Below, one piece after another: positions 1 to 60,947 of a stretch of DNA of 60,947 nucleotides. Source of the DNA: Patescibacteria group bacterium. Its GTDB lineage: Bacteria; Patescibacteriota; Minisyncoccia; Sungbacterales; HO2-52-23. The notes under the pieces were generated by a model. That model saw nothing but the letters and a program-made list of their open reading frames with translations. It made no database searches and had not been told where the DNA came from. The stretch covers positions 1-60,947 of the forward strand of contig JBBTVI010000027.1 in the NCBI GenBank assembly GCA_038063315.1, read 5' to 3'. The translations under genes and the position numbers were made by a program. How positions within the stretch are numbered: the first letter of the stretch is position 1; each line of letters starts with the position of its first letter.

Positions 1-163
1 CGTCATTGCGAGGAGTCCTGCTGCAGGACGACGAAGCAATCCAGCATTTCTGCCTTTACGGATTGTTTCATCGTTGCTGCTCCTCGCGATGACGATCGAA
101 ATGGATTGCTTCGCTCCCCCTCGCAGCTCGGGGTCGCTCGCAATGACACCTGTGAGGGGTTAC
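1..163. repeat. Family A element (truncated by the window start)
   Basis: GTCATTGCGAGGAGTCCTGCTGCAGGACGACGAAGCAATCC ... GGATTGC...CTCGCAATGAC plus outer ACCTGTGAGGGGTTAC. Near-identical to 55358-55521. Confidence 0.85.
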
Positions 164-191
164 ATTTCTATGGGCGACGGACTTCAAAGGA

Positions 192-2366
192 TCAAAGCGG
201 CGTCTGTAGCGCGCAGGAAAACTGCGAGTATCCGCCGTAACGATACGTGCCTCCATTGCTGCAATAGACCGATACGCCGACGGTCATGCCCGCAGGAAGA
301 TACAGGACGCGCGTGGCGGTTGATGATTGAAACTCACCAGTCGGGGGATATTCCGTGATTCCGTAGGTTCCGGCGACCCCACCTTCGCCCGAGCAGACGA
401 GATCGCCGTTGCAGGAGAATTGGTGGTGGATGTATCCCGGCATGACTCCATTCGTGTGGTTGTAGTGGTGTGAGGTGCACATATAGAGACCGGTCACCGG
501 AGCGGTAAAGAGGTTTGAGGCCGTACTATACCATCCGCCGGTGTTGCCGCCGAGCACCGTATCGTACGGCGCAAGATTCCAGCCCGTGGCGCACGTCTCC
601 CATCCGCCGGAGTGCCCGGCGAGGAAGAAGGGATGGGCCGGTATGCGCACGAAACCGGACGTGTCAAGACGCATACGCTCGGTATAGTTGGTGAGAAAGC
701 GCAGGGGATGGTTGCTTTCGGTGCCAACAGAGCCCGCGGCGCCGTCCCAGGCATCATGGCTGTATATTCCGACGCGGACACCGTTGTCGTTGGTCGCAAT
801 CATTTTCGCATGCGGGCCGCCGTGGAGATCAAGGACTTTATTCCAGCCCTGTGGATTGTAGGGATTTCCCGTTCCGATTCCGACATTGCCGGCATTGGTG
901 AGTGTTAGTTGGTCAGTCGCTCCAACGCCGAGTTGAAGTCGTGAAAGCCCGGCCCCGGTGCCGAGTCCGCCGTCGCCGTCAAACCACATTCGCGCATACC
1001 CGGTACCGTATCCAGGGAAAGGATTGATAATGAGATAGCGATCCAGGCGCACAGTGCCGTTGACAACATCCAATTTGGTGAGCGCGTCCGGTGAACCGGC
1101 ACCGGGGGTTACGGTATTGATGCCAACGTTGCCGCCCGTAGCGATGACCATGCGAAGCTGAGTATTTCCCTCGACAAAGTGAAGGCTATTTCCAAGTGTC
1201 CAGTTAATCCTCCCATTGTCGGGAACGGCAAAATCCAAAGTCGGATTAACTGCAACGAGCGCTATATTTCCATTCACTGTTAATTTTTGTGTCGGACTGA
1301 CCGTCCCAATTCCCACATTTCCGGTATTGGTACTATTGATACCGTCTGTGCCGTTCGTGGCCCATAATCCCGCTCCGCCCGGAGGAGGCGGACAATTGGT
1401 GCCGTCGGCGCGGCAGACGCTTTGTCCGGCAACAGTCAAATTTCCCGTGATGGCGGCGTCACCCGCGCTATTGAGTGTCAATTTTGTTGCGCTGTTATAG
1501 CCGATGCGGAACTGATTGTCAAAAATCACGTCGTAGAAATTCGTCGTTACATCGTCTTCCAGACGGAGGCCGGTGGTCCAGGCGTCGCTATTTGCTTTGA
1601 TGTGTAGGCGGCCGGATGGACTAGTTTTATTGATGCCGATATTTCCCGCGGCATCAATCGTCATTTTCGCGGTCGGCGTTCCACCGTTCGCGGTCCAAAA
1701 TTGGAGATCTCCGGTCGGACTGGTTGCGGATCCACTCCGCTTTGTGCTTGAGATGAGGCCCGTGCGTTTCTCGGCTCCGGTGAGCGCGGTGGAGCCGAAT
1801 GAGATGATTCCCATGTAGGAATTATTCGCAGTTGCTGACGAGCTAAGAATCTCTAAACCGTATCCTGCGCCGCCATGCACTTGTAGTATCCGTGGAGTTC
1901 CACCGTCGCCCATGCCACCGGGGGTGGCCGTATTGATTCCGATGTTGCCTCCGCCGATGATGTTGATTCCAAGAATGTCGGGATCTCCGGCATTAAAAAT
2001 GGCAAGCCTCGAGTTTGCGGGAATGCTGGCGCCGTTGAAATACCTCAAAATTGCGCTGTTGTACCATGGCGCGCCGAAGGTAGAACCGAGTATAATCTCA
2101 TTCCATGTTCCGGCTGCTCCGCCGGAAAGAAATCGCGGCTGGTCTAGATCTGTATTGTTCGGCGTAACCACATGCAGCTTCGCCCCCGGAGTTATTATAC
2201 CGATACCGAGAGACCCTGGCACCGTTAAATTATTCCCGCGGACCTGTACGCCGCCGGTCTGGGCCGCGCTTCTGGGGATATCGGTGACACCGAATATAAT
2301 GACCGCCACGATAAGAACGGTGATGCCTGCAATAAAAATTGTGAAATGGGGAAATTTGTGGTTCAT
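192..2366 (-). CDS. Membrane-anchored surface fibre protein with tail-fibre-like G-N-[IV]-G-I-[GN]-T repeats and a C-terminal C1q/TNF-like globular domain
   Basis: 724-aa ORF. N-terminal hydrophobic segment FTIFIAGITVLIVAVIIFGV. Repeated GNIGINTATPG / GNVGIGTVSPTQKLTV / GNVGINTVTPG / GNVGIGTGNPYNP motifs. C-terminal ~140 aa fit the gC1q pattern (FFLAG..., APYDTVLGGNTGGWY, LFTAPVTGLYMCT, LYLPAGMTVGVSVY, YSQFSCAL). Follows the minor-pilin genes on the same strand. Confidence 0.6.
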   Translation of the reverse strand: MNHKFPHFTIFIAGITVLIVAVIIFGVTDIPRSAAQTGGVQVRGNNLTVPGSLGIGIITPGAKLHVVTPNNTDLDQPRFLSGGAAGTWNEIILGSTFGAPWYNSAILRYFNGASIPANSRLAIFNAGDPDILGINIIGGGNIGINTATPGGMGDGGTPRILQVHGGAGYGLEILSSSATANNSYMGIISFGSTALTGAEKRTGLISSTKRSGSATSPTGDLQFWTANGGTPTAKMTIDAAGNIGINKTSPSGRLHIKANSDAWTTGLRLEDDVTTNFYDVIFDNQFRIGYNSATKLTLNSAGDAAITGNLTVAGQSVCRADGTNCPPPPGGAGLWATNGTDGINSTNTGNVGIGTVSPTQKLTVNGNIALVAVNPTLDFAVPDNGRINWTLGNSLHFVEGNTQLRMVIATGGNVGINTVTPGAGSPDALTKLDVVNGTVRLDRYLIINPFPGYGTGYARMWFDGDGGLGTGAGLSRLQLGVGATDQLTLTNAGNVGIGTGNPYNPQGWNKVLDLHGGPHAKMIATNDNGVRVGIYSHDAWDGAAGSVGTESNHPLRFLTNYTERMRLDTSGFVRIPAHPFFLAGHSGGWETCATGWNLAPYDTVLGGNTGGWYSTASNLFTAPVTGLYMCTSHHYNHTNGVMPGYIHHQFSCNGDLVCSGEGGVAGTYGITEYPPTGEFQSSTATRVLYLPAGMTVGVSVYCSNGGTYRYGGYSQFSCALQTPL

Positions 2367-2390
2367 AAGGAGGGCGAAGAATTTTGGAAT

Positions 2391-2427
2391 AAAATCCCCC
2401 TTAATCCCCCTTTTTCAAAGGGGGAAG
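2391..2427. repeat. Family F hairpin repeat
   Basis: AAAATCCCCCTTAATCCCCCTTTTTCAAAGGGGGAAG. Confidence 0.8.
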
Positions 2428-2435
2428 AAACTCCT

Positions 2436-2543
2436 TGTAATTCCTCATATCCGTCATTGCGAGCGACCCCGAATCCGTCGAGGGGGCGCGCGGCAATCCA
2501 GGGCTTTTCTGGATTGCTTCGTCGTCTGACTCCTCGCAATGAC
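2436..2543. repeat. Family A element
   Basis: GTCATTGCGAGCGACCCCGAATCCGTCGAGGGGGCGCGCGGCAATCC - loop - GGATTGCTTCGTCGTCTGACTCCTCGCAATGAC. Confidence 0.85.
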
Positions 2544-2584
2544 ACATATTAAGCGATTTTTAATGATGCCGTGAGGCGTTACAA

Positions 2585-2621
2585 CTCCTCCCTTTGCCAA
2601 AGGGAGGCCGGGAGGGATTTT
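2585..2621. repeat. Family F hairpin repeat (inverted relative to the 2391 copy)
   Basis: CTCCTCCCTTTGCCAAAGGGAGGCCGGGAGGGATTTT. Confidence 0.75.
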
Positions 2622-2675
2622 ATTTTTTGACCTTTAACATGCACCTCTGACTTTTACATTTTGACCTTTTAATTT

Positions 2676-3515
2676 CTACGGTATCCCATTCTCAAACAAT
2701 ACTCCGCGTATATACATCTCTCCTGCACTGGTGATGAGCGCCGTGATATCACCCGCCGTATTGAACAGGACAAAATCATCCGGTCCAGGCACGGGGAATA
2801 CGGTCGTGCCCGGATTGAATAATCCGTCAATATGGAGAGTACCCGTGTCTGCGGTGATAAAAGCGACGTCGTCGCCAATGGAATTCTGGATGCGGAAGTC
2901 GTCAGCTGACGGGAGCGCACCGGAGGATTGGACTAGCGCGCCAAGAAGCGTGAGATCGCCGTTTTCGTCAAAACGCGCAATCGGCGTTCCGGCGGTGTTT
3001 CTGATGACGGCAACAGGAACCGGAGGCGGTTGGGGTCCTGGGCCAGGGGTGGGTGGCGGTGGAGGGCCTGGCGGAGGACCGGGCGGCGCAGGCGGGAAGC
3101 CCGGAGGAAGCGCATAGGTCGCCTGCAGGGTCCGCTGTACTTTTTGCGCTCCGGCCCGGCAGTCATAGAATCCGCGGCCGATAATGTCCGTGGCGCCGTT
3201 TTTAATGACAATTGCATTATAGCACGATTGACTTCCGTCGGGGAGAAGGATCGAGATTGTCGGCTCCACAGTGGTCCACGCGGGGAAAATGTTGAGGACG
3301 CGGTCATTGTAGAATGTGCGTTCAAGCGCCTGGTCCGCGGCAAAGAGCGCGTGGAACGACTTGCCGATGTCGCGCGCAAGCGTCAATTCGCCGACAACAA
3401 CCGCGGCCATGGAAATCCCGATCGCGAGAATCGCAGCAAGGATGACAACGGCAAGAATGAGGGTGAGACCCCGTTGTTGTATTGCGCTCTGGCGATTTAA
3501 GGCGGCATTCTGCAT
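2676..3515 (-). CDS. PilX-N-like minor pilus protein with a long poly-proline linker
   Basis: ORF 2676..3602 trimmed to the ATG at 3515, because the upstream 29 codons lie in a family B repeat. N-terminus MQNAALNRQSAIQQRGLTLILAVVILAAILAIG resembles the PilX N-terminal segment. Contains PPGFPPAPPGPPPGPPPPPTPGPGPQPPPVP. Confidence 0.55.
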   Translation of the reverse strand: MQNAALNRQSAIQQRGLTLILAVVILAAILAIGISMAAVVVGELTLARDIGKSFHALFAADQALERTFYNDRVLNIFPAWTTVEPTISILLPDGSQSCYNAIVIKNGATDIIGRGFYDCRAGAQKVQRTLQATYALPPGFPPAPPGPPPGPPPPPTPGPGPQPPPVPVAVIRNTAGTPIARFDENGDLTLLGALVQSSGALPSADDFRIQNSIGDDVAFITADTGTLHIDGLFNPGTTVFPVPGPDDFVLFNTAGDITALITSAGEMYIRGVLFENGIP

Positions 3516-3542
3516 GACGGTGAAATGCGTGAAATGGAGAAG

Positions 3543-3614
3543 AATTATGGGATATGAATTATGTATTGTGGGTATTCCTAAAGTCCATAATTCATAATAC
3601 AAGCCCCATAACCC
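3543..3614. repeat. Family B AT-rich palindrome (full)
   Basis: AATTATGGGATATGAATTATGTATTGTGGG - loop - CCATAATTCATAATACAAGCCCCATAAC. Confidence 0.85.
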
Positions 3615-3617
3615 ATC

Positions 3618-4220
3618 TTACAGGTCTCTCAACCTCTGCACAATCATTGTTTGCGTTCTCATGCGCGAGGCGGACGCGACAGCCGGGTTTGCCGCGCGCG
3701 CGGTCAGGGCGATGGTCACATACGGTTGTCCGTCAGTCGGGCCGGGCGTTTGTCCGCGCAGACGGAAGCGCAAACTCTCGATGGCGATGCTATCCGGAGT
3801 AAAGGCCAGGGCGCTTGGGCAGGCGCTGTTGTTCAGGGCCGGGGTCTCGGGCGCGGTGATGCGCATGATCACACCCGCGGCATTCAGAAAATAGATCCTC
3901 TGCTCGCGCGCGTCCGTGATGTTATTATATGTGATGAAATAAATTTCCGTCTCCGGGGCTCCGATGCCGCAGGTCGTCTGGTCGAGACGGAATGTATCGC
4001 CGACGCGCATTTCTTTGGTGATGAGTTCCGTACCGAAGCGCGCCGTATCCTGCACGCGCTGGATATCGCCGATTTTGCGCCGGACGCGGATTGCGGAAAC
4101 CATGATTCCGACAATCAGCGTCGCCGCAACGCTAAAAATTGCCGTCGCGATGAGCGCTTCAATGATGGTGAAACCGTGGCGGTTTGACGTTGCAGGTTTT
4201 TGAGCGGGGGTCTCGCGCAT
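3618..4220 (-). CDS. Prepilin-type N-terminal cleavage/methylation domain protein (minor pilin, PilW/PilV-like)
   Basis: Leader MRETPAQKPATSNRHG followed by FTIIEALIATAIFSVAA, matching the G|FT(L/I)xE class III signal. Confidence 0.75.
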   Translation of the reverse strand: MRETPAQKPATSNRHGFTIIEALIATAIFSVAATLIVGIMVSAIRVRRKIGDIQRVQDTARFGTELITKEMRVGDTFRLDQTTCGIGAPETEIYFITYNNITDAREQRIYFLNAAGVIMRITAPETPALNNSACPSALAFTPDSIAIESLRFRLRGQTPGPTDGQPYVTIALTARAANPAVASASRMRTQTMIVQRLRDL

Positions 4221-4269
4221 AATGATGCAATGTGTGAAACAAAGAGGAGGTATGAAGTGCGAATTACGG

Positions 4270-4422
4270 GTAATCCCTCACAGCCGTCATTGCGAGCGAC
4301 CCCGAGTCCGTCGAGGGGGCGCGCGGCAATCCAGGATTTTCTGGATTGCGGAGCCTGTCCCGAGCCCTTCGACTATGCTCAGGATAAACTCCGCGAAGGA
4401 TCGTCTGACTCCTCGCAATGAC
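4270..4422. repeat. Family A element (long variant)
   Basis: Outer TIR GTAATCCCTCACAGCC, then GTCATTGCGAG...GCAATCC / GGATTGC...CTCGCAATGAC. Confidence 0.85.
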
Positions 4423-4459
4423 ACATATTAAACAGTTATTAATGAGGTTACGAAAGGTT

Positions 4460-4514
4460 ACTATTACGGGTATTCCTAAAATCCATAATACATAATACCA
4501 ACCCCATAATACAT
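4460..4514. repeat. Family B palindrome (degenerate left arm)
   Basis: ...TATTACGGGTATTCCTAAAATCCATAATACATAATACCAACCCCATAATAC. Confidence 0.75.
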
Positions 4515-4521
4515 CCGCCCG

Positions 4522-5160
4522 CTATCTCCAATTATACAATCTTTCTCTCAGTTCTATGGCCTTGGTCTGGTTGCGTTCGGTCCAGGAGACACGCGCGACA
4601 ATGTCCATCTGGTTCTCCGGCGTGATGCCGGCATCGGGATTGGCGACGCCCGCGCCCGTTTGAATGGTGATGCGGCGTTTAAAAATCATCTCCGGTCCCG
4701 TATCGTATTGGTAGAATCCGCTGGCGGGATCCAGGCGGAGTAAGAGGTTGGGACTTCCGGGCTCGGGCCTTGGCTGGATAACGGTTGCGCCGCCGCAGGT
4801 TTTATCCTGGGTATCAAATGCGCTGATGCGGTAGTCCGCGTTTGCAAATTGAGCGCCATGGCCGGTGCCGCCGGTCTGGGGATTGGACGTCCACGGCCAG
4901 CTCTCTTGTGGATTGCCGTCAAGATAGTCGCAGAGGACGTTATTGTCGCGGATGAGGCGGACGAGTTCAATGCCTTCCTGGGCAAGATGCAGCGCAATGA
5001 TCTTGTTTTTGGCCGCGGCAGCGCGGGGAAGCGCGAAAATAATCAGCGTCAACGGCCCGGCGAGAGCCCCGAGCATGACCGCAAACGCAACAATGGTTTC
5101 TAAGATGGTGAAACCATGGCGGTTTGACGTTGCAGATTTTTGAGCGGGGGTCTTATGCAT
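4522..5160 (-). CDS. Prepilin-type N-terminal cleavage/methylation domain protein (minor pilin)
   Basis: ORF trimmed to the ATG at 5160, because the upstream codons are a family B repeat. Leader MHKTPAQKSATSNRHG|FTILETIVAFAVML is paralogous to the 3618-4220 leader. Confidence 0.75.
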   Translation of the reverse strand: MHKTPAQKSATSNRHGFTILETIVAFAVMLGALAGPLTLIIFALPRAAAAKNKIIALHLAQEGIELVRLIRDNNVLCDYLDGNPQESWPWTSNPQTGGTGHGAQFANADYRISAFDTQDKTCGGATVIQPRPEPGSPNLLLRLDPASGFYQYDTGPEMIFKRRITIQTGAGVANPDAGITPENQMDIVARVSWTERNQTKAIELRERLYNWR

Positions 5161-5186
5161 AATGACGGAAGGCGTAAGGCAAAGGA

Positions 5187-5259
5187 GAATTATGGGATAT
5201 GAATTATGTATTACGGGTACGTAAAATCCATAATACATAATACCAATCCCATAATTCAT
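5187..5259. repeat. Family B palindrome (full)
   Basis: GAATTATGGGATATGAATTATGTATTACGGG ... CCATAATACATAATACCAATCCCATAATTC. Confidence 0.85.
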
Positions 5260-5267
5260 ACTTATTT

Positions 5268-5837
5268 TTATTGCGCGTCCACCTGTCCGGTGATGCGCAC
5301 AGTGATTGTGCGGGTGCGCGCGCCGGACGGGGAACTTAACACTATCGTCATGACGTTCGTGACAATCGGATTGCCGGACCCGTCAAAAAACACCGGGATT
5401 CCTTCCGGCGCGTAAAACAGGAGATCCAAAACCGGGATTCCGCCGGAGAGAGACGTGACGCGTATTCCGCCCTCTAATAGTTTATCGCTTCCGATGCGCT
5501 CTCCGGGCGCGTCATACTGGTTGTTTGCGGTTCCGCCCGCGCCGTCGGCGAAAAGCGCATAAGATGTGTTGGAACCGGGGACGCTGGAAAGACGCATTCC
5601 GAAGCGCCGCGCGGGCGCAAGCACCGGCCCGGTGCGTGTGACGGCGACGGCCATGTTTTGGGCGCGGCGGATGTCGAGGAGGAGTTGGTGCATTGTGGAG
5701 TTTAGCGCGATATTTTCGTGAATGGGGGTGAAGCGCACCAAAAGGGTCGCAATGAGAATGGTGGCCATGGACACTACAACAACCATCTCAATGGCGGTAT
5801 AGCCGCTGTGGGACGGGACAATGTATGGGCGGGTCAT
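5268..5837 (-). CDS. GspH/FimT-like pseudopilin
   Basis: MTRPYIVPSHSG|YTAIEMVVVVSMATILIA prepilin-like N-terminus. Start placed at 5837, giving a 12-aa leader. A TATAAT on the minus strand (5844-5849) lies 6 nt upstream. Confidence 0.6.
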   Translation of the reverse strand: MTRPYIVPSHSGYTAIEMVVVVSMATILIATLLVRFTPIHENIALNSTMHQLLLDIRRAQNMAVAVTRTGPVLAPARRFGMRLSSVPGSNTSYALFADGAGGTANNQYDAPGERIGSDKLLEGGIRVTSLSGGIPVLDLLFYAPEGIPVFFDGSGNPIVTNVMTIVLSSPSGARTRTITVRITGQVDAQ

Positions 5838-5882
5838 AATTCTATTATAAAGGACCGGAAGGTTGATGGGCAATGGGAGAAA

Positions 5883-5912
5883 TGAATTATGGGGTATGAA
5901 TTATGTATTATG
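5883..5912. repeat. Family B half-site
   Basis: TGAATTATGGGGTATGAATTATGTATTATG, directly abutting a family A element. Confidence 0.8.
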
Positions 5913-5919
5913 AGAAAGG

Positions 5920-6088
5920 GTAAGTCCTCACAGCCGTCATTGCGAGCGACCACGAGTTGGTCGAGGGGGAGCGCGGCAATCCATTTCAACCGTCATTGCG
6001 AGGAGTCAGACGACGAAGCAATCCAGAATTTCTGTGTTTATGGATATGGATTGCTTCGTCGTCCTGCGGCAGGCCTCCTCGCAATGAC
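5920..6088. repeat. Family A element (three half-units)
   Basis: GTAAGTCCTCACAGCC, then two direct GTCATTGCGAG...GCAATCC units and one inverted unit. Confidence 0.85.
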
Positions 6089-6095
6089 GCTCATA

Positions 6096-6938
6096 TTACC
6101 ATCCCCATATCTGTTGAATTTGCGGCGCAAAGGCCAACGCGGCTACTGCGCCGAGGATGATAAACGGGCCGAACGGGATTTTGCTTTTAAGATTTTTACG
6201 GCCGAGGACGAGAAGCGCAAGTCCGGCGATTCCGCCGAGCCAGAAGGAAAAAATCAACGCGGCAATGGCCAAAGGGAATCCGGCGATAAGGGACGTTGAA
6301 AAAACCAGTTTGATGTCGCCGAAACCCATGGCGCGGCCCCGGGAGAAAAACCAGATGCTTCCGAGAAAAAGCGCGGCACCCGATGCGGCCGCAAGCTCCG
6401 GGATAATTATAGAAAGTGAGGAAGGCGCGAATGGACCGATGACGGATAAGACGATGCGCATGATGCCTGCGGCGAGAAGAATCAAAACCGCGCCGTCCGG
6501 AATAATATAGTCGCGGAGGTCAACAACAATAATGACGATTGCGGCTGCGGTCGCAGCAAAAATTCCCGTAAGAGTTAAAATAAAGGAAAAAGACGAGGAG
6601 CAAAAAAGCAATGGATTGCCTTCGATGGCAGGCATAGGCGTACCACCGCATGATTGAATTAAAAAAAACGTCGCGACGGTAAACGCCAGCGCAGTCCCTG
6701 ATTCCACCAGCGGATATTGCAGCGAAAGGACGGCACCGCAAGATCGGCACCGTCCTTTTTGTAGCGCAAAACTTAAAACCGGAATCAATTCATGCCAGCG
6801 AAGAGTTTTTCGGCACGTCCGGCATTGCGACCGCCCGCGTATTGTCTCTGCGTTTGGCACGCGAATGATCAGAACATTAAGGAAGCTGCCGACAATGAGA
6901 CCTAATACCCCTGAGGCAAGATACAACACTAGTGTCAT
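6096..6938 (-). CDS. pilD: Prepilin peptidase (A24 family, PilD)
   Basis: Polytopic 280-aa protein. Cys-rich box CRTCRKTLRWHELIPVLSFALQKGRCRSCG, QYPLVE and GFGDIKL motifs are typical of PilD/GspO. Confidence 0.85.
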   Translation of the reverse strand: MTLVLYLASGVLGLIVGSFLNVLIIRVPNAETIRGRSQCRTCRKTLRWHELIPVLSFALQKGRCRSCGAVLSLQYPLVESGTALAFTVATFFLIQSCGGTPMPAIEGNPLLFCSSSFSFILTLTGIFAATAAAIVIIVVDLRDYIIPDGAVLILLAAGIMRIVLSVIGPFAPSSLSIIIPELAAASGAALFLGSIWFFSRGRAMGFGDIKLVFSTSLIAGFPLAIAALIFSFWLGGIAGLALLVLGRKNLKSKIPFGPFIILGAVAALAFAPQIQQIWGW

Positions 6939-6956
6939 GTGTAACGACGCCGGTAA

Positions 6957-7442
6957 TTATGGGGCTACATCGTAACAATGGGTATTTGCCGTGGCCGCCC
7001 CCGTACATGCAACACCATCCGCCGCCCACGCGGGCGTGGCGCATACAGCCGGCGCCGTCTCCAAGTCCTGATCCAAGGCCGCATGGCCACCATCCTCCAA
7101 TGATGCGCCCAAATGATAACTTGTGGTGCCGCATTGCTGATAGTGATACGGATTGGCCGCGGCTAAGGGTTCCGCCGGAACAGCGGTCATATATCCTCCT
7201 GTTGAAAGTACGCTCAAATTTCCTATACCCGTACCGGCGGGATATGTCTGGTTATCATCAAAATACAGTTCAAGCGCCAGCTGAATCTGTTTAACATCCG
7301 CAATGCGCCGCGCATCGCGTGATTTCCGGCGCGCCTGATTGAGAGATGCGAGGACAATAGAGGCGAGGATTCCGATGATCGCGATGACAACGAGCAGCTC
7401 AATAAGCGTAAAACCTTTTCTTTGCTTAAAGAAATTTTTCAT
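6957..7442 (-). CDS. pilA: Type IV major pilin
   Basis: MKNFFKQRKG|FTLIELLVVIAIIGILASIVLASL is a canonical class III signal with the conserved hydrophobic helix. 161 aa. Confidence 0.85.
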   Translation of the reverse strand: MKNFFKQRKGFTLIELLVVIAIIGILASIVLASLNQARRKSRDARRIADVKQIQLALELYFDDNQTYPAGTGIGNLSVLSTGGYMTAVPAEPLAAANPYHYQQCGTTSYHLGASLEDGGHAALDQDLETAPAVCATPAWAADGVACTGAATANTHCYDVAP

Positions 7443-7587
7443 AGAACGAAATTAGTTTTATTAGTGACGACTTTTTATGATTTTGATTGATAAATAAAGA
7501 AAGAATGTTCGACCTTTATCCATTATAGAAGGACGAATCGGCAGAGTCAAAACGGGAGTTATCCACATGGGGATGGGGTTAGGGGAT

Positions 7588-7773
7588 CTGTATTATGTAT
7601 TATGGAAATTCCTTTCTTTCTGTCATTCCCGCGCAGGCGGGAATCCAGGTTTTTTTCACTCCGACCAAAGGAAAACCTGGACCCCCGCCTTCGCGGGGGT
7701 GACAACCGGGGAGAATTATGGCGTTGCTGCAACCATCGTTTTCATAATACATAATACCAATCCCATAATACAT
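7588..7773. repeat. Family B palindrome split by a family C element
   Basis: Left arm CTGTATTATGTATTATGG (7588-7606). Right arm CATAATACATAATACCAATCCCATAATAC (7743-7773). Family C lies at 7620-7704 between them. Confidence 0.8.
7620..7704. repeat. Family C element
   Basis: CTGTCATTCCCGCGCAGGCGGGAATCCAGGTTT...AACCTGGACCCCCGCCTTCGCGGGGGTGACA. Three nested palindromes. Confidence 0.9.
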
Positions 7774-8991
7774 TTATAGTTTCCCCACCACATTGTAGAG
7801 CGCGCCGAGGATGGAGATAACGAAAAATCCGATGCCGCCTCCCAAAACCACAAGGAGCGCGGGTTCGATGAGTGCGACGAGGTTGTCTACAACAATCTCT
7901 ACCTCCTGGCGGTAGAACATCGCGAGATTCTCCAATATCGCATCCAGGCGTCCGGATGTCTCGCCGATGCGGATCATCTGGGTCGCAAGCGCCGGAATTT
8001 CCGGGGTATCCTCAAATGCGGCTGCGACCGTGCCGCCCCCCCTGACGACATCCTGAGCGTGTATCATGGCGTCCTGGTACACCCTGTTGCCGACGACATC
8101 GCCCGAAATATCGAGCGCATGAAGGATGGGAATGCCTCCGGCGATCAGGGTGCGGAGATTGTCGGTGAGGCGCGCAACGAAAAATTTGCGGAAAAGAACT
8201 CCGATAATCGGGGAGTGGAGGATCAGGCGATCCACATATCCTCTTCCTTTGGGGGTTCTTGACCAGCGCCAGGCCCATACGCCTCCGGCAGAGGCGAGAA
8301 GCGCGACGAAGATGCCCCACTTACGGAGAAATGCGGAAAGAAAGAAAACGAGCCGGACGAAGATGGGCGGTTTTTCGCCGAGTTCCTCGAAAATGGGAAT
8401 GAGATCCGGAATCACGACGACCATCATGATGATGATGACGCCGATGAATGCGGCGATGATGAACGCGGGGTAGAGCATGGCGTTTCGCACCTTCATGACG
8501 AGTTTTTGGTAGCGCTCCAGGTATTCGGCCAGATACGTGAAAACAAGCAGGAGCTGTCCGGATTCTTCGCCGGAGCGGACCATGCTGACGTAAAACGGCG
8601 AGAAAGCGTCCGGGTGCTTCGCCATGGCCTGGGAGAGCACTAAGCCGCCCTTGATGTCGTTGGCAAGGATGCGGAGCACCTCCTGGAAGGACGGGCGGAG
8701 GAATTCGCGCGCAAGCGTCTCAAGCGCTTCGAGTATGGGCACGTGCGCGGTAAAGAGGACGGCGAGCTCGCGGGTGAAGACGACAAGGTCTTTCTGGCGG
8801 ACGCGCGGGGTCAGGCGGAAATTGAGGTGGACGGAGAAGACAACCGGTCCGCGCGCGGCTTCCTCAACGGACGTAACGAGCCAGCCGTTTTCTATAAGGC
8901 GCTCGATCGCCGCGTCTTTGGAGGATGCCTCGATTGAGCCGGTGCGATCTTCACCCTCTTTTGTCCGCGCTTTGTAAGAATAGACGGGCAT
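7774..8991 (-). CDS. pilC: Type IV pilus platform protein PilC (GspF family)
   Basis: 405 aa with two GspF-like repeats (LATLLESGVPIL-type: HVPILEALETLA and GIPILHALDISG) and three TM segments. Confidence 0.9.
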   Translation of the reverse strand: MPVYSYKARTKEGEDRTGSIEASSKDAAIERLIENGWLVTSVEEAARGPVVFSVHLNFRLTPRVRQKDLVVFTRELAVLFTAHVPILEALETLAREFLRPSFQEVLRILANDIKGGLVLSQAMAKHPDAFSPFYVSMVRSGEESGQLLLVFTYLAEYLERYQKLVMKVRNAMLYPAFIIAAFIGVIIIMMVVVIPDLIPIFEELGEKPPIFVRLVFFLSAFLRKWGIFVALLASAGGVWAWRWSRTPKGRGYVDRLILHSPIIGVLFRKFFVARLTDNLRTLIAGGIPILHALDISGDVVGNRVYQDAMIHAQDVVRGGGTVAAAFEDTPEIPALATQMIRIGETSGRLDAILENLAMFYRQEVEIVVDNLVALIEPALLVVLGGGIGFFVISILGALYNVVGKL

Positions 8992-8999
8992 GCTTCGTC

Positions 9000-10064
9000 T
9001 TACCGCATCAGATTCTCCAGGTCTTTCGCGTCGGTCGCATACATCAGGGCGTGTTCCATTGCGATCTCTCCGCGGCGCACGAGATCGGCAAGGGACCTGT
9101 TCAAACTGATCATGCCCTCTTCCGCGCCCGTATCAATCACAAGATCGAGTTCATGCACTTTATTTTCGCGGATGAGATTCCGTATCGCCGGGGTGGCAAC
9201 AAGCACTTCGATCGCGGGAATGAGCCCGCCCGATATCCGGGGGACGAGCCGCTGGGAGACGATGCCGATGAGCACAAGCGCGAGCTGCGAGCGGATTTGG
9301 CTTTGCTGCGCCGGAGGGAACGTATCAATGATGCGATCAATGGTCTGGGCCGCGTTGTTGGTGTGCAGCGTCGAGAAGATGAGATGGCCGGTTTCGGCCG
9401 CGGTGACGGCCGTCGCAATGGTTTCGGCGTCCCGCATCTCGCCGATCATCGCGATGTCAATGTCTTCGCGAAACATCGAGCGGAGGGCCCTGCCAAAACT
9501 TTTTGTGTCGCTGCCGATTTCGCGCTGCACCACGATTGACTGGTCGGACGTAAAAAGATATTCGATCGGATCTTCGATCGTAATGATATGGTCTTGGCGC
9601 GTTTGATTGATGTATTGCACCATTGCGGCGAGGGTGGTTGATTTTCCATGCCCGGTGGGGCCCACGCAGAGAAAGAATCCCTGCTGGCGGTTCGTGAAGT
9701 CCTTAAGGATTTGCGGGAGATTGAGCTCCTCGAAGTTGCGAATGTAAGGTGGGATGAGGCGGAGCGCGGCGCCCATGAATCCTCTTTGGTGGAAAAGATT
9801 GACGCGAAAACGCGCGCGATCGCGGAAACTGTATGTAAAATCAAGCTCTTTCTCCTGGAGATACTCGCGCTGCTGCTCTTCGGTGATCATCGCAAAAATA
9901 AAATCCTGCGCGATGTCCGGTGTCATAACCGGATGGTTCGGCAGCGGAAGGATATGGCCTTCCACGCGGAGCATCGGATGCCGCCCGACGGTGATATGGA
10001 GATCCGAGGCCTGCTGTTTAACGACTTCCGAAAAAAGCTCGTCGAAATTGTGTTTGGAGGGCAT
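9000..10064 (-). CDS. pilT: Twitching-motility retraction ATPase PilT
   Basis: 354 aa. ASDLHI, Walker A GPTGHGKSTT, GEMRD, HLIFSTLHT and AIRNLIRE motifs. Confidence 0.9.
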   Translation of the reverse strand: MPSKHNFDELFSEVVKQQASDLHITVGRHPMLRVEGHILPLPNHPVMTPDIAQDFIFAMITEEQQREYLQEKELDFTYSFRDRARFRVNLFHQRGFMGAALRLIPPYIRNFEELNLPQILKDFTNRQQGFFLCVGPTGHGKSTTLAAMVQYINQTRQDHIITIEDPIEYLFTSDQSIVVQREIGSDTKSFGRALRSMFREDIDIAMIGEMRDAETIATAVTAAETGHLIFSTLHTNNAAQTIDRIIDTFPPAQQSQIRSQLALVLIGIVSQRLVPRISGGLIPAIEVLVATPAIRNLIRENKVHELDLVIDTGAEEGMISLNRSLADLVRRGEIAMEHALMYATDAKDLENLMR

Positions 10065-10068
10065 GACG

Positions 10069-10103
10069 AATGTATTATGGGGTTTGTATTATGAATTATG
10101 GAT
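10069..10103. repeat. Family B half-site abutting the pilT start
   Basis: AATGTATTATGGGGTTTGTATTATGAATTATGG. On the minus strand CATAAT lies 9 nt before the pilT ATG. Confidence 0.8.
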
Positions 10104-10121
10104 AAGAAACCGTTTAAAAAG

Positions 10122-10313
10122 GTCATTGCGAGGAGTCAGACGATCCTTCGCTTCGCTCGGGACAGGCTCCGCAATCCCCGCCTTCACAAGGTTTCGGCGG
10201 GCAAGCATAAAGTACACATGGTGAGGATAGAGGCCTGCTTGTCCGCCGTAGCTTCAGCGTAGGCGGAGATTGCCGCGCGCCCCCTCGACAGACTCGGGGT
10301 CGCTCGCAATGAC
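10122..10313. repeat. Family A element with an extra internal hairpin-rich module
   Basis: GTCATTGCGAGGAGTCAGACGATCC...CTCCGCAATCC ... GATTGCCGCGCGCCCCCTCGACAGACTCGGGGTCGCTCGCAATGAC. Confidence 0.8.
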
Positions 10314-10405
10314 GGATAGGAGGCTTTTTAGACGGTATGTAAGAGAAAAATTCATCTTCCCTAATTCTTTTTATGCCGGAGAGCTCCGGCGATTCTTTTG
10401 GCCAA

Positions 10406-10795
10406 TCAGTTTTTCTTTATTCCCAGTATCTCTTTGGCTTTATCCACGATTTCCGTCGGCGTAAAGTGCGCTTTGATAAGATAGTCGTCCGCGCCGAGCT
10501 GCCGGCCTTTTTCAATATCGTCTTTTTGTCCGAGATTCGTCAGGAGAATGATTTTTGCGGGGCTCTTGCCGCTTTTGATTTTTTGCAGGAGGTCAAAGCC
10601 GTCCACCGAGGGCATGACAACATCAAGAAGAATGAGATCCGGCGCGAACTTTTGGACTTTTTCCCAGCCGGATTTGCCGTCTGAGGCGATTTCAACCTCA
10701 AAGCCCTGATCCTTGAATTTGAGCACATACATATCAACGATGAAAGGATCATCGTCAACGATCAGAATTTTTTTTGGCGCGTCGTCTTTGGGCAT
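10406..10795 (-). CDS. Stand-alone response-regulator receiver domain (CheY/PilH-like)
   Basis: 129 aa. ILIVDDD, DLILLDVVMP and LTN...K motifs. No output domain. Confidence 0.85.
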   Translation of the reverse strand: MPKDDAPKKILIVDDDPFIVDMYVLKFKDQGFEVEIASDGKSGWEKVQKFAPDLILLDVVMPSVDGFDLLQKIKSGKSPAKIILLTNLGQKDDIEKGRQLGADDYLIKAHFTPTEIVDKAKEILGIKKN

Positions 10796-10820
10796 AGGTT
10801 TTTAAGAAATCGTTGAAAAA

Positions 10821-10943
10821 GTCATACGAGGCTCCGCAATCCAAAGTGATCGTCATTGCGAGGAGTCAGACGACGAAGCAATCCACAAGAAACACTGGAT
10901 TGCCGCGCGCCCCCTCGATGAACTCGGGGTCGCTCGCAATGAC
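10821..10943. repeat. Family A element
   Basis: Short unit GTCATACGAGGCTCCGCAATCC, then GTCATTGCGAGGAGTCAGACGACGAAGCAATCC and inverted ...CTCGCAATGAC. Confidence 0.85.
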
Positions 10944-10984
10944 GGATGGAAGGCTTTTTCAACAGTTTCTAACTCGTATTCCGA

Positions 10985-12709
10985 TTAAGTCGTCTCCAGC
11001 AAATCCTCAAAACCAATCTTACCATGAAGCACCTTCAAAATGCCATCGTGGCGGAGCGAGAGCATTGCTTGACGCTTGGCCTCCGCTATGATATTCGCTT
11101 CCGAGGGCGCGGTGATGATGATTTTTTCAAGCTCCGGTGTCATTGCGAGCATCTCGAAAAGTCCGATGCGTCCGCGCGTGCCTTTGGGGCATGACGCCGA
11201 GACCTGGGGCTCGTAAATCGCGGGCGGAAGGGCTGCCATGAGGTTTTTTTGCACCGCATCGGGCATGGTGCGTATATCGGACATCAATGTTTCTTTCATT
11301 GCGCCATCCAAAGGAACTTCGCCGCGGGAATCCGGGCACAGACGCCGGACAAGCCGCTGGGCAACCGCAAGGATCAGTGTCGCGGGAATGAGAAACGGAT
11401 CAACGCCCATATCAATGAGCCGGGGGATCACGCCGACGGCGTTATTGGTGTGAAGAGTCGAAAGGACGAGATGACCGGTGAGCGCGGCGTGCACCGCGAG
11501 GGCCGCGGTTTCTTTGTCGCGAATCTCGCCGACCATGATGATGTCCGGATCCTGGCGGAGAATGTGCCGGAGGCCTGTGGCGAAGGTATAACCGATCTCG
11601 GCGCGCACGTGGGATTGGCTGATGCCGCTGATGTAATATTCCACCGGATCTTCCAAACTGACAATATTGACTTTTTCGTCATTGAGGATATTGAGGAGGG
11701 CGTAGAGCGTTGTGGATTTCCCCGATCCCGTCGGGCCGGTGATGAGGATCATGCCGTAAGGCCTCCGGATTGCGGCGCGGATTTTGTCCAGATTGTCCCC
11801 CTCAATGCCGAGATCGTCGAGCGACGTAACGCCTGTGGTCGGATCGAGGATGCGGACCGCGACTTTCTCGCCGAGGGCCGTCGGAAACGTGGAGACGCGA
11901 AAGTCAATCGCGCGGCCCACGATTTCGGCGTGGAACCGTCCGTCCTGCGGAATCCGCGTCTCGTCTATTTTTAAGCTCGTCAGAACCTTAATGCGCGTGA
12001 CGATGGCTGAATGCACCTGGGGCGGCAGGAGCAAACTCGTGTGGAGCGCTCCGTCCACGCGAAAACGCACGCGCACGTTCTCGCGCGTGGGCTCAATGTG
12101 GACGTCCGAGGCGCGGCCCTCGACCGCGTGGCGCAGGATCACGGCAAACATTTTCGTGATCGGGGCGTCCTCGATGATGACCGCGGGCTGTTCGCGCTCG
12201 ATGCGGACGGTCTCGGACAGCGATTCATATTCTTTTTTGAATTCTCCGAGCGCCTTGCCGACTTCTCCGGTTAAACTGCCATAGCGCTTCAGGATGTCGG
12301 CGAATGCCGACGGCGCAATGATGTATATGCGAATCGGCATATCGGTCTGCGCGCTGATGAATTTGAGCGCTTCGTGCGCGGCAATGTCATCCGGGTTGAC
12401 CATCCCGATCTCCATGTAGCCGTTTTTTTGGCCGAGGGGCGCCATCTGGTAGTGGGCGGCTGACTCTTCGGGAATCGCTTTGAACGCCTGATCAGGGATG
12501 GTCTCGATTTCTCCTGGCATCAGTTGCCGGATCGGGAAACCGCTGGTCGCGCTTTTTGCCTCAATGATCGCATTTTCGGCAACGCCAGCTTCGATAAGAA
12601 GCGCGTCTAAGGGCATTTTTTCCGCTTCAGACCGCTTCTGAAGAAGCCGGAGGTTTTTTACGGAGATCGCCTTTTTTTCAATAAGGATGTCGAGATAGGT
12701 TTTGGTCAT
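10985..12709 (-). CDS. pilB: Type IV pilus assembly ATPase PilB (GspE family)
   Basis: 574 aa. N-terminal T2SSE_N-like domain, Walker A GPTGSGKSTT, GEIRD, HLVLSTLHTN. The tetracysteine region is reduced. Confidence 0.9.
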   Translation of the reverse strand: MTKTYLDILIEKKAISVKNLRLLQKRSEAEKMPLDALLIEAGVAENAIIEAKSATSGFPIRQLMPGEIETIPDQAFKAIPEESAAHYQMAPLGQKNGYMEIGMVNPDDIAAHEALKFISAQTDMPIRIYIIAPSAFADILKRYGSLTGEVGKALGEFKKEYESLSETVRIEREQPAVIIEDAPITKMFAVILRHAVEGRASDVHIEPTRENVRVRFRVDGALHTSLLLPPQVHSAIVTRIKVLTSLKIDETRIPQDGRFHAEIVGRAIDFRVSTFPTALGEKVAVRILDPTTGVTSLDDLGIEGDNLDKIRAAIRRPYGMILITGPTGSGKSTTLYALLNILNDEKVNIVSLEDPVEYYISGISQSHVRAEIGYTFATGLRHILRQDPDIIMVGEIRDKETAALAVHAALTGHLVLSTLHTNNAVGVIPRLIDMGVDPFLIPATLILAVAQRLVRRLCPDSRGEVPLDGAMKETLMSDIRTMPDAVQKNLMAALPPAIYEPQVSASCPKGTRGRIGLFEMLAMTPELEKIIITAPSEANIIAEAKRQAMLSLRHDGILKVLHGKIGFEDLLETT

Positions 12710-12759
12710 GGAATGGGCGTTAGGATTTAGGCATTAGGGGTTAGAAAAATCCTCCATCC

Positions 12760-12897
12760 GTCATTGCGAGCGACCCCGAGCTGCGAGGGGGCGCGCGGCA
12801 ATCCATTTCGACCGTCATTGCGAGCCGAAGGCGAAGCAATCCAGAATTTCTGCGTTATGGATATGGATTGCTTCGTCGTCTGACTCCTCGCAATGAC
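12760..12897. repeat. Family A element
   Basis: Same termini. Preceded by AAAAATCCTCCATCC, as is copy 13917. Confidence 0.85.
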
Positions 12898-12945
12898 AAA
12901 ATGAGCGCATGTCTTTAATAAGCGCATGTCTTTATAGATGTTCCA

Positions 12946-13269
12946 TTACTGAAACGGATTTGCGCGTCCCTTCTGAAGTGGCGGGGGCGGGGGTATCACG
13001 GGTCGGACAAGTTTTTCGAGCAGGGGATCATCGAAGACCGCAGTATCAAGGGCGATATCCTTGAGCGGGCGGAGCGGAGCAATAAGAAGGTCAAGATCTT
13101 CTTTCTCGCTTTCGCGCTCGAGATCCGCAATAAGAGGGCTGAAATACCACCATAAGCCCGCGACTGCGGTGAACAACAGCAGAACAATCAGCAGTCCCTG
13201 CTGTTTTGGTTTTTTCCGCATCGAGACGGTACTCGCGGGTGTTGGTTGGGGGGGCTTGAGGGTATCCAT
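12946..13269 (-). CDS. Small single-pass membrane protein, pilus-cluster associated (PilP-position)
   Basis: ORF trimmed to the ATG at 13269, because the longer ORF overlaps the pilO-like gene. TM LLIVLLLFTAVAGLWWYF. Pro-rich C-terminus. Confidence 0.45.
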   Translation of the reverse strand: MDTLKPPQPTPASTVSMRKKPKQQGLLIVLLLFTAVAGLWWYFSPLIADLERESEKEDLDLLIAPLRPLKDIALDTAVFDDPLLEKLVRPVIPPPPPLQKGRANPFQ

Positions 13270-13279
13270 GGCTTTCCGA

Positions 13280-13861
13280 CTATTTCTGCTGTTGATAATA
13301 AAAATTGACGGTGATGTTTGTGTTGATGATTCCGGGCGACTCTTCCGACGCAGCAATCGTCGTTTTTTCGACGTCCAAAAGCCGGAGGCTTGTTTCAATG
13401 TCTTTCATGAATGCCTTGACGGCCTCATACCGGCCCTGGACGTCGAGGTTGACGGTTTCCAGCCGCGTTTTGCGCGCAACCACTTTTTCCTGCGGGTCAG
13501 TCCGTCCGGCCCGGGGTTGTGCTCCGGCGCCGCTTCCCGCGCTCGCATCGGCGAATTCAATTGAGGACAGAATAATGCTGTTTCGTCCGGCACTGTATTC
13601 AAACCACATCACAAGTTCGGTTTTCCGCGATTCGGTCGGAATGGTGTTGTCAAGCGCGACGCGATCTTTTTCCGGCAGTTCGTCAATCGTTGAAAGGGTT
13701 TTTTGGCGGATAAGGGCGAGCTCATCCAGTTCCGCGGCCAGACGGCGGATACCCTGCTCCTCGGCGCGGGCCGTCTGGTAATACGTCCACAAGGGGTAGA
13801 TGTTGAAGATGCCGATGAGAATGGCGCTGCCGCCAAAAAGCGCGGTGAGAATGTTTTGCAT
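13280..13861 (-). CDS. PilO-like pilus assembly protein
   Basis: ORF trimmed to the ATG at 13861, because the upstream 49 codons are a family A repeat. N-terminal TM, coiled-coil segment (EEQGIRRLAAELDELALIRQK) and a C-terminal ferredoxin-like region. Position between the PilN-like gene and PilB. Confidence 0.55.
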   Translation of the reverse strand: MQNILTALFGGSAILIGIFNIYPLWTYYQTARAEEQGIRRLAAELDELALIRQKTLSTIDELPEKDRVALDNTIPTESRKTELVMWFEYSAGRNSIILSSIEFADASAGSGAGAQPRAGRTDPQEKVVARKTRLETVNLDVQGRYEAVKAFMKDIETSLRLLDVEKTTIAASEESPGIINTNITVNFYYQQQK

Positions 13862-13916
13862 AGGAAGGAAAAAAAGAGGACTGGCGTCTAAAAAATCGCT
13901 AAAAAATCCTCCATCC

Positions 13917-14001
13917 GTCATTGCGAGCGACCCCGAGCTGCGAGGGGGCGCGCGGCAATCCAGGATTTGGATTGCTTCGTCGTCTGACTCCTCGCAATGA
14001 C
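13917..14001. repeat. Family A element
   Basis: GTCATTGCGAGCGACCCCGAGCTGCGAGGGGGCGCGCGGCAATCC - GGATTTGGATTGCTTCGTCGTCTGACTCCTCGCAATGAC. Confidence 0.85.
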
Positions 14002-14014
14002 TTTTCAACGGCGT

Positions 14015-14575
14015 CTAAAGGGCGCCGAGTTCCGTAAGGGACTGCTTAAATGTGATCACGATGGAGAAAGAGACCGCGGAGGCGTCGCGGCTGAGCCCCC
14101 CGAAACCGATTTTTTCAATGTGCGGATTTCCCTCCAAAAGCGCGATCTGACGCGCGATGAGCGTAAATCCGTCCGCCGTTCCCTGCAGTCTGATTATGCG
14201 ATCGGCCGCGGAAAATGAATAATCGTTAAAACGCACGCCCGGATATGTCTCTGATTCCAGCAGTCGGAGAGCGTTGGTGCTGAAGATATGGCTGCGGATG
14301 AACTGGCGCAGCTGCGTGAGGCGCTCGGCGACAAGGAAGATTTCATTGACTTCCGCCGGCGGAAATTCAGTCACTTTGGCGCGAATGTCCTGGCCCAGGC
14401 GGTCGAGAGTATTGTTTTTTGCGTTGGCGATAAAAATGAGGACGCCGTAGGCCGCAAGAACCGCGATCAAGAGGCCGATGCCGAGCAGCACAAACGGCGA
14501 CATATAGCGGATATGAAATGCCGCCGCGGTTTTTTCCGATGCGGAGGGAATGTGTTTGGCAAAAAGGGTGGGCAT
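14015..14575 (-). CDS. PilN-like pilus assembly protein
   Basis: 186 aa with a single TM (FVLLGIGLLIAVLAAYGVLIF). Immediately downstream of pilM. Confidence 0.55.
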   Translation of the reverse strand: MPTLFAKHIPSASEKTAAAFHIRYMSPFVLLGIGLLIAVLAAYGVLIFIANAKNNTLDRLGQDIRAKVTEFPPAEVNEIFLVAERLTQLRQFIRSHIFSTNALRLLESETYPGVRFNDYSFSAADRIIRLQGTADGFTLIARQIALLEGNPHIEKIGFGGLSRDASAVSFSIVITFKQSLTELGAL

Positions 14576-14582
14576 AAAACTA

Positions 14583-14657
14583 GTATTATGGGGTATGTAT
14601 TATGGGTTATGGGAAAATTCCGAACCCATAATACATAATTCATATCCCATAACCCAT
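14583..14657. repeat. Family B palindrome (full) between pilM and the pilN-like gene
   Basis: GTATTATGGGGTATGTATTATGGGTTATGGG - AAAATTCCGAA - CCCATAATACATAATTCATATCCCATAAC. Confidence 0.85.
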
Positions 14658-14664
14658 CTGATTC

Positions 14665-15771
14665 TTACCGTCTTTTCATTTCATGGAGCGCAAGGCCTGT
14701 TGCCGTTGCGAGATTCGGACCGATTTCGCGGAGCATGGGCATAATGAAGGCCGGCGCGACAACGCGGGAAAACGGGTGCGCGCGCGTAACCTCCAGTGCA
14801 AGGTTTGCCGCAACATAGTCCACGGCGCCCTTCAGATTGGACGCGCCTCCGGTCAGGACAATTTTCTGCACCTTTGCGGAGGATTTGCGGTTGTAAATGG
14901 CGACGAGCCGGCTGATTTCCGTTGCGAGGGCCGAAAAAAACGGCGTAATAATAGAGGCAATTTCCCGCTCTTCGGCTTTGTCGCTCAGGCCGACCTCGCG
15001 TTTAATTGCCTCGGCACGCTCTTCGCTGACGCCGAGTCCACGCTCAAGCGCGCGTGTAATGTGCTGTCCTCCCTGGGTGATATTGCGCGACATGCGCAGC
15101 ACCGCTTTTTCCGCAACAATAACACTTGTTGAGCGGTGTCCCATGTCAATGATCGCGGTGACCGGATCTTCCTCTCCGGCAATCGCGCGGATGGCGCTGA
15201 AGCTCTCGACTTCGAAGGCGCGGACCGCGATTCCGGCCATTTCGGCAATGCGCTTGATTTTTTCAACGACCTGGACCGGGACCGCGGCCAGGAGCACGGT
15301 CACCTGATCTGGTACATCCGGCGACTCAAAGACATCCCAGTCAAGAATGACTTCCGAGAGCGGAATGGGGACGTATTTGCGCGCTTCATACGGGAGCGCC
15401 TGCTCTATTTCCTTGACGGACAGGCGCGGAAACGGGAATGTGGTGATAAAGCTCGTCGCGAGCGGGATGCCGAAAACGGCCGAATCCGCGGCGACTCCGG
15501 ATTCTTTCACAAGGTCTGCGATCAGCGTGGAGATTTCGTTGTCGGAGAGAAAGAGAAACGTGTTGCGTCCGCTGGCTTCGTCTTTTTGGAAATACCCTTT
15601 TGTTTCGAGCTCTCCGTACGTCTCGAGGATCGCGCGGCCGCCCTCGTTCCGTAATTGTACCACTTTGGCCGAATAGCTTCCAATATCAATGCCGGCGACG
15701 CGGCCGGAGCGGCCGCCGAAAATGGATTTTAGTGAAAAGTCGGGCAAGGAGAGTTTTTTGAGGAGAGACAT
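14665..15771 (-). CDS. pilM: Type IV pilus assembly protein PilM (actin-like ATPase fold)
   Basis: 368 aa. GIDIGSYSAKVVQL phosphate-1-like motif, IIDMGHRSTSV, LTGGASNLKG. Confidence 0.85.
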   Translation of the reverse strand: MSLLKKLSLPDFSLKSIFGGRSGRVAGIDIGSYSAKVVQLRNEGGRAILETYGELETKGYFQKDEASGRNTFLFLSDNEISTLIADLVKESGVAADSAVFGIPLATSFITTFPFPRLSVKEIEQALPYEARKYVPIPLSEVILDWDVFESPDVPDQVTVLLAAVPVQVVEKIKRIAEMAGIAVRAFEVESFSAIRAIAGEEDPVTAIIDMGHRSTSVIVAEKAVLRMSRNITQGGQHITRALERGLGVSEERAEAIKREVGLSDKAEEREIASIITPFFSALATEISRLVAIYNRKSSAKVQKIVLTGGASNLKGAVDYVAANLALEVTRAHPFSRVVAPAFIMPMLREIGPNLATATGLALHEMKRR

Positions 15772-15777
15772 AAAATC

Positions 15778-15811
15778 GGAATTATGGGGTTTGAATTATG
15801 AATAATGGGAG
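15778..15811. repeat. Family B half-site abutting the pilM start
   Basis: GGAATTATGGGGTTTGAATTATGAATAATGGGA. On the minus strand CATAAT lies 9 nt before the pilM ATG. Confidence 0.8.
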
Positions 15812-15930
15812 GGAAAGGTAGCCTCTCTCAATGGATTGCGAACGGCCAAAGGGAACATAACGCGTATTAAGCGGTCATTAAATAGGGCTATGAGAGCTAC
15901 ATGGAATGTATAGTCATATAGTGATTTCTA

Positions 15931-15962
15931 CTCCATAATACATACTTCATAACCCATAATTC
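15931..15962. repeat. Family B half-site abutting the comFC start
   Basis: CTCCATAATACATACTTCATAACCCATAATTC immediately before the ATG at 15963. Confidence 0.8.
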
Positions 15963-16694
15963 ATGAATATGATGCTTCCTCCGCGGATACAGTGCATCAA
16001 AACATTTGTCCTCGACTTGTTGTTCCCCCTCTCCTGTATTTTTTGCGGGCGCGAGGGATCCGCCTGGTGCGCGGCATGCATGGCCGCAATGCAGTGCATT
16101 CCGCCGTCCTGTTTTCGTTGCGGCCTGTTGCGTCCTCCTGTGCGGTCTATACCGGCCGGACGCACATGCCGGGCGTGCCGGAGGCGGACTGCTGTTGATC
16201 TATTTTTCTCGCCTCTTTCTTATGCCGAGCCACGCGTGCGTACCATGCTCCATGCGCTCAAGTATCAACGCTTTACTGCTTTGGCCGATCCCATGGCGCG
16301 GTTCTTCTACGTTTATCTGAAAGATCACGGGACCTTGCTGCCGCCTGATGCGGTGTTGACACCCATTCCTATACATCCCGAAAGAGAGCGGACCCGCGGT
16401 TTCAACCAGTCGGATCTGATTGCGCGGCGCCTTGCGGGCATCATCGGCGCGCATTATCATTCATCGCTTCTCGCGCGCGTTCTGCGTACTGCGCCGCAGG
16501 CGGGGCTTGGCGGGGACGCGCGTCGCGCCAATGTGCGCGCCGCGTTTGCGCTGCGGGACAGGGATGCGGCGGTCGGAAGGACAATTATTCTTTTTGACGA
16601 TATCCGCACCACCGGCGCCACTTTAGAAGAAGCGGCGCTCCTGTTAAAGAATTCCGGAGCGCGGCGCGTCTGGGCGATGACAATGGCGCACTAG
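15963..16694 (+). CDS. comFC: ComF family phosphoribosyltransferase-like competence protein (ComFC)
   Basis: N-terminal CxxC...CxxC zinc finger (CIFCGREGSAWCAACM; CFRCG), LKYQRF, and the PRTase motif ILFDDIRTTGATL. Confidence 0.8.
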   Translation: MNMMLPPRIQCIKTFVLDLLFPLSCIFCGREGSAWCAACMAAMQCIPPSCFRCGLLRPPVRSIPAGRTCRACRRRTAVDLFFSPLSYAEPRVRTMLHALKYQRFTALADPMARFFYVYLKDHGTLLPPDAVLTPIPIHPERERTRGFNQSDLIARRLAGIIGAHYHSSLLARVLRTAPQAGLGGDARRANVRAAFALRDRDAAVGRTIILFDDIRTTGATLEEAALLLKNSGARRVWAMTMAH

Positions 16695-16696
16695 CA

Positions 16697-16774
16697 GATG
16701 AATTATGGGGTTTGTATTATGTATTATGGGTTCGGAGTTTTCCCATAATTCATAATACCTATCCCATACTTCAT
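16697..16774. repeat. Family B palindrome (full) between the convergent comFC and GspE-2 genes
   Basis: GATGAATTATGGGGTTTGTATTATGTATTATGGG - TTCGGAGTTTT - CCCATAATTCATAATACCTATCCCATAC. Confidence 0.85.
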
Positions 16775-16777
16775 TCT

Positions 16778-18523
16778 TTATTCTCTTGTCACCCTCAACA
16801 CTTCCTCAATGGACGTGACGTGCTGGGCCGCGCGGATGATCCCTTCGGTCAGCATCGAGATCATCCCTTCGTCTTCGGCTTGTTTGTTGATGCGCTCCGC
16901 GTCTTCGTTTTTCATGATGAGTTCCCTGATTGTCGGCGTTACTTCAAGCACTTCATGGATGCCGATGCGTCCTTTGTATCCTTCCGGGCAATCGTCCGAG
17001 GGCCGCGGTCGCGCCCATTCGATGGCACCCGGCGCGGCTTTGGGGCCGATGACTTTTTCCTTTTTCAAGCGTTCGATCATGGCCTCAATCGGCACGTCTT
17101 TGCTGAGGGCGGCCTGTTCCGGCTCTGACAGAGTATAGACGTCTTTTTCTTCGCAGAGGCGCCGGACAAGGCGCTGGGAAATGATCGCGCTTACAGTCGA
17201 GGCGATAAGAAACGGTTCGATACCCATATCAATAAGCCGGGGGAGGGCTCCGGCCGCGGAATTGGTGTGGAGCGTGGAGAGAACCAGGTGCCCGGTGAGT
17301 GAAGCGTTGATCGCGAGCGCGGCGGTCTCCTTGTCGCGGATTTCGCCGACCATCAGAACGTTGGGATCCTGGCGGAGGAGTGACCGAAGGCCGTTGGCGA
17401 ATGTGAATCCGATATCGGCGTGAACCTGGCTTTGGTTGATCCGGGGCATGCGGTACTCGATCGGATCCTCGATGGTCGAGATGTTGACGCGGGGGGAGTT
17501 GAGCATCTCGAGCACGGTATAGAGAGTCGTGGTTTTCCCGGAGCCCGTGGGGCCGGTGGCGAGAATGATTCCGGTTGGCCGTTTGATGGCGTGTTCAATG
17601 CGTTCGAGATTCAATCCCCAGAAGCCCAGTTCATCCAGGGTGAATTTTTGCCCGGATTCCGGCAGGAGCCGGAGCACGATTTTCTCGCCGGTATAGACGG
17701 GCAGGATGGAGACGCGAAAGGAAATTTTGTACTCCTCGGTTTCTATTTTGAAGCGGCCGTCCTGCGGAAGGCGGTGCTCGTCAAGCCGGAGATTGGACAT
17801 GACTTTGATCCGCGCGACAATTCCCGGTGCAACCTGGCGCGGCAGCACCATGGCTTCGTGGAGAATTCCGTCAATGCGGTAGCGGACGAGCACTTCTTTT
17901 TCCAGCGGCTCGATGTGGATGTCCGATGCGCTCTGTAAAATGGCGTGGCGGACGAGGGTGTCCACGATCCGGATGATCGGGAGGTCCTCGGCCATCTTTT
18001 TGAGGTCTTCGGGTTCGGCCTCTTCGGTATGCGCGGCGACGGTTAATGCTCCGGACTCCTTGGTGATGATATCGCCGAATTCCGCTTCCAGGGTCTTCTG
18101 ATACTGGAGGAGCGCGCTTTTGATTGATTCCGGCGTTGTCAGGCGGGGCAGGATGCGGATGCCCTCCTTTTTTTTGATGAACTCTATGGTCTGGAGGTCG
18201 TCCGGATCGAGCATTGCGACCTCGAGCGACCCTTCGCCGCGCTTAAAAGCAATGATGTTATGCTTTTTCGCGATGGGTTCGGGAATGCTGCGGAGCACGT
18301 CCGGATCGATTTTCTCGCGCGTCAGATCAACAAAAGGAATGCCGAGGATGTAGGCCTCGAGACGCCGCAGGGCTTCCTCGGGAATATAGCCGCCGTTAAG
18401 GAGCGTGTCGCGGAGGGGCTTTCCCGCGGCCTCGGCTTCTTTGACGGCTTTTTGAAGGGCCGCAGGCGTGATAATGCCGGAGTCCCCCAAAAAATTTTTG
18501 AGTTGTGTTTCTTCAACCCTCAT
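16778..18523 (-). CDS. Second GspE/PilB-family secretion ATPase
   Basis: 581 aa. Two T2SSE_N-like N-terminal regions, Walker A GPTGSGKTTT, GEIRD, HLVLSTLHTN, C-terminal CPEGYKGRIGIHEVL. Confidence 0.9.
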   Translation of the reverse strand: MRVEETQLKNFLGDSGIITPAALQKAVKEAEAAGKPLRDTLLNGGYIPEEALRRLEAYILGIPFVDLTREKIDPDVLRSIPEPIAKKHNIIAFKRGEGSLEVAMLDPDDLQTIEFIKKKEGIRILPRLTTPESIKSALLQYQKTLEAEFGDIITKESGALTVAAHTEEAEPEDLKKMAEDLPIIRIVDTLVRHAILQSASDIHIEPLEKEVLVRYRIDGILHEAMVLPRQVAPGIVARIKVMSNLRLDEHRLPQDGRFKIETEEYKISFRVSILPVYTGEKIVLRLLPESGQKFTLDELGFWGLNLERIEHAIKRPTGIILATGPTGSGKTTTLYTVLEMLNSPRVNISTIEDPIEYRMPRINQSQVHADIGFTFANGLRSLLRQDPNVLMVGEIRDKETAALAINASLTGHLVLSTLHTNSAAGALPRLIDMGIEPFLIASTVSAIISQRLVRRLCEEKDVYTLSEPEQAALSKDVPIEAMIERLKKEKVIGPKAAPGAIEWARPRPSDDCPEGYKGRIGIHEVLEVTPTIRELIMKNEDAERINKQAEDEGMISMLTEGIIRAAQHVTSIEEVLRVTRE

Positions 18524-18897
18524 TTCGCTTTCTTCCCCAGCACCTCCTGCACCTTGTTCATCACCTCGTTCAAACTGTAACTCGCTTTCACGAGATAGAT
18601 CGTGCCTCCGAGCGCAAGCGCTTTTTCAACATCTGCGCTTGATTCGAGATTCGAGAGAATGATGATCGGAATATCACGCGTTGCGTCATTGCTTTTGAGT
18701 TCCGCGAGCACCGTAAACCCGTCCTTTTTAGGGAGAATGAGATCAAGGAGAATGATGTCGGGCTTCTTTGTTTTTGCGAGTTCAAGCCCGGTCTCGCCGT
18801 CGAGCGCAGAGAGGATTGTATAGCCCTCTTTTTCCAGCGCATACGTCGCGGCGCTTTGGAGCGCGTTTTCGTCTTCAATAAAAAGTATTGTTGTCAT
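18520..18897 (-). CDS. Stand-alone response-regulator receiver domain
   Basis: ORF trimmed to the ATG at 18897 (MTTILFIEDE...). DIILLDLILP and ILSN...K motifs. Its stop overlaps the ATPase start by 4 nt. Confidence 0.85.
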   Translation of the reverse strand: MTTILFIEDENALQSAATYALEKEGYTILSALDGETGLELAKTKKPDIILLDLILPKKDGFTVLAELKSNDATRDIPIIILSNLESSADVEKALALGGTIYLVKASYSLNEVMNKVQEVLGKKAK

Positions 18898-18910
18898 GGA
18901 AGTATGATAT

Positions 18911-19870
18911 TTATGCCTTCTCCACGGGCAGCGTAAACCAGAAGTCCGTCCCGTCATCCGACGACGACCGGAAGCCGATGGTCCCGCCCGTGGCCTCAAT
19001 GACGGCCCTTGCGATGTACAGGCCCATTCCGCTTCCTCGCGGATGATGACGCCGGACATTGTCGGCGCGGTAAAATTTCTCAAAAATGTGGCGCTTGTCG
19101 TCGTCAGGAATGCCAAGTCCTTCGTCTTTAATGCTCCACTTGATCATATCCATATTCGGGGCAACCGCCTGCGCGGTAATCGCGATGCGGCCGGATCCGG
19201 GCGTATATTTAACGGCGTTATCAATCAAATTTTGAATCACCATCGCGAGACGTTCCCGATCCGCATAAATCGGCGGTAAGCCCGGATCAGGGGTAAACTC
19301 AAGCGTGATATGGGCGGTTTCGACATAGCGGCGAAACCCGTTCAGAATTTCCGCTGTGAGGTCGTTTAGGGAAAAGCGCTCTTTTTTAAGGGAGAACGTT
19401 CCGACTTCGATCCGGCTGACGTCAAGGAGGGAGTTGACCATCTGGATCATTTGTTCCGTGGTCGTGGTGAGCGTCTCCATGAAGGCGTCAATGCGGCCTC
19501 TGTCCATGCTGTCTTTGGTCATCCCGCGGCCGACAACGTCGAGCGTCCACTTAAAAATGGAGAGGGGCGACCGGAGTTGGTGGGAGACGATGGCGATGAA
19601 TTCGGATTTCATGCGGTTTGCCTCGGCCATGCGGTTAAATCCGGTTGTGATGAAGTGGCCGAGTATCAGCATGACCAAGGTGACGCCGGTGACGGACAGG
19701 ATCTGGACGTCTTCTTCGTATTCAGCGGCGACAATATATGTCGCAAGCATTCCGAAAATGGTCATCCCTCCCATAACGAGGAAAAGAAACGGCGGACATT
19801 CGCGCAGGCGCCATCGTAGCGCGCGGCACTCCGCAAAGATATTCAGTTTTCGCAGCGGCGCAAAAGCCAT
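18911..19870 (-). CDS. Sensor histidine kinase (HisKA + HATPase_c)
   Basis: Two N-terminal TMs. H-box FIAIVSHQLRSPL, N-box LIDNAVKYT, G1 DEGLGIP, G2 GSGMGLYIA. Confidence 0.85.
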   Translation of the reverse strand: MAFAPLRKLNIFAECRALRWRLRECPPFLFLVMGGMTIFGMLATYIVAAEYEEDVQILSVTGVTLVMLILGHFITTGFNRMAEANRMKSEFIAIVSHQLRSPLSIFKWTLDVVGRGMTKDSMDRGRIDAFMETLTTTTEQMIQMVNSLLDVSRIEVGTFSLKKERFSLNDLTAEILNGFRRYVETAHITLEFTPDPGLPPIYADRERLAMVIQNLIDNAVKYTPGSGRIAITAQAVAPNMDMIKWSIKDEGLGIPDDDKRHIFEKFYRADNVRRHHPRGSGMGLYIARAVIEATGGTIGFRSSSDDGTDFWFTLPVEKA

Positions 19871-19986
19871 AAAAAATTTCGGCCTATTTCATACTCTATC
19901 GTGTAGTATAACATATGGAGAAACGGTATCAATGTGCATAAAGGGTATAGTGGGCCCATGCGTGAGTACATCAATCCAAAGGGGTC

Positions 19987-20126
19987 GTCATTGCGAGGAG
20001 TCCTGCTGCAGGACGACGAAGCAATCCAGAAGAAATACTGGATTGCCGCGCTCCCCCTCGACAGACTCGGGGTCGCTCGCAATGACGGATGTAACGGCGG
20101 TGTTGATGGGGGGGTTAAGGGGTTAC
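19987..20126. repeat. Family A element with an extended right end
   Basis: Core plus GGATGTAACGGCGGTGTTGATGGG...GGGGTTAC outer module. Confidence 0.85.
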
Positions 20127-20197
20127 CGTCCCGCCGATTGACACAAGGGCTCTTTCCATTCTATTGTATATTTGTATATTTACATATACTATTTTTC

Positions 20198-21442
20198 ATG
20201 CTTGATCTTAAATCGTTTACACAAGCCATTCAGCAGCTGGCTGATGAGAAAGGTATTGCGCGGGACCAAATTATCGAGACCATCGAAATGGCCCTCGCCG
20301 CCGCGTACAAACGCGACTATGGCGAGCGCGGGCAGATGATTCGCGTTTCGCTTGATCCGGCGTCCGGCAAGGCCGAGGTCCGACAGATTAAGACCGTGGT
20401 GGATGAAACCATGGTGCGTTTTGACGAGGACGAGGAAGAGGCAACGGCGGCCGGAGGCGGGGATAAGGACGTCGTGGGCAGTGCTGCAGAGGGCGCGGGG
20501 CGGCCCGGAGAAGAGAGTGCCGGAGCTGAAATGGAAGAACGGAAGGTGCGTTTTAATTCGGAGAAGCACCTGACGGTTGAGGAGGCGCGAGCGACCCATC
20601 CGGATGCGAAAGCGGGCGATGAGATCGAATTTCCCCTGGAGTATCACGACGACTTCGGCCGCATCGCGGCCCAGACCGCAAAACAGGTGATTATCCAGCG
20701 CCTGCGCGAGATCGAGCGGGAAACCATTTTTCAGGAGTTCAAAAACCGCGAGGGCGAGGTTGCGAGCGGGATTATTCAGCGCATGGAGGGCCGGACCGTC
20801 TTTATTGATCTCGGCCGCGCGGTCGCCGCCCTCCCTCCGGAGGAGCAGATTCCCAATGAACGCTATCAGGTCGGAACGCGTCTGAAGGCCATGATTCTCG
20901 CTGTCGAGCGCAATCCCAAAGGATCGGGCGTTTTTCTCTCGCGTTCGCACCCCCGCCTTTTGAAAAAATTATTTGAGATAGAAGTGCCGGAGATCGCATC
21001 GGGCGCCGTGGAAATCAAGGCGGTGGCGCGCGAGGCCGGTTCCCGAACCAAAGTCGCGGTGACCTCGCATGAAGAAGGCGTGGACCCGGTCGGGTCCATG
21101 GTGGGGCAGAAAGGCGTCCGTGTTTCGACGGTCATCCACGAACTAAACGGCGAGAAAATAGACATTATCGAATGGGCCGGAGACGAGAGAGAGTTTGTGG
21201 CGAACAGTTTATCGCCGGCGCGGGTGCTTGGCGTCGAACTGAATGCAGACCGGAAAGAAGCGGCCGTGACGGTTGCGGAGGATCAGTTATCGCTTGCAAT
21301 CGGAAAAGGCGGGCAAAACGTCCGTCTTGCGGCCAAACTGACCGGATGGAAGATTGACGTGCGACCAGCGGTGAAACCCGCCGCAGAAGGGCCGGCAGAA
21401 TCATCTGATGGCCCTAAGGCCGCAGAGAGCGACAGCTCATAG
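20198..21442 (+). CDS. nusA: Transcription termination/antitermination factor NusA
   Basis: ORF trimmed to the ATG at 20198, because the upstream codons are a family A repeat. Contains FGRIAAQTAKQVIIQRLREIERE, an S1 domain and KH domains (GPKGSRV-like GQKGVRVSTV; IGKGGQNVRLA). Confidence 0.9.
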   Translation: MLDLKSFTQAIQQLADEKGIARDQIIETIEMALAAAYKRDYGERGQMIRVSLDPASGKAEVRQIKTVVDETMVRFDEDEEEATAAGGGDKDVVGSAAEGAGRPGEESAGAEMEERKVRFNSEKHLTVEEARATHPDAKAGDEIEFPLEYHDDFGRIAAQTAKQVIIQRLREIERETIFQEFKNREGEVASGIIQRMEGRTVFIDLGRAVAALPPEEQIPNERYQVGTRLKAMILAVERNPKGSGVFLSRSHPRLLKKLFEIEVPEIASGAVEIKAVAREAGSRTKVAVTSHEEGVDPVGSMVGQKGVRVSTVIHELNGEKIDIIEWAGDEREFVANSLSPARVLGVELNADRKEAAVTVAEDQLSLAIGKGGQNVRLAAKLTGWKIDVRPAVKPAAEGPAESSDGPKAAESDSS

Positions 21443-21447
21443 TTGGT

Positions 21448-21497
21448 GAATTATGGGATATGAATTATGTATTATGGGCGACTATGTTCCATAATAT
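21448..21497. repeat. Family B palindrome after nusA
   Basis: GAATTATGGGATATGAATTATGTATTATGGG...CCATAATATG. Confidence 0.8.
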
Positions 21498-21650
21498 GTA
21501 ATCCTTCACAGCCGTCATTGCGAGCGACCCCGAGTTGCGAGGGGGCGCGCGGCAATCCAGTGTTTCTTTTGGATTGCTTCGTCGTCCTGCAGCAGGACTT
21601 CTCGCAATGACGCATGTAACGGGGGTGTTGATGGGACCATGAAGGATTAC
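21498..21650. repeat. Family A element nested between family B arms
   Basis: GTAATCCTTCACAGCCGTCATTGCGAG ... CTCGCAATGACGCATGTAACGGGGGTGTTGATGGG ... GGATTAC. Confidence 0.85.
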
Positions 21651-21681
21651 CATAATACTCACTCCATACTTCATTTTCATC
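21651..21681. repeat. Family B-like half-site abutting the hppA start
   Basis: CATAATACTCACTCCATACTTCATTTTCATC before the ATG at 21682. Confidence 0.6.
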
Positions 21682-23703
21682 ATGCTACTATTCCCCATTA
21701 TCGCGTCTTTAATATCCATCGCGTACGCCGTGTTTTTGATGAGCGTTGTCCGGCGCTATCCGGTGGGCAGCGGGCCCCAGCTCGAGATCTGGCGCGCGAT
21801 CAAGGAAGGATCGCGCGCGTATCTCCGGCGGCAAAATAGGACAATCGCTCTTGTTGCCGTGGTTTTGTTCGCTGTGATCTGGACCGCGCTTGAGAGTATG
21901 ACCATCGCAGTCGGGTTTTTGGCGGGCGCCGGAGCATCGGCTCTCGCCGGGTATCTCGGGATGATGACGGCGGTTGATACGAATGTCCGTACGGCCGAGG
22001 CCGCGCGCTCAGGCGTTTCCCGCGCGTTTCGCGCGGCGTTTCTCGGCGGTTCCGTGACCGGGTTTCTGGTTGTGGGGCTTGCGCTTTTTACAGTGAGCGT
22101 TTTTTACTGGCTGACCGGAGACGTTTCTACGCTCGTCGGTCTTGGTTTCGGCGGTTCTCTTGTGTCGGTTTTCGCGCGCCTGGGCGGTGGAATTTATACG
22201 AAAGGCGCGGACGTCGGCGCGGATCTTGTCGGCAAGGTGGAGCAGGGCATTCCGGAGGACGATCCGCGTAATCCCGCGGTCATCGCCGATAACGTCGGAG
22301 ATAATGTCGGCGACTGCGCCGGAATGGCGGCGGATTTGTTTGAGACATATGCGGTGACGGCTATTGCGGCGATGCTTCTCGGATCATTGCTTTATCCCGG
22401 GAACGAATCCGTCATCATGCTGCCGCTTCTTATCGGCTCGGTCGCGATTGTCGCGTCAATGCTCGGGAGCGCTTTTGTGCGCGTCCGCGAGACCTCAAAA
22501 ATCATGCAGGGCCTCTATCGCGGGCTTTTGATCTCGTCGGTCAGCGCAGCCGCGCTTCTCTGGCCGGTGCTCGCGATGCTTTTCCGCGACGCGCGCGCTC
22601 TTGTGGCTCCTTATTTCATTGCGGCGCTGTCCGGTCTTGCCCTCACCGGCTTCATGGTCTTGGCGACGGAATACTACACATCCAAACGCTTCCGTCCGGT
22701 GCGCGCGATTGCCCGTTCGTCCCTGACCGGACACGCGACCAATATGATTACGGGACTTGCGTTTTCGCTGGAGGCAACGGCGCTTCCGATTATCGGCATT
22801 TCGGCAAGTATCCTTATCGCATTTCTTTTCGGCGGCGGAATGTACGGCGTTGCGGTGGCGGCCATGATGATGCTTGCAATGGCGGGCATCATTGTCGCGA
22901 TCGATGCGTTCGGCCCCATTACGGATAATGCGGGCGGCATTGCCGAGATGGCCGGGCTTCCCGAAGACGTGCGGGAAGTGACCGACGCGCTGGATGCCGT
23001 GGGCAATACGACCAAAGCGGTCACAAAGGGATACGCGATTGCCTCGGCCGGACTTGCCGCGCTTGTGCTTTTTCATTCATTTATCGAAGAATTGAGGGTG
23101 TCATCCGAATCAACGGGGTTTTTGGGGCTCGTCGATGCGCCGGTTTTCTCTTTGGGCGATCCCTATGTTTTAATCGGGCTTTTTATCGGCGGCATGATGC
23201 CGTATCTTTTCGCGTCCATTGCCATGCGGGCAGTCGGGAAAGCGGCCGAGGGGGTGATTGAGGAAGTGCGGCGGCAATTCCGCGAGATCAAAGGCATTAT
23301 GGAGGGCACCGCAAAACCCGAGTATCACCGCGCGGTTGATATTGTGACAAAAAGCGCCCTCAAACAAATGATCGTTCCCGCATTGATTCCGGTTCTTGTG
23401 CCGATTCTTTTGGTGGTGCTTTTTGGGGCACAGGCGCGTTTTGCGCTAGGCGGACTCCTGGTGGGTTCCATCGTCACCGGCCTTTTTGTCGCGATTTCCA
23501 TGACATCCGGCGGGGCTGCATGGGATAACGCGAAAAAATACATCGAGGCCGGCAACTACGGCGGAAAAAAATCGCCCGCGCATCAGGCCGCAGTAACCGG
23601 AGACACCGTGGGCGACCCGTACAAGGATACGGCCGGCCCCGCGATCAATCCGATGATCAAGATCGTCAATATTGTCGCGTTGCTGCTTGTACCTTTTCTG
23701 TAA
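21682..23703 (+). CDS. hppA: Membrane-bound proton/sodium-translocating pyrophosphatase
   Basis: 673 aa, polytopic. Signature motifs [39 protein letters not shown] and [18 protein letters not shown]. Confidence 0.95.
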
Positions 23704-23841
23704 TTTTGTAGTGAGGGAAGAAAGTCAAAATTCTCCGCCATAGGCGCCTACACGTCCGTCTCGCCTCGCTTACGTTATGGTCGTACGTCAGTGAGGCGGT
23801 TATGGCGGACGGAGCGTCCTCTCATTAACTTTTTTTCAACC

Positions 23842-24045
23842 ATGCGCACGCCAAGACTCCCCATCATTGACATCAAGAAATACGGCGGCAAGCAAGTTGC
23901 TGTCGCGAACGGCAAAATTGTCGCTGTCGGTAAAAATTCGGTGGAGGCGTTCACAAAAGCAAAGGAGCGACTTCCTGAAAAAACGTGGCAGCAAATATTG
24001 CTTGTAAGCGTTCCGAAGGGCCTAACGGTCGTCTATCACCTATGA
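23842..24045 (+). CDS. Small DUF5678-like protein (KYGGKQVAVANGKIVAVG motif)
   Basis: 67 aa from the ATG at 23842. Its stop overlaps the next start in an ATGA. Confidence 0.45.
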   Translation: MRTPRLPIIDIKKYGGKQVAVANGKIVAVGKNSVEAFTKAKERLPEKTWQQILLVSVPKGLTVVYHL

Positions 24046-24503
24046 GTGTGCTCGTGCTTCCATACGGCATCCGCTTTCGCGAGGATGGACGGCTAGAGAC
24101 ATTTCCGATAGCCGAAATTATTCTCTTCGGACGGGATAAAAAAGAAGTGGGCGGAGTCTACCTCATCGACTCAGGCGCAACCACGAGCATCGCTCCCGCA
24201 CATGACGCAGTACTTCTCAATATTCCCCTGTCGCGAGGCCGCAAAACGATCATTCGCGGCATTGGAGAGACACACTTCAGCGGGTACCGACATATCGTGA
24301 GCTGTGCTATCGGGGCAATAATTTGTAAGATACCAATTGTATTTATCGAGGACCCGACGACCCCTCGCATTCTCGGCCGAGAAGGATTTTTTGGCAATTT
24401 CGGCATTCTCTTTGACGAGGGAAAACACCGCATCGCGCTTCTCGAAGTGCAAGAGGAGAGGAATCGCATTAATGCTATCTTCAACGATGCTTCACAATCA
24501 TAA
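24042..24503 (+). CDS. Retropepsin-like (clan AA) aspartic protease domain protein
   Basis: 153 aa from the ATG at 24042. LIDSGATTSIAP contains the D-S-G-A active-site motif. Small single-domain size is typical of bacterial retropepsin-like proteins. Confidence 0.5.
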   Translation: MSVLVLPYGIRFREDGRLETFPIAEIILFGRDKKEVGGVYLIDSGATTSIAPAHDAVLLNIPLSRGRKTIIRGIGETHFSGYRHIVSCAIGAIICKIPIVFIEDPTTPRILGREGFFGNFGILFDEGKHRIALLEVQEERNRINAIFNDASQS

Positions 24504-24524
24504 TGTTTTACATTTCGCGTTTTT

Positions 24525-25853
24525 ATGACGCACACCGCCGCTTCTCTTCCTAAATCCCGGTTGAAAATTGATGTCCGTCTGACGCCCGAAGAGTTCGCGC
24601 CGCACCTCACGCGTGCGGCGGTTTTGATGTCGGAAGAAAATCCGATTGACGGGTTCCGCCCGGGTAAGGCCCCATATGACGCGGTGCGCCGCGTCGCGGG
24701 TGAAGCGTCTCTTGAGCGCAGGGGCGCGGAGATTGCGATCGGGAAAACATACCAAGATGTTATCAAGGCACTCACTCTTGAGGGAAAAATAACAGAGGAC
24801 TGCCCAGCCGTGGGATCTCCGGAGATTGCGGTGACGGAGGCCGGCGGACAGAAAGGCCTTGCGTATACAATTGTTTTATCCTTGACGCCATCGGTGGCTT
24901 TGCCGGACGATTACCGTATTCGCGTAGGGCGCGTCCGTTCGGAGAAGAAGGATGCGGATATATCGGATGAGGAGATGGCCAAAGCCCTTGATGAGATTCG
25001 GGAATCGCGCGCGGCCTTGATTACCGTTGACCGTCCGGCTGAGACAGGGGATGCGGTAGAGATTGATTTTGTCGCGCGCCAGGCCGGAGTCAAAATCGAA
25101 CAGGGAGAGTCGCGTCATCACCCGTTTATTCTCGGACGGGGGCGGTTTATCCCGGGATTTGAAGAAGAACTTATCGGGATGGCCGCTGGCGCCCAAAAGG
25201 ATTTTACAATTGTGGTGCCGCCGGATTGGCGCGATACGGCTCTCAGGGGCAAAGCGCTTGATTTTCACGTGGTTATGCAGCTTGTACAGGAACGCCTCAT
25301 TCCGGAGGCAACGGACGAATTTGCGCGTTCCCTGGGGGACTTTGCGTCTATGGAGGATCTGACGGCGCGAATAAAGGACGGTATCCGGCGCGGAAAGGAG
25401 CGCGATAAAGAGCTGCGCCTCCGCAACCGGATTCTTGAGGAGATGCGGCGGAGTTCGGTTCTCGGCGAGATGCCCGAGGTTCTGATTGTCGAAGAATGCC
25501 GCGCGCTCCTCAGTGAGTATCGCTCGGCGCTTGAGAGTTCCGGCATGGCCTGGACCGAGTACCTCCTGCATGTTGGGAAGACCGAGGAGAAATTATTGAA
25601 GGAAAACGCGGACAAGGCCGCGGATCGGGCCGCATCAGCGCTGGTGCTCCGCGCGATTGCGCGGCGCGAGGGAATCACGCCGGATGATCGGGACGTTGAT
25701 GCTCGGGTTGACGCGTTTTTACAGACGGCCTCTTCGGATGAAAAAAGGCGTCTTGATAGAGAGGCGCTCCGCGCGCATTTCCGAGGAGCGCTCCGCAACG
25801 AAAAAGTGTTTGAATTTTTGGAAGAGCAAACGAAAGTTCATGAGGAAGTTTAA
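24525..25853 (+). CDS. tig: Trigger factor
   Basis: 442 aa. N-terminal ribosome-binding-type domain (GFRPGKAP), central FKBP-like segment (GDAVEIDFV...FIPGFEEELIGM) and a helical C-terminal domain. Confidence 0.85.
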   Translation: MTHTAASLPKSRLKIDVRLTPEEFAPHLTRAAVLMSEENPIDGFRPGKAPYDAVRRVAGEASLERRGAEIAIGKTYQDVIKALTLEGKITEDCPAVGSPEIAVTEAGGQKGLAYTIVLSLTPSVALPDDYRIRVGRVRSEKKDADISDEEMAKALDEIRESRAALITVDRPAETGDAVEIDFVARQAGVKIEQGESRHHPFILGRGRFIPGFEEELIGMAAGAQKDFTIVVPPDWRDTALRGKALDFHVVMQLVQERLIPEATDEFARSLGDFASMEDLTARIKDGIRRGKERDKELRLRNRILEEMRRSSVLGEMPEVLIVEECRALLSEYRSALESSGMAWTEYLLHVGKTEEKLLKENADKAADRAASALVLRAIARREGITPDDRDVDARVDAFLQTASSDEKRRLDREALRAHFRGALRNEKVFEFLEEQTKVHEEV

Positions 25854-25916
25854 CCTCGTAAGCCGCTTACGAGGTTAAACTTCCAATGAGCGCATCTGTT
25901 AAAAATTTGGTGAAGA
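25839..25916 (+). mobile_element. Family D element, 5'-truncated, overlapping the tig stop codon
   Basis: CATGAGGAAGTTTAACCTCGTAAGCCGCTTACGAGGTTAAACTTCCAATGAGCGCATCTG...AAAATTTGGTGAAG. The tig TAA (25851-25853) lies inside it. Confidence 0.8.
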
Positions 25917-25936
25917 ATGCAGAAATAGGTCGCTTT

Positions 25937-26019
25937 CTGTCATTCCCGCGCAGGCGGGAATCCAGGTTTTTGTCTGACAATAGAACTGAACCTGGACCCC
26001 CGCCTTCGCGGGGGTGACA
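25937..26019. repeat. Family C element
   Basis: Same termini and internal hairpins as the 7620 copy. The central spacer differs. Confidence 0.9.
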
Positions 26020-26207
26020 TAAGAAGTGCGTTATTCACCAAACTTGTTTTTTCCCTTCTGATGTTGTGCATAACTGCGTCTTGCTCTCTCTGTCGGGTAA
26101 GCCACAATAAGGGCATACATCGTTCATTGATAATTTATATATCAGTACTCCCGTTTTTAGTGAGTCGTACTTTGGGAAACGGTTGATCCGATGACGCATG
26201 GGGTGTT

Positions 26208-28868
26208 GTGATGGCTATTGAATGCACTGAAAAAGAGCAAAACGAAAACGATATTGACGGCGCGTCTCCCCTGGGTGAGGAGAACATGGCGCATGCCGAC
26301 GGCCGGCTGCACGCGCTTTTGGGGTATTTCAAAAATCTCCATTCGGTTGCAATTCCGAAGACGTCCGCGGACAATCCGTTTGTGATTCGGGCGCAAAACC
26401 CTCGCTATCCAAAAGTGATGGTGATCAACGCGCCTTTGATCGGAACATTGGAGGCCGCAAATTCCGATGGCCGTATTTTTCAAAACGCCCTTCAATGGGC
26501 TGAGGCCGCGCGCTGCGATGCCGTCATTCTGACGGGTCCGGTTATTTGGTTTCCCACGGAGAAATATGGCAGCCAAAGGCCGACGAAGGTTCAGGTTGTA
26601 AGCGTTCATGTGGATGCGGATCTTATCGCAAAAAGTTATCCGCCGCGCGTTTTGGAAAGTTTGGGCGGAGCCGAAGAGATCCGGCGTCAACAGAGGCCGC
26701 TTTTTTTGACGACGACCGTCTATCTCGAGCATCTGATGCGTATTTTTGCGCGACTGCTCCGTGACAATGCGGGCCGTCTTCTCTTTTCAGGGCCGATTTT
26801 GATGGTGCTCGGCGATATGGAAGAAAATATAGCCAATTACTACGCAAACGAGCAGATTCGTATCGCGGTTTTTGAGGAGCGCCGGCGTGCGAGGAGTCAT
26901 ATAAGGCGCCTTCGGCAAACCGCGCGCCTTGCCCGGCGTTTTGATTCGTTTGATCCGGATGATCTTTCTCCGGCAAAAAAAGCCGCATGGGACAAAGAGT
27001 GCGGTGAATTCGGAATCCCTTTTTCCGAACTCGGAGGGCTCGATATTGCGGCGTTGGAGGACGAAATTTCCCAATGGGAACGTTACAGCGCTTATTACGC
27101 TTTAATGGGCAATGCCGATCCGGAATTCGTCCAACAGCTCATGCCGCAGATGAAGCGTTACATGGCCGCGTGTTTTTCTTCTGCGGCTCCGACAATCACC
27201 GTCGTCGGCATCGGCGATACTTTTTTCCGGATGGGCAGCCACCTGGTGGAAGTGGTTTCCGATAAATCGGGCAACAACATCCGCGGCGGTTTTGCGGGGA
27301 AGCTGCGCCACGGGCTTTATAGTTATGTGAAGGGTCACGAAGGAACCAGCGTCGTTGACGTCATGCTCGGCGCAGGTCTGAATCCGTATCTCACGGAGCT
27401 TTTCGTCACGCACCGCGTGCGCGCCTACGCGGATACTCTCGATGACGTGCGCATGTCTCAGGTATATCAGCTTCCCGCCTGTATTGACGCCGCGCTTTAC
27501 CGCGAGATCGTACGCGGGATGGTCCGCGCGAAAGACGATCTGACGCGTCTTGCGAGTTTTGCCAATCAGGAATCGGGCGCTGTGATTCTCTCGCGCGACG
27601 AGGAGAGCGCGATTCCGAAAACCGAATATTTGGGCAGCGCGTTTCTGACCAATGCCGGGATTTTTTCATCAATGGACGCTTTGGAAAACGCCGTTTCCGG
27701 GCGCGATGGCCGCAGCCAGATGATGTACCACTACAAAGAGGGCTGCACGCATTACGGGGCCGCGCATATCGCGCGCTACCCCGCCCCGGCCGATCCCGAC
27801 CGGCGGTATGTCAAGTATCATTACCAGGTGGTGTTCGAGATGCTCTACAAAAACCGCGTTCCGATCGTCGGGTATGAAAACGACGGGGATATCCAGCAGT
27901 GGTACAACTACGCGGTGCACCGGGAAGGAAATTTTGAACACAAAACGCCGGAAGAAATTCTGGTAATGTTGGACGATCTCGGCCCGGCGCGGAAGGGCCG
28001 GAAAAAGATGCTCGAGGCGCTTATTCTTGAGCAGACGATACTCGGCGGCGTGATTCAGCCGCAGGATCAAATCGTGGGATATGTGGAGTCGCTCCGGCGC
28101 CATTTCCCCTTTTTCCGTGAATTGGTGCTCCGTGCCGCGTCCTGCGGCATTGAGCATGAGGGGCGGCTCGGTATTTTGACCATCGGCCAGGGAAACCACA
28201 ACGACCATACGTGGAAGCACAGCGATGTGCGTTTTGATGAAGGGCGGTGGACCCGCGAGAAACTGCTTCTTGAGTTGATCGTCGCTTACCCGGATCTTGC
28301 GCGCGTCTTGCCGGAGGCGATTTGCGCTCCGAATCTTGACGGTTTGGGGGAGGCGCGGGGGCTTTTCGGTGTCCGTGTCCGCGAGATAGCGGTATCGCAT
28401 AAGAATGGCCGCGAAAGCGCGAGAAAGGGATCGGCATATCGCCGTCCGTATCAATATGGTTTATACATGCTGCATAAACAGGGAACAAGCAAGACAAAAG
28501 ACAACATGAGAGGAATGGTTGAAGGATTCAGCTGGCTCGGAACCGCATCTCAGTATGAATCCGGTCGCTTTACGGTCAATCTCGGAGGGGATGATCACCT
28601 CGGCGGAATGGCTGTCACGCGGAGCGCATTTCATATAAAGACCGGAGGCCAGATGTTTGAAGGGCAATTCGGGAGGCGGCTCCGCTTTCCGGAGCAGAAT
28701 ATTTTTTCCGCGGTTTGGGGAGTGCCGGCGGGCGGTCCCGCGTGGGGGCCACTTGTTTTCATCCCCATTGACTACCGCGCGGTGCGCAAGTACGCGGATA
28801 AACCGTGCGATTTGAGCCCGCAGCTTTTTGATAATTCGTTCCAGCCCGTCTATCAGCGGACAGCGTAG
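26208..28868 (+). CDS. Large orphan protein with possible degenerate calcineurin-like metallophosphoesterase motifs
   Basis: 886-aa uninterrupted ORF with no TM segments. GQGNHNDH (a GNH[DE]-like motif), GYENDGD and LGGDDHLGG occur in the C-terminal half. CDAVILTGP occurs in the N-terminal half. The start could instead be the internal MAHADG. Confidence 0.5.
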   Translation: MMAIECTEKEQNENDIDGASPLGEENMAHADGRLHALLGYFKNLHSVAIPKTSADNPFVIRAQNPRYPKVMVINAPLIGTLEAANSDGRIFQNALQWAEAARCDAVILTGPVIWFPTEKYGSQRPTKVQVVSVHVDADLIAKSYPPRVLESLGGAEEIRRQQRPLFLTTTVYLEHLMRIFARLLRDNAGRLLFSGPILMVLGDMEENIANYYANEQIRIAVFEERRRARSHIRRLRQTARLARRFDSFDPDDLSPAKKAAWDKECGEFGIPFSELGGLDIAALEDEISQWERYSAYYALMGNADPEFVQQLMPQMKRYMAACFSSAAPTITVVGIGDTFFRMGSHLVEVVSDKSGNNIRGGFAGKLRHGLYSYVKGHEGTSVVDVMLGAGLNPYLTELFVTHRVRAYADTLDDVRMSQVYQLPACIDAALYREIVRGMVRAKDDLTRLASFANQESGAVILSRDEESAIPKTEYLGSAFLTNAGIFSSMDALENAVSGRDGRSQMMYHYKEGCTHYGAAHIARYPAPADPDRRYVKYHYQVVFEMLYKNRVPIVGYENDGDIQQWYNYAVHREGNFEHKTPEEILVMLDDLGPARKGRKKMLEALILEQTILGGVIQPQDQIVGYVESLRRHFPFFRELVLRAASCGIEHEGRLGILTIGQGNHNDHTWKHSDVRFDEGRWTREKLLLELIVAYPDLARVLPEAICAPNLDGLGEARGLFGVRVREIAVSHKNGRESARKGSAYRRPYQYGLYMLHKQGTSKTKDNMRGMVEGFSWLGTASQYESGRFTVNLGGDDHLGGMAVTRSAFHIKTGGQMFEGQFGRRLRFPEQNIFSAVWGVPAGGPAWGPLVFIPIDYRAVRKYADKPCDLSPQLFDNSFQPVYQRTA

Positions 28869-28908
28869 TGTTGTTTCGCCGATAAACAAATTTTTCATCA
28901 CCGGACAA

Positions 28909-28937
28909 CCCCTTCGCGCTCGCGGAGGGGATTTTTC
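28909..28937 (+). terminator. Probable intrinsic terminator downstream of the 886-aa ORF
   Basis: CCCCTTCGCG-CTC-GCGGAGGGG imperfect GC stem followed by ATTTTT. Confidence 0.45.
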
Positions 28938-29077
28938 CGTCTGACCCGCGATGCAGCGACGGACTGGAAAAATGCCGCGATCTGCATTAAAGTGAAAATA
29001 CTTCTTCGTACCTTTTTAATTGAATAGTGTGTTGGGGATTTTCAATCAAGGCGCCCGATGGCGCAAAGGAGTTTGGC

Positions 29078-31519
29078 ATGGGACGGAAAAATTCCGCCAA
29101 AGACCGCACGCATCCGGTTCTTCCGGTTTTTCCACTGATTCTACCCGTGATTTTCCCGGGCGCGGAGTATGAACAGATTCTTGAATTCGAGGATGACGAA
29201 AGCGCGGGACGGGCCAAAAAATTTCTCGGCCGTTTCGGACGCATTATCGCCGCAAACGTCCGGGATCCGGCTAACCCGGACCGGTCGCTGGATAATCTCC
29301 TTCCGGTCAATATGCTCTGTCGTGTTCTTGCGGCAACAGCTGACCGGCAGTTGATTCTGAATTTGACAGGGCATTGGCGCGTTTTTATCAAAGATATATC
29401 CGTCGGCGGAGTGTTGCCGTCGGTGCAATGGGCGCGTATGCCGGAAGAGAATGTCGGGGCGGATGAGATCGCAACTCAGGATGTATTGGAGCCGCTTCGC
29501 ATTGTGCGCGATTGCTTCGCGCGATTGATTCATCCTCACATTCCTCCCCTGTGGATGAACGCGGTTTCGCCGCGCACATTACCGATTTTAATAGATGCCG
29601 TATCGTGGACTCTTGCGCGGAGCGAAAGCGAAAAAATCGCGGGCGATCTTTTTCAGATTTTGTGCGATCCGCGCGTCCTTCGGCGTCTGGCGTTTCTTGC
29701 GGAACTGCTTGAGCGTATCGTTCGAAATCCGGGCCTCATGGGCGCGGACGCATTTTCGGTGCCCGTGGAACAGGACAAGGAGGGGTCGAAATCCGATCAC
29801 CCGTTGAATCGCCGGTACGGCGCAATCAAGGACCGGCTTCCGGCGATTGTCCGCCAGCGCATCGAGGAGTTGTTGCCTCACGTGGCCGGAGAGTCGGAGA
29901 CGAGCCACATTAATGCGCGGTACGTCGAAGTTCTTCTGCAGCTTCCCTGGGCCGACAGCACGAATGACCCTGTTGATTTTCAGCGCGTGCGCGCGGTTCT
30001 GGAGGAAGATCATTGGGGTCTTGATAAGGTGAAGGAGCGGATTCCTGAGTTTCTCGCGACTCAACGCTGTAATCCGAAGTCGCGCGGGTCAATTCTTTGT
30101 TTTGTGGGGCCTCCGGGCGTGGGCAAGACCTCTCTCGGGGCCTCCATCGCGCGCGCTTTGGGGAGAAAATTCGAGCGCATGAGCTTGGGCGGGGTGCACG
30201 ACGAGGCGGAAATCCGCGGACACCGGCGCACCTACATCGGCGCATTGCCTGGCAGGATTTTACAGGCGATCCGCCGGGCCGGAACGAATAATCCGGTTCT
30301 GATGCTTGATGAGATAGACAAGCTGGGCCGTAGCGGCCATGGCGATCCGGCATCAGCCCTTCTCGAAATTCTGGATCCTGCGCAAAACAACACGTTTTAT
30401 GACAACTATCTGGATTTGCCGTTTGACTTGTCGCGTGTGTTTTTCATCACAACGGCCAATACGCTTGATTCAATTCCGTCCGCGCTGCTCGACCGGATGG
30501 AGATTGTGCATCTTGCCTGTTACGGCGCCGAGGAGAAGGCCGAGATTGCGCGGCGCTTCACTATCCGCCAACTTCACGAGGATTACGGCATGGTATCGGC
30601 CGATGCATCGCTTCCCCATTGCCCGCCGGTAACGGTTTCGTTTACGGACCCGGCCCTGCGGTTAATTGTCTCGCGTTACACCGCCGACGGCGGAATGCGT
30701 GAAACCGAGCAGAGGATCGGGACAATTCTTCGTAAAATTCTTCTCGCGTCTGCAATGGGCGAGACGCCGGCGTTCGTTGTGACGGCGCGCAATGTCAAAA
30801 AGTATCTGGGCGATCCGCCGGTGCGTGAATGGTTTCCCGATCTCGGGTTTTTGCGTCCGGGCGTTGCCGTGGTGATCTATGTGACCACAAACGGCAATGG
30901 CGAGATCGGCTGCGTGGAGGCCAGCTACAGACCGAGTAGCCATTTCGACTGTCTGAGCACGGGCTCTTTGGGAGATGTTTTGGCCGAATCCGTTGAGGTC
31001 GCGATTGACCGCCTGATCCATACGGGCGGGGTGCTCGAAGGAATTTCCAACAAGATTTTTATCCACGTTCATTTTCCGAAGGGCGCAACGCCCAAGGACG
31101 GACCGTCGGCCGGCCTCCAGACGTTTGCCGCGTGCTTTTCTGTTTTGATCAGAGAGCCCCTGAAGCCATATTTTGCGGCAACGGGCGAGATTGCGCTGGC
31201 GCAGGGGACGGTGTTCCCGGTGGGCGGGATCCGCGCAAAACTGCTTGCGGCCGAGCGCGCGGGCATCCGCGAGGTTGTCATTCCGCGCGCCAATGCGAAG
31301 GACCTGGCGGATCTTTCTCCGGCGATGCGCGCTCGTACGGATGTGATCGAGACGCGCCGTCTGCGTAAGACACTGCAGGCGGTTTCACGCGAGAAAAAAA
31401 CGCGCTTCACCGTCTATTGTGTTGACAAGCCGGAAGAAGTTCTTGCGCTTGCGTTTCCCGACCATTTCCCTCCGTCGCCGGAGGTATTGAGCGTCCTGAC
31501 CGGAGGCGGTGCCATATAA
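29078..31519 (+). CDS. lon: ATP-dependent Lon protease (LonA architecture)
   Basis: Start chosen at 29078, which has AAGGAG 7 nt upstream. LON N-domain (LPVFPLILPVIFPG), Walker A GPPGVGKTS, Walker B LMLDEIDK, catalytic PKDGPSAG and GGIRAKLLAAERAG (Ser-Lys dyad). Confidence 0.9.
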   Translation: MGRKNSAKDRTHPVLPVFPLILPVIFPGAEYEQILEFEDDESAGRAKKFLGRFGRIIAANVRDPANPDRSLDNLLPVNMLCRVLAATADRQLILNLTGHWRVFIKDISVGGVLPSVQWARMPEENVGADEIATQDVLEPLRIVRDCFARLIHPHIPPLWMNAVSPRTLPILIDAVSWTLARSESEKIAGDLFQILCDPRVLRRLAFLAELLERIVRNPGLMGADAFSVPVEQDKEGSKSDHPLNRRYGAIKDRLPAIVRQRIEELLPHVAGESETSHINARYVEVLLQLPWADSTNDPVDFQRVRAVLEEDHWGLDKVKERIPEFLATQRCNPKSRGSILCFVGPPGVGKTSLGASIARALGRKFERMSLGGVHDEAEIRGHRRTYIGALPGRILQAIRRAGTNNPVLMLDEIDKLGRSGHGDPASALLEILDPAQNNTFYDNYLDLPFDLSRVFFITTANTLDSIPSALLDRMEIVHLACYGAEEKAEIARRFTIRQLHEDYGMVSADASLPHCPPVTVSFTDPALRLIVSRYTADGGMRETEQRIGTILRKILLASAMGETPAFVVTARNVKKYLGDPPVREWFPDLGFLRPGVAVVIYVTTNGNGEIGCVEASYRPSSHFDCLSTGSLGDVLAESVEVAIDRLIHTGGVLEGISNKIFIHVHFPKGATPKDGPSAGLQTFAACFSVLIREPLKPYFAATGEIALAQGTVFPVGGIRAKLLAAERAGIREVVIPRANAKDLADLSPAMRARTDVIETRRLRKTLQAVSREKKTRFTVYCVDKPEEVLALAFPDHFPPSPEVLSVLTGGGAI

Positions 31520-31526
31520 CCATTTT

Positions 31527-31556
31527 AACAGGGTGGAAATTTCACCCTGTTTTTTG
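31527..31556 (+). terminator. Intrinsic terminator downstream of lon
   Basis: AACAGGGTG-GAAATT-TCACCCTGTT stem-loop followed by TTTTT, 8 nt after the lon stop. Confidence 0.7.
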
Positions 31557-31574
31557 TATATTTGTAAGAATAGG

Positions 31575-31700
31575 ACTTTGGCAAATTTGCTTGATGTCTT
31601 TTTACACGCGTTGATGGAGGCGTATGAGGAGGTTAAACCTCCAATGAGTACATGTCTTCTGACAGATATTGCATCGTTTTCGGGAAATTTGCTAAAGTTC
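31575..31700 (+). mobile_element. Family D MITE-like element (complete, short-core form)
   Basis: Termini ACTTTGGCAAATTTGC and GGAAATTTGCTAAAGTTC form ~15-bp imperfect TIRs. Core GGCGTATGAGGAGGTTAAACCTCCAATGAGTACATGTCTTCTGA. Confidence 0.85.
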
Positions 31701-31712
31701 AAAAAACGCCAT

Positions 31713-32741
31713 ATGATCCACCGTAAATTATTCATCACAGCGGTTGGGACGTTACTCGCCATTATTTTTCTGGCCATAGAAATATACGCGCCGCATACTT
31801 TTTTTGAGGGAACGAAGCCCATTACAATCCCTTCGGACTCCGGAGCGCGCGCCATCGGGAGCATTCTGAAGACGGAGGGCGCGATCCGTTCCCGCTGGGT
31901 CTTTGTCTTATACGCGGCATTGACCGGACAGGCCTCGGCACTCAAGCCAGGACGCTATGTCTTCAGTTCGCGCGATACAATTCCGGCCATCGCGCGGGCT
32001 ATCGCCGAGGGCCGCGCCGTCTATGTTGAGGTCGTCATTCCTGAAGGGTGGACTGCGGAAGATATCGCGAGTCGCCTGTTCCGACTCGATGTACTGACAA
32101 AAGACATCTTTCTGTCTTTTGTCAGTACTCCGCCGGGTGGATTTGCCGCGCGTTTTGATTTCTTGGGGTCCGGCGCGTCGGCGCCCCGCCAATCGCTGGA
32201 AGGATATCTTTTTCCGGATACATACCGCTTCAGCGCCGGAGGAGAGGCGGAGGCAGTGGCTGATGCGTTTCTAAAAAACTTCGGAGCCAAACTGACTCCG
32301 GCGCTGCGCGCCGCCGCGGAGAATCGCGGCCGGACGATTCGGGATATCGTCATTATGGCCTCTATTCTTGAGCGAGAGGTTGTCTCCAATGATGATCGCG
32401 CGGTGGTCTCCGGTATTTTATGGAAGCGCCTTAAGGCGGGGATGCCGCTTCAGGTGGATGCGACGATCAGCTACATTCTCAAGATAGAGGCCGGGGCTGG
32501 GCAGCGGCCGGACGGCAAACTGACCACCGACGATCTCGCCATTGATTCGCCGTATAATACCTATAAATTCGCGGGTCTTCCCTCGGGGCCCATCGGAAAT
32601 CCGGGCATTTCGGCCATCGCGGCCGCCATTGATCCGAGGGAGACGCCGTATCTTTATTATCTGTCGCGGCCGGACGGCGTTACTGTTTTTTCGCGCACAC
32701 TCAAAGAACACAACGCCGCAAAGGCGCGTTATTTGAGGTAG
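31713..32741 (+). CDS. mltG: Endolytic murein transglycosylase MltG (YceG-like)
   Basis: ORF trimmed to the ATG at 31713, because the upstream codons are a family D element. N-terminal TM. LEGYLFPDTY, ASILEREV, LQVDATISY and YNTYKFAGLPSGPIGNPG motifs. Confidence 0.85.
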   Translation: MIHRKLFITAVGTLLAIIFLAIEIYAPHTFFEGTKPITIPSDSGARAIGSILKTEGAIRSRWVFVLYAALTGQASALKPGRYVFSSRDTIPAIARAIAEGRAVYVEVVIPEGWTAEDIASRLFRLDVLTKDIFLSFVSTPPGGFAARFDFLGSGASAPRQSLEGYLFPDTYRFSAGGEAEAVADAFLKNFGAKLTPALRAAAENRGRTIRDIVIMASILEREVVSNDDRAVVSGILWKRLKAGMPLQVDATISYILKIEAGAGQRPDGKLTTDDLAIDSPYNTYKFAGLPSGPIGNPGISAIAAAIDPRETPYLYYLSRPDGVTVFSRTLKEHNAAKARYLR

Positions 32742-32748
32742 GATTCGC

Positions 32749-32775
32749 TTGACGGGCAAAGGAGGAAAGTATAAT
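32749..32775 (+). promoter_or_regulatory. Candidate sigma70-type promoter for the vapBC pair
   Basis: TTGACG (32749-32754) and TATAAT (32770-32775) with a 15-nt spacer, about 30 nt upstream of the antitoxin ATG. The spacer is shorter than optimal. Confidence 0.35.
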
Positions 32776-32805
32776 ATGTAAAACGAAATCTTAAAAGTAA
32801 AACTT

Positions 32806-33048
32806 ATGTCAACGGTCAAACTGTCCCAAAAATATCAAATGGTCGTGCCAAAGGAGATACGAAAAAAAATGCGGCTGAGCGCCGGCGTTCGTGTGTCGTT
32901 ATATCCGATTGATGAAGACAGGGCGCTTTTGGTCAAACATCCGAAAGATCCTGTGCGGGCGCTCAAGGGTCTTGGCAAGGAAATATGGAAGTCGCTGGGC
33001 GGGGTGGATGCGTATATACGGAATGAGCGCGATTCATGGAAGGCGTAA
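32806..33048 (+). CDS. AbrB/MazE/SpoVT-type antitoxin (VapB-like)
   Basis: 80 aa. KLSQKYQMVVPKEIRKKMRL is a swapped-hairpin motif. Overlaps the PIN gene by 13 nt. Confidence 0.7.
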   Translation: MSTVKLSQKYQMVVPKEIRKKMRLSAGVRVSLYPIDEDRALLVKHPKDPVRALKGLGKEIWKSLGGVDAYIRNERDSWKA

Positions 33049-33443
33049 TCGGCATAGACAGTACGGTGTTTATGTATCTTCTCGCCGAGGATAGACGCTA
33101 TTTGGCGCGCGTGGAACGGCTTTTGTCCGACGTGCGGGACGGCAAAATCAACGGGATCTTTTCATGCATCGGGTTGATTGAACTCCTGACGGGTCCGAAA
33201 AAACGCGGACAGTATGATATTGCATCGCGGTATCGCGAGATCATCGGGCAATTTCCCCATCTTTCCATCCGCGGGCTCAATGAGCGCATTGTGGATCTTG
33301 CCTCCACTCTCCGCGCGGAGTATGGTTTGCGGACGCCGGATGCGATTCACATTGCAACGGCAATTGACGGGGGCGCGATTGCGTTTGTCACCAATGACAG
33401 GCGGCTTAAAAAAGTGAAGGAAATACGGATTGATTTGCTGTAA
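33036..33443 (+). CDS. vapC: PIN-domain ribonuclease toxin VapC
   Basis: 135 aa. VIGIDSTVFMY (first acidic residue), ELLTG, PDAIHIATAI, FVTND. Confidence 0.8.
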   Translation: MEGVIGIDSTVFMYLLAEDRRYLARVERLLSDVRDGKINGIFSCIGLIELLTGPKKRGQYDIASRYREIIGQFPHLSIRGLNERIVDLASTLRAEYGLRTPDAIHIATAIDGGAIAFVTNDRRLKKVKEIRIDLL

Positions 33444-33491
33444 GAAATCTTGCGGGCCTCAGACGGAAAAACCGTTCTTTTGAAAACGCAT

Positions 33492-33573
33492 GGTGGGTTC
33501 GCCTAATGGTAGGGCATCGGTCTTGAAAACCGACGGGCGAAAGCCCTTGCAGGTTCGAGTCCTGCACCCACCG
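33492..33573 (+). tRNA. tRNA-Ser (anticodon UGA)
   Basis: Hand-folded. Acceptor stem GGTGGGT/ACCCACC, 3-bp D stem GCC/GGC, anticodon stem TCGGT/ACCGA with loop CTTGAAA, long variable arm CGGGCGAAAGCCCTT, T arm GCAGG-TTCGAGT-CCTGC, discriminator G. No encoded CCA. Confidence 0.9.
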
Positions 33574-33761
33574 CACTATTTCCTACCAGTCGTTTGTAAC
33601 CCCTCACCGCTCAAGGGAGAATGGCTTGGACTGCGACAACCGAGCGAGTGTGGGAAGGAAGTTCCCACGATTCATGGTTTCCACCTTGGGAGCTGGACAC
33701 CCTCGCCTTTAGGCGAGGCCTTTCAGGTCAATAACTCCCGTGTTAGCATGATTCAATAAAA

Positions 33762-33932
33762 TTGCAGGAGGAATTCCCGGAACTGCGGAAACGGTACTGG
33801 GGACAGCATTTCTGGGCGCGCGGCTACTTCTGTGTGTCATCGGGTAATGTCACGGACGAAGCGATTCGAGAGTACCTTGCCGGACATGCGGATAAACATG
33901 CTCATGAGATTACCGTTGAGGGACAACTTTAG
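33762..33932 (+). pseudogene. C-terminal fragment of an IS200/IS605-family Y1 transposase (tnpA relic)
   Basis: Translates to LQEEFPELRKRYWGQHFWARGYFCVSSGNVTDEAIREYLAGH..., the conserved C-terminal Tyr helix region of TnpA. The HUH half is absent, with an in-frame stop just upstream. Flanked by similar YCGCCTTTARGCGR hairpins at about 33706-33724 and 33958-33978. Confidence 0.7.
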
Positions 33933-34202
33933 AGGACTTTCAGTCCTTATTCCAATCTATCGCCTTTAAGCGATAGTGGTTGAAGGACAGGAGTATAGTA
34001 ATTGCAATGCTCTATATAGGAGCAAACGCCTGAGCTTTTTGCTGGACCGTAAGATGGACAACGACACAGCCGGGAGGCCTGTTTCGCCTCCAATCCAGCT
34101 GTTGTCCATCGCCCGCCATTGTTCCTTTTAGCTCTTTCTTTCCAATAACAAGCGCCCGCCTCCTTGATGGTTGCGGGCACCTCCAAATTCAATCTTTTTT
34201 CG

Positions 34203-34231
34203 GCCTATGCACATTGCATAGGCGTTTTTTT
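34203..34231 (+). terminator. Plus-strand intrinsic terminator abutting the pheT stop codon
   Basis: GCCTATGCA-CAT-TGCATAGGC perfect 9-bp stem followed by G and T7 on the plus strand. On the minus strand the stem is followed by CGAAAAAAG, so it does not look like the pheT terminator. Confidence 0.6.
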
Positions 34232-34232
34232 A

Positions 34233-36326
34233 TCATCGTATTGTCCAGCCATTCTCCTCACAGGCCGCGGTAATGGCCACCATAAGACGGTCTATCTCCC
34301 CGTCCGTCAGTGTCCGTTCCGGCGACTGGAAGGCGCAATGAAACGCAAAACTTTTTTCGTCTGTCGCGCGCATTGTCTCATCCTGAAACTCGTCAAAGAG
34401 ATCAGTATCAATAAGAAGCGGCCCGCCCGCTCCCTCCATTGCATTGACCACATCAGCCATCCGCGTCCTTTCCGGCACGACAAGCGCGAGATCACGGACA
34501 ATCGCCGGACATTTCCCGACTGGCCGGAATTCCGCCTCTCTCTCTACCAATGGCCAAAGGACATCATAAAATACTTCGGCCGCCGCGATGCGTTCCCGCG
34601 CCTTGATCCGCTCCCCCACCGCCGGATGAATTTCTCCGATGCGTCCGATGCGCGTGTCGCCGATTTTAATATCCGCGACTCTCTGCGGATGGAAAATGGC
34701 GTCCGCGCCGCGTCCGGCGTCGGCCACAGCATCATCATACCAATGATCGCTGATGCCGAGCGCCTCCAATAGATGATCCACCGCGCCTTTGGCCTGATAG
34801 AACGCATCCTTGCCATCCCCGCCGTTCAATGCCACCGCGAGGGCGATATGCGTCCGCTCATTTCCAAGGGTGAAACTCTTCGCAAACCCAAACAGGCGCA
34901 CCGTATCAAAATTCTTGAGATTGTCTCGCGCCGCCAACACGTATTTTATGACCGGGCGCGTGAGAAGATAGGCGGTTTCGGGACTCGTCGGATTTTCCAA
35001 AGCCACGGCATCCTTTATATCAAGACCAAAATCCGTAAGTTCCTTTTCTCCGGTAAATTCATACGCCTCATGCTCTGTGAAACCCGCGGATACGAAAATA
35101 TCGCGCGCCGTCTCCTCATACGCGAGCGCGTCATTCGGCTGGGGCGCGGCGATATTGAGCACCGGACGAACCGCCGCGATATTTTCGTAACCGTAGAGCC
35201 GCGCGGCTTCCTCAATCAAATCCTCCTCAATGCCGAGGTCGCGCCGCACGGTTGGAGGTGTAACCATCCACCCCTTTGCCGCCTCTTTGACCGCGCAGCC
35301 GATCCCCGTCAACGCCTTTTTATAGAACACCTCAGGCAATGCTGCGCCAATCACCGCACTCGCCTGCTCCGGCCGGAAAAGAATCGTTCGCGGGCGCGCC
35401 TTCACCGGATACACATCAACAACGCCGGATAAAACCGTGCCGCCGGCGACACGTCCAATGAGCGAGGCGAGCGCATCCGCCGCCTCTACGGTCTGGTTTC
35501 GATCAAGACCGTGTTCAAACCGATATGACGCGTCTGTGCGGAGCCGCAGAGACCGCGACGCGCGATGGATGATCACAGGATCAAAATTTGCCGACTCCAG
35601 TATTAACATTGTTGTCCCGTCGTGCACGCCGGAATATTGACCGCCTTTGATGCCCGCGATTGCAAGCGGCTCCATATCATCCGCAATAACAAGAATATCC
35701 GGTGACAATGCATAGGTCTGGCCGTCAAGCGCCGCCAGTTTTTCCCCGGCTCTGGCCCGACGCACGATAATTGATTTTTTCTCTGCGCCTTTTTTGGATG
35801 CCCGCGCCGATTCTTTTCCGGTTTTCAACGCCTCATAATCAAAAATATGCATGGGCTGCCCGGTCTCAAGCATGGCGTAATTGGCCGCATCCACGACGTT
35901 ATTGATGGACTGCAGCCCGCACGTCTCAAGCCGCTCGCGGAGCCACTCCGGCGACGGACCGATTTTAACGCCCTCCAGCACGCGCGCGGTATAACGCGGA
36001 CAATCATCCGCATTCTCAATGCGTACGGTCAACACCGAAGCCGCTTTTTTCTTTGTGTGTTCCCGCAGTTGTCCGCTTTTGATCCGACCCCGCGCCTTTA
36101 GCGCTTTACCCTTTGTGCTGAGCGCAAGAATCTCCCGCACCAATCCCGCATGCCCCGATGCATCCGCCACGCGGTTCGGCAGGATTTTCGTATCAAGCGC
36201 CCAGTCCCGTCCGACTTTCGCAATACTCTCCACCTCAAAAACGCCCCGCGTCAAAAAATCCGCCAGTTTCTCCGGCGTTCCCCGCCATCCCGTTAATTCC
36301 TGAAGCCAATTGTAGGAGAATTTCAT
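34233..36326 (-). CDS. pheT: Phenylalanine--tRNA ligase beta subunit
   Basis: ORF trimmed to the ATG at 36326 (MKFSYNWLQELTG, the canonical PheT N-terminus). B3/4, B5 and FDX-ACB-like regions are recognisable. Confidence 0.9.
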   Translation of the reverse strand: MKFSYNWLQELTGWRGTPEKLADFLTRGVFEVESIAKVGRDWALDTKILPNRVADASGHAGLVREILALSTKGKALKARGRIKSGQLREHTKKKAASVLTVRIENADDCPRYTARVLEGVKIGPSPEWLRERLETCGLQSINNVVDAANYAMLETGQPMHIFDYEALKTGKESARASKKGAEKKSIIVRRARAGEKLAALDGQTYALSPDILVIADDMEPLAIAGIKGGQYSGVHDGTTMLILESANFDPVIIHRASRSLRLRTDASYRFEHGLDRNQTVEAADALASLIGRVAGGTVLSGVVDVYPVKARPRTILFRPEQASAVIGAALPEVFYKKALTGIGCAVKEAAKGWMVTPPTVRRDLGIEEDLIEEAARLYGYENIAAVRPVLNIAAPQPNDALAYEETARDIFVSAGFTEHEAYEFTGEKELTDFGLDIKDAVALENPTSPETAYLLTRPVIKYVLAARDNLKNFDTVRLFGFAKSFTLGNERTHIALAVALNGGDGKDAFYQAKGAVDHLLEALGISDHWYDDAVADAGRGADAIFHPQRVADIKIGDTRIGRIGEIHPAVGERIKARERIAAAEVFYDVLWPLVEREAEFRPVGKCPAIVRDLALVVPERTRMADVVNAMEGAGGPLLIDTDLFDEFQDETMRATDEKSFAFHCAFQSPERTLTDGEIDRLMVAITAACEENGWTIR

Positions 36327-36676
36327 TGTTCGTTTAGTACCACCGCCAAAACGCGGAAGATGCGACGCATACTGATCAATGATAGATGGCCGAGACGTCG
36401 TTTGATCAACGTCCGGTCCAAAGTCACGATTTTGCCGAGTTTCACTGTTGATGGCTTCGGCAATCCGGCTGCTCGTTGTTCTTTTGGGGTCAGCCGATAT
36501 TCGTCCCAAGACCCCGCTTCAACCATGTGTGAGGTGATCGCCGCGATAATCACATCATTTCGCTCGCGATTGAATCGTGAAGAAGAAAGAATGATCGCCG
36601 GCCGTTGTTTGACTGTTGACAAGTCGGTAAACGGAAAAGGGATCAAAATAACCTCACCCGTCTCATAATCGGTCAT
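36323..36676 (-). CDS. MazF/PemK-family toxin
   Basis: MTDYETGEVILIPFPFTDLSTVKQRPAIILS... is typical of PemK/MazF. An alternative start lies at 36688. The stop overlaps the pheT start by 4 nt. Confidence 0.7.
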   Translation of the reverse strand: MTDYETGEVILIPFPFTDLSTVKQRPAIILSSSRFNRERNDVIIAAITSHMVEAGSWDEYRLTPKEQRAAGLPKPSTVKLGKIVTLDRTLIKRRLGHLSLISMRRIFRVLAVVLNEQ

Positions 36677-36887
36677 AGATTGCGTCATCACAATTATCCC
36701 AGAACGTAAACGACTCTTCGGCAAGTTTGAGGAGGGCGCGATCTTCCTCTTCAGGGGGGGAGATTTTGAAGACCGGACGGGACCGCCGCACGACGAGAAA
36801 CGATTCACCGCGCCGGATGCGCGTAATATAGCGCTCCGTGCGCTCCCGCAATTCCTTAAGCCCGATAATTTGAGAAGTGTTCGACAT
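36663..36887 (-). CDS. Phd/YefM-type antitoxin
   Basis: 74 aa. IGLKELRERTERYITRIRRGESFLVVRRSRPVFKISP matches the Phd/YefM N-terminal pattern. Overlaps the toxin start. Confidence 0.55.
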   Translation of the reverse strand: MSNTSQIIGLKELRERTERYITRIRRGESFLVVRRSRPVFKISPPEEEDRALLKLAEESFTFWDNCDDAIYDRL

Positions 36888-36947
36888 ACGACAAAGTTTA
36901 CCTTCAGATAAACTTATGTCAAGAAAAAATAACGTTCGCCATCACAT

Positions 36948-38051
36948 CTAAAACTGTTTCAAAAACCGCATGTCGCCGGAGCGGAACAGGCGAATATCCG
37001 GAATCTTGTATTTCATCATGGCCAGGCGATCCACCCCCATGCCAAAGGCAAAACCCCGCCATTCGCCCCGGCCGTACCCGGCCGCGGCAAAGACGTGCGG
37101 ATGCACCATGCCCGCGCCCCCCAATTCAAGCCACCCTGTTTTTTTGCAGACCGAGCACCCTTTGCCGTCGCAGGAAAGGCACGACATATCCACCTCAAAA
37201 CTCGGCTCGGTAAAAGGAAAATAACTCGGCCGGAGGCGCAGCGTAATGTCCTTTTTGAAAAACCGTGAAAAAAACTCGCGCATCACGGCCTTGAAATGCG
37301 CGATGGAAACCGCGCGATCAACGAGCAAGCCCTCAAGTTGATAAAACTGAATGTCGTGCGAGGCGTCGGACGCCTCATAACGATACACTCTGCCCGGGAC
37401 AATGATGCGAAACGGCGGATTATTTTTCTCCATGTACCGCACCTGCACCGGCGACGTATGAGTACGTAATAATATTTTCTCTCCGTTTCTTCGGGCTTTG
37501 GAATTTGCACTTTGGGATTTACTTGGAAATTGTGTTTTGGAATTTGCAATTTCCTTTTGGTTGCCTTGCAACCAAAAGGTGTCCCACATCTCCCGCGTCG
37601 GATGCTCCGCGGGAATATTCAACGCGTCGAAATTATAGTATTCGGTCTCCACTTCCGGTCCTTCAACAACGGCAAAACCCATCCCCGCAAAAATCGCCGT
37701 CATCTCGCGGAGGATTTTCGTCAGAGGGTGTAGATGCCCCTTGGGCGGCCTAGCGCCCGGGCGCGTCACATCCAGCCATTCGGTCTTCAGAACCGATTCG
37801 CGGCCCGAACGCAAGAGAACCTCCCGCCGCAGAGTAATCGCTTTATCCAATTCGTCATAAAGACGGTTTGCCGCGCCGCCGATTGCGGCGCGCTCGGCGT
37901 CCGGAATATCTTTAATACCCCGTAGAATCTGCGTCAGCGCCCCCTTTCGGCCGAGATACGCGACGCGGACGCGTTCAAGATCATCCGGAGAAGCGGCGTT
38001 CGCAATGTCCTGAAGGCCGGTGTGCCTGATTTTCTCAATTTCGGTCTGCAT
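36948..38051 (-). CDS. pheS: Phenylalanine--tRNA ligase alpha subunit, with an in-frame ~30-aa insertion
   Basis: Start at 38051 (MQTEIEKI...). Class II motifs: HPLTK, DTFW, LLRTHTSPVQVR, FRIIVPGRVYR, GWLELGGAGMVHP, GFAFGMGVDRLAM. Extra segment GNQKEIANSKTQFPSKSQSANSKARRNGE lies between DTFWLQ and ILLRTHTS. Confidence 0.9.
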   Translation of the reverse strand: MQTEIEKIRHTGLQDIANAASPDDLERVRVAYLGRKGALTQILRGIKDIPDAERAAIGGAANRLYDELDKAITLRREVLLRSGRESVLKTEWLDVTRPGARPPKGHLHPLTKILREMTAIFAGMGFAVVEGPEVETEYYNFDALNIPAEHPTREMWDTFWLQGNQKEIANSKTQFPSKSQSANSKARRNGEKILLRTHTSPVQVRYMEKNNPPFRIIVPGRVYRYEASDASHDIQFYQLEGLLVDRAVSIAHFKAVMREFFSRFFKKDITLRLRPSYFPFTEPSFEVDMSCLSCDGKGCSVCKKTGWLELGGAGMVHPHVFAAAGYGRGEWRGFAFGMGVDRLAMMKYKIPDIRLFRSGDMRFLKQF

Positions 38052-38152
38052 GATATCCGTAGTGTAGAACAACGCGACCACTCATGGCAACTTTTCAGCG
38101 AAGATAACAGCGCGCCAATGAGCGCGCTGTTATCCTGTCCGACAGAGAATTA

Positions 38153-39124
38153 TCATAGAGATTGCGGCGGCTTCTTTAGAGATGGCCGATCCGGATAGCG
38201 TTCCGGGTCAATCGTGCGTCCGAAACACGCGCGGCCGGCGCCGTGTTCCCAATTATCCTCTGTGGCACCGTAAGGACCGTATGGCCGGACCGCCGGGACT
38301 GCTTTTCCCGTTACCGAGCGCTTACTGTCCGTCGCAAATGTCGCACAAAGCTCGAAAGATACTGGCGTTAAAACGCGGTACTCATACGGCGTTTCCGTCT
38401 TCGGATCCGTCGGCGGCGTAAATCCAGAGATAGAGTTCCGTAAATCAGTCGGTTCTGTCGGCAAATCGCCTTTGGTCATCCAATAATTGATGATCTCGTT
38501 TTGAATCGTCTGAAGATCATTGATCCGCCGCTCATCAAAACGGTGCTCCCTCTGCGCTGCCGGACTTCCGACAATGAAAAATCCGGAGGCGATCCCCGCA
38601 AATGCCACAAAGCCGATGATCCAGGCCGCAAGACGTGGAAGGGACGAGCGCGCCTCCGGCGTACGCCGGATGTCCCAAAGGAAATATCCGAAAACCGCTG
38701 CCGCAACCGCAAGCACGCTTGCGGTTTTGATGAAAAACTTGATCGTGAGCTCCCCGCCCCAAAAATTATAGATAAGCGTGATCAAATCAACGATCATCGT
38801 CACCGCCGCGGCAAAAATCGTAAAATAGACGAGCCACTTCCGGATCTTTAGTTCACGCTTCGCCGGGGCCTTTCTGAAGTCCTTTTCCATCACCGACGCC
38901 AGAAAAAGAAAGACGGGCAGCGTGACCATGAGCGCGGACCCGGCCCACCGGATGCGCTCGCCGATCTCGCCGTAATAAAAATCAAGCGCGTCCGGAAAAA
39001 GCATATTCGCGTACTGGAAAAGGAGCGCGAGAAAACTCACGACGCTGACATAGAGCGCCGCGATCATCAAAAGATGCAGGAAAACGTCTTTCGGCGTTGT
39101 TTTATGAAGCGTTGATGTGACCAT
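38153..39124 (-). CDS. DUF5671-like polytopic membrane protein with a pseudopilin-like C-terminal globular region
   Basis: 323 aa with about 6 TMs. N-terminus PKDVFLHLLMIAALYVSVVSFLAL resembles DUF5671. The C-terminus INDLQTIQNEIINYWMTKGDLPT...PPTDPKTETPYEY resembles GspG-type pilin heads. Confidence 0.45.
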   Translation of the reverse strand: MVTSTLHKTTPKDVFLHLLMIAALYVSVVSFLALLFQYANMLFPDALDFYYGEIGERIRWAGSALMVTLPVFLFLASVMEKDFRKAPAKRELKIRKWLVYFTIFAAAVTMIVDLITLIYNFWGGELTIKFFIKTASVLAVAAAVFGYFLWDIRRTPEARSSLPRLAAWIIGFVAFAGIASGFFIVGSPAAQREHRFDERRINDLQTIQNEIINYWMTKGDLPTEPTDLRNSISGFTPPTDPKTETPYEYRVLTPVSFELCATFATDSKRSVTGKAVPAVRPYGPYGATEDNWEHGAGRACFGRTIDPERYPDRPSLKKPPQSL

Positions 39125-39164
39125 ATAGCAAGTTTACCATCACCGCGCGCGAAAAACAAACTGC

Positions 39165-39321
39165 ATAACCCTCACAGCCTCACCAACGCCGCGCTATTAC
39201 ATGCGTCATTGCGAGGAGTCCTGCTGCAGGACGACGAAGCAATCCAGCAGAAATACTGGATTGCCGCGCTCCCCCTCGACAGACTCGGGGTCGCTCGCAA
39301 TGACAGCTGTGAGGGCTTACC
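39165..39321. repeat. Family A element with extended ends
   Basis: ATAACCCTCACAGCC-TCACCAACGCCGCGCTATTACATGC-GTCATTGCGAG ... CTCGCAATGACAGCTGTGAGGGCTTAC. Confidence 0.85.
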
Positions 39322-39366
39322 AAGCAGCCATTTGTCCATTATGCGAAAACCTGCTATTCTCAATTC

Positions 39367-40428
39367 ATGAAAAAATACATCATTTCCATAGTCATCGTGA
39401 TCGTGGTTATTACCGCGGCAATGTTCATTTTTAAGAGCACACCCAAGTCGCCCGACGCGGGGAATATTCCGCCGGCTGCCGCTCCCGAGACAGGCACCGG
39501 ACCCGTTGATTCCGCAGGCAGCGCTCCCACTCCAGCCCATCAACCCCAGGCATCACGGCCAACGCCGCTTCCGCCTCCGGTTGCCACCCCCACAAAGAAC
39601 CAGGGGCGGCTTGTTTTGGCCATAACGGATGAGACCGCCAATCTGGCGGACCTCGACGCGCTATTTCTGCATATAAAATCCCTCGAAATACATGCCAAGG
39701 CTGGCTGGAAAACAATACCCGTTGCCACAACGCGCCATGACCTTTTGGCGCTCGACAGGGCCGGAGCAGCGCTTGCCGTGCTCGCGGATCTTGCGCTTGA
39801 ACCGGGCGAATACAATCAGTTGCGGCTCATTGTTGAGAAAATCGTCGTTCAAAAAGACGGCCTGCTCCATGAGGCGAAACTGCCGTCCGGACAAATCATC
39901 TTTAACGGAAAAATTGCAATAGAAAAAGAGAAAACATCAGCCGTCATCCTCGATTTTCTGGCGGATCAGTCGCTCTTTATCGCCGGAAACGGCATGTATA
40001 TCTTCCTTCCGGTCGTCCGCTTCACCTCGCACAGCAATCTTTCCAACCGGCAACTCTTTGAACGGCGTGCGGACCTCGCGGGCGGCGGAAAGCTTGAACA
40101 CGATATCACGCTCGGCACGACCGCGTCAGGGCAGACAAAGCCCGACTTCCGCCTTGATCCGACGACAAAGCTGGAATTCATCGGCGCGGAAGCCATCCGC
40201 GTCATCGGGCGCGAGGATAACACGTCCGATTACGCAGTCAGCGCGCAGAAGGCCATAGAGACCGCGCTAAACGGCCGTTATATCGCCTCCGCGCGTTCCG
40301 TTGCATCCGGGACGAAAAACGGAAAACCCGTCTGGGTCGTAACCGGCCTCAAAGGCGGAGCATTATCAAACGCTTACGCCTCTGTTTATGTGGATGCCGC
40401 CACCGGACAAATTCTGAGCGTGGAGTGA
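39367..40428 (+). CDS. Secreted/anchored protein, DUF4382-like with a PepSY-like C-terminus
   Basis: N-terminal TM/signal IISIVIVIVVITAAMFIF, then a Pro/Ala-rich linker. LVLAITDETANLADLDALFLHIKSLEIH is DUF4382-like. The C-terminal segment KAIETALNG...GKPVWVVTG...YVDAATGQILSVE is PepSY-like. Confidence 0.4.
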   Translation: MKKYIISIVIVIVVITAAMFIFKSTPKSPDAGNIPPAAAPETGTGPVDSAGSAPTPAHQPQASRPTPLPPPVATPTKNQGRLVLAITDETANLADLDALFLHIKSLEIHAKAGWKTIPVATTRHDLLALDRAGAALAVLADLALEPGEYNQLRLIVEKIVVQKDGLLHEAKLPSGQIIFNGKIAIEKEKTSAVILDFLADQSLFIAGNGMYIFLPVVRFTSHSNLSNRQLFERRADLAGGGKLEHDITLGTTASGQTKPDFRLDPTTKLEFIGAEAIRVIGREDNTSDYAVSAQKAIETALNGRYIASARSVASGTKNGKPVWVVTGLKGGALSNAYASVYVDAATGQILSVE

Positions 40429-40438
40429 TTTACGACTA

Positions 40439-40573
40439 AACTTTGGCAAATTTTCTTGACGTCTTTTCAGATGCGTTGATGAAGGCGTATGAGGAGGTTA
40501 AACCTCCAATGAGTACATGTCTTCTGATAGATACCGTATCGTTTTCGGGAAATTTGTCCAAGTGCAATAACCA
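40439..40573 (+). mobile_element. Family D MITE-like element (complete, short-core form)
   Basis: AACTTTGGCAAATTTT ... same core ... GGGAAATTTGTCCAAGT. Highly similar to 31575-31700 by eye. Confidence 0.85.
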
Positions 40574-40634
40574 ACCAAGACCCATAAACCGCATCGACAC
40601 GCGGGAGCGTGTCGATTTTTGTGTTCTACCGATA

Positions 40635-40710
40635 CGCAGCCGACCGGATTTGAACCGGCGATCTCCACAGTGACAGTGTGGCGTGTTAGACCGGGCTACA
40701 CTACGGCTGC
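40635..40710 (-). tRNA. tRNA-Asp (anticodon GUC)
   Basis: Hand-folded on the minus strand. Acceptor GCAGCCG/CGGCTGC, D stem GTGT/ACAC, anticodon stem CCACA/TGTGG with loop CTGTCAC, T arm GCCGG-TTCAAAT-CCGGT, discriminator G. 76 nt. Confidence 0.9.
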
Positions 40711-40747
40711 ATCTATAAATGTTTTATCTGAATTACGAAACTCCAAA

Positions 40748-40793
40748 TCCCTCCCCCTCTTTCGTAACAAGGCCACTACGGAAGGGCAAGCAA
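40748..40793 (+). repeat. Family G repeat
   Basis: TCCCTCCCCCTCTTTCGTAACAAGGCCACTACGGAAGGGCAAGCAA. Confidence 0.75.
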
Positions 40794-40862
40794 CCTCCCT
40801 TTATTAAAGGGAGGGGTTTTTGGTTTCCCCCTTTGAAAAAGGTGGAACAAGGGGGATTTTTG
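40794..40862. repeat. Family F hairpin repeats (pair)
   Basis: CCTCCCTTTATTAAAGGGAGG...TTTCCCCCTTTGAAAAAGGTGGAACAAGGGGGATTTT. Confidence 0.75.
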
Positions 40863-40885
40863 AGTATTCTACAATTCAAAATATT

Positions 40886-41608
40886 TCATTGAATCACCGT
40901 CCCTATGTTCTCTCCTTTCACAATGCGCGCAAGATTTCCTTTTTTGAAAACATCAAAAACGATAACGGGTATCTTATTTTCCATGGAAAGCGTGACCGCA
41001 GTCAAATCCATCACGCGCAGGCCCGCTTCAACGATTTCCGTCGGAGTGATGGCTGAAAAGAGCTTCGCGTTTTTATCCTTCTTCGGATCTCCCGCATACA
41101 CGCCCGCGACATTCGTCCCCTTGAGAATCACATCCGCGCCGATTTCGCTTGCGCGGAGCGCGGCCGCGGTATCCGTTGAAAAATACGGGCTTCCCGTACC
41201 TCCCGCAAAAATAACAACCCTGCCCTTTTCAAGATGCCGTATTGCCCGACGCCGGATGAACGGCTCAGCCACTTCCATCATAGAGAGCGCCGTCATCGCG
41301 CGCGTATCAAGTCCGTGCCTTTCCAAAACGCTCTGGAGCGCCAGGGCATTGATAACCGTCCCCAGCATTCCCATATAATCCGCGGTCGCGCGGTCAATTC
41401 CTAAGGGCGCGACCGTGGCCCCGCGGATAAAATTCCCTCCACCGATCACAATTGCGAGCCCGCCGCTCACACGATGCGCCTCGGACACCTCTCCGGCAAT
41501 ATATTCCGCGGCCTTCACGTCAAGACCGTGCTCCCATTTTCCTCCCAATGTTTCACCGGATAATTTAAGCAGTATGCGGTTATAACGCTTTTTCGTATTC
41601 GGCATCAT
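40886..41608 (-). CDS. pyrH: UMP kinase
   Basis: 240 aa. RILLKLSGE, VIGGGNFIRG, ADYMGMLGTVINALAL, VVIFAGGTGSPYFSTDTAAALRA and VDGVY-like NVAGVYAGDP motifs. Confidence 0.9.
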   Translation of the reverse strand: MMPNTKKRYNRILLKLSGETLGGKWEHGLDVKAAEYIAGEVSEAHRVSGGLAIVIGGGNFIRGATVAPLGIDRATADYMGMLGTVINALALQSVLERHGLDTRAMTALSMMEVAEPFIRRRAIRHLEKGRVVIFAGGTGSPYFSTDTAAALRASEIGADVILKGTNVAGVYAGDPKKDKNAKLFSAITPTEIVEAGLRVMDLTAVTLSMENKIPVIVFDVFKKGNLARIVKGENIGTVIQ

Positions 41609-41715
41609 CCCTAATGTACACAGAATTCATTCCAAAAACAATACCTCATTAGGACTGACGCGTTTTGCGCCTTTCTCCTTCCTTACGAAAGAGAACAAAG
41701 GAGACAGATTCTCTG

Positions 41716-41761
41716 CTCCCCTCCTTTCAAAGGAGGGGTAGGGGAGGTGGATTTTCCCCCC
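41716..41761. repeat. Family F hairpin repeat
   Basis: CTCCCCTCCTTTCAAAGGAGGGGTAGGGGAGGTGGATTTTCCCCCC. Confidence 0.75.
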
Positions 41762-41812
41762 TTATTATATACGGAGGGAAAAGACGGTTGACGATCTGTA
41801 TGGTTTTCTAAA

Positions 41813-41857
41813 CCCCTCCCCTCCTTCGCGGCAAGGCCGCTACGGAAGGGCAAGCAA
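41813..41857 (+). repeat. Family G repeat
   Basis: CCCCTCCCCTCCTTCGCGGCAAGGCCGCTACGGAAGGGCAAGCAA, in the same orientation as the 40748 copy. Confidence 0.75.
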
Positions 41858-41870
41858 TCTCGCGCCGCTG

Positions 41871-41998
41871 GCATTCAAATGCGCTGATGAAGGCGTATGA
41901 GGAGGTTTAACCTCGTAAGCCGCTTACGAGGTTAAACCTCCAATGAGTACATGTCTACTCATAAATATTGTATCGCTCTCGGGAAGCTTGCCAAAGTT
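41871..41998 (+). mobile_element. Family D element (left end missing, long-core form with a nested REP hairpin)
   Basis: ...GATGAAGGCGTATGAGGAGGTTTAACCTCGTAAGCCGCTTACGAGGTTAAACCTCCAATGAGTACATGTCT...GGGAAGCTTGCCAAAGTT. Confidence 0.8.
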
Positions 41999-42260
41999 AA
42001 GTAAAAAAAACCGCCCGCACTATATTTCACGGACGGCCAATCCTCCCCCGAATTCTCTTTTGAATTAGGACAGTCGGTGGGTGAAAATATAAGAAAAACC
42101 ATAGTTTCAGATCAGGATAGAGGCGTGTGTAGTTACGGAGTTGGACAAGACGCCGCGTGATTTCTCCTTTGGTTAACATGATGTCTCCATTATCCCATAA
42201 ATGTTGATGGCGGAGAGGCGTCGTTATCCACAGGGGGTCAGTGAGGAGATACGAGATGCG

Positions 42261-42476
42261 GTAACCTCTCACAGCCCTACCGCGATTGCCGCCATATGCG
42301 TCGTTGCGAGGAGGCCTGCCGCAGGACGACGAAGCAATCTAAATCCTGGATTGCCGCGCACCCCCTCGACCCGCTTCGCGCGCCGTTCGCCATAGCCGCT
42401 TCGGCGACGTGCAACCATAGCACAAGCGAGGCGAGCAGACTCGGGGTCGCTCGCAATGACAGCTGTGAGGGGTTAC
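42261..42476. repeat. Family A element (long), followed by a solitary extra left end at 42485-42500
   Basis: GTAACCTCTCACAGCC...GTCGTTGCGAGG ... CTCGCAATGACAGCTGTGAGGGGTTAC. The 27-nt string TACGAGATGCGGTAAYCYCTCACAGC occurs on both sides. Confidence 0.8.
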
Positions 42477-42582
42477 GAGATGCGGTAATCCCTCACAGCT
42501 GTCTCATTAAGAGGGTGGTCCCTTCCTTTTCCTGTGGATAAATAATCCTTGTTTTTCCGCGCATAGCGCCGATAATGGCCCC

Positions 42583-43662
42583 ATGGTCTACAAACGCTTT
42601 GCTGAAAAAGAATTTGCCCCGCCCAAAAAAGAGGATAAGGAGAAAAAGGGTCTGATGCTCAAAGATGTGCTTGCAAACGAGCGTCAATCCGACCTGTTCG
42701 GCCAACTCCTCAAACGCGACGGAGAAATGGATCTTTCCGAAAAAATGTTCCGCAAGGAAACATTCTCGCCTGAGGATATGAATAAACTCGCGAACCTCAC
42801 GCGGAAATTCGAAACAACGCTTGAGCAGGCGGAAGCCATGCGCAAAAAAGTCGGCATTGATGCCATCAACCGTCTCATTGCCGCCGAAGAGGCGCGTGGC
42901 GGAACCGGAACGCGTGAGACATTTTTCCGCAACCAAAAAACAACAGTAGGCGCCGAAGGAATCCGGGACGCCTTCTTAAAAAACCTCGACCGGCTTGCGG
43001 TTGAAAACCCGGCGCATTTCGAGCGCATTGGAAAAAGCATCCAAAATCTCGACGGCGAACACGAGACCATGCTCAAAAAAGATAAAGAATTCCGCGAACG
43101 GGCACAAGCGTGGAACATCAAAGACGACGAATTAGAGACCGCGCTTGGTATCGAGGATGATGTAGACCGCGCCGAAGCATTAACTAAACTGGCGCGATCT
43201 TCACTCGGTTTCCGGGGATGGTTTGGCCGACATCAGGACTGGGTTGATGTCCGTGCGGCGGGTCTGGACCAAAAATCTGATATTGACGCGACCCTCAACA
43301 ACATTCACGGAGCTGAAGATCTCTTCCGGTTGCAATTTGCGCATGTGATGAGCGACAACGAATTCCTCCGCGCGGCCATCGGCGAAGAAATGCGCGTGGA
43401 GGTCCGCGAAGAAAAGGACGAGGAGAAACTGACCTTTAACGAGGCCACCGACGTTTTCTCAAGTCATGACAAAATGATGGCGGAATTCGAGGAATTCCAA
43501 AAAAATAAAGCGTTCGATCCCGCATGGGACGATGCAACCAAAGACCGCTACTTCGAAGATGCCGCGACAACACTTGTCCAAAACAAGCATAAAAAGATGG
43601 GCGGGGTTGCAAATATTCTTTTTACCATCGCTAAACAATCCTTCCGCAACGCGATCCCATAG
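42583..43662 (+). CDS. Hypothetical helical, charged protein
   Basis: 359-aa ORF with no TM and no recognisable motif. Lys/Glu-rich, probably coiled coil. Confidence 0.45.
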   Translation: MVYKRFAEKEFAPPKKEDKEKKGLMLKDVLANERQSDLFGQLLKRDGEMDLSEKMFRKETFSPEDMNKLANLTRKFETTLEQAEAMRKKVGIDAINRLIAAEEARGGTGTRETFFRNQKTTVGAEGIRDAFLKNLDRLAVENPAHFERIGKSIQNLDGEHETMLKKDKEFRERAQAWNIKDDELETALGIEDDVDRAEALTKLARSSLGFRGWFGRHQDWVDVRAAGLDQKSDIDATLNNIHGAEDLFRLQFAHVMSDNEFLRAAIGEEMRVEVREEKDEEKLTFNEATDVFSSHDKMMAEFEEFQKNKAFDPAWDDATKDRYFEDAATTLVQNKHKKMGGVANILFTIAKQSFRNAIP

Positions 43663-43787
43663 ACAAAAACACACTACTGACGTTTTATAGTTAAGTTAAT
43701 ATCATCCTTCCCCAAAAAGGCCTGAAAATAAGCCGAAAAACGGGGTTTTGAAAATTAAGTTAAATCCGAAAGGTCAGTAATTAAACA

Positions 43788-44099
43788 ATGATTATTATTA
43801 TGTCCACACTTTTACCTGCAAAAGACATCCATAACACAATTTACAACCTCCTGCAAAAAGGGGACGAACAGACCTTTCGCTCCTACCTCACCGAAAATTA
43901 CGATAAATTTCCACCGGATCTGCAGGAAAGCGTCGCCGCGTATTTCGTGGAAGAGGCGATTGATCGCGCCGGACAAGAGGCCGCGACGATCAACACATTG
44001 TACGATGAAGGCAAAAAAATCGCCGATGCGCTGGACATTACAAAGCGGCAACTCGGGGATCGCCGGAAGACGCTCGAATTGCAAGAACAGCTGAAGTAA
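43788..44099 (+). CDS. Hypothetical small protein
   Basis: 103-aa ORF in a locally AT-richer segment. No recognisable motif. Confidence 0.35.
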   Translation: MIIIMSTLLPAKDIHNTIYNLLQKGDEQTFRSYLTENYDKFPPDLQESVAAYFVEEAIDRAGQEAATINTLYDEGKKIADALDITKRQLGDRRKTLELQEQLK

Positions 44100-44191
44100 C
44101 AGCGGGTACGCGCCGATGAGGAAAATTAAACAGAGAAAAACACCGCAGATGCCTGCGGTGTTCGCTTTTTCTACCCATAACCACCGAAAAA

Positions 44192-44277
44192 GTCATTGCG
44201 CGGAGTCAGACAACAAAACAACCCAGAAGCCCTGGATTGCCGCGCGCCCCCTCGCAGCTCGGGTCGCTCGCAATGAC
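44192..44277. repeat. Family A element (degenerate left end)
   Basis: GTCATTGCGCGGAGTCAGACAACAAAACAACCC ... GGATTGCCGCGCGCCCCCTCGCAGCTCGGGTCGCTCGCAATGAC. Confidence 0.8.
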
Positions 44278-44300
44278 GGATGGAGGGTTTTTAACAGCTT

Positions 44301-45920
44301 CTAGCACTCCTTCCCCGGCGGCAACAGCAGACGGTACTGCTGCGCGACCGAGTCCGCGTAATTCGCGAGGAAAATCGCCGACGTTGCGACAATTTTTTTC
44401 CCGCTTTGCCCCGCAATCTCCAGCCGCAACGCGTTAAGGAGGTTAATCACCGGACAGAAATTTGCGCGCTCCGCCTGATTGCCTGCGGCACGGACTTTGG
44501 CGAGCAAACCCGTCTTTAACTCGGCGTCAATACCTGTGTCTGCCGCGATATACCCGATCAGATCCGGAATCGTGTCGCGGCAACCGTCACCATCCGCGTC
44601 AAACTGCGCGGCGTTCTCCGTCGGGCACTTGTCCGCGCCATCCGGAATGCCGTCCCCATCAGAATCAACCGCGGCCGCAATCTGCCAGATGCTCGCCGCG
44701 GAAGTTAACGCCTGTAAAAAGAAATTCCCGTTCGCAAGCACGCTCCGTCGCGCGACGCAGGGATCCGGAGACGCAATACCGGCCGTGTTGTCGCAGTTGG
44801 AGACAAGCACGCCGTTCCGAAAAATCTGAACCGTGTTGGGCGTACTGCCCGGCGGCAGATGGCCCGGATAGACAATGAATCCGAGAATCAACGGCCGGTC
44901 CGGGTCGCCGTCCACCGCCTCAATCACCACCTCAAAATTCAGAAACTGAAATCCTACAGGCGGAGTTCCGCTCGCCGCCCTTTCGGTCAAAGACACGCGG
45001 CCTCCGATCGGCGTCGTAAGCATCACCTCCAACGGATCGTCAGCGGTCGCGCCATCGCCCTCGATGTCCGTTGTCAGAGTGCCTCCGGCCGCAACATCTG
45101 CGGTAACGGCGTCAAATAAGCACATTCCTGCGCTAGCCGCGAGAAACATACGGCACACATCGTTATCTGGGTCCGTGGCGCAATCCGAGGACGGCCCGGT
45201 CAACGCGCGGTTGTAGATCTGCGGATCATCAATGAGGCCGTCGAATTGCTCGAATCCGCTCACGCCTCCGCCGATCCTTAACGGCGCTGTTCCGGAATGG
45301 ATGGCAACAGTTTGAACCGTCTCAGCCACGCGCCGTCCGTTCATATACAAAACCGCGCGGCTGCCGTCGTATGTGCCGACAATGTGATTCCAGACGTTCA
45401 GCGGCGTCGGCTCCGGGCCAAAGAGAATGATTGGCCACCCCGTTCCGGATCCGATGAGCAGGCCGGGTTCTCCGTTCGGCCCACCGATGTAGAGCATGAA
45501 ACTGCGCTCCTCCGCGCCATGCACCTCGGCCTTGCCGATCGTCACCGGCTGTCCGACTTTGCTGTCCAGGTAGACCCAGGCCGATAGCGTGACGGCATTT
45601 GTCAAATCAAACGCCGCATTATCCGGAATCTCCACATAATCATCCACTCCGTCAAACGAAAACGCCTGACCGACAAGCCCCGGAGCGTAACCGGCGCCGT
45701 TCCGCAACATTCCGTCTCGGCCGCCCGCGACATCATCGGCGGTCCCGTTCCCCGGCCACCAACCGACAAGCCCTTCCGGCGGCATAACGCACATATTCGC
45801 CTGCGCGGCGGCCGGAAACACAAATGCGAACAAGCTCGCCACAGCCGCCAGCGCAACGACCGTTGCGCCCGGAAATCCTCTTCTCGCCACACTAACTTTC
45901 GCCTTACTATTCGTCAGCAT
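44301..45920 (-). CDS. Secreted LamG/concanavalin-A-like lectin-fold protein with thrombospondin-type-3-like Ca-binding repeats
   Basis: ORF trimmed to the ATG at 45920, which yields a signal peptide ending AAAQA. LamG-like region: FSFDGVDDYVEIPDN...LSAWVY...WNHIVGTYDG...LYMNGRRV...FDGLIDDPQIYNRAL. Ca-binding-like segment DSDGDGIPDGADKCP...DADGDGCRD. Confidence 0.65.
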   Translation of the reverse strand: MLTNSKAKVSVARRGFPGATVVALAAVASLFAFVFPAAAQANMCVMPPEGLVGWWPGNGTADDVAGGRDGMLRNGAGYAPGLVGQAFSFDGVDDYVEIPDNAAFDLTNAVTLSAWVYLDSKVGQPVTIGKAEVHGAEERSFMLYIGGPNGEPGLLIGSGTGWPIILFGPEPTPLNVWNHIVGTYDGSRAVLYMNGRRVAETVQTVAIHSGTAPLRIGGGVSGFEQFDGLIDDPQIYNRALTGPSSDCATDPDNDVCRMFLAASAGMCLFDAVTADVAAGGTLTTDIEGDGATADDPLEVMLTTPIGGRVSLTERAASGTPPVGFQFLNFEVVIEAVDGDPDRPLILGFIVYPGHLPPGSTPNTVQIFRNGVLVSNCDNTAGIASPDPCVARRSVLANGNFFLQALTSAASIWQIAAAVDSDGDGIPDGADKCPTENAAQFDADGDGCRDTIPDLIGYIAADTGIDAELKTGLLAKVRAAGNQAERANFCPVINLLNALRLEIAGQSGKKIVATSAIFLANYADSVAQQYRLLLPPGKEC

Positions 45921-46048
45921 AATTCTCTCCTCCCATCCCCTGATCGGAGTTTTTTCAAAAACCATTAAACGACCACACCAATACGTAGCAAACCCACACG
46001 GCATTGTCAAACATTGAATCACCCAAAGATTTCCTCTACTGTGAATGC

Positions 46049-46744
46049 ATGACAGTAAAACCAACATTCACCACCAACGCTCTCTACCACCTGTACAACA
46101 GAGGCGTCGAAAAACGCCCGATTTTCCTTGACGACGGCGACCATTTCCGCTTTATCCACGGCCTCTACGAGTTCAACGATACAGCCACCGCGTCGAACCT
46201 TTTCTACAAAAAAGACGCCCTGCGCTCTTACGAAGTTAAGCTTCGTAAGAGGGAATTACTGGTCGAAATTCTCGCCTTTTGTTTGATGTCGAATCATTTC
46301 CATCTCTTCGTCCGTCAACGCCGCGAGTTGGGCATTACACAGTTTATGCACAAATTAGGAACCGGATATACAAATTACTTTAATAAAAAATATGAAAGAG
46401 TCGGCGGACTTTTTCAAGGCACCTTTCGCGCTAAGTACATCGAAAGCGACCGTCACTTTCTCTATCTTCCGCACTACATCCATCTCAACCCGTTGGATTT
46501 TATCGCACCGGAATGGCGTGAAAAACGCATCCGAAACAAAAATCAGGCGTTGCGATTCCTGGATAACTATCGCTGGTCCAGCTATCGCGACCATACGGGC
46601 CGTGAAAATTTTCCGTTCGTCATCGCGGGAAACGCCTTTCGCGAGTTATACACAACTCCGCAGAAATACCGACAATCCCTCGAACAATGGATTGCGGAAT
46701 TGCACAAAAATATCCGTGACATGGGCGAGATAATAATTGACTAA
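46049..46744 (+). CDS. REP-associated tyrosine transposase (RAYT; IS200/IS605-like Y1 HUH enzyme)
   Basis: YHLYNRGVEKRPIFLDDGDHFRF, the HUH motif in LMSNHFHLFV, GTFRAKYIESDRHFLYL and YIHLNPL (catalytic Tyr region). Family E REP hairpins lie immediately downstream and inside the gene. An alternative start lies at 46004. Confidence 0.8.
   Translation: MTVKPTFTTNALYHLYNRGVEKRPIFLDDGDHFRFIHGLYEFNDTATASNLFYKKDALRSYEVKLRKRELLVEILAFCLMSNHFHLFVRQRRELGITQFMHKLGTGYTNYFNKKYERVGGLFQGTFRAKYIESDRHFLYLPHYIHLNPLDFIAPEWREKRIRNKNQALRFLDNYRWSSYRDHTGRENFPFVIAGNAFRELYTTPQKYRQSLEQWIAELHKNIRDMGEIIID
46227..46249. repeat. Family E REP hairpin inside the RAYT coding sequence
   Basis: CTTACGAAG-TTAAG-CTTCGTAAG (9-bp arms, 5-nt loop). 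Encodes SYEVKLRKR in frame. Confidence 0.9.
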
Positions 46745-46748
46745 CAAA

Positions 46749-46771
46749 CTTACGAAGTTAAGCTTCGTAAG
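46749..46771. repeat. Family E REP hairpin, 5 nt downstream of the RAYT stop
   Basis: Identical 23-mer CTTACGAAGTTAAGCTTCGTAAG. Confidence 0.9.
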
Positions 46772-46789
46772 TTTTAATTTTGAGGAAAT

Positions 46790-48535
46790 ATGCGGTCTTT
46801 CAGACTTACGAAGTTAAGCTTCGTAATAATGTCGGTGGTGTTAATAATCCTCGCGTATCCGCCGTCCACGGCGTGGCTGCGCTGGCTTATATTTATCGCG
46901 CTCGTGCCGTTGATACGCTTTTTAGATCATGCTGAAACAAAAAAGCGGGCGTTTTGGGGCCTGTTTCTTTTTTCGTTTCTTTTTCTCGGGTGGAATATCC
47001 GATGGTTTTTCTCGGTATTACCGGCTGACTGGGCTGGCATTGAAAACCCCGTTGCCGGAGCAGCGCTCGTCGGTATTATCTGGCTCCTCACGACAATCGT
47101 CCTATCTCTCCCAATGGCCGCAGTCGGGACACTCTATGCGACGATTCAAACAAAGCGCGCCCAACAACACATCACAAAGCCCCTGCTATTCCTTCTGCCG
47201 TCATTGTGGATCCTCGGCGAGTACTTACGCGCGTGGCTTTTCAGCGTTTTCTGGGTCGGACCGGGGACTCTTCTCGGGCCGCACTGGACATTCGGATTTC
47301 TCGGATATGACCTGACGAATTTCCCACTCCTCCTTCAATCATCAAAACTTGTCGGCGTCTATGGCGCCGGATTTCTGCTTATCCTTGCCAATGTGTGCGC
47401 CGCTCGAATAATCGCGACGCGCGGGCTACACATTCATCGGCGACTTACGTTTACGAGGTTTCACCTCGTAAGATTCTCAAATATTGCTATCGTTTGCGCT
47501 ATCGTGACGGCGTTGTTATTCTACGGTGCGCGACAACTTAAATCGGATCGTTCCCCGCCCGGTGAGATAAAAAAAATCGTCCTCCTCCAAACCAACGCCT
47601 ACCATTACGCCTTTCACGACGCGGCCGCCTTCGAACAATTTATCCGCGACGAACTGAACCTCCTGCGCCGGGCCGCCTATCAAAAACCGGACATCGTGAT
47701 TCTCCCCGAAGGATCGCGCTTGACGCTCAGATTCGGCGAACGCACTCCGGCTATTCTCCAAGACATCTTCGGAACAGAGCGCTCGATCATCATCGTTGAC
47801 AGCGCGCGTCTCAGCCAGACCGGGCCATCCAAAGAGCGGACATTCATCTATGACACGCGCGCGGGCCTCATCGGCATCAGCGACAAAACACTCACAATTC
47901 CGGGTGGGGAATATTTGCCGACGGTTCTAACGACGGCTGCGCGCTTCGCCGGGCAAAAAAAATGGCTGGATCGCTTCGCCCACCTTCGGCATATCATCCC
48001 CGGCGAATATAGTCCGCACGCCGCGCTTGACCCGCGCCGCCAGCCGCTTGGCATTCAACTCTGCTCCGCGGTTCTTGCGCCTCATCTTTGGCGGGATCCC
48101 GTGAAAAACGCGAGCGCGCAGCTGCTCGTCAACGCCGCGAGCCAGGGGCTTTTCAAGGGATCGGCGTTCCGCGATCAAGCGCTCGCGTGGCTCCGTTTTT
48201 TTGCGGCCTCCAACGATCGGTGGCTTGCCCAGGCGGCCAACAGCGGATACTCATATATTATTGACAACAACGGCCAAGTCCGCGCCCGCACCGACACTCT
48301 CGGTCTTCAGACAATTGCCGGAATTGTTGAATACCGCGCGACAAAAACGCCTTACGTCCGCTTCGGCGATTGGCCGCTCATTGCCGCCATCATTGTGCTT
48401 GTCTTGACCATTGTATCCGGCCGGCCAATTACGATTAAAATAAACCGCGAAATAAAACCCAATAGCGGCGGACACCCGCACACGCCGCCGGAAAACGCAG
48501 GACGGTTTGAAGCTGCGTCAGACGAGCCATGTTGA
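46790..48535 (+). CDS. lnt: Apolipoprotein N-acyltransferase-like protein (Lnt paralogue 1)
   Basis: 581 aa. N-terminal polytopic domain plus a C-terminal CN-hydrolase domain with DIVILPEG (Glu), SDKTLTIPGGEYLP (Lys) and GIQLCSAV (Cys). GAGG lies 8 nt upstream of the ATG. Confidence 0.75.
   Translation: MRSFRLTKLSFVIMSVVLIILAYPPSTAWLRWLIFIALVPLIRFLDHAETKKRAFWGLFLFSFLFLGWNIRWFFSVLPADWAGIENPVAGAALVGIIWLLTTIVLSLPMAAVGTLYATIQTKRAQQHITKPLLFLLPSLWILGEYLRAWLFSVFWVGPGTLLGPHWTFGFLGYDLTNFPLLLQSSKLVGVYGAGFLLILANVCAARIIATRGLHIHRRLTFTRFHLVRFSNIAIVCAIVTALLFYGARQLKSDRSPPGEIKKIVLLQTNAYHYAFHDAAAFEQFIRDELNLLRRAAYQKPDIVILPEGSRLTLRFGERTPAILQDIFGTERSIIIVDSARLSQTGPSKERTFIYDTRAGLIGISDKTLTIPGGEYLPTVLTTAARFAGQKKWLDRFAHLRHIIPGEYSPHAALDPRRQPLGIQLCSAVLAPHLWRDPVKNASAQLLVNAASQGLFKGSAFRDQALAWLRFFAASNDRWLAQAANSGYSYIIDNNGQVRARTDTLGLQTIAGIVEYRATKTPYVRFGDWPLIAAIIVLVLTIVSGRPITIKINREIKPNSGGHPHTPPENAGRFEAASDEPC
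46805..46826. repeat. Family E REP hairpin inside the first codons of lnt paralogue 1
   Basis: CTTACGAAGTTAAGCTTCGTAA. Encodes LTKLSFV. Confidence 0.9.
47451..47472. repeat. Family E-like REP hairpin inside lnt paralogue 1
   Basis: TTACGAGGT-TTC-ACCTCGTAA(G), preceded by a partial copy CTTACGT. Encodes TFTRFHLVRF. Confidence 0.8.
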
Positions 48536-49430
48536 ATCCCGAGACCCATCGAGCGTCAAAAACAAAAAGATGGAACAAAAACAACCCGATCGTCAAATCA
48601 GTCAGGTTGAGCAGCAGCAATATTCCGAAGTGAAAACACGTCATCGCGAGCCACACGAGACGCCGCGTTTTACGCCACAAACAAAGCGGCGCAAACCCCG
48701 CCTCCAATGCTAAAACCCCCCATGTGAAAATTTGGAATATCCACACGGGAAATTGCAGTATCCAATCAACGATCCATGAATCCCGCCCAGCACCGCTTGC
48801 AAGGATCTGAAAAAACGCGGTCCCGTCTATCCAACTCGGGCTGCCCATTTTCTGAAATCCGCTGATGGTATAACCGAGCGCCAAAACAATCCACGCGCCA
48901 TAAAAAATAATCCCGGGCATTTTCCAATCGGCACGCGCGCGTTGCCGCCGCGATCCAATGGACAGCGGCTCGCCTGTCGGAATGATCGTTGAGGCGAGCA
49001 ACAACCACCCCACGTAGTGAACGCTGATGTCGCCCGCGAGAATATTTGCATTCAATAAACACGCCCAGCCATACCATAAGAAAAGGGATGCGGCGCGGCG
49101 CAGAACGCCGCACGAGTAAAAAACCGATAACGCCGCCAACACAACAATAAACAAAGTAACGCCGCCGGAGGAATCAGCAAGGGACAGCACGTTGGGAAAA
49201 ATGCCGTTGGAAAAGGCGTAACGCGCTTCCGCCATCATTCCTGTCCGTCCAAACACTTCCGGCGCATAAGGGAGGAGCCGCACAAAATGGACCGCAAGGT
49301 AGACCCCGAAAACAATACGCCAAATCGCAAACTGCGTCGGCGAGTAAAACACGGCGGCTCTATCTGCCAAGGCGTGCACAAAGGCCCACATGCTCCGTAC
49401 CCGTATTAAAATGCGACGCAAATGTGTCAT
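48435..49430 (-). CDS. HTTM-domain (vitamin-K-dependent gamma-carboxylase-like / SdpB-like) polytopic membrane protein
   Basis: Start taken at 49430 (MTHLRR), giving an ATGA overlap with the upstream stop. FAIWRIVFGVYLAVHFVRLLPYAPEVFG... followed by multiple TMs matches my recollection of the HTTM/SdpB N-terminal pattern. Not verified by search. Confidence 0.5.
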   Translation of the reverse strand: MTHLRRILIRVRSMWAFVHALADRAAVFYSPTQFAIWRIVFGVYLAVHFVRLLPYAPEVFGRTGMMAEARYAFSNGIFPNVLSLADSSGGVTLFIVVLAALSVFYSCGVLRRAASLFLWYGWACLLNANILAGDISVHYVGWLLLASTIIPTGEPLSIGSRRQRARADWKMPGIIFYGAWIVLALGYTISGFQKMGSPSWIDGTAFFQILASGAGRDSWIVDWILQFPVWIFQIFTWGVLALEAGFAPLCLWRKTRRLVWLAMTCFHFGILLLLNLTDLTIGLFLFHLFVFDARWVSGFNMARLTQLQTVLRFPAACAGVRRYWVLFRGLF

Positions 49431-49975
49431 TGGCGTTTTCCGCAATCAATAGCGATGGTCCAGACCATATCACGATTCCGCAAGTGATCGCCCGCCCGCG
49501 CGATTCTGGATTCCCCCGTGACGATTGCCTGCTTGACGGATGTCGTGATGCCGATTTCCGACAGAATGCTTGCTTGGCATATTCCGTAATGCAAAACCGC
49601 GCGCATCATCTCCCGTATCGGCTGCCCCTGCGCCGTCGTCGGCCAATACGTCAATGTGTTGGTATACGGATTGCGTCGCGTCATGGGGCCCCGCAGGCGC
49701 GAAGAAGTTTCGGAATCCAGGGCCCGCCGGATTATCTGGCCCTCCTCCGTCATAACCCTCATCTCCACCGAAAACGCGAACGTGTCAATACCGTTGATAT
49801 GCGTAAAAACAATCGGCACGGGAGATGCCACGGTCATGGCGCCCGCGCGCTCGAGAGCTGCCCATCCGGTTGCGTATCCGGCCATCTGTAGCAAACCGAT
49901 CGCCACCACGATAGACGCCGAGCCAGCGCGAACCGCTTTTCTGAAAGCCGCTTTGTCAAAATATGCGAGATGCAT
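49427..49975 (-). CDS. Hypothetical protein in the SdpA position (immediately upstream of and translationally coupled to the HTTM gene)
   Basis: 182-aa ORF with one N-terminal hydrophobic segment (ASIVVAIGLLQMAGYA). The call rests on position only. Confidence 0.4.
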   Translation of the reverse strand: MHLAYFDKAAFRKAVRAGSASIVVAIGLLQMAGYATGWAALERAGAMTVASPVPIVFTHINGIDTFAFSVEMRVMTEEGQIIRRALDSETSSRLRGPMTRRNPYTNTLTYWPTTAQGQPIREMMRAVLHYGICQASILSEIGITTSVKQAIVTGESRIARAGDHLRNRDMVWTIAIDCGKRQ

Positions 49976-49983
49976 GATAGAAA

Positions 49984-51144
49984 TCAGTCCGGCGCAAAGT
50001 AAAATCCCAACATGCCCATGGACGCGCCTAGAAGCGCCTTACCGGACGGATTCGAATATATAGCGGCAATAGAGATAATATCGCCCGGGCGAATGCGCCG
50101 CCGCGTCCACAACTGTTGTGTCTCCCACTCCCACGGAGGGGACGCGCGCTTCTTGGTTATGAGTTGGGCAATGCGCCTGCCATTAAGAGACACGATCAGC
50201 TTTTCTCCGCCCTCCCATCCATGGAGGTGCCCACCGAATCCGAGCAGCGCGCCGGGACGCCGGAATGTGTACTCGGCCGTGCTTACGCCATTCACTCGCG
50301 CTCCGCGAAATTCCGCGTGGTCGCTGCGGGCCGGTATTGCAAAGGTGTCGTCCAGAACAAGACCGATATTCTCCACGCCGTTCGGCGCGCGCAAACCTTC
50401 CATATCCTGCGCATATGCGCATGGCGTATCGTCAATCCGTAATCGCTGATACTCAACCCTCCGTGAGCGCCGTCCGGTTGCGGCGCGCTCCACCCTCATA
50501 CGGAGCGCCGCCGACACATCGCGATAAAAACCGCCTGGACCGTACGGGGGGAAAGGATTATGAACAATGGCATGAAGCATCAACGGAGTGCCGGATGCAA
50601 CGAACATCCCATAGGGCTCGGGAAAAATGACTGGCGCGTAGTTGGCGTCCAACGCGCCGGTAATAAGTTCCTGATAAAAAATAGGGCAGACGCCATCCGT
50701 CTCATCAAGACGCTGAAGCGTTGAGTGATGCAAAACAACCAAAGGGGCATTTCGCACGTCCCATCGAAATTCCGTGATCCAGAAATCCTCCGTTGCCACA
50801 TACGCGTCCGACCCGAGAAAAACACCGTGTCCGGCATCGTGCAGTTTGTTCAGCGAGGGTTCGTGTGCATGCGGCGGCAACTGAGCAATATGCATGGTCT
50901 CCAGCACAAAAGCCGCCCCTCGATCCGCGCGAGACGCGCTTTCGCTCCAGCGATATAAAGAAACGGCGGCGACCGCGATGAGTAAAACGACCGCCGCGGC
51001 AATACGGCGCGTTTTTGATTGTATCGGAAAAAGAGTAAACACGATGCGTAGTAATCTCTCACAGCCGTCATTGCTTCGTCGTCTAACTCCTCGCAATGAC
51101 GATTTATCGTAAAATTTGTAAGCGGGTGTAAAAGGTACGGACAA
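49984..51144 (-). CDS. Membrane-anchored PHM/DBH-like (copper type II ascorbate-dependent monooxygenase-like) protein, paralogue 1
   Basis: Motifs in 386-aa ORF numbering: HH at 139-140 (VVLHHSTLQRLD...C), H191/H195 (LMLHAIVHNP), H306-x-H308 (GGHLHGWEGGE), PGDIISIAAIYSN and M376/M378 (GASMGMLGFYFAP). The first ~30 codons are a family A repeat, so the true start may be the GTG at 51042. Confidence 0.45.
   Translation of the reverse strand: MSVPFTPAYKFYDKSSLRGVRRRSNDGCERLLRIVFTLFPIQSKTRRIAAAVVLLIAVAAVSLYRWSESASRADRGAAFVLETMHIAQLPPHAHEPSLNKLHDAGHGVFLGSDAYVATEDFWITEFRWDVRNAPLVVLHHSTLQRLDETDGVCPIFYQELITGALDANYAPVIFPEPYGMFVASGTPLMLHAIVHNPFPPYGPGGFYRDVSAALRMRVERAATGRRSRRVEYQRLRIDDTPCAYAQDMEGLRAPNGVENIGLVLDDTFAIPARSDHAEFRGARVNGVSTAEYTFRRPGALLGFGGHLHGWEGGEKLIVSLNGRRIAQLITKKRASPPWEWETQQLWTRRRIRPGDIISIAAIYSNPSGKALLGASMGMLGFYFAPD
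51051..51100. repeat. Family A mini-element (internally deleted)
   Basis: GTAATCTCTCACAGCCGTCATTGC-TTCGTCGTCTAACTCCTCGCAATGAC. Lies inside the long-ORF N-terminus of PHM-like paralogue 1. Confidence 0.8.
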
Positions 51145-51149
51145 TCCCC

Positions 51150-52163
51150 TTACTTTGTGTCCGGCGCAAAATAAAACCCGATTTGTCCCATGGCTGAGTC
51201 CACCAATGGCGCGGCCTGCGGATTGGAATACGTTGCGTCAATGGACAAAACATCACCCTTCGCCACGCGCCGAAACAATTTTATATGCGGCGTCTCCCAC
51301 GACCATAGATTATCAGCGGTCTGACGCGAAACAAGCGATGCGAGAATGTCGCCATTCAAAAAAACTCCCACGGACTCACCGCCTTCCCAGGCATGGATAT
51401 GTCCTCCAACCCCGAATAACATGCCAGATGACATAAAGGTATACTCGGCGGTGTGAAACGGTCCGTTCCGCGCCTGCGCCGCTGTGAAGCGCGCGTGCGC
51501 GCTGCGGGCCGGAATTACGAATGTTTCGACTGTTACCGGATCAGCGCACGGCGAATCATCAAGACGCAGACGCCTGTACTCCAGCCGCCTATGCCGCCGA
51601 GAAACCGTCGCCCGTTCAACGTCCATCACTAACCGAACGGAAACATTCTCATAAATCCCGCCCGGGCCGTGCGGCGAAACAGGATTGTGCGCCATGACAT
51701 TGACCTCAAGCGGCGTCCCTTTCGGCAGAAAAATCCCGTAGGGAGAGGGAAAAACAACCGAAGTATGTATTGTATCAATACTGCCGGTAAAAAGCTCTTC
51801 CCACGATCTCGGACACACAGGATCCATCCGATCTATTCTCTGAAAAACAGCATGATGCACAATATGCGGGGGGGCATTCTGCACCTCCCAACGGAGCCCC
51901 GTGACCCAAAGATCGTCTCCCGCCGCCACTACCGGCGACAAAAGATATACCCCATGCCCTGCGCTGAAGATTTTATCCTTGAGCGGCGTATGCGGATGCG
52001 AAGGAAAACTCGCCAACGCATTGGTCTCAATTACAAAGCGCCGCGATCCACCGACCATCCCGGCCGCATCGCGAGAGCCGCCACGCATGAACAACCACCC
52101 GAAAAACGCGACAACCAACAATCCAAGCGCGCCCCATATGTACAAAGGCCGTCTCATTTCCAT
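51150..52163 (-). CDS. Membrane-anchored PHM/DBH-like protein, paralogue 2
   Basis: Same motif set: IVHHAVFQRID..C, VMAHNP, GGHIHAWEGGE, KGDVLSIDATYSN, SAMGQIGFYFAP. N-terminal TM. Start at 52163 or 52157, because the upstream codons are a family B repeat. Confidence 0.45.
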   Translation of the reverse strand: MEMRRPLYIWGALGLLVVAFFGWLFMRGGSRDAAGMVGGSRRFVIETNALASFPSHPHTPLKDKIFSAGHGVYLLSPVVAAGDDLWVTGLRWEVQNAPPHIVHHAVFQRIDRMDPVCPRSWEELFTGSIDTIHTSVVFPSPYGIFLPKGTPLEVNVMAHNPVSPHGPGGIYENVSVRLVMDVERATVSRRHRRLEYRRLRLDDSPCADPVTVETFVIPARSAHARFTAAQARNGPFHTAEYTFMSSGMLFGVGGHIHAWEGGESVGVFLNGDILASLVSRQTADNLWSWETPHIKLFRRVAKGDVLSIDATYSNPQAAPLVDSAMGQIGFYFAPDTK

Positions 52164-52193
52164 AATACATAATACATGCCCCATAATTCATCC
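52159..52193. repeat. Family B half-site between PHM-like paralogues 3 and 2
   Basis: TTCCATAATACATAATACATGCCCCATAATTCATCC. Confidence 0.8.
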
Positions 52194-53251
52194 TATTCAT
52201 CCCACGCGGCATAAAATCCGACCATTCCCATTGCCGAACCCGTCAAATCTTCGGCGAACAAATTGGAGTATGTCGCGGAAATCGAGAGAACATCGCCTGC
52301 CTCCAAACGTACCCGACGCCTGATCCAGTAAAAGGGAGTTTCCCATAGCCATAGCCAATCTCCTTTCTGCCTGCTGTTTAATGAAAATAACGCGCGCCCG
52401 TTAAGCAGCAGCGCCAATTCTTCTCCGCCTTCCCAGCCGTGGGTATGCCCGCCAAAACCCACAAGAGTCCCTGGCCGTTGAACGACATACGCGCCGGATT
52501 CTGCGTGCCCGTCCTCGGGCCGCGCGGCCGCCATTGTCCAATGGCGCGCGCCCGCCGGAATACTAAAAACCTCTGCCGGCGCGACATTTTTCCGTAATGG
52601 GTATACACACGGTGTCCCACTCAACCGCAAACGATTATACTCCAATGCGCGAAAACGACGCGACAGCGTTGCCGCCTCCACTGTCAAATTCAAACGCGCG
52701 GCAACATTATCGTACGTCCCGCCGGATCCGTACGGAGGAAGAGGGTTATGCAACATCGCGCTAATGCCGATGGGGGTTCCGGCCGGGAGAAAAATCCCGA
52801 ACGGCTCCGGAAATTCAATATGCCGCGGCGCGTCAATGGCCGTTGTCGCAATTTCCTGAAACCACGACGCGGGACAAAGCGGATCCGGCCGGTCAAGACG
52901 CTGAACCAGCGCATGATGGATCACCTCCTGCGGAGCATTCTCCGCGCGCCATTCCAGCGCGGTCACCCACAGCGGCGTGTCCGTCACCCATATATCGGAC
53001 ACCGCAACAACACCGTGTCCCTGCGCGACCACCGTATCGGTACTGGGATTATGCGGGTGTGGTACAAGCTGCAAAATCGGCCGCGTCTTGATGGTGAACT
53101 GGCGCGACACCGCCGACCCATGGGTTGCATCGGAAACAATGCGCCATGCAATGAAACCAAAAACCAAGACGCAAGATGCGCTGGCAATGATAATCGTACG
53201 CGCCGTTGCAATGTGACGCAGATGACCAAAAAATTGCGCCCTTGTGATCAT
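52193..53251 (-). CDS. Membrane-anchored PHM/DBH-like protein, paralogue 3
   Basis: Same motif set: VIHHALVQRLD..C, AMLHNP, GGHTHGWEGGE, AGDVLSISATYSN, SAMGMVGFYAAW. ORF trimmed to the ATG at 53251, because the upstream 45 codons are a family C repeat. Confidence 0.45.
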   Translation of the reverse strand: MITRAQFFGHLRHIATARTIIIASASCVLVFGFIAWRIVSDATHGSAVSRQFTIKTRPILQLVPHPHNPSTDTVVAQGHGVVAVSDIWVTDTPLWVTALEWRAENAPQEVIHHALVQRLDRPDPLCPASWFQEIATTAIDAPRHIEFPEPFGIFLPAGTPIGISAMLHNPLPPYGSGGTYDNVAARLNLTVEAATLSRRFRALEYNRLRLSGTPCVYPLRKNVAPAEVFSIPAGARHWTMAAARPEDGHAESGAYVVQRPGTLVGFGGHTHGWEGGEELALLLNGRALFSLNSRQKGDWLWLWETPFYWIRRRVRLEAGDVLSISATYSNLFAEDLTGSAMGMVGFYAAWDE

Positions 53252-53292
53252 AAAGTTTCTCAATAACGTTAAGACAAAATGTCTCTTTTTTT

Positions 53293-53374
53293 CTGTCATT
53301 CCCGCGCAGGCGGGAATCCAGATTTCTCTCTTTGAGAAGGCAAAACCTGGACCCCCGCCTTCGCGGGGGTGACA
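53293..53374. repeat. Family C element between lnt paralogue 2 and PHM-like paralogue 3
   Basis: CTGTCATTCCCGCGCAGGCGGGAATCCAGATTT...AACCTGGACCCCCGCCTTCGCGGGGGTGACA. Confidence 0.9.
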
Positions 53375-53385
53375 AAAGCAATGCA

Positions 53386-55236
53386 TTATTCGCCAACCTC
53401 CTGATGCTCCATCGTCTCCTCATTCCCCAACACACCGAAAAGTCTTCGTTGCGTCCTCCTGCGCCCGTACAAAAATAATAGCGCCACCAACACTCCGGCA
53501 AGCGCGACAGGCCAGTCGCCGAAACGAACGTAAGGGGTTTTTGTTGTCCGGTAGTCAACGTCCCCCGTCAGAATCGTATCGCCCAGTGCGTTAGTCCGTG
53601 CGCGGATAGCGCCCGTCTCGTCAATGATGTAGGAATATCCGCCGTTTGCGGCCTGCACAACCCAACGATCATTCATCGCCGCGTACGATTGCAGCATGGC
53701 GCGGGATTGCGCGTGAAATGCCGGATGATTCAACAGGCCGACGCTCGCGGCATTGATCAAAACCTGACTGCGATTCGCCGTTTCCCGCCAGAGAACCGGG
53801 GAAAAAATCGTGGTGCAGAGTTGCACGCCTTCAGCCAAACGCCTGGGGTCCAGAGACGCGAACGGCGCAACCTCTCCTTTGTAAATCCGGCGATACCAAT
53901 TAAAATGCCGGATCACGTTGGTCATCCCGAACAATTTAAGAACGCCATGAACAGTATAAGCCAAATATTCCCCATTAGGCACTAAAAAAACCTTGTCGCT
54001 CACCGCCACCAATCCTTTCTCTGTATCATAGAAAAAAAGCCGCGCCTTGGACGGCCTCTGAAGGTCGAGCCGCCCGCTATCAATCACTAACGCCGGGTTA
54101 TTCGCATGGAAAATCCGCGCAAGAACATCCGGCGTCTCTCCGCGAAAGCGGAGCGTGAGATCCGACGCTTCGGGCAAAACAACCACGTCGGGCCGGACTG
54201 TCGCAGTGTTCTTTAGTAATACCAATTCTCTATCAATGTAATTTTTGTACACGGCCGGATCAATGGTGCGGTAAATCAATTCATTGGTTTGCACCAGCGT
54301 AAATCGCTTTTTTTGAGCAACATCCCGACCGCGTCCTGCAAACTGCGCGCGACCGTACAGTAGTAAAACAACAATAACGGCGCCGACGGATAAGGTTCTT
54401 ATGAAGCTTAACTTCGTAAGTAATTGAAAACGCCTCTCTCGTTCGTCATTGCGAGCGACCCCGAGTTTGGCGAGGGGGAGCGCGGCAATCCATCTTTTTC
54501 TGGATTGCGGAGCCTGTCCCGAGCGAAGCGAGGGATCTAACTCCTCGCAATGACTCTTGAGGCGGCTTCTAAGGTGCATAAAAATCCCCCTCAATCCCCC
54601 TTTTTCAAAGGGGGAAGCATTAAAAAATTCCGCGATCGCGACATTCACGAGTACAATAAGAGCGCTTGCGCCGTAGACGCCGAATAGTTTTGTGGACTGC
54701 AAAAGCAATGGGAAATCCGCCAGGGCATAGCCCAGAAATCCGGGAGCCCAATGCGGGCCGAGCAGCGACCCCGGGCCAATCCACGCCAACGAATAGAACC
54801 ACGCCCGGCCATACTCGCCAAGAATCCAGAAAAAAGGAAACACAAATAAACGCGTACGTGCCGGGAAAAAAGTAGCTCCGTATCCCGCTAGTCCCATTGG
54901 CAGGGCGAAAATAGCTGCTGTCGCGCACCAATACAAAAAAATAATCAAAAGCCCGGTGGACGGACTCGTCACCCCGGCCCATTTTGCGGATGAGGCGGCA
55001 AAAAACCACCGAAGCGTCCATGCCGCAAAAGCGAATTCCATGAGAAACACGCCCCAAAACACCTGTTTGCGGCTTGCCCGCCGGAGAAAAAAACAAAAAG
55101 GAACAAGAGCAATCCACAGGAACCAGCGCGATACGGCCGGGGGATAGGCCGCAATGAGCAGTACCACAGAAATGAGCGGGGCTAAATTGCCCAACAGCCG
55201 TCGGCCCTTTATCGCTTCAAAAAAACGCATCTTCAT
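53386..55236 (-). CDS. lnt: Apolipoprotein N-acyltransferase-like protein (Lnt paralogue 2) carrying a ~74-aa repeat-derived in-frame insertion
   Basis: 616 aa, collinear with paralogue 1 (YPPAVSRW, LRWFF, WILGEYGRAW, VVVLPEA, SDKVFLVPNGEYLA, GVQLCTT, FGDWP). The segment SPFEKGGLRGIF...SHCEEL...WIAALPLAKLGVARND...LLTKLSFI is encoded by repeat families F, A and E. Confidence 0.75.
   Translation of the reverse strand: MKMRFFEAIKGRRLLGNLAPLISVVLLIAAYPPAVSRWFLWIALVPFCFFLRRASRKQVFWGVFLMEFAFAAWTLRWFFAASSAKWAGVTSPSTGLLIIFLYWCATAAIFALPMGLAGYGATFFPARTRLFVFPFFWILGEYGRAWFYSLAWIGPGSLLGPHWAPGFLGYALADFPLLLQSTKLFGVYGASALIVLVNVAIAEFFNASPFEKGGLRGIFMHLRSRLKSHCEELDPSLRSGQAPQSRKRWIAALPLAKLGVARNDERERRFQLLTKLSFIRTLSVGAVIVVLLLYGRAQFAGRGRDVAQKKRFTLVQTNELIYRTIDPAVYKNYIDRELVLLKNTATVRPDVVVLPEASDLTLRFRGETPDVLARIFHANNPALVIDSGRLDLQRPSKARLFFYDTEKGLVAVSDKVFLVPNGEYLAYTVHGVLKLFGMTNVIRHFNWYRRIYKGEVAPFASLDPRRLAEGVQLCTTIFSPVLWRETANRSQVLINAASVGLLNHPAFHAQSRAMLQSYAAMNDRWVVQAANGGYSYIIDETGAIRARTNALGDTILTGDVDYRTTKTPYVRFGDWPVALAGVLVALLFLYGRRRTQRRLFGVLGNEETMEHQEVGE
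54398..54420. repeat. Family E REP hairpin (one mismatch) inside lnt paralogue 2
   Basis: CTTATGAAGCTTAACTTCGTAAG, in inverted orientation relative to the 46749 copy. Encodes LLTKLSFI on the minus strand. Confidence 0.85.
54445..54554. repeat. Family A element inside the lnt paralogue 2 coding sequence
   Basis: GTCATTGCGAGCGACCCCGAGTTTGGCGAGGGGGAGCGCGGCAATCC ... GGATTGCGGAGCC...CTCGCAATGAC, read in frame by the 616-aa ORF. Confidence 0.85.
54580..54617. repeat. Family F hairpin repeat inside lnt paralogue 2
   Basis: AAAAATCCCCCTCAATCCCCCTTTTTCAAAGGGGGAAG, nearly identical to the 2391 copy. Encodes SPFEKGGLRGIF on the minus strand. Confidence 0.85.
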
Positions 55237-55287
55237 TGCTTCATTGTCCCGCAGAAAGGAAGAAGAGACAACACAACTTCTACATGC

Positions 55288-55521
55288 GTCATTGCGAGGA
55301 GTGCAGCGGAACGATCCCTCCCCTTGCTCGGAACAATCTCCGCAATCCAGGGGGAGTCGTCATTGCGAGGAGTCCTGCTGCAGGACGACGAAGCAATCCA
55401 GTATTTCTGCCTTTACGGATTGTTTCGTCGCTGCTGCTCCTCGCGAGGACGGTCGAAATGGATTGCCGCGCGCCCCCTCATCAAACTCGGGGTCGCTCGC
55501 AATGACGGCTGTAAGGGGTTA
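55288..55521. repeat. Family A compound element
   Basis: Four half-units. The 3' 165 nt are nearly identical to window positions 1-163. Confidence 0.85.
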
Positions 55522-55572
55522 GGAGTTATACACACCCTACCAACGGCATTTTGTGCTATAATACGGCCATAC

Positions 55573-56586
55573 ATGCAGCAGAGAAAATATGGCAATCCGC
55601 AGAGCGGAGGAGCTGGCGTATGGCTGGTGATTTTTGGTCTGCTCGCTTTATTGATAGGGATCGTGATCGTTGCCGGACGCAGCAAAAAAATCGCCAATCT
55701 CCAACGACGCGGCGCGGAGACAGACAACATCCTTCCTGAAGAGCCCGAGCGCAAACTCGCGGATACCGATACAGACGGCGACGGTCTCAAGGATTGGGAG
55801 GAGGTGCTCTACGGCACAAAAACCGACAATCCTGATTCGGACTCAGACGGCGCAACGGACAATGAAGAAGTCCGCAATTCCCACGATCCGCTCAAGCCCG
55901 GGCCGAATGATAAACTCGTCATCAAGGACATCACCGCAGCGTTGCCCGCCGCCAAAGAAAAAAAGAACCTCACTGACGAATTGAGCGCTCTTTTTGTACA
56001 GAAATATTTTGCCGATAAGGTGCTCAGCGACGCGCCCTTTGACCAACAGCAGCTTGTCAACGATCTCCTGCAACAAATCTACAGCGGCCCGATTGCGTCG
56101 CCGGTTGTTGATCCAAAAACCTTTGCCATCTCTGAGGACAACTCGCCCGCGGCCATCAAAAAATACCTGAATTCATACATCGGCGCCCTGGAACGAAATC
56201 TCGTCCTCATCGCAACGGGCCAAAATCCGTTGCTCATCATCACTAATATTCACCAACTCGATGACGTCGAAAAAGAGCTTGTCAAATTAGACCCGTTTAT
56301 CGCCCAGTATCAAGCCGCTTATGGCGAACTCATCAAATTGCCCGTCACATCCTCATGGACAAAATATCATGAGCGCGCGCTCAACCTCCTGCTGACTCAT
56401 ACTGCGCTGCTCCAGGAGGCGCGCTCGGCCAGCGACGACATCCTCAAAATAGCTCCGCTTCTCTCCCAATTCTCCGCCACGATTCCCGAACTCACCGCCC
56501 TCATAAACGACCTCAAGGCCGCGGTCCGCGCGAGCAACATCACATTTGGCGAAAATGATCCGGCGGGAAAGCTGTTGCAGCTCTAA
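55573..56586 (+). CDS. Single-pass membrane protein with thrombospondin-type-3-like acidic repeats
   Basis: ORF trimmed to the ATG at 55573, because the upstream codons are a family A repeat. TM VWLVIFGLLALLIGIVIVAG. Acidic repeats DTDTDGDGLKDWEE...DNPDSDSDGATDNEE. Confidence 0.55.
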   Translation: MQQRKYGNPQSGGAGVWLVIFGLLALLIGIVIVAGRSKKIANLQRRGAETDNILPEEPERKLADTDTDGDGLKDWEEVLYGTKTDNPDSDSDGATDNEEVRNSHDPLKPGPNDKLVIKDITAALPAAKEKKNLTDELSALFVQKYFADKVLSDAPFDQQQLVNDLLQQIYSGPIASPVVDPKTFAISEDNSPAAIKKYLNSYIGALERNLVLIATGQNPLLIITNIHQLDDVEKELVKLDPFIAQYQAAYGELIKLPVTSSWTKYHERALNLLLTHTALLQEARSASDDILKIAPLLSQFSATIPELTALINDLKAAVRASNITFGENDPAGKLLQL

Positions 56587-56587
56587 A

Positions 56588-56678
56588 ATGAATTATGGGA
56601 TATGAATTATATATTATGGGAAAGATCGCGATAACCGTTTTGATTTCCCATAATACATAATTCCAGCCCCACAATACA
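56588..56678. repeat. Family B palindrome (full)
   Basis: ATGAATTATGGGATATGAATTATATATTATGGG - 25-nt loop - CCCATAATACATAATTCCAGCCCCACAATAC. Confidence 0.85.
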
Positions 56679-56687
56679 CTTCTTTCC

Positions 56688-58385
56688 GTGTCCCATTTCA
56701 AAAAATCCGTCGCTATTTTTCTCATCATCGCGACCCTCACGCCGCAGCTTTTCTTTTTGACCCTGCCTCCGCCGCGCGCTCACGCGTCCGCATTTGGCCC
56801 CGTACCCGTCTATGAAATTTTTTTCGATCCCGACTTCATCAAAAATTGGCTCCTTGATTTCTTCGCGCGGCTCCTGGCCGAAGTGTTTATCCGCAAGCTC
56901 GGCGATGCGGTCGTCTCATGGATCCAGGGCGGAGAAACGAATTTTGTCCAGGACATTGAAGCCGCACTCAAACGCGTTGCAGACGAAGAAGCCGGACGCT
57001 TTCTCAATCAATTGACCGGAGTCAATATGTGCGGAAACCTGAATCAATTCCTTCAAGTAACACTCCGGATCGGTATCTCATCCGAAGCCCGAAGGCGCGC
57101 GCGCTACCGTTGCACCCTTACCTCCATTGTCGTCAATGTGGAAAATTTCTACGACGACTTCCAGCAGGGCGGCTGGGAGGCGTTTGTCCGACTCAATGTC
57201 CAAATGCAAAACACCGCGCACGGCGCGTATTTCATCGCGCTGGATGAAAAAAATAATCTCACGCGCAGGAAAGTCGGCCGCCAAAAAGAGGATTTTAAGG
57301 TCGGCGCCGGATTTTTGGGCGTGCGGCAGACAAGAAACGTTTGTACGGACCTTCCTCCTGGAGCCGCCGAAGAAGATGCCGCTGCCGGCGGAACGGGCCA
57401 AACGTGCAAAGACGTCACCCGCACCACGACCCCGGGACGGGCGGTTGCGGATTCGCTGTCCAAGACCTTAGGCACTGACTTCGACTTTACCGTTGTCGCG
57501 GATGAAATCAACGAGATTATTACGAGAATCATCAGTGCGCTGATACATCGCGTCATGTCGAGCGAGCTCTTGGATTTTGATTCCGGCGGCCCGAGCCACA
57601 GCCGCGGCACCCCACAGTTTACGCCACTTGATCGTAATAACCCCGCCATTGAGCAGGTCGCGCCAAGCACCACCTGCGGAGCAACCGCCGGAGGCACCCT
57701 TGCGACCACAAAAGACACTGCTCAGGTCGGCGAGCAAGTCACCTGGCGCGTACAGTTCGGCGCGGCCCCGCCCGCAAGCTGGACATGGAACGATTCCGAC
57801 GGCAACAGCGCCTCCAGCACCGAGACATTCATCACAACATACCAAACGCCGGGAACTAAGACCGCGACCGTCACAAATTGCTATAACAATACGGACTCAA
57901 AGACCGGTGCGGTCACCGGACAGACATGCAATGCGCCGGTGAGCTGCAGACAATTAAGCGTCGGTGCCGCGGCGACATCCACGTCGCCTCCGCCAGGCAC
58001 ACCGCCGCCCCCTCCGGGAACGCCGCCGCCGCCACCCGGCACACCGCCTCCTCCGCCGCCGCCATTCGCATATACCCTGTCTGTCGCGCCCGCCGCAATT
58101 TCCGTTCTCCCAGGAAGGCGGGGAACAACGACCGCTACCCGGACAACAACCGCCGGAACCCCGCAATCAAGCACTCTTACCGTCGGAACTCTGCCCTCCG
58201 ATCTCCTCTCAAACATCCTGACAAACCGCATCTGCACGCCGAGTCCGACCTGTAATTCAGAAATTGAATTTTCGGTGCGCCTCGGAGCCGCCACCGGAAC
58301 AGCATACAGCATTGTCATAGATGTCGAGCCCCCGGATCCGCAGCCATCTAACGGCCCGCAGGTGATCACGGTTACGGTACCGTAA
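56688..58385 (+). CDS. Secreted protein with a PKD/Ig-like segment and a (PPPGT)n poly-proline linker
   Basis: GTG start at 56688. Signal-like N-terminus ending AHASA. GEQVTWRVQF...WTWNDSDGN...TYQTPGTKTATVT is PKD-like. Contains PPPGTPPPPPGTPPPPPGTPPPPPPP. Confidence 0.55.
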   Translation: MSHFKKSVAIFLIIATLTPQLFFLTLPPPRAHASAFGPVPVYEIFFDPDFIKNWLLDFFARLLAEVFIRKLGDAVVSWIQGGETNFVQDIEAALKRVADEEAGRFLNQLTGVNMCGNLNQFLQVTLRIGISSEARRRARYRCTLTSIVVNVENFYDDFQQGGWEAFVRLNVQMQNTAHGAYFIALDEKNNLTRRKVGRQKEDFKVGAGFLGVRQTRNVCTDLPPGAAEEDAAAGGTGQTCKDVTRTTTPGRAVADSLSKTLGTDFDFTVVADEINEIITRIISALIHRVMSSELLDFDSGGPSHSRGTPQFTPLDRNNPAIEQVAPSTTCGATAGGTLATTKDTAQVGEQVTWRVQFGAAPPASWTWNDSDGNSASSTETFITTYQTPGTKTATVTNCYNNTDSKTGAVTGQTCNAPVSCRQLSVGAAATSTSPPPGTPPPPPGTPPPPPGTPPPPPPPFAYTLSVAPAAISVLPGRRGTTTATRTTTAGTPQSSTLTVGTLPSDLLSNILTNRICTPSPTCNSEIEFSVRLGAATGTAYSIVIDVEPPDPQPSNGPQVITVTVP

Positions 58386-58403
58386 AGAGGGGACTCGGAG
58401 TGC

Positions 58404-58434
58404 GAAGTATGGGGTATGAAGTATGTATTATGGG
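58404..58434. repeat. Family B half-site
   Basis: GAAGTATGGGGTATGAAGTATGTATTATGGG. Confidence 0.75.
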
Positions 58435-58458
58435 CAGGGGAAAACAGTAGATTTTTCC

Positions 58459-58548
58459 AACGCGCTTACGAAGGCGCATGAGGAGGTTTAACCTCGTAAG
58501 CGGCTTACGAGGTTAAACCTCCAATGAGCACGTGTATTGAAGATATTC
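58459..58548 (+). mobile_element. Family D element (both ends eroded, long-core form)
   Basis: ...GAAGGCGCATGAGGAGGTTTAACCTCGTAAGCGGCTTACGAGGTTAAACCTCCAATGAGCACGTGT... Confidence 0.75.
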
Positions 58549-58561
58549 CACCGCTCAATTC

Positions 58562-60784
58562 ATGAGGAAACACATAGACAATAAAAACAGGACTCCCTGG
58601 CAAAAAGCTGTTATTTACGTCTTAATCGGACTCATCGTCGCGACGCCTTTTTTGACTGCGGTCAGTGTGGCGCAGGCGCAGTCATCGCCCGAAGATGAGC
58701 TGGGCTTTGGCGAAATTTCCCCTGAAGAAGCTCAACGCCTCGCCGCAGAAAGACTGCGCATTCTCGAATCCGGAGGCACCCTTGAACCAATTTCCCTATC
58801 CAATGAGAATATAGGAGCTGGAACCGATAAACCGGAGGCAGAGGAAGGATGCAATCTCATTAGCTCCCTCGGCCTACTGTGCGCTATCGCACTGGTACTC
58901 AAAGCAGGCAAAGCCATCACGCTTTGGCTTCTTGGGTTTGCGGCCGGAATACTGGACGCCGCGTTTGACTTTAATACGCGCCTTACGCCACTCAATAACG
59001 CTGCGGTGGTGATCGGATGGGAGAAACTCCGCAATTTCACGAATTCTTTTTTGATCATCATCCTCCTATGGGTAGCGCTCACAATCATTTTCGGCATTGA
59101 ACGCTTCGGAGGACAAAAATTGCTTTTCCGCGTCATCATCGTCGCACTTTTTCTTAACTTCAGCCTAATACTTGTTTCGGGACTTTTCTCGTTTACCAAT
59201 ATAATCTCGAAAAGCTTCGTCCAACCGCTGGGGGGGCAGAAGATATCGGCATTTTTGGAACAGACATTTAAAACCCGCGCGCTACTTAAAGAAACAAACA
59301 CCGCTCAAGAACTTGCTGCGACCACGGCCTTTTTGGAGGAAACAGGAAGAAGGTGTTCGACTGCCGCCCACGCCTCTTTGGAAGTAACCCAGATTAAAGA
59401 ATCTCGAACGTTTCTCCAGCGCCTGCGTGATGGAATACTTTTTGGTGGCGTATCACCCGAAATACGCGACGCGGCGCAAGCCCCGTTTGAAGAATGCTTG
59501 GCTGCGACCCCTGGACTTAATGAAGCAATGAACGCACACGACAACATACAAAACAACATCTATAATCAGCATCTCAACATGATCGTCTCGAACGCTTCCG
59601 CAATTGTCATAGGCGGCTTTGTTATTTTTCTCTTTATCTACATGGCTGCATTTCTTTTTGTCCGCATCGCCATGATGATTCTTCTCGCGATTTTAGCGCC
59701 GCTTGCGTTCCTTGCGTATATGACACCATCTAACTATGTCCAAAAGTACTTCCACGAATGGGCGGATAATCTCATTAAATGGGCACTTTTTGCGCCGCTG
59801 CTTTACCTGTTTGTTTACCTGATATTGCTTGTCATGAGTATTCGAACCCTCCTATATACCAATCTCCAAATAAGGGCCGGCGCTGCCAATATCGCGATTC
59901 CTTTTGATACCGACAGGATCATCTTCTCTTTTGTGATAATCGTCATGTTGATTGCCGCAATCCACGTTGCAAAGGCCGCTGGAGGAAAAATGGCGGCTTC
60001 CCTCATCAGTATCACAAAAGGCATTGCGCTTGGCGCAGTGGGCGCAGTGGGCGCGGGTGTTGCAGTCGGCGCAATGGGCGTGACCGGCGCCACCGCGGCG
60101 AGCAGTCCCAAAATGGCCAGTTTCTTGCAAGGCATGAGTAAAATACCCGGAGTCGGCCGGTTCGTCGGGAAGGGCACTGTGGAACGCACCAAACAGCGCA
60201 TCAAAGCGACGTATAGCAAGCTCAAAGAGACCACGTCGGGGCAAATAGTAACGGATTATCGGTCGGCCGCGGCCGCGGATAAGGTTGCCATGGCCCAGAC
60301 CCTTGCGGAGCGCGGGGATCTGAAACTCCTCGGCGACATCAAGACGCAACTCCAGGCGCTGACAACGGCCGAACGCTACGGAGAACACCAAAACATTCTG
60401 AAAAATGCGCCTTATCTTGTACAGCAGCGGCATGTGACTGGCGCGCAAAGCGACCAAGAGGCCAAGAAGTTTTACTTCGGCCAGTACGATGACAAGAAAA
60501 AACTTGACTCAATTCTCTTCAAAAAAGATGCTGCGGGCAATTTCGCAGATAAGGAATCCGTCAACGCGCGCCTGTCCGGAATATCCGAGAACGACCTCCA
60601 GCGTCTGGCCAAGAACCAGCGTACGGAATACAAGAATCTCATGGATTACTTCTATACCACGATGGCGCAGGATCGCGATAATTTCCGACAGATGCTTGGC
60701 GCCCGGACACAGATGATCGAGGACTTCAGTCAAACGACGATTGGCCGCTCGCTGTATAACCCGCCACCACCGCAGAATCCGTAG
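58562..60784 (+). CDS. Large polytopic membrane protein with a hydrophilic C-terminal tail (topology reminiscent of VirB6/TrbL, unverified)
   Basis: 740 aa. Signal peptide ending AQAQ, at least 8 hydrophobic segments, a Gly/Ala-rich segment GAVGAVGAGVAVGAMGVTGA and a ~200-aa charged tail. Confidence 0.55.
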   Translation: MRKHIDNKNRTPWQKAVIYVLIGLIVATPFLTAVSVAQAQSSPEDELGFGEISPEEAQRLAAERLRILESGGTLEPISLSNENIGAGTDKPEAEEGCNLISSLGLLCAIALVLKAGKAITLWLLGFAAGILDAAFDFNTRLTPLNNAAVVIGWEKLRNFTNSFLIIILLWVALTIIFGIERFGGQKLLFRVIIVALFLNFSLILVSGLFSFTNIISKSFVQPLGGQKISAFLEQTFKTRALLKETNTAQELAATTAFLEETGRRCSTAAHASLEVTQIKESRTFLQRLRDGILFGGVSPEIRDAAQAPFEECLAATPGLNEAMNAHDNIQNNIYNQHLNMIVSNASAIVIGGFVIFLFIYMAAFLFVRIAMMILLAILAPLAFLAYMTPSNYVQKYFHEWADNLIKWALFAPLLYLFVYLILLVMSIRTLLYTNLQIRAGAANIAIPFDTDRIIFSFVIIVMLIAAIHVAKAAGGKMAASLISITKGIALGAVGAVGAGVAVGAMGVTGATAASSPKMASFLQGMSKIPGVGRFVGKGTVERTKQRIKATYSKLKETTSGQIVTDYRSAAAADKVAMAQTLAERGDLKLLGDIKTQLQALTTAERYGEHQNILKNAPYLVQQRHVTGAQSDQEAKKFYFGQYDDKKKLDSILFKKDAAGNFADKESVNARLSGISENDLQRLAKNQRTEYKNLMDYFYTTMAQDRDNFRQMLGARTQMIEDFSQTTIGRSLYNPPPPQNP

Positions 60785-60796
60785 CAACGAAGTAGT

Positions 60797-60840
60797 GGAT
60801 ATGAATAATGAATTATGGGGTATGTATTATGTATTATGGG
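60797..60840. repeat. Family B half-site (tandemised)
   Basis: GGATATGAATAATGAATTATGGGGTATGTATTATGTATTATGGG. Confidence 0.8.
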
Positions 60841-60853
60841 AATACTTCAAATT

Positions 60854-60947
60854 GTAACCCCTCACAGCCCTATCAACACCGCCATTACATGCGTCATTGC
60901 GAGGAGGCCTGCCGCAGGACGACGAAGCAATCCAAATCCTGGATTGC
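60854..60947. repeat. Family A element (truncated by the window end)
   Basis: GTAACCCCTCACAGCC-CTATCAACACCGCCATTACATGC-GTCATTGCGAGGAGGCCTGCCGCAGGACGACGAAGCAATCC. Confidence 0.85.

Follow-up and report, generated by a model that had tools for sequence, protein, structure and literature searches.

A CPR bacterium is found to carry three copies of an unannotated relative of the copper enzymes that amidate peptides and hydroxylate dopamine in animals, in one gene run with an Lnt-type acyltransferase, a membrane protein of the HTTM type and its small partner. The best explanation of the observed gene arrangements is that these four families are genetically coupled in CPR bacteria. All four are found together in another, distant genome (locus L027), where two of them are fused, which suggests a system for cell-envelope modification that is so far undescribed. 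The original prediction, based on a single stretch of DNA, is partly supported by our analysis. The complete reading, in which a membrane-embedded set of enzymes from the four families serves one envelope-anchored substrate, has in our judgment a slightly better than even chance of being correct.

Gene order and the two Lnt genes

The window analyzed here is the whole stretch of 60,947 nucleotides from a Patescibacteria group bacterium (contig JBBTVI010000027.1, positions 1–60,947 of the forward strand, assembly GCA_038063315.1). All seven predicted open reading frames (ORFs) are present in the proposed order, and the layout is accurate to the base. The minus-strand run starts with lnt2 (53386–55236, 616 aa) and continues with the PHM-like paralogues PHM3 (52193–53251, long ORF to 53386, 352 aa from the trimmed start), PHM2 (51150–52184, 344 aa), and PHM1 (49984–51042, long ORF to 51144, 352 aa from the trimmed start). 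These are followed by the gene of the small partner, a 182-aa protein with a predicted N-terminal hydrophobic segment (49427–49975), and by the gene of the polytopic HTTM-domain protein (48435–49430, long ORF to 49445). The second Lnt-family paralogue, lnt1 (46790–48535, plus strand, 581 aa), converges on the HTTM gene and overlaps it by 101 nt, as expected; from our reading of the alignment and the family consensus, the overlap seems to touch only the non-conserved C-terminal tails of both proteins. A gene for a Y1 transposase adjoins lnt1.

Base-by-base inspection verified the ATGA stop/start overlap of the small-partner and HTTM genes (49430–49427), the 8-nt gaps between PHM1 and the small-partner gene (49976–49983) and between PHM3 and PHM2 (52185–52192), and the single nucleotide, 53386, by which lnt2 and the long PHM3 ORF overlap. 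Dispersed repeats make up the N-terminal extensions of both long ORFs, PHM3 and PHM1, so that the likely starts of these genes are at 53251 and about 51042, respectively; the gene-caller product P0002, which is PHM1, also begins at about 51042. The trimmed starts leave a gap of 134 nt between lnt2 and PHM3 (53252–53385), filled, as had been noticed, by a repeat that has copies at 7612–7705 and 25934–26019 with 86% identity, and a repeat-containing gap of 107 nt between PHM2 and PHM1 (51043–51149). Therefore the claimed near absence of intergenic space holds at only three of the five junctions.

Judged by profiles and catalytic residues, both flanking genes encode true members of the Lnt acyltransferase family in which the catalytic triad is intact, in agreement with the initial family assignment. 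The two proteins are 41% identical (BLASTP 1e-143), far beyond chance. Pfam LNT_N is matched by lnt1 at 1.6e-16 and by lnt2 at 5e-13, the latter also matching CN_hydrolase at 3.5e-7, and the family profile gives a full-length match to E. coli Lnt (5n6h; 3.5e-33), with E267, K335, E343, and C387 aligned. The triad of lnt1 is formed by E307, K366, and C425, the catalytic cysteine being aligned with that of P. aeruginosa Lnt (5n6m); the catalytic E/K/E/C residues of lnt2 are invariant, and the triad is invariant across ten CPR Lnt-like proteins. The TIGR00546 scores of lnt1 (124.9 bits) and lnt2 (75 bits) are under the cut-off of 132.9 bits. In addition, lnt2 contains an in-frame repeat insertion of some 50–60 codons (54442–54624), missing from lnt1 in the pairwise alignment and situated in the loop that joins the LNT_N membrane domain to the nitrilase-like one; its repeat unit of about 50 nt occurs 17 more times in the window, with 90–96% identity.

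The PHM-like family

The three PHM-like proteins are true paralogues, with 100 invariant columns and an identity far beyond chance (47% for PHM1/PHM2 and PHM2/PHM3, 42% for PHM1/PHM3). They have no Pfam match above the threshold and no NCBIfam match; weak Pfam matches were observed in other family members, to SURNod19 (12 members), Cu2_monoox_C (4), and Cu2_monooxygen (1), all of the same kind of protein. The proposed similarity to PHM and DBH is supported by structure prediction and by the ligand pattern. The AF2 model of PHM2 (pLDDT 78, pTM 0.74) has a transmembrane helix at residues 5–34, and PHM3 has an N-terminal transmembrane anchor followed by a two-domain beta-sandwich. In a Foldseek search of the PDB with the PHM2 model, the best 28 matches were all PHM or DBH (E 6e-11 to 5e-8, probability 1.00), and the next fold class appeared at about 1e-5 with a TM of about 0.2; PNGase F-II was also among the matches. 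The candidate copper ligands of PHM2 are H110, H111, H166, H262, H264, and M332, and all six positions are retained in the three window paralogues, with PHM-like spacing of the CuH (His-His...His) and CuM (His-x-His...Met) sets. Extended hhalign against the verified sequence of rat PHMcc placed H110/H111 on H107/H108, H262/H264 on H242/H244, and M332 on M314, so that five of the six ligands are in exact register and H166 is off the exact placement on H172; the hhalign probability is only 33–48%, which is weak support for PHM homology at the sequence level. Two conserved cysteines and the N-terminal transmembrane helix would fit a position of the protein outside the cytoplasm. The fold and ligands make O2-dependent C–H hydroxylation the most likely activity of the paralogues, for which we infer copper binding, O2 use, and a reductant.

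The family is small (232 representatives), apparently new, and apparently restricted to CPR, as eight of its nine genome matches bear a CPR name. All six ligands are retained in 85 of 115 members (74%), and a subclade of 18 members lacks the CuM ligands, having N-x-W plus S/A/T instead. This subclade still adjoins Lnt in two loci (L004 and L005), and therefore the link to Lnt cannot depend strictly on monooxygenase chemistry; two of its proteins (P0156 and P0170) are fused to PG_binding_1. An additional H-x-H at positions 63/65, conserved in 85 and 82 of 96 members, respectively, is without a PHM counterpart. Other evidence relates the family to the envelope: there are fusions of the PHM-like domain with PAP2, PG_binding_1, or Sulfatase domains, the Terrybacteria loci have a DAGK-PAP2 gene upstream, and one further locus (L029) has upstream genes for a thioredoxin-like protein and DsbB.

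The HTTM pair and linkage in other loci

The last gene of the run is, by profile comparison, an HTTM protein just under the Pfam cut-off (25.3 bits versus 27.7, E 1.3e-5, profile positions 6–243 of 259), and 25 of 37 relatives match HTTM at E <= 1e-3 (best 5.6e-11), in line with the original assignment. Most of its 237 relatives have a precomputed PF04134 match, and the window protein lacks the DCC1-like domain present in most of them. The closest relatives are DCC1-fused proteins of other bacteria, such as Nitrospinota, Sulfurovum, and Campylobacterales, encoded near FA_hydroxylase and spermine-synthase-like genes, in contexts unrelated to Lnt or PHM. No sequence-level match to GGCX was obtained with the family profile. 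The small partner is 83% identical to P0275 and aligns with the proteins whose genes precede HTTM genes in L025 (34%), L026 (25%), and L027 (23%), with 16 invariant columns; its profile recovers only P0275 and these relatives, and there is no significant Pfam or NCBIfam match (best E at least 0.005, far below the cut-offs). These alignments place it in a family that has no annotation and whose genes lie ahead of HTTM genes and overlap them. Its predicted structure has a pLDDT of 34. Identification of the two proteins as SdpA and SdpB is not supported, as neither matches the SdpA, SdpB, or DUF5819 models of Pfam and NCBIfam. In a recent preprint (10.64898/2026.08.19.745780), a DUF5819 protein and an HTTM-DCC1 protein are predicted to mimic together the whole GGCX, the small protein serving as a "clamp". 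This analogous pair and the overlapping gene pairs in L025, L026, and L027 suggest that the small partner and the HTTM protein form one unit.

Of 19 informative non-redundant contexts, nine have an Lnt gene next to the PHM-like gene and three more have one within 5 kb (12 of 19); the other seven have no Lnt nearby. We estimate that a gene present in one or two copies among about 1000 genes of a genome would be adjacent by chance in well under 1% of cases. In L027, a minus-strand Lnt gene is separated by 55 bp from a plus-strand small-partner gene, which overlaps by 4 nt a gene encoding an HTTM::PHM-like fusion. The HTTM part of this fusion is only 33% identical to the window HTTM protein, and therefore the association is not a recent copy. 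Lnt proximity and this fusion are independent evidence for the predicted joint action of the families and support a functional link. On the other hand, HTTM genes lie beside PHM-like genes in only two of 23 non-redundant contexts, the window included, the HTTM and small-partner genes are missing from 26 of the 27 other PHM-like loci fetched (L024, a fetched locus without a PHM-like ORF, is outside the 27), and the full six-gene layout was found in the window only. As anticipated, no description of the Lnt/PHM-like/HTTM combination was found in literature searches, each of which joined only some of the terms.

A putative envelope modification system and its alternatives

The enzyme set would probably act at the outer face of the membrane. 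Judging from homology, the two Lnt-type acyltransferases would load an acyl chain taken from a phospholipid onto the catalytic cysteine as a thioester and then transfer it to an amine. The three membrane-anchored PHM/DBH-fold paralogues would most likely hydroxylate C–H bonds in an O2-dependent manner, and the HTTM protein with its small partner may constitute a split enzyme resembling GGCX, the vitamin-K-dependent carboxylase. We infer that all of them share one substrate, most likely envelope-anchored: the likeliest candidates would be the N-terminal region of lipoproteins or another amine-bearing lipid or wall-linked peptide, acylated by Lnt and hydroxylated by the PHM-like proteins. Triplication of the latter suggests several related substrates. 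The HTTM pair could perform a second, O2/quinol-dependent modification or, alternatively, could deliver reducing equivalents from membrane quinol to the copper sites. The second role would resemble that of ascorbate and cytochrome b561, which supply reducing equivalents to eukaryotic PHM and DBH. Quinone biosynthesis is usually absent from CPR bacteria, so that a dependence of the HTTM enzyme on quinol would be puzzling.

The same genes might be mere neighbors without a shared substrate, namely a housekeeping Lnt, duplicated once, a separate PHM-like envelope family, and an acquired GGCX-like pair. This would agree with the occurrence of the HTTM pair in only one of the 27 other PHM-like loci, with the DCC1-fused HTTM relatives in other lineages and unrelated contexts, with the 107–134-nt gaps filled by mobile repeats, and with the transposase gene beside lnt1. 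We consider it unlikely in view of the natural HTTM::PHM-like fusion, with its small partner and divergent Lnt gene in a distant genome, the frequency of Lnt proximity compared with chance, and the single strand and close junctions (two 8-nt gaps and the ATGA overlap) of the window genes. A closer connection with Lnt is assumed if the PHM-like proteins are copper- or substrate-binding accessory subunits of Lnt, for instance for envelope copper handling or for holding lipoprotein or wall substrates, with the fold as a binding scaffold. PNGase F is a copper-free reuse of the PHM fold, and the lnt gene of E. coli originally came to light as cutE, a locus of copper sensitivity; the N-x-W subclade, which keeps its Lnt neighbors and PG_binding_1 fusions without a CuM site, the extra H-x-H, and the PNGase F-II match fit this role as well. 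However, it hardly explains why 74% of the members and all window paralogues retain the ligands of both copper sites in full and at PHM-like distances, and PHM/DBH lead PNGase F in structural similarity by four or more orders of magnitude, so that we find an accessory role quite unlikely.

Maturation of a secreted peptide or toxin (RiPP) in the manner of SdpABC, with the small partner and HTTM protein processing a precursor, PHM-like proteins hydroxylating or amidating it, and Lnt acylating it, seems very improbable. PHM indeed amidates peptides, and the small gene overlapping the HTTM gene resembles sdpA-sdpB. Processing of SdpC into the SDP toxin, an extracytoplasmic step, requires SdpA as well as SdpB (PMC6818787), and MloH is described in the preprint as an HTTM-type carboxylase of natural-product biosynthesis. 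Nevertheless, the SdpA/SdpB label failed in the model searches, the intergenic gaps are dispersed repeats, and the PHM-like fusion partners are envelope and lipid enzymes rather than RiPP machinery. In accordance with the earlier remark that a precursor gene is not evident, inspection of the ORFs of 60 aa or more at 44–58 kb and of 110 aa or more elsewhere in the window, some of which were covered by the Pfam scan, revealed no gene for an SdpC-like protein, a precursor, an immunity protein, or an exporter.

Compared with known systems, the preferred reading of one envelope-directed enzyme set combines familiar parts in a different setting. The window Lnt proteins share with Lnt of the Lgt-Lsp-Lnt pathway the LNT_N membrane and nitrilase-like domains, full-length alignment to the E. 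coli enzyme, and the Glu-Lys-Glu-Cys residues, but both copies score below the NCBIfam equivalog cut-off, the gene is duplicated with a repeat insertion in one copy, and the CPR Lnt gene is repeatedly paired with a PHM-like gene. The PHM-like proteins resemble PHM/PAM and DBH in the two-domain beta-sandwich fold, in the order and spacing of the ligands (His-His...His...His-x-His...Met), and in a membrane-tethered, probably extracytoplasmic or lumenal domain. They differ in an identity of about 12%, the N-terminal transmembrane anchor, the extra H-x-H ahead of the core, the prokaryotic, mostly CPR-named distribution, the loss of the CuM site in one subclade, and the absence of a known ascorbate supply; their genetic partners are Lnt, HTTM, and PAP2, whereas PAL, DOMON, and cytochrome b561 were not found among them. 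As in SdpA/SdpB (YitP/YitO) of B. subtilis, a small protein gene precedes an HTTM protein gene, although no SdpA/SdpB match, SdpC-like substrate, or sdpRI-like immunity genes were seen in the window, and sdpABC and yitPOM as described in PMC6818787 contain no Lnt or PHM-like genes. In contrast to the DUF5819 and HTTM(-DCC1) pairs, the 182-aa protein and its relatives have no DUF5819 match and the window HTTM protein has no DCC1 domain, and fusion or adjacency to PHM-like genes is not mentioned in the passages of 10.64898/2026.08.19.745780 that were consulted. At the same time, the family of the window HTTM protein usually bears a C-terminal DCC1-like domain and, as in the DUF5819/HTTM(-DCC1), GGCX, and MloH group, the gene directly upstream of that for the HTTM membrane protein codes for a small protein whose N terminus has a hydrophobic segment.

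Gene order and flanking acyltransferases

The layout of the gene cluster in the original prediction was confirmed by an ORF table, which reproduced its coordinates. On the minus strand lie the acyltransferase gene lnt2 (53386-55236), the copper-monooxygenase-like paralogues PHM3 (long ORF, 52193-53386), PHM2 (51150-52184), and PHM1 (long ORF, 49984-51144), an ORF for a 182-aa protein (49427-49975), and an HTTM-like ORF (48435-49445); the second acyltransferase gene, lnt1 (46790-48535, plus strand), is convergent to them. Base-by-base reading gave spacings of 8 nt both between PHM3 and PHM2 and between PHM1 and the 182-aa gene, whose 3' end (CGC CAA TGA) is overlapped at the stop codon by the ATG of the HTTM gene at 49430 (ATGA). 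At their N-terminal ends, the long PHM3 and PHM1 ORFs consist of dispersed-repeat copies that also occur elsewhere in the window, and thus the probable starts are 53251 for PHM3 and about 51042 for PHM1, the latter being that of the gene-caller product P0002. With these trimmed starts, gaps of 134 nt and 107 nt remain, both filled by repeats. The three PHM-like proteins are 42-47% identical to one another, with 100 invariant columns. A scan for sigma-70 promoters and terminators was uninformative, the majority of sites falling inside coding sequence, and Rfam and tRNA scans of the window detected two tRNAs only, both far from the cluster.

The proteins encoded by lnt1 and lnt2 are 41% identical, and both contain the LNT_N and CN_hydrolase domains, that is, a polytopic N-terminal and a nitrilase-like C-terminal part. 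In an alignment of these two with eight Lnt-like proteins adjoining PHM-like genes elsewhere, Glu307, Lys366, Glu374, and Cys425 (lnt1 numbering) are invariant in all 10 CPR proteins. The family profile matches E. coli Lnt (5n6h) with E=3.5e-33 over positions 6-494 of 498, and the CPR motifs LPE, K..GEY, and LC align with WPE, NK...GEF, and ICYE of the E. coli enzyme, which we take to carry E267, K335, E343, and C387. The two domains, the catalytic residues, and the full-length profile match bear out the identification of the flanking genes as Lnt, and on these sequence features their family membership can be regarded as secure. The sequences do not establish that the two proteins function as E. 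coli Lnt does; the TIGR00546 scores, 124.9 bits for lnt1 and 75.4 bits for lnt2, are both under the equivalog cut-off of 132.9.

Dispersed repeats occur across the window. A repeat of about 50 nt has 17 other copies with 90-96% identity (e.g., 101-147, 2452-2500, 4285-4365, 5935-5984, 10268-10314, 20039-20087, 39257-39304, 44233-44278, and 55458-55507), and further families have units of about 30 nt and 90 nt. They occupy intergenic gaps and produce spurious N-terminal ORF extensions, as in PHM3 and PHM1; the NusA ORF at 19934 and an ORF at 55324 also have apparent repeat-derived extensions, judged from inspection of their translations only. Motifs of such extensions include SLRGV..DEAIQ and WIAA.PL..LGVARND. 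Within lnt2, an in-frame insertion of about 50-60 codons (54442-54624) consists of dispersed repeat units and lies in the loop joining the membrane and nitrilase-like domains; it introduces no stop codons, leaves the catalytic residues intact, and resembles the in-frame palindromic-element insertions known from Rickettsia. Directly upstream of lnt1, positions 46004-46744 of the plus strand encode a 246-aa protein with an IS200-like Y1 transposase domain (E 2.3e-8), followed immediately by a perfect hairpin with a 13-bp stem (46746-46774). This protein may be a REP-associated tyrosine transposase (RAYT) tied to the repeat families.

Elsewhere in the window, the GC skew changes sign near 34 kb (about 33000-34500), from positive to negative, at the peak of the cumulative skew. 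The switch coincides with a change of the predominant coding strand, adjoins a tRNA-Ser gene (33492-33574), and may be a replication landmark or a simple strand-bias effect. A long run of ORFs at 192-15771 apparently encodes type IV pilus or pseudopilin proteins and assembly ATPases, as judged from N-terminal sequences only (e.g., GFTLIELLVV), and a DUF5671 protein is encoded at 38153-39124 (Pfam E 2.1e-23). Genes of both kinds are usual in CPR genomes.

The PHM-like family

None of the three paralogues has a match in Pfam at E <= 0.1 or in NCBIfam, and a word-index search of 5.8 billion proteins with the PHM-like protein returned only six clusters. Compared with PDB sequences, a profile built from all three gave nothing relevant, its sole match being a chance one to glutamate dehydrogenase (E 0.58). 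An AlphaFold2 model of the 344-aa PHM2, built on a seven-sequence alignment (pLDDT 78, pTM 0.74), comprises a TM helix at the N-terminus (residues 5-34) followed by an all-beta body. In a Foldseek search of PDB, every one of its top 28 matches was to rat PHM or to human DBH (E 6e-11 to 5e-8, probability 1.00), with TM-scores of 0.44-0.60 against PHM chains and lower values where the longer DBH chains set the normalisation. Other folds (capsid jelly-rolls, CBMs, and PNGase F-II) followed from E about 1e-5 with TM-scores of about 0.2-0.3. PHM2 is accordingly modelled as two consecutive beta-sandwich (jelly-roll) domains with the fold of the PHM catalytic core.

The copper ligands were located using as a reference a rat PHM core sequence checked against PDB chains, which fixed the numbering. 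Alignment of a 96-member family alignment to this core by hhalign covered 209 columns over both domains (E 1.8e-4, probability 48%). At the CuH site, H110 and H111 (PHM2 numbering) are in exact register with H107 and H108 of PHM, and at the CuM site H262 and H264 align with H242 and H244, and M332 with M314. H166 ends the strand equivalent to that of H172, an equivalence by position and not by aligned column, as hhalign places a gap there. The complete six-ligand set is present in PHM1, PHM2, and PHM3, and together with the fold match this ligand pattern corroborates their assignment as PHM/DBH-like. The possibility that the PHM-like proteins are themselves lipoproteins and substrates of Lnt was rejected upon inspection of their N-termini, which contain no lipobox; the only N-terminal cysteine among the three is that of PHM3, buried inside the TM helix.

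An exhaustive HMMER scan of 1.84 billion representatives at E<=1e-3 defined a family of 232 proteins. Eight of the nine loci from species-representative genomes carry the names of CPR MAGs (Terrybacteria, Spechtbacterales, Parcubacteria, Saccharibacteria, Paceibacteria, and Paceibacterota) and the ninth, L014, is labelled just 'bacterium'; the family is apparently restricted to CPR. The Saccharibacteria MAGs with family members are those of L009, L011, and L012. Among 96 members, H110 is kept in 94, H111 in 90, H166 in 93, H262 and H264 in 82 each, and M332 in 79, and 85 of 115 members have the complete set. In a lenient Pfam scan of the 96, all matches were sub-threshold: 12 to SURNod19 (best 2e-4), four to Cu2_monoox_C (best 0.0068), and one to Cu2_monooxygen (0.0047). 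N-x-W plus S/A/T replaces the CuM ligands in 18 of the 115. This CuM-less subclade (P0004-P0006, P0156, and P0170; loci L003-L005) retains the CuH histidines, includes some PG_binding_1 fusions, and has two members adjoining Lnt; these may be non-catalytic or single-copper variants.

Two conserved cysteines are specific to the family, as is an additional H-x-H at positions 63/65 ('PHxHxxxD'), kept in 85 and 82 of the 96 members. In PHM2 this motif (window positions about 51990-51998) is situated in a low-confidence linker preceding the PHM core. PHM has nothing equivalent, and the motif could bind a third metal or serve in copper delivery.

The PHM-like domain is fused to PAP2 in P0180, to PG_binding_1 in P0156 and P0170, and to a sulfatase-type domain in P0153, and in the Terrybacteria loci a DAGK-PAP2 fusion gene precedes tandem PHM-like genes. 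Together with the L029 genes described below, these associations suggest the membrane and wall, and not a pathway for soluble peptides, as the setting of the domain. The remaining neighbours (arylsulfotransferase, SLT, PG-binding/TIG, M23/LysM, and GAPDH) showed no recurrent theme. In L029, genes for a thioredoxin-like protein, DsbB, and the PHM-like protein follow one another on one strand (871-2801), with a 19-nt gap before the last; this order could reflect disulfide formation in the PHM-like domain; alternatively, electrons could travel by a membrane quinone/thiol route that parallels the HTTM link. Several lineages have PHM-like genes duplicated in tandem or nearly so (the Terrybacteria loci L001, L002, and L006, as well as L007 and L019), so that paralogue expansion appears to be a family trait and not peculiar to the window. 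In the second copy of L001, the first CuH histidine is replaced by cysteine (LCHAG).

Genetic linkage with Lnt and HTTM

Gene contexts were compared by labelling locus ORFs with profiles built from the window's own proteins. A PHM-like gene or fragment was present in 28 fetched loci, one of which, L024, yielded no PHM-like ORF; recovery used a tight alignment, which biases this set towards members with the H-x-H-x-W-E-G-G motif. Collapsing redundant loci left 19 contexts with an informative flank. A Lnt-like gene is adjacent to the PHM-like gene in nine of them (L004, L005, L007, L008, L012, L021, L023, L027, and L028), lies within 5 kb in three (L010/L017, L011, and L018), and is absent from the fetched region in seven (the Terrybacteria group, L003, L009, L013, L019, L029, and L030). 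For a gene present in one or two copies, this proximity is far above chance.

The HTTM protein of the window, taken from its trimmed start, matches Pfam HTTM (PF05090) over profile positions 6-243 of 259 with E 1.3e-5 and 25.3 bits, just under the cut-off of 27.7. It has 237 relatives at E<=1e-3, and for most of those listed there is a precomputed match to DCC1-like (PF04134), a domain that the window protein lacks. In a sample of 37 relatives picked to include many unfused members, 25 match HTTM at E <= 1e-3 (best 5.6e-11) and 10 match DCC1-like. As its close relatives match the Pfam family, HTTM membership of the window protein is convincing by transitivity at the sequence level, and the near-full-length match agrees with the original assignment. 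The family has an invariant lysine (K181 in P0007); its profile did not find GGCX among PDB sequences at E <= 1.

The 182-aa protein has one close homologue, P0275, 83% identical, and its AlphaFold2 model, built on a two-sequence alignment, had a pLDDT of 34 and was unusable for fold comparison. Small genes of L025 (157 aa) and L026 (169 aa) are located immediately upstream of HTTM genes and overlap their starts as in the window. The 182-aa protein aligns with the partners from L025, L026, and L027 (161 aa) at 34%, 25%, and 23% identity, respectively, with 16 invariant columns, and position and HTTM overlap are conserved across the four loci. This alignment and shared placement put the 182-aa protein in a conserved family of HTTM partners that lacks annotation. 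In L025 (6803-10012, non-CPR) the pair lies beside a fatty-acid hydroxylase gene, and in both L025 and L026 (7504-12813, non-CPR) a spermine-synthase-like gene is found downstream of it; these neighbours may hint at what the family of this HTTM protein natively does.

Apart from L027, no HTTM or small-partner gene was found in the fetched PHM-like loci. In L027 (GCA_016217965.1), P0165 is a natural HTTM::PHM-like fusion: its residues 9-280 are 33% identical to the window HTTM protein (BLASTP 3e-46, phmmer 1e-48), and a TM helix and a PHM-like domain with all ligands kept follow. The small-partner gene overlaps the start of the fusion by 4 nt, and an intact 488-aa Lnt-like gene, which the gene caller had split, is located 55 bp upstream on the opposite strand. 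Thus the four families of the window are all found together again in a distant genome, and this co-occurrence is decisive for their linkage.

Possible functions and related systems

Starting from the observed family memberships, conserved catalytic residues, membrane anchoring, and genetic coupling, we lean slightly towards a functionally coupled envelope-modification system. The envelope interpretation of the original prediction is retained in its family calls and in the functional linkage of the genes (Lnt proximity and L027) but loses its SdpA/SdpB framing, and the function is one that we infer. The enzymes would work on a substrate anchored in the envelope, on the outward-facing side of the membrane. 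The role of Lnt would be to acylate an amine with a chain taken from a phospholipid, and that of the PHM-like paralogues to hydroxylate a C-H bond with two copper sites and O2. PHM itself also oxidises N-acylglycines, and hence an N-acylated product is chemically plausible as a substrate of the PHM-like enzymes. The HTTM pair could perform a further quinol/O2-dependent modification or deliver electrons to the copper sites.

Other explanations were weighed against such a coupled system. The rare co-occurrence of HTTM with PHM-like genes could suit independent modules that merely neighbour one another; set beside the Lnt proximity and the L027 locus, this seems unlikely. It is still less probable that the PHM-like proteins are non-catalytic accessory or copper-binding proteins, given how many members have the complete ligand set; the CuM-less subclade is nevertheless Lnt-linked, and therefore part of the association may be structural, not catalytic. 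The adjacency of a small gene and an HTTM gene had been read as an SdpA/SdpB-like pair. This framing did not hold: SdpA/SdpB models were absent among NCBIfam matches at E <= 0.1, Pfam at E <= 10 gave no SdpA match for the 182-aa protein or its relatives, and among ORFs of at least 60 aa in the 44-58 kb region there was no candidate for an SdpC-like substrate gene, the gaps being dispersed repeats and the gene after HTTM being the convergent lnt1. An Sdp-like peptide maturation system, against which the membrane and wall partners of the PHM-like domain also argue, is very improbable.

In a more specific form of the coupled system, HTTM and its small partner would be a redox module that works with membrane quinol and O2, is physically coupled to the bicopper enzyme of the PHM-like type, and provides it with the electrons that in eukaryotes come from ascorbate and cytochrome b561. 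With Lnt they would make up a hitherto unknown extracytoplasmic machine for the oxidative tailoring of either N-acylated termini of lipoproteins or lipids scavenged from the host in CPR bacteria. HTTM and PHM-like domains are literally fused in L027. To our knowledge, CPR bacteria usually lack quinone synthesis, and Pfam searches of ten further window ORFs found no copper-handling, DsbB/VKOR, or quinone genes. We regard this redox module as a speculative and rather improbable proposal. If it is true, a bacterial PHM-type pathway would for the first time have a defined electron donor, and a lineage usually considered fermentative would carry out O2-dependent chemistry on its envelope.

PHM/DBH-type copper monooxygenases are textbook animal enzymes. 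The present analysis defines a compact prokaryotic PHM-like family (232 representatives, apparently CPR-only), all of which standard annotation misses, and its genetic partners (Lnt, HTTM with the small partner, PAP2, and DsbB) turn a 'hypothetical protein' into a testable hypothesis on the modification of envelope lipoproteins or lipids. CPR bacteria are episymbionts, generally thought to be minimal in redox metabolism and to scavenge host lipids. O2- and copper-dependent envelope tailoring in these organisms, if true, would come as a surprise and might be relevant to the way in which their surface is built or disguised. The HTTM::PHM-like fusion offers a lead both on the role of bacterial HTTM proteins and on the reductant of PHM-type copper sites outside eukaryotes.

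Every component of the cluster belongs to a known superfamily. In the literature searched, we found no characterised prokaryotic relative of the PHM/DBH type and nothing relevant on a prokaryotic PHM-like family or a link between Lnt and CPR; the family, its coupling to Lnt, and the HTTM::PHM-like fusion were not found there and are invisible to Pfam and NCBIfam. The idea of a small partner plus HTTM already has a published analogue: in a 2026 preprint, pairs of DUF5819 and HTTM-DCC1 proteins are predicted to reconstitute the GGCX architecture, with the small protein as a clamp, and MloH is noted as a fused version (10.64898/2026.08.19.745780). The window differs from these pairs in that its HTTM protein is not of the DCC1 type and the 182-aa protein does not match DUF5819 in Pfam at E <= 10, nor do P0275 or the L025 and L026 partners. 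Of the systems described, the DUF5819 and HTTM-DCC1 pairs are nonetheless the closest analogue of the small partner and HTTM protein of the window.

What the first reader, a model, noticed from the sequence alone, without database searches (positions are those of the whole stretch)
49984..53251. Three tandem paralogues share a His/His/His ... His-x-His ... Met motif set with PHM-like spacing
This was seen directly by aligning the three translations by eye.

All three share these motifs, in order:
- an N-terminal TM anchor;
- HxH(E/T/N)P;
- GHGV;
- WV/IT...RW (LEW in the third paralogue);
- NAP..V/I-HH-..QR(L/I)D....CP;
- FP(E/S)P(Y/F)G(M/I)F...GTP;
- (V/A/L)HNP..P.GPGG (GSGG in the third paralogue);
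- RR...EY.RLR...(T/S)PC;
- GGH-x-H-x-WEGGE;
- LNG;
- W.WET;
- RR(I/V)..GD(I/V)(I/L)SI.A.YSN;
- (G/D/G)(A/S)(S/A)MG..GFY.A.

In the 386-aa copy the HxH pair is at 306/308 and a conserved Met is at 376/378. That places the Met 70 residues after the second His. In rat PHM the CuM ligands are H242, H244 and M314, also 70 residues apart, and the CuH ligands are H107, H108 and H172.

The local contexts also resemble my memory of PHM: HH followed by a Cys a few residues later, a GD.(I/L)....Y.N strand, and then a G.S/A.M...Y strand.

Triplication with substantial divergence suggests sub-functionalisation, for example different substrates.
Basis: partly seen in the sequence, partly recalled or inferred. 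Interest (0 to 1): 0.7.

Follow-up and report, generated by a model that had tools for sequence, protein, structure and literature searches.

The report
Bacterial PHM-like copper monooxygenase triplet
Three neighbouring genes in an uncultured ultra-small (CPR) bacterium encode membrane-anchored, very distant relatives of the animal copper enzymes that make amidated peptide hormones and noradrenaline, with all six copper-binding residues intact, which matters because one review tabulates this enzyme class as eukaryote-only.

Summary
Three tandem minus-strand genes (49984-51042, 51150-52184, 52193-53251) are 40-47% identical and share every listed motif.

The PHM reading also holds:
- An AlphaFold2 model of the middle copy (pLDDT 79) has PHM and dopamine beta-hydroxylase as its 25 best PDB matches, across both domains (E 5e-11).
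- A 111-member family profile aligns to a PHM profile at 94.8% probability (E 1e-8). A reversed control gives 0%.
- The alignment puts H110/H111/H166 on the CuH ligands and M332 on the CuM methionine. The HxH falls at PHM's HxH, with a 2-residue register uncertainty.
- H262/H264/M332 are lost together in 16 of 111 representatives.

Corrections and differences:
- The ligand Met is M376 of the 386-aa copy, 68 residues after the second His, not 70.
- PHM's substrate residues (R240, N316, Y318) are absent, so these are not peptidylglycine hydroxylases.
- No Pfam model reaches threshold.
- An extra conserved His trio (H63/H65/H77) is unexplained.

The family (about 230 clusters) carries only CPR organism names. 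It is membrane-anchored and sits beside an Lnt-like acyltransferase in 4 of 8 independent contexts.

Most likely these are extracytoplasmic two-copper monooxygenases acting on an unknown envelope substrate. Copper binding and activity are untested.

The parts
52193..53251 (-). Paralogue 3 (352 aa from the ATG at 53251). It has an N-terminal membrane anchor and a two-domain PHM-like ectodomain. Putative ligands: N-terminal trio H65/H67/H79; CuH-like H112/H113/H168; CuM-like H269/H271/M341; Cys pair C126/C215.
51150..52184 (-). Paralogue 2 (344-aa ORF; most homologues start at the position of M10). This is the copy that was modelled. Putative ligands: H63/H65/H77; CuH-like H110/H111/H166; CuM-like H262/H264/M332; C124/C213.
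49984..51042 (-). Paralogue 1 (352 aa from the GTG at 51042; the ORF extends to 51144 through a REP-like element). Ligands in the 386-aa numbering: H92/H94/H106; H139/H140/H195; H306/H308/M376; C153/C242.
53386..55236 (-). Lnt-like gene (LNT_N plus CN_hydrolase), directly upstream on the same strand. A pair of REP-like repeats lies in frame at 54444-54555, between the two domains.
   Evidence: Lnt-like genes are adjacent to family members in L005, L006 and L009
46790..48535 (+). Second Lnt-like gene (LNT_N plus CN_hydrolase) on the other flank. The nucleophile Cys aligns with the ICYE Cys of P. aeruginosa Lnt.
49427..49975 (-). 182-aa predicted membrane-anchored protein of unknown family, 8 nt downstream of paralogue 1. 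It is probably co-transcribed. It is not found next to relatives elsewhere.
48435..49445 (-). 336-aa polytopic (about 8 helices) membrane protein of unknown family, overlapping the end of the 182-aa gene. It is not found next to relatives elsewhere.

Best explanation
The three genes are lineage-specific tandem in-paralogues. They belong to a family so far named only from Candidate Phyla Radiation (Patescibacteria) genomes. The family is a remote homologue of the eukaryotic type II copper monooxygenases PHM and DBH.

Each protein has one N-terminal transmembrane helix, with positive residues before it, so the rest is predicted to lie outside the cytoplasm. That ectodomain is made of two beta-sandwich domains:
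- Domain 1 carries a His3 site (H110, H111, H166 in copy 2) equivalent to CuH.
- Domain 2 carries a His2Met site (H262, H264, M332) equivalent to CuM.

Inferred mechanism, by analogy with PHM:
1. Both coppers are reduced by an external one-electron donor.
2. O2 binds at CuM.
3. The Cu(II)-superoxo species abstracts a hydrogen atom from a C-H bond of a substrate held in the inter-domain cleft.
4. CuH supplies the second electron.
5. The substrate is hydroxylated.

The substrate is not a glycine-extended peptide. Gene neighbours and domain fusions point to a cell-envelope molecule, such as a lipoprotein or lipid made or remodelled by the adjacent Lnt-like acyltransferase, a polyprenyl-phosphate-linked intermediate, or peptidoglycan.

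Shown: paralogy, family, fold, homology, ligand conservation and covariation, membrane anchor, and the Lnt neighbourhood. Inferred: copper binding, O2 chemistry, reductant, substrate, and divergence of function among the three copies.

My sub-probabilities: PHM/DBH-superfamily homologue about 0.9; binds two coppers at these sites about 0.75; works as an O2-dependent monooxygenase about 0.6; acts on an envelope substrate linked to Lnt about 0.3.
For: - Fold: the AF2 model of copy 2 has pLDDT 78.9 and pTM 0.75 and is all-beta after one helix. The 25 best Foldseek PDB hits are PHM or DBH over both domains, E 4.7e-11 to 1.3e-7.
- Homology: hhalign of family against PHM profile gives 94.8% global and 92.5% local probability; the reversed control gives 0%. 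DBH is the top PDB hit of the family HMM (E 0.057), with HxH aligned on DBH's HTH. Weak Pfam hits of some members go to Cu2_monoox_C (4 members), Cu2_monooxygen (1) and SURNod19 (13). UniProt's automatic name for member A0A1G2PXP4 is 'Copper type II ascorbate-dependent monooxygenase C-terminal domain-containing protein'.
- Ligands: H110 is 98% conserved, H111 94%, H166 95%, H262 86%, H264 86% and M332 84% across 111 representatives. The mapping onto H107/H108/H172/(H242/H244)/M314 is. H262/H264/M332 change together to N/W/(S,A,T) in 16 of 111 representatives, with almost no intermediate state.
- Shared non-ligand motifs: (F/T)VIP and GD(I/V)L.
- Location: 99 of 107 members have a hydrophobic segment just upstream of the domain. 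A covarying Cys pair, C124/C213, is present. Fusions exist to PAP2 undecaprenyl-diphosphatase, sulfatase, PG_binding_1 and SLH.
- Lnt link: an Lnt-like gene lies directly beside a family member in the window (both flanks), L005, L006 and L009.
- All three copies keep nearly every column that is at least 80% conserved in the family and form a clade of three.
Against: - Identity to PHM is only 11-14%, and TM-scores are 0.43-0.60 with rmsd 5-9 A.
- No Pfam or NCBIfam model reaches threshold on any window protein.
- The PDB sequence hit is marginal.
- hhalign places the HxH two residues out of register with PHM's HxH.
- PHM's substrate triad R240/N316/Y318, 99-100% conserved in PHM, is absent.
- CPR bacteria are generally regarded as fermentative and often anaerobic (my background knowledge). 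No reductant system and no copper-handling gene was seen in the parts of the window that were scanned.
- 14% of the family lacks the CuM triad, so not every member can be catalytic in this way.
- Lnt adjacency holds in only about half of the independent contexts.
Confidence: 0.6

Rival explanations
1. The protein has the PHM fold and binds copper, but it is not a substrate-hydroxylating monooxygenase. It could be an extracytoplasmic copper store or buffer, a copper-resistance protein, an oxidase or reductase (for example of superoxide or nitrite), or an electron-transfer protein.
For: - The ligand sets are conserved, but PHM's substrate-binding residues are not.
- An extra conserved His/Asp-rich segment (H63, H65, D70, D74, H77) looks like an additional metal-binding loop.
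- One relative lies next to Zip, MgtE and CusB-like transporter genes.
- An O2-dependent enzyme would be unexpected in CPR bacteria (my background knowledge).
Against: - A His2Met site paired with a separate His3 site is, as far as I know, the signature of the PHM/DBH catalytic core rather than of storage proteins.
- The cleft-lining motifs GD(I/V)L and VIP are conserved too.
- Neighbourhoods are mostly envelope biosynthesis genes, not metal-resistance genes.
Confidence: 0.17
2. It is a non-catalytic double beta-sandwich module that binds an envelope polymer (glycan or peptidoglycan), or a PNGase F-like hydrolase. PNGase F shares the PHM fold. On this reading the conserved His residues are structural or bind a structural metal.
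For: - The PHM fold is shared with PNGase F (SCOP 'PHM/PNGase F' superfamily, from my background knowledge).
- 16 of 111 members lack the CuM triad yet persist, and two of these are fused to PG_binding_1.
- Lower Foldseek hits include carbohydrate-binding jelly-rolls.
Against: - PNGase F is not among the top 50 structural hits, while PHM and DBH take ranks 1-25.
- Six residues that align with the PHM copper ligands are 84-98% conserved, and the CuM triad covaries as a unit.
- A methionine is an unlikely structural-metal ligand.
Confidence: 0.1
3. The His clusters bind zinc or iron, and the protein is a metallohydrolase or a non-copper oxygenase acting on envelope lipids or peptides.
For: - His3 sites also occur in Zn and Fe enzymes.
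- Neighbours include lipid phosphatases, Lnt-like acyltransferases and peptidases.
Against: - Homology and ligand equivalence point to PHM/DBH specifically.
- A His2Met site is typical of Cu(I)/Cu(II) chemistry.
- No hydrolase family was detected by any profile.
Confidence: 0.08
4. The resemblance to PHM is convergent or a chance result of comparing all-beta proteins, and the family is unrelated to PHM.
For: - Identity is 11-14%.
- The Pfam models fail.
- TM-scores are around 0.5.
Against: - Two independent methods agree over both domains and on the same residue equivalences: a fold search on a model built without templates, and a sequence profile-profile comparison.
- The reversed control scores 0%.
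- DBH is the top sequence hit in the PDB.
Confidence: 0.03

Closest known systems
Peptidylglycine alpha-hydroxylating monooxygenase (PHM, catalytic core of PAM; Pfam PF01082 + PF03712; PDB 1PHM/1OPM/1SDW)
   Same: - Two-domain beta-sandwich fold.
- Profile-profile homology at 94.8% probability.
- A His-His...His site in domain 1 and a His-x-His...Met site in domain 2, at equivalent strand ends.
- Shared VIP and GD(I/V)L motifs.
- Extracytoplasmic or luminal location.
   Different: - Identity is 11-14%, and the Pfam models do not reach threshold.
- The host is bacterial (CPR), not eukaryotic.
- An N-terminal membrane anchor replaces the signal peptide plus PAL domain.
- The substrate residues R240/N316/Y318 are absent.
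- Only one Cys pair is present, against PHM's five disulfides.
- CuH spacing is 55 against 64 residues, and CuM spacing 68 against 70.
- There is an extra conserved H63/H65/H77 segment.
- A sub-family lacks CuM.
Dopamine beta-hydroxylase, tyramine beta-hydroxylase and MOXD1 (PDB 4ZEL)
   Same: - Same catalytic core.
- 4ZEL is the best PDB sequence hit of the family HMM, with HxH aligned on DBH's CuM HTH.
- 4ZEL is a strong structural hit (E 5e-8).
   Different: - No DOMON domain and no C-terminal dimerisation domain (no Pfam hit).
- Much shorter proteins, anchored in the membrane.
- No evidence for a phenylethylamine substrate.
SURNod19 / MtN19-like proteins (Pfam PF07712)
   Same: - This is the Pfam family most often hit by family members: 13 of 111, best E 2.2e-4.
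- Function is uncharacterised.
- Plant Nod19 is a validated target of miR398, which also targets the Cu/Zn superoxide dismutase CSD1, in a paper on copper homeostasis (PMC3882225).
- From memory, this family sits in the same Pfam clan as the PHM domains.
   Different: - All hits are below the gathering threshold, and none involves a window protein.
- Known members are plant stress and nodulation proteins.
- Residue-level correspondence was not examined here.
PNGase F (peptide-N4-(N-acetyl-beta-glucosaminyl)asparagine amidase F)
   Same: It shares the double eight-stranded beta-sandwich architecture of the 'PHM/PNGase F' superfamily (my background knowledge).
   Different: - It is not among the top 50 structural matches.
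- It has no copper sites.
- The conserved His and Met residues of this family have no counterpart in it.

Membership tests
Type II copper monooxygenases (PHM/DBH superfamily) | Two consecutive beta-sandwich domains with PHM topology | tested here: met
   In the Foldseek search of the AF2 model, ranks 1-25 are PHM or DBH, E 4.7e-11 to 1.3e-7, with about 320-340 aligned columns.
Type II copper monooxygenases (PHM/DBH superfamily) | CuH site: two adjacent His plus a third His about 60 residues later in domain 1 (PHM H107, H108, H172) | tested here: met
   H110, H111 and H166 align exactly to H107, H108 and H172 in hhalign. They are 98%, 94% and 95% conserved in 111 representatives and present in all three window copies.
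Type II copper monooxygenases (PHM/DBH superfamily) | CuM site: His-x-His plus a Met about 70 residues later in domain 2 (PHM H242, H244, M314) | tested here: met
   M332 aligns to M314. The HxH aligns to DBH's HTH in hmmsearch, while in hhalign it is shifted by 2 residues (H264 on H242). The triad covaries as a unit. The spacing is 68 residues.
Type II copper monooxygenases (PHM/DBH superfamily) | Statistically supported sequence homology | tested here: met
   hhalign gives 94.8% probability (E 1.2e-8) in global mode and 92.5% in local mode. The reversed control gives 0%.
Type II copper monooxygenases (PHM/DBH superfamily) | Match to Pfam PF01082 and PF03712 above the gathering threshold | tested here: not met
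   There is no hit for the three window proteins even at E <= 10. Only 4 and 1 of 111 relatives give sub-threshold hits.
Type II copper monooxygenases (PHM/DBH superfamily) | The two His/Met clusters face each other across a solvent cleft about 11 A apart | not testable with these tools
   The tools do not release model coordinates. Only the secondary structure and the fold matches were available.
Type II copper monooxygenases (PHM/DBH superfamily) | Binds two coppers and shows O2- and reductant-dependent hydroxylation | not testable with these tools
   This needs biochemistry.
PHM proper (peptidylglycine hydroxylase orthologue) | Residues that bind the substrate carboxylate and backbone: R240, N316, Y318 | tested here: not met
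   These residues are 99-100% conserved in 110 PHM sequences. In the CPR family they correspond to H or G, a gap or variable position, and L/V/F/I.
DBH / TBH / MOXD type | N-terminal DOMON domain | tested here: not met
   No DOMON hit was found in any of the 111 members. In these proteins the domain begins about 15 residues after the membrane helix.
SURNod19 (PF07712) | Match above the Pfam gathering threshold | tested here: not met
   13 of 111 relatives hit it, best E 2.2e-4, all below threshold. None of the window proteins hits it.

The most novel reading that the evidence does not exclude
CPR bacteria display on their surface a previously undescribed branch of O2-activating two-copper monooxygenases. 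This branch has an additional (third) His-cluster metal site. It works together with an Lnt-like acyltransferase and polyprenyl-phosphate or lipid phosphatases to hydroxylate lipoprotein N-termini, scavenged host lipids or wall precursors. That would be a new envelope-modification pathway in episymbionts. It would also be a prokaryotic lineage relevant to the origin of the PHM/DBH enzymes. The repeated, independent tandem duplications (three copies here, two in Terrybacteria, two in Spechtbacterales) would then reflect diversification of substrate range.
Probability: 0.2. Interest if true: 0.8.

Novelty: new variant of a known kind. Interest (0 to 1): 0.6.

Why it matters
PHM and DBH are textbook eukaryotic neuroendocrine enzymes, and a 2020 review of metalloproteomes lists both under eukaryotes only (PMC7435645).

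This is a compact bacterial family with both copper sites intact, and it offers several things:
1. A small (about 300 residues), single-anchor, prokaryotic model for the still-debated long-range CuH-to-CuM electron-transfer mechanism.
2. A data point on where this enzyme class came from.
3. An unexpected O2- and copper-dependent activity on the surface of CPR bacteria, whose physiology and host interaction are poorly understood.
4. A natural experiment: sub-families that lost CuM, or that replaced Met by His and His by Cys.

The link with Lnt-like acyltransferases gives a concrete starting point for finding the substrate.

Automatic annotation has already attached a 'copper type II monooxygenase C-terminal domain' name to one member. 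The fold assignment is therefore not wholly new. The family-level picture is what is new.

Tried and rejected
- Pfam and NCBIfam scans of the three proteins at E <= 10 gave only noise (TraL_transposon, Toxin_11, MIGRI).
- PDB sequence searches with the 3- and 7-sequence profiles gave nothing meaningful. Only the 111-sequence profile brought up DBH, and marginally.
- hhalign against a single PHM sequence gave only 24% probability. A PHM family profile was needed.
- The word-indexed homologue search found only 4-7 outside relatives. The exhaustive profile search was needed to see the family.
A1 gave 3 GTDB loci.
- The look-up of encoding contigs for P0001 found no record, so the sample of origin of the window is unknown.
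- The two downstream membrane proteins (182 aa and 336 aa) have no Pfam, NCBIfam or PDB match and no homologue next to relatives elsewhere. My guess that they might be HTTM- or SdpAB-like is unsupported.
- The single-sequence AF2 model of the 336-aa protein was too poor to search with (pLDDT 50.7, pTM 0.26).
- The promoter and terminator scan was uninformative, with counts near the shuffled expectation.
- Scanning ten distant members to locate the SURNod19 matches produced only one weak Cu2_monoox_C hit.
- Seven literature searches found no paper on this family or on bacterial PHM-like enzymes in the held library.
- A PNGase F-like assignment was rejected because PNGase F is absent from the top structural hits.

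Full report
**1. The observation**

The minus strand carries three consecutive ORFs at 49984-51144, 51150-52184 and 52193-53386. They align end to end with 40-47% pairwise identity. The database search scores copy 1 against copy 2 at E 1.6e-88, so chance is excluded.

Each protein starts with one hydrophobic helix preceded by basic residues.

The gene starts need refining:
- Copy 3 starts at the ATG at 53251. The ORF upstream of it is a palindromic repeat.
- Copy 1 probably starts at the GTG at 51042 (352 aa, P0002). The ORF upstream of it crosses a REP-like element.

The ligand-candidate Met is M376, not M378. M376 is invariant in the three copies, 84% conserved in the family, and aligned to PHM M314. 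M378 is Gln in copy 2. The spacing is therefore 68 residues, against 70 in PHM.

**2. The family**

No Pfam or NCBIfam model matches any of the three proteins. The word-indexed search found only four outside relatives.

An exhaustive HMM search of 1.84 billion cluster representatives found 233 representatives at E <= 1e-3, of which 113 score below 1e-30.

Every member that carries an organism name comes from the Candidate Phyla Radiation: Terrybacteria, Kaiserbacteria, Spechtbacterales, 'Parcubacteria group' and Saccharibacteria.

The window itself is a chromosomal CPR-type stretch encoding PheST, Lon, trigger factor, an H+-pyrophosphatase and YceG. Its PheS is 51% identical to that of a Terrybacteria MAG.

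**3. Fold and homology**

An AlphaFold2 model of copy 2, built from a 7-sequence alignment without templates, reached pLDDT 78.9 and pTM 0.75. It shows one N-terminal helix followed by an all-beta protein.

The Foldseek search against the PDB gave these results:
- Ranks 1-22 and 24 are rat PHM structures (E 4.7e-11 to 1.1e-7).
- Ranks 23 and 25 are human dopamine beta-hydroxylase (4ZEL, E 4.6e-8 and 1.3e-7).
- All are aligned over about 320-340 columns, that is both domains.
- The next fold appears only at E 1e-5.
- TM-scores are modest (0.43-0.60), as expected for a hinged two-domain protein at 11-14% identity.

I checked a rat PHM catalytic-core sequence against PDB chain 1SDW_A. The version I recalled differed at five N-terminal residues, and the corrected PDB sequence was used from there on. 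I then collected 110 PHM-family sequences and ran hhalign against a 111-member family alignment:
- Global mode: probability 94.8%, E 1.2e-8, 262 columns.
- Local mode: probability 92.5%.
- Reversed-template control: probability 0%.

Independently, the family HMM's best PDB sequence hit is DBH (E 0.057). That alignment places the family's HxH on DBH's HTH, and a weaker segment places its HH on DBH's VHHM.

A few family members give sub-threshold Pfam hits: SURNod19 (13 of 111), Cu2_monoox_C (4) and Cu2_monooxygen (1). UniProt's automatic name for one member (A0A1G2PXP4) is 'Copper type II ascorbate-dependent monooxygenase C-terminal domain-containing protein'.

**4. The copper-site residues**

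Conservation across 111 full-length representatives, in copy 2 numbering:

| Residue | Conserved | PHM equivalent in hhalign |
|---|---|---|
| H110 | 98% | H107 |
| H111 | 94% | H108 |
| H166 | 95% | H172 |
| H262 | 86% | R240 (H242 in the DBH-based register) |
| H264 | 86% | H242 (H244 in the DBH-based register) |
| M332 | 84% | M314 |

The hhalign register for the HxH pair is two residues off. The hmmsearch alignment to DBH puts HxH on HxH exactly. A two-residue shift keeps side-chain orientation on a strand, so I treat HxH on HxH as the likely truth and flag the ambiguity.

In the model, the ligand candidates lie where PHM's ligands lie:
- H110/H111 are at the start of a strand.
- H166 and H262/H264 are at strand ends.
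- M332 is just before the last strand.

The strongest internal evidence for a functional site is covariation. H262, H264 and M332 are replaced together by N, W and S/A/T in 16 of 111 representatives, and those representatives keep the CuH triad. Only two other representatives depart from the full triad, each at the Met position alone.

Non-ligand motifs are shared with PHM too: (F/T)VIP and GD(I/V)L.

All three window copies carry the full ligand set. The codon coordinates were verified.

**5. Differences from PHM and DBH**

- PHM's substrate-anchoring residues R240, N316 and Y318 are 99-100% conserved in PHM but have no counterpart here. These are not peptidylglycine hydroxylases.
- There is no DOMON domain.
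- PHM's five disulfides are replaced by one covarying Cys pair, C124/C213. C124 aligns with PHM C131.
- The family has an extra conserved segment before domain 1: L-x-P-H63-x-H65-x3-D-x3-D-x2-H77, with the His residues 84-86% conserved. It is poorly modelled, with pLDDT below 50 for residues 66-76.
- This His trio is mostly missing in the CuM-less sub-family. The 2x2 table is 80/13/5/13, Fisher p 1.5e-6, not corrected for phylogeny. Its role is unexplained. A third metal site, a copper-loading loop or an electron-entry point are all possible.

**6. Context and likely role**

99 of 107 members have a hydrophobic segment directly before the domain. Together with the Cys pair, this argues for an extracytoplasmic, membrane-tethered enzyme.

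In the window the three genes lie in a tightly spaced same-strand array:
1. Lnt-like gene (53386-55236)
2. copy 3
3. copy 2
4. copy 1
5. 182-aa membrane protein
6. 336-aa polytopic membrane protein

A second Lnt-like gene lies on the other flank.

An Lnt-like gene (LNT_N plus CN_hydrolase) is also directly adjacent to a family member in three other contexts:
- a syntenic Parcubacteria contig (L005);
- a Saccharibacteria genome (L006, 2-nt gap);
- a contig carrying a CuM-less member (L009).

That makes 4 of 8 independent contexts.

Elsewhere the neighbours or fusion partners are also envelope-related:
- a DAGK-PAP2 fusion gene as neighbour;
- PAP2 undecaprenyl-diphosphatase as an N-terminal fusion;
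- sulfatase, PG_binding_1 and SLH domains as fusions;
- lytic transglycosylases, Mur ligases and an M23 peptidase as neighbours.

I therefore infer an envelope substrate, possibly connected to the product or substrate of the Lnt-like acyltransferase. This is inference only. The electron donor is unknown, and no copper-handling gene was seen in the parts of the window I scanned.

**7. The triplication**

In a neighbour-joining tree of the family, the three window copies are each other's closest relatives. This is a lineage-specific triplication.

Independent tandem pairs exist in two other lineages:
- Terrybacteria: P0003 and P0009, adjacent in L001, L002 and L004.
- Spechtbacterales: adjacent locus tags WD850_00670 and WD850_00675.

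Each window copy keeps almost every column that is at least 80% conserved in the family. All three are therefore probably functional. Different substrate specificities are plausible but untested.

**8. Verdict**

Still unproven are the site geometry (no coordinates were available), copper binding, O2 chemistry and the substrate.

I found no paper describing this family, and one review lists PHM and DBM under eukaryotes only. An automatic database name already hints at the fold for one member.

I class it as a new variant of a known kind, of moderate to high interest.

Noticed in passing
window, 37 sites (e.g. 1-12, 2452/2533, 10851/10933, 44267, 51090, 54444/54544, 55287-55507, 60892): The 12-mer CGTCATTGCGAG occurs 37 times with up to 1 mismatch (0.65 expected from shuffles). 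Most copies form inverted pairs about 80-180 nt apart, mostly in intergenic DNA. This looks like a REP/MITE-like palindromic element family. Copies lie at position 1 and about 45 nt from the other end of the window.
   Followed up: partly
window 54444-54555 (inside the Lnt-like ORF 53386-55236): One inverted pair of the REP-like element lies inside the Lnt-like ORF and is read through in frame. It falls between the LNT_N and CN_hydrolase domains, at about residues 227-264. It is either a tolerated insertion in a linker or a sign that this Lnt copy is impaired.
   Followed up: no
window 46004-46744 (+), with palindromes at 46227-46249, 46749-46771, 46805-46827 and 54398-54420: An IS200-like Y1 transposase gene (Pfam Y1_Tnp, E 2e-8) is accompanied by copies of a perfect 23-nt palindrome, CTTACGAAGTTAAGCTTCGTAAG, inside and just after the gene. 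A further copy lies 7.6 kb away, next to the REP pair in the Lnt ORF. This may be a REP-associated tyrosine transposase (RAYT) system.
   Followed up: partly
window 53252-53386: A second kind of palindromic repeat (GTCACCCCCGCGAAGGCGGGGGTCCAG ... CTGGATTCCCGCCTGCGCGGGAATGAC) fills the spacer between the Lnt-like gene and paralogue 3. It creates a spurious 45-codon N-terminal extension of the ORF.
   Followed up: no
family-wide; examples P0004, P0005, P0006, P0008, P0036, P0051 (L003, L009): A sub-family (16 of 111 representatives) keeps the CuH-like His3 site but has replaced the whole CuM-like triad H/H/M by N/W/(S,A,T). Most of these members also lack the N-terminal His trio. Two are fused to a peptidoglycan-binding domain. 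They may be single-copper or non-catalytic derivatives.
   Followed up: partly
L001 7517-8551 (P0009, Terrybacteria; also in L002 and L004): The second tandem paralogue in Terrybacteria has Cys in place of the first CuH His (ILCHAG) and His in place of the CuM Met (AHGMLGF). This is a natural ligand-swap variant. It is also the member that UniProt names as containing a copper type II monooxygenase C-terminal domain.
   Followed up: no
window 51954-51998 (copy 2 H63, H65, H77) and the equivalent codons in copies 1 and 3: A conserved His/Asp-rich segment, L-x-P-H-x-H-x3-D-x3-D-x2-H (His residues 84-86% conserved), precedes domain 1. It has no counterpart among PHM's ligands and is modelled with low confidence. 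It could be a third metal site, but its role is unexplained.
   Followed up: partly
window 48435-49975 (-): Two membrane proteins lie downstream in the same gene array: 182 aa with one helix, and 336 aa with about eight helices. They match no Pfam, NCBIfam or PDB entry and have no homologues next to family members elsewhere. The single-sequence AF2 model of the larger one was unusable (pLDDT 51).
   Followed up: partly
window about 32000-36000: GC skew is positive from 1 to about 34 kb and negative from about 34 kb to the end, whatever the gene orientation. Cumulative skew peaks near 34 kb. This may mark a replication terminus or origin-type switch.
   Followed up: no
L007 4083-7251 (Parcubacteria contig carrying P0142): A distant family member sits between a ZIP-family metal transporter plus DUF378 upstream and a peptidase_M10-like gene plus MgtE downstream. 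DoxX and CusB-like genes lie a few kb away. This is the only context seen with metal-transport neighbours.
   Followed up: no

Follow-up and report, generated by a model that had tools for sequence, protein, structure and literature searches.

The question raised by this locus is how an Lnt-family gene has come to carry three palindromic repeats within its coding sequence, and whether the gene has stayed intact in doing so. The gene (Lnt2, or paralogue 2) lies in a window of 60,947 nt, the whole stretch of DNA that was analysed, and an earlier note on this DNA had claimed that its reading frame passes straight through a REP hairpin (family E), a family A element and a family F hairpin. Translation of 54398–54620 gives exactly the peptide quoted there, and the frame is unbroken over all 616 codons. 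The features discussed below are listed in Table 1.

Table 1. Coordinates of the Lnt genes, the repeats within them and the transposase gene
Feature	Position	Strand	Basis or details
Lnt2, Lnt-family ORF, 616 aa, one unbroken frame	53386..55236	minus	ORF list, Pfam, model
Lnt2 CN-hydrolase (nitrilase-like) domain	53545..54189	minus	Pfam
Lnt2 catalytic triad	E356 54169–54171; K415 53992–53994; C474 53815–53817	minus	Invariant alignment columns
Lnt2 TM7, about residues 281–295, last helix ahead of the periplasmic CN-hydrolase domain	54352..54396	minus	Model, topology
REP hairpin (family E), residues 273–280 (LTKLSFIR)	54398..54420	minus	Sense CTTACGAAGTTAAGCTTCATAAG, one stem mismatch
Family A element, CGTC-tagged head-to-head unit pair, residues 228–264 (SHCEELDPSLRSGQAPQSRKRWIAALPLAKLGVARND)	54445..54554	minus	
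F–A spacer, probably in part native loop sequence	54555..54579	minus	BLASTP alignment, fold; otherwise inference
Family F hairpin, residues 207–219 (ASPFEKGGLRGIF)	54580..54617	minus	CCCCCTTT-GAA-AAAGGGGG plus GATTGAGGGGGATTTT
RAYT-like Y1 transposase ORF	46004..46744	plus	Pfam Y1_Tnp, 34.6 bits (cut-off 23)
Lnt paralogue 1, 581 aa as listed	46790..48535	plus	ORF list, Pfam, BLASTP
Paralogue 1 REP-like in-frame hairpin, TM6–TM7 loop	47444..47473	plus	…RR-LTFTRFHLVR-FS…

Three repeats within one reading frame

The family A copy in Lnt2 is bounded by 11-bp terminal inverted repeats (TIRs; GTCATTGCGAG/CTCGCAATGAC) and has a central stem (GCAATCCA/TGGATTGC), with an imperfect extension of the stem out to about 54431–54568. 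In the predicted fold the 3′ part of the spacer between F and A pairs with 54431–54444, lengthening this stem; the spacer peptide MHLRSRL aligns by BLASTP with LHIHRRL of paralogue 1. No direct duplication is evident by reading the sequence at the provisional boundaries of the family A copy. Folding the composite recovers all three stems, whether as DNA (z = −4.44) or as sense RNA (−91 kcal/mol, z = −4.73 relative to shuffles). The hairpins of the composite are nearly perfect and almost undecayed.

Of the six frames, only that of the gene is open across 54390–54625; taken singly, each element has two to four open frames out of six. By simple arithmetic, a single random block has a chance of about 1/18 of being both open and in frame, and because each element has so few open frames the chance for three separate events is well under 1%. 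A gene split into two at the repeats, which the earlier note had named as something that would refute its claim, was considered and rejected together with internal terminator or promoter signals, as there is no stop and a scan of the composite for terminator and promoter consensus sequences found none. An in-frame ATG (M220) is present 6 nt after an SD-like GAGGGGGA inside the composite, and is a formal possibility only as a start.

Dispersal and class of the repeat families

The earlier note described these elements as intergenic elsewhere in the window, and this is largely borne out: all three families recur there, chiefly in the gaps between ORFs or at their ends, against an expectation of zero matches in shuffles. 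There are four copies of the REP at two or fewer mismatches; family F has a second copy at 2390–2426 (two mismatches), 5′ of the minus-strand gene 192..2366, and a core copy at 40827; and 13 copies of family A are bounded by the 11-bp TIRs, the Lnt2 copy being the only one deep inside a long ORF. Intergenic clusters of these families are common, and include F plus A at 2390–2543, A plus A at 55288–55506, and others. A family A core inside a PilB gene (11139–11149) was examined as a further insertion and set aside as native sequence, its context (…FEMLAMTPELEK…) aligning with a PilB paralogue.

Family A resembles the CGTC-tagged REP superfamily but corresponds to none of the families in PMC3733652. 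All 12 of the aligned copies contain [C/T]GTC-ATTGCGAG, GGCAATC is invariant among them, CA comes directly after it in at least 90%, and the second arm, where present, is inverted (TGGATTGC…CTCGCAATGAC). It has in common with the intragenic REPs reported in that study a CGTC/TGTC end tag, a stem that begins with AT, a CCA tail and an arrangement in head-to-head dimers; however, the canonical CGTC-tagged unit has a stem of 8–9 bp and a loop of 4–5 nt (PMC3733652, Table 1), whereas the family A unit is longer, with a 5-bp ATTGC/GCAAT stem enclosing 15–30 nt of partly paired sequence. A MITE would be expected to have terminal inverted repeats together with a target-site duplication; the 11-bp TIRs of family A can be extended to about 20 bp with mismatches. 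In a REPIN, an inverted doublet of REPs forms one long hairpin, and family A is likewise an inverted doublet forming a single long hairpin. A literature search for the core 'cattgcgag' and a loose search for Rickettsia palindromic elements (RPEs) gave unrelated matches only.

The family E REPs cluster in and around the Y1 (IS200-like) transposase ORF, one within it (46227–46249) and two just after it (46749–46771 and 46805–46827), and the transposase is the candidate mobiliser of this family. The arrangement recalls the REPs mobilised by RAYTs (cited in PMC3733652), but differs in that the tag is GTAAG and not GTAG, that one REP lies inside the transposase ORF, and that the protein scores 34.5 bits against NCBIfam REP_Tyr_transpos, under the cut-off of 80. 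A sequence search of solved structures with the RAYT-like protein gave no match.

The Lnt2 protein

Lnt2 matches Pfam LNT_N at residues 25–200 (50 bits; gathering cut-off 27.1) and CN_hydrolase at residues 350–564 (30.2 bits; cut-off 23.2), and an Lnt profile aligns with it over profile positions 9–526 (E 2.6e-38). The three residues of the triad show no variation across 30 aligned sequences, and in the profile alignment their motifs match PETA, KQKLVPFGEY and ICYEV of Pseudomonas aeruginosa Lnt. The AlphaFold model is confident (pLDDT 86.4, pTM 0.87), with low confidence restricted to about residues 205–270; when it was used to search solved structures, the top 24 matches were all Lnt (E 2.5e-18 to 1.4e-14), with a TM-score on the target of 0.69–0.77, and of 0.73–0.77 for the match over the full length of solved Lnt. 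The Lnt2 model shares eight TM helices, a periplasmic nitrilase-like domain and an E-K-C triad with the Lnt of Escherichia coli and P. aeruginosa (PDB 5n6h, 5n6m, 8aq2 and others), although identity over the structural alignments is just 16–19%. Against the NCBIfam Lnt equivalog TIGR00546 (cut-off 132.9 bits), Lnt2 scores 75.4 bits in a match that the insert splits into two stretches, which in part accounts for the lower score, and paralogue 1 scores 124.9 bits. Because both are under the equivalog cut-off, we regard the two as divergent members of the Lnt family with a putative enzymatic function.

The earlier note placed the insert in a loop before the last TM helix, which precedes the CN-hydrolase domain. 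The insert does precede TM7, the last helix ahead of that domain, but TM7 is not the last in the protein, since an eighth TM helix follows the domain. Lysine and arginine residues number 5, 4, 2, 16 and 4 in the inside loops as against 1, 1 and 1 in the short outer loops, so that by the positive-inside rule the insert is on the cytoplasmic side, in the loop between TM6 and TM7; its net charge of +9 fits a basic cytoplasmic loop. That loop is about 11 residues long in P. aeruginosa Lnt and about 75 in Lnt2. A surface loop had been proposed as an outcome for structure prediction to check, and the model, confident everywhere except at the insert, predicts for the insert a position in a loop, where the fold can accommodate it.

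Homologues and paralogue 1

An alignment had been proposed as a check that the segment is an insertion, and in 28 homologues the loop is short here, which identifies the Lnt2 segment as an insertion of about 65–75 residues. The homologues listed are mostly of about 500–570 aa, and for nearly all of them the match to Lnt2 is interrupted at the insert, leaving two stretches. Neither a close orthologue nor an empty site was found in an index of 5.8 billion proteins (queried with the whole of Lnt2 and with its repeat-free C-terminal half), in GTDB representative genomes or in JGI metagenomes. Apart from sequences of the window itself, these searches returned just relatives at 25–47% identity, and the nearest genome matches, at most 25% identical, are in Saccharibacteria, Armatimonadota, Planctomycetota and a cyanobacterium (Synechococcus). 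The insert peptide as a query against the same protein index gave no candidate; other predicted proteins do not contain these repeats translated in these frames. The same loop is enlarged in one distant homologue (P0001), where it contains a tandem TTCCATACTTCATA motif; a search of its 13.7-kb locus gave no second occurrence of the motif, and a dispersed repeat is not supported there.

Paralogue 1 is located 5 kb from Lnt2 and probably begins at M14 (46829), the start used in the database gene call (P0003). It matches LNT_N at 61.4 bits and CN_hydrolase at 23.0 bits, just below the cut-off of 23.2. The flanks of the Lnt2 insert are collinear with it, as the earlier note had said, at 41% identity. 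We also find the REP-like insert that had been reported at the matching loop of paralogue 1: the hairpin TTACGAGGT-TTC-ACCTCGTAA occupies 47450–47472, departs from a REP-like consensus at one position, and lies in a loop about 13 residues longer than that in two closer short-loop homologues (P0004 and P0005). Both paralogues had been said to be hit independently. A REP-like hairpin is indeed present at the same site in each, and independence, though not proven, seems plausible, as only one or two mismatches separate the Lnt2 REP from the rest of its family in the window, compared with an identity of only 41–44% between the two proteins, and the two hairpins are different REP variants.

Origin of the insert

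We consider it probable that Lnt2 is an intact Lnt-family gene that carries non-autonomous palindromic repeats in its cytoplasmic TM6–TM7 loop, a reading that rests on the dispersal of the families, on the absence of the segment from homologues, and on the preservation of frame, fold and triad. Transposition or recombination would have dispersed the families, with the nearby RAYT-like Y1 transposase as the probable agent for family E. Selection would have purged insertions at other places in the gene or in stop-bearing frames, leaving those that a short cytoplasmic loop under no structural constraint may tolerate. A first element would enlarge the loop and present a larger neutral target, possibly a hairpin target, to later ones. 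In all likelihood the insert peptide is a passenger that itself serves no function. We note, as an observation that runs against a selective filter, that the hairpins are so little decayed that the insertions may be too young for selection to have acted.

Misplacement or misjoining of the repeats by the assembler is extremely unlikely. It is true that the region is built of dispersed repeats, that coverage is about 6x according to the ENA contig name, and that a third, short contig (L010) takes a different path, leaving the gene inside family A and carrying an upstream stop in the Lnt frame; but a typical read is longer than any one of the elements, a second, independently assembled contig of 25 kb has an identical insert and differs from the 60.9-kb contig only at 56347 in 7.85 kb, and the flanks together make up a single gene, sharing its frame and collinear with the paralogue, which a false join would not rebuild. 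L010 could be a real variant with a broken gene, and it shows that family A copies can join one another, in assembly or in vivo. Its junction within family A would truncate the gene, and this bears on whether Lnt2 has recently become a pseudogene or can be dispensed with, the repeats being its first lesions and the frame open by luck. A second Lnt paralogue close by might free Lnt2 to decay, near-perfect hairpins allow that the insertions are young, and the TIGR00546 score is 75 bits for Lnt2 versus 125 for paralogue 1. We nevertheless hold decay to be improbable: 616 codons are free of stops and frameshifts, the single open frame across the composite is the one in use, the triad and family-invariant residues are retained in a confident model, and the split match explains part of the low score.

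Arrival of the composite in one step, as a pre-assembled cluster that repeat copies brought in through recombination or gene conversion with one another, is possible, if doubtful. It would need only the 1/18 chance of being tolerated rather than the far smaller one for three events, it has models in the frequent intergenic clusters of the same families, and L010 indicates that family A copies are joinable; yet the order E-A-F occurs at no other locus in the window, F and A are reversed in the sole other pair of the two, and the alignment of MHLRSRL with the native loop of paralogue 1 suggests that host sequence separates F from A. It is very unlikely that the insert has been co-opted, whether as a basic or amphipathic cytoplasmic module, as an mRNA fold tuning translation or stability, or through an internal start at M220. 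The strong sense RNA fold (z = −4.7), the ATG beyond GAGGGGGA, the helices predicted within the insert and the expansion of the same loop in paralogue 1 and P0001 could all be read in that way, but the repeats fold in this way at every place where they occur, model confidence over the insert is low, the peptide is without a homologue among 5.8 billion proteins, the composite contains no terminator or promoter consensus, and the published view is that such loop inserts are neutral passengers (PMC3733652). A broader proposal, that the TM6–TM7 loop of this Lnt clade is a recurrent and possibly targeted landing site for unrelated repeats (three families in Lnt2, a REP variant in paralogue 1 and perhaps P0001), with the basic peptide co-opted as a cytoplasmic module or the mRNA fold regulating expression, seems to us quite improbable.

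Relationship to known in-frame repeats

The earlier note drew a parallel with Rickettsia and set the present case apart by its several unrelated repeat families and its very different lineage, which overstates the novelty. The presence of three distinct families in one loop stands as a difference, but in-frame GTAG and CGTC REPs are already known well beyond Rickettsia, inside genes for known proteins in many species (Di Nocera, De Gregorio & Rocco 2013, PMC3733652), although such short palindromes lie mostly between genes and only now and then within them. Over half of the intragenic REP inserts reported there are dimers or groups, with clusters encoding 43–82 aa; both uvrA paralogues of Opitutus terrae carry REPs, and the Sphingopyxis alaskensis apolipoprotein N-acyltransferase Sala_3138 has an in-frame CGTC-1 REP (PMC3733652). 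In-frame fusions by intragenic MITEs have been reviewed as 'not unusual' (PMC10969869). Compared with the intragenic REPs, three different families here adjoin in a single loop, that loop is cytoplasmic and joins two TM helices in a membrane enzyme, and the host is an uncultured groundwater bacterium without a close relative in public genomes.

The RPEs, as summarised in later accounts of Ogata et al. 2000/2002, are palindromes of about 100–150 bp found in frame in unrelated housekeeping genes (PMC10969869, PMC3733652); in the same accounts the extra peptide is judged compatible with the host protein fold, and RPE-bearing proteins are described as expressed (PMC3733652). Family A (110–136 bp) is alike in size and behaviour, although the RPE host is an obligate intracellular alphaproteobacterium.

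Lnt2 is thus a clear new example of a phenomenon known from Rickettsia and many other bacteria, and it opens no new mechanism. It is a clean case of selfish palindromic repeats lengthening a protein without breaking it, set in a polytopic membrane enzyme of a poorly sampled groundwater lineage, with three families stacked in one loop. It marks the Lnt TM6–TM7 loop as tolerant of insertions, such that the loop could serve for tagging or engineering. For the annotation of repeat-rich MAGs it is also a warning, as many ORFs are lengthened by repeats, which also inflate predicted proteins and break or misjoin contigs, L010 being an example.

Three repeat elements are read in frame by a Lnt-family gene

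The minus-strand ORF designated Lnt2 (paralogue 2) reads through a REP hairpin (family E), a family A element and a family F hairpin without interruption (see table). Translation of this frame across 54398-54620 gives exactly the peptide claimed in the earlier note, and only one of the six frames over 54390-54625 is open, namely that of Lnt2 itself, with the other five containing 2–6 stops each; the overall observation of repeats in frame in this paralogue is thus confirmed. A consensus scan found neither a terminator nor a promoter within the composite.

Positions of the composite elements in Lnt2 and of other features in the window
Feature	Position	Strand	Remarks
Lnt2 ORF	53386..55236	-	616 aa
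REP hairpin (family E)	54398-54420	-	encodes residues 273-280, LTKLSFIR
Family A element	54445-54554	-	encodes residues 228-264, SHCEEL…LGVARND
Family F hairpin	54580-54617	-	encodes residues 207-219, ASPFEKGGLRGIF
Alternative junction inside family A	L010 2440-2600 vs window 54508		Lnt2 C-terminal half joined to PilB-type gene
A+T-rich motif family	e.g. 3585, 4483, 5228, 14626, 16743, 52160, 56648, 60828

By its sequence and predicted fold, Lnt2 is an intact Lnt-family gene. It contains Pfam LNT_N (residues 25-200) and CN_hydrolase (residues 350-564) domains, both scoring above the gathering threshold, and a 30-member family profile matches the solved Lnt proteins of P. aeruginosa (E 2.6e-38) and E. 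coli (E 1.5e-35) end to end, with the PE, K..LVP.GEY and C(Y/S)E motifs aligned; residues E356, K415 and C474 of Lnt2 fall in invariant columns of the family alignment. The AlphaFold model (pLDDT 86.4, pTM 0.87) loses confidence, to 51-73, only across approximately residues 205-270, and the first 24 Foldseek matches to it are all Lnt chains (TM-score on target 0.69-0.77). Because both paralogues fall below the NCBIfam Lnt equivalog cut-off of 132.9 bits (75.4 for paralogue 2 and 124.9 for paralogue 1), 'Lnt-family' is a safer label than 'Lnt'.

From the helix count in the model and the positive-inside rule, the insert is predicted to lie in the cytoplasmic TM6-TM7 loop. The cytoplasmic segments contain 5, 4, 2, 16 (the insert) and 4 Lys and Arg residues, the three short periplasmic loops one each, and the net charge of the insert is +9. 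This placement fits the topology of E. coli Lnt, in which the N- and C-termini are inside and the nitrilase domain is outside. The site had been described as preceding the last TM helix; it does precede the last one before the CN-hydrolase domain, but the protein has a further TM helix after that.

Comparison with homologues shows the segment to be inserted

Index-free HMMER, run against 1.84 billion representatives, identified 127 homologues at E <= 1e-30; those listed are mostly ~500-570 aa long, and nearly all align as two stretches with the break at the insert. Alignment of 28 of these homologues with both window paralogues bears out the proposal that the segment is inserted, as the loop from the last LNT_N helix to the TM helix that follows spans just a few residues in the homologues and is ~65-70 residues longer in paralogue 2. 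This excess agrees with the summed length of the three elements when their boundaries are extended, ~196 nt (~136 nt from A, its imperfect stem extension included, 36 nt from F and 24 nt from the REP). The sequence MHLRSRL between F and A aligns with LHIHRRL of paralogue 1, and native loop sequence therefore seems to separate these two elements.

As support for the assembly, the identical 616-aa protein is present on two contigs. The second (ENA, 25 kb) comes from the 0.2 µm fraction of groundwater from Hainich well H51 and aligns without gaps to 7,851 nt of the window at 99.987% identity; the single difference, at position 56347, lies outside Lnt2. A 3.7-kb Logan contig, L010 (ERR3858130), shares with the window the stretch that runs from the middle of family A across the REP and the C-terminal half of Lnt2. 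Upstream of the switch it consists instead of another arm of family A and unrelated DNA, and the Lnt frame meets a stop there. This is either a chimeric path through the repeat or a genuine rearranged allele in the population, with Lnt2 broken; the chimeric path is the simplest reading, because the switch point is inside a dispersed repeat of a short contig.

Repeat families and origin of the insertions

The family E pattern occurs four times in the window with no more than two mismatches (46227, 46749, 46805 and 54398; none expected by chance), and the family F hairpin recurs at 2390-2426 with two mismatches and, as a core, at 40827. Family A is the most abundant of the three, with 13 copies bounded by 11-bp terminal inverted repeats (GTCATTGCGAG/CTCGCAATGAC) that lie 85-161 nt apart. 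Almost all are between ORFs or at the extreme ends of stop-to-stop ORFs, and the Lnt2 copy is the only one in the window deep within a long ORF. Each comprises two units, arranged head to head, that read CGTC-ATTGCGAG…GCAAT-CCA, and thus resembles the CGTC REP superfamily (PMC3733652) in its CGTC tag, stem starting AT, CCA tail and head-to-head arrangement, but differs from the described families in stem and loop dimensions. Compared with shuffled sequence, the composite forms a much more stable fold, both as DNA (z = -4.44) and as sense RNA (-91 kcal/mol, z = -4.73). The family A terminal 11-mer also occurs at 11139-11149 (…LAMT…) in the first of two PilB-type (T2SSE) ATPase paralogues (10985-12709 and 16778-18523, 41% identical); we considered an insertion here and rejected it, as this is native sequence.

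Dispersed palindromic repeats thus sit in frame in one loop of the otherwise conserved Lnt2, and they would have spread as selfish DNA. Family E copies are concentrated within and beside a Y1 (IS200-like, RAYT-like) transposase ORF (46004-46744); no transposase is known for CGTC-type repeats (PMC3733652). Because individual elements have two to four of six frames open, we estimate the chance of an open, in-frame outcome as ~1/18 for a random single block and well under 1/100 for three independent ones. The surviving frame argues that selection on Lnt2 filtered the insertions, and hence that this gene still worked at the time. The transposase ORF itself contains a perfect family E REP (46227-46249), in a phase (…ALRSYEVKLRKRE…) different from that of the Lnt REPs. 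The NCBIfam RAYT model spans this REP, pairing residues 66-164 with its positions 27-132, and shows no net insertion there; the REP may be an insertion, a replacement or native sequence.

The same loop in paralogue 1 and other homologues

Paralogue 1 reads through CTTACG-TTTACGAGGTTTCACCTCGTAAG at 47444-47473, a hairpin one mismatch from a consensus that fits family E too, as well as a related family of palindromes in the window. Among the closer homologues, P0004 and P0005 have a short loop here, which that of paralogue 1 exceeds by ~13 residues. The REPs of both paralogues are in the same phase (CTT ACG as Leu-Thr … AGA as Arg), and their positions relative to TM7 differ by a few residues at most. 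Descent from a single ancestral REP is unlikely, because the Lnt2 REP is only 1-2 mismatches from the other window copies of its family, whereas the proteins are 41-44% identical. The better reading, we infer, is that of independent insertions into one permissive or preferred loop.

The listed start of paralogue 1 (46790) takes the ORF through another REP at 46805-46827 (MRSFRLTKLSFVI…). The gene call in the database (P0003, 568 aa) places the start at M14 (46829), directly after this REP, which is probably in the 5' leader. A 33-40% identical homologue, P0001 (Logan SRR22388197), has a TM6-TM7 loop ~29 residues longer, with two tandem copies of TTCCATACTTCATA (L002 6731-6759) resembling the CCATAATACATA family of the window; there are no further copies elsewhere in the 13.7-kb P0001 locus.

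In-frame palindromic elements were first described as the Rickettsia RPEs (summarised in PMC3733652, PMC10969869), and Di Nocera et al. (2013) reported intragenic GTAG and CGTC REPs across many species, arguing for the neutrality of these inserts from their location in linkers or loops (PMC3733652); their supplementary table includes a CGTC-1 REP at residues 152-160 of the Sphingopyxis alaskensis apolipoprotein N-acyltransferase Sala_3138. A 2024 review regards in-frame fusions via intragenic MITEs as 'not unusual' (PMC10969869). The earlier interpretation was therefore largely right but overstated the novelty. The Lnt2 composite adds an example to a documented phenomenon, which it resembles in behaviour and explanation; its particular features are the three different families stacked in one loop, the membrane-protein context, the involvement of both paralogues, and the lineage.

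Other features of the window

Three tandem paralogous genes (386, 344 and 397 aa) lie between the Lnt paralogues (49984-53386); the one scanned, 52193..53386, has no Pfam match. Two of them, in their longest ORF form, begin within repeats (…SSLRGVRRRSND… and …IPACAGMTEKK…), and the second of these peptides is typical of CGTC REPs. A family of A+T-rich motifs (CCATAATACATAAT… / TTATGGGGTATGTATTATG…) has 16 sites in the window against 0.02 expected; those sites that were set against the ORF list are at gene starts and ends, often as inverted pairs. The family could be a promoter, a terminator or a further repeat family. GC skew is positive up to about 33 kb and negative beyond, with the maximum of the cumulative skew at the change, and this switch may mark a replication terminus or origin.
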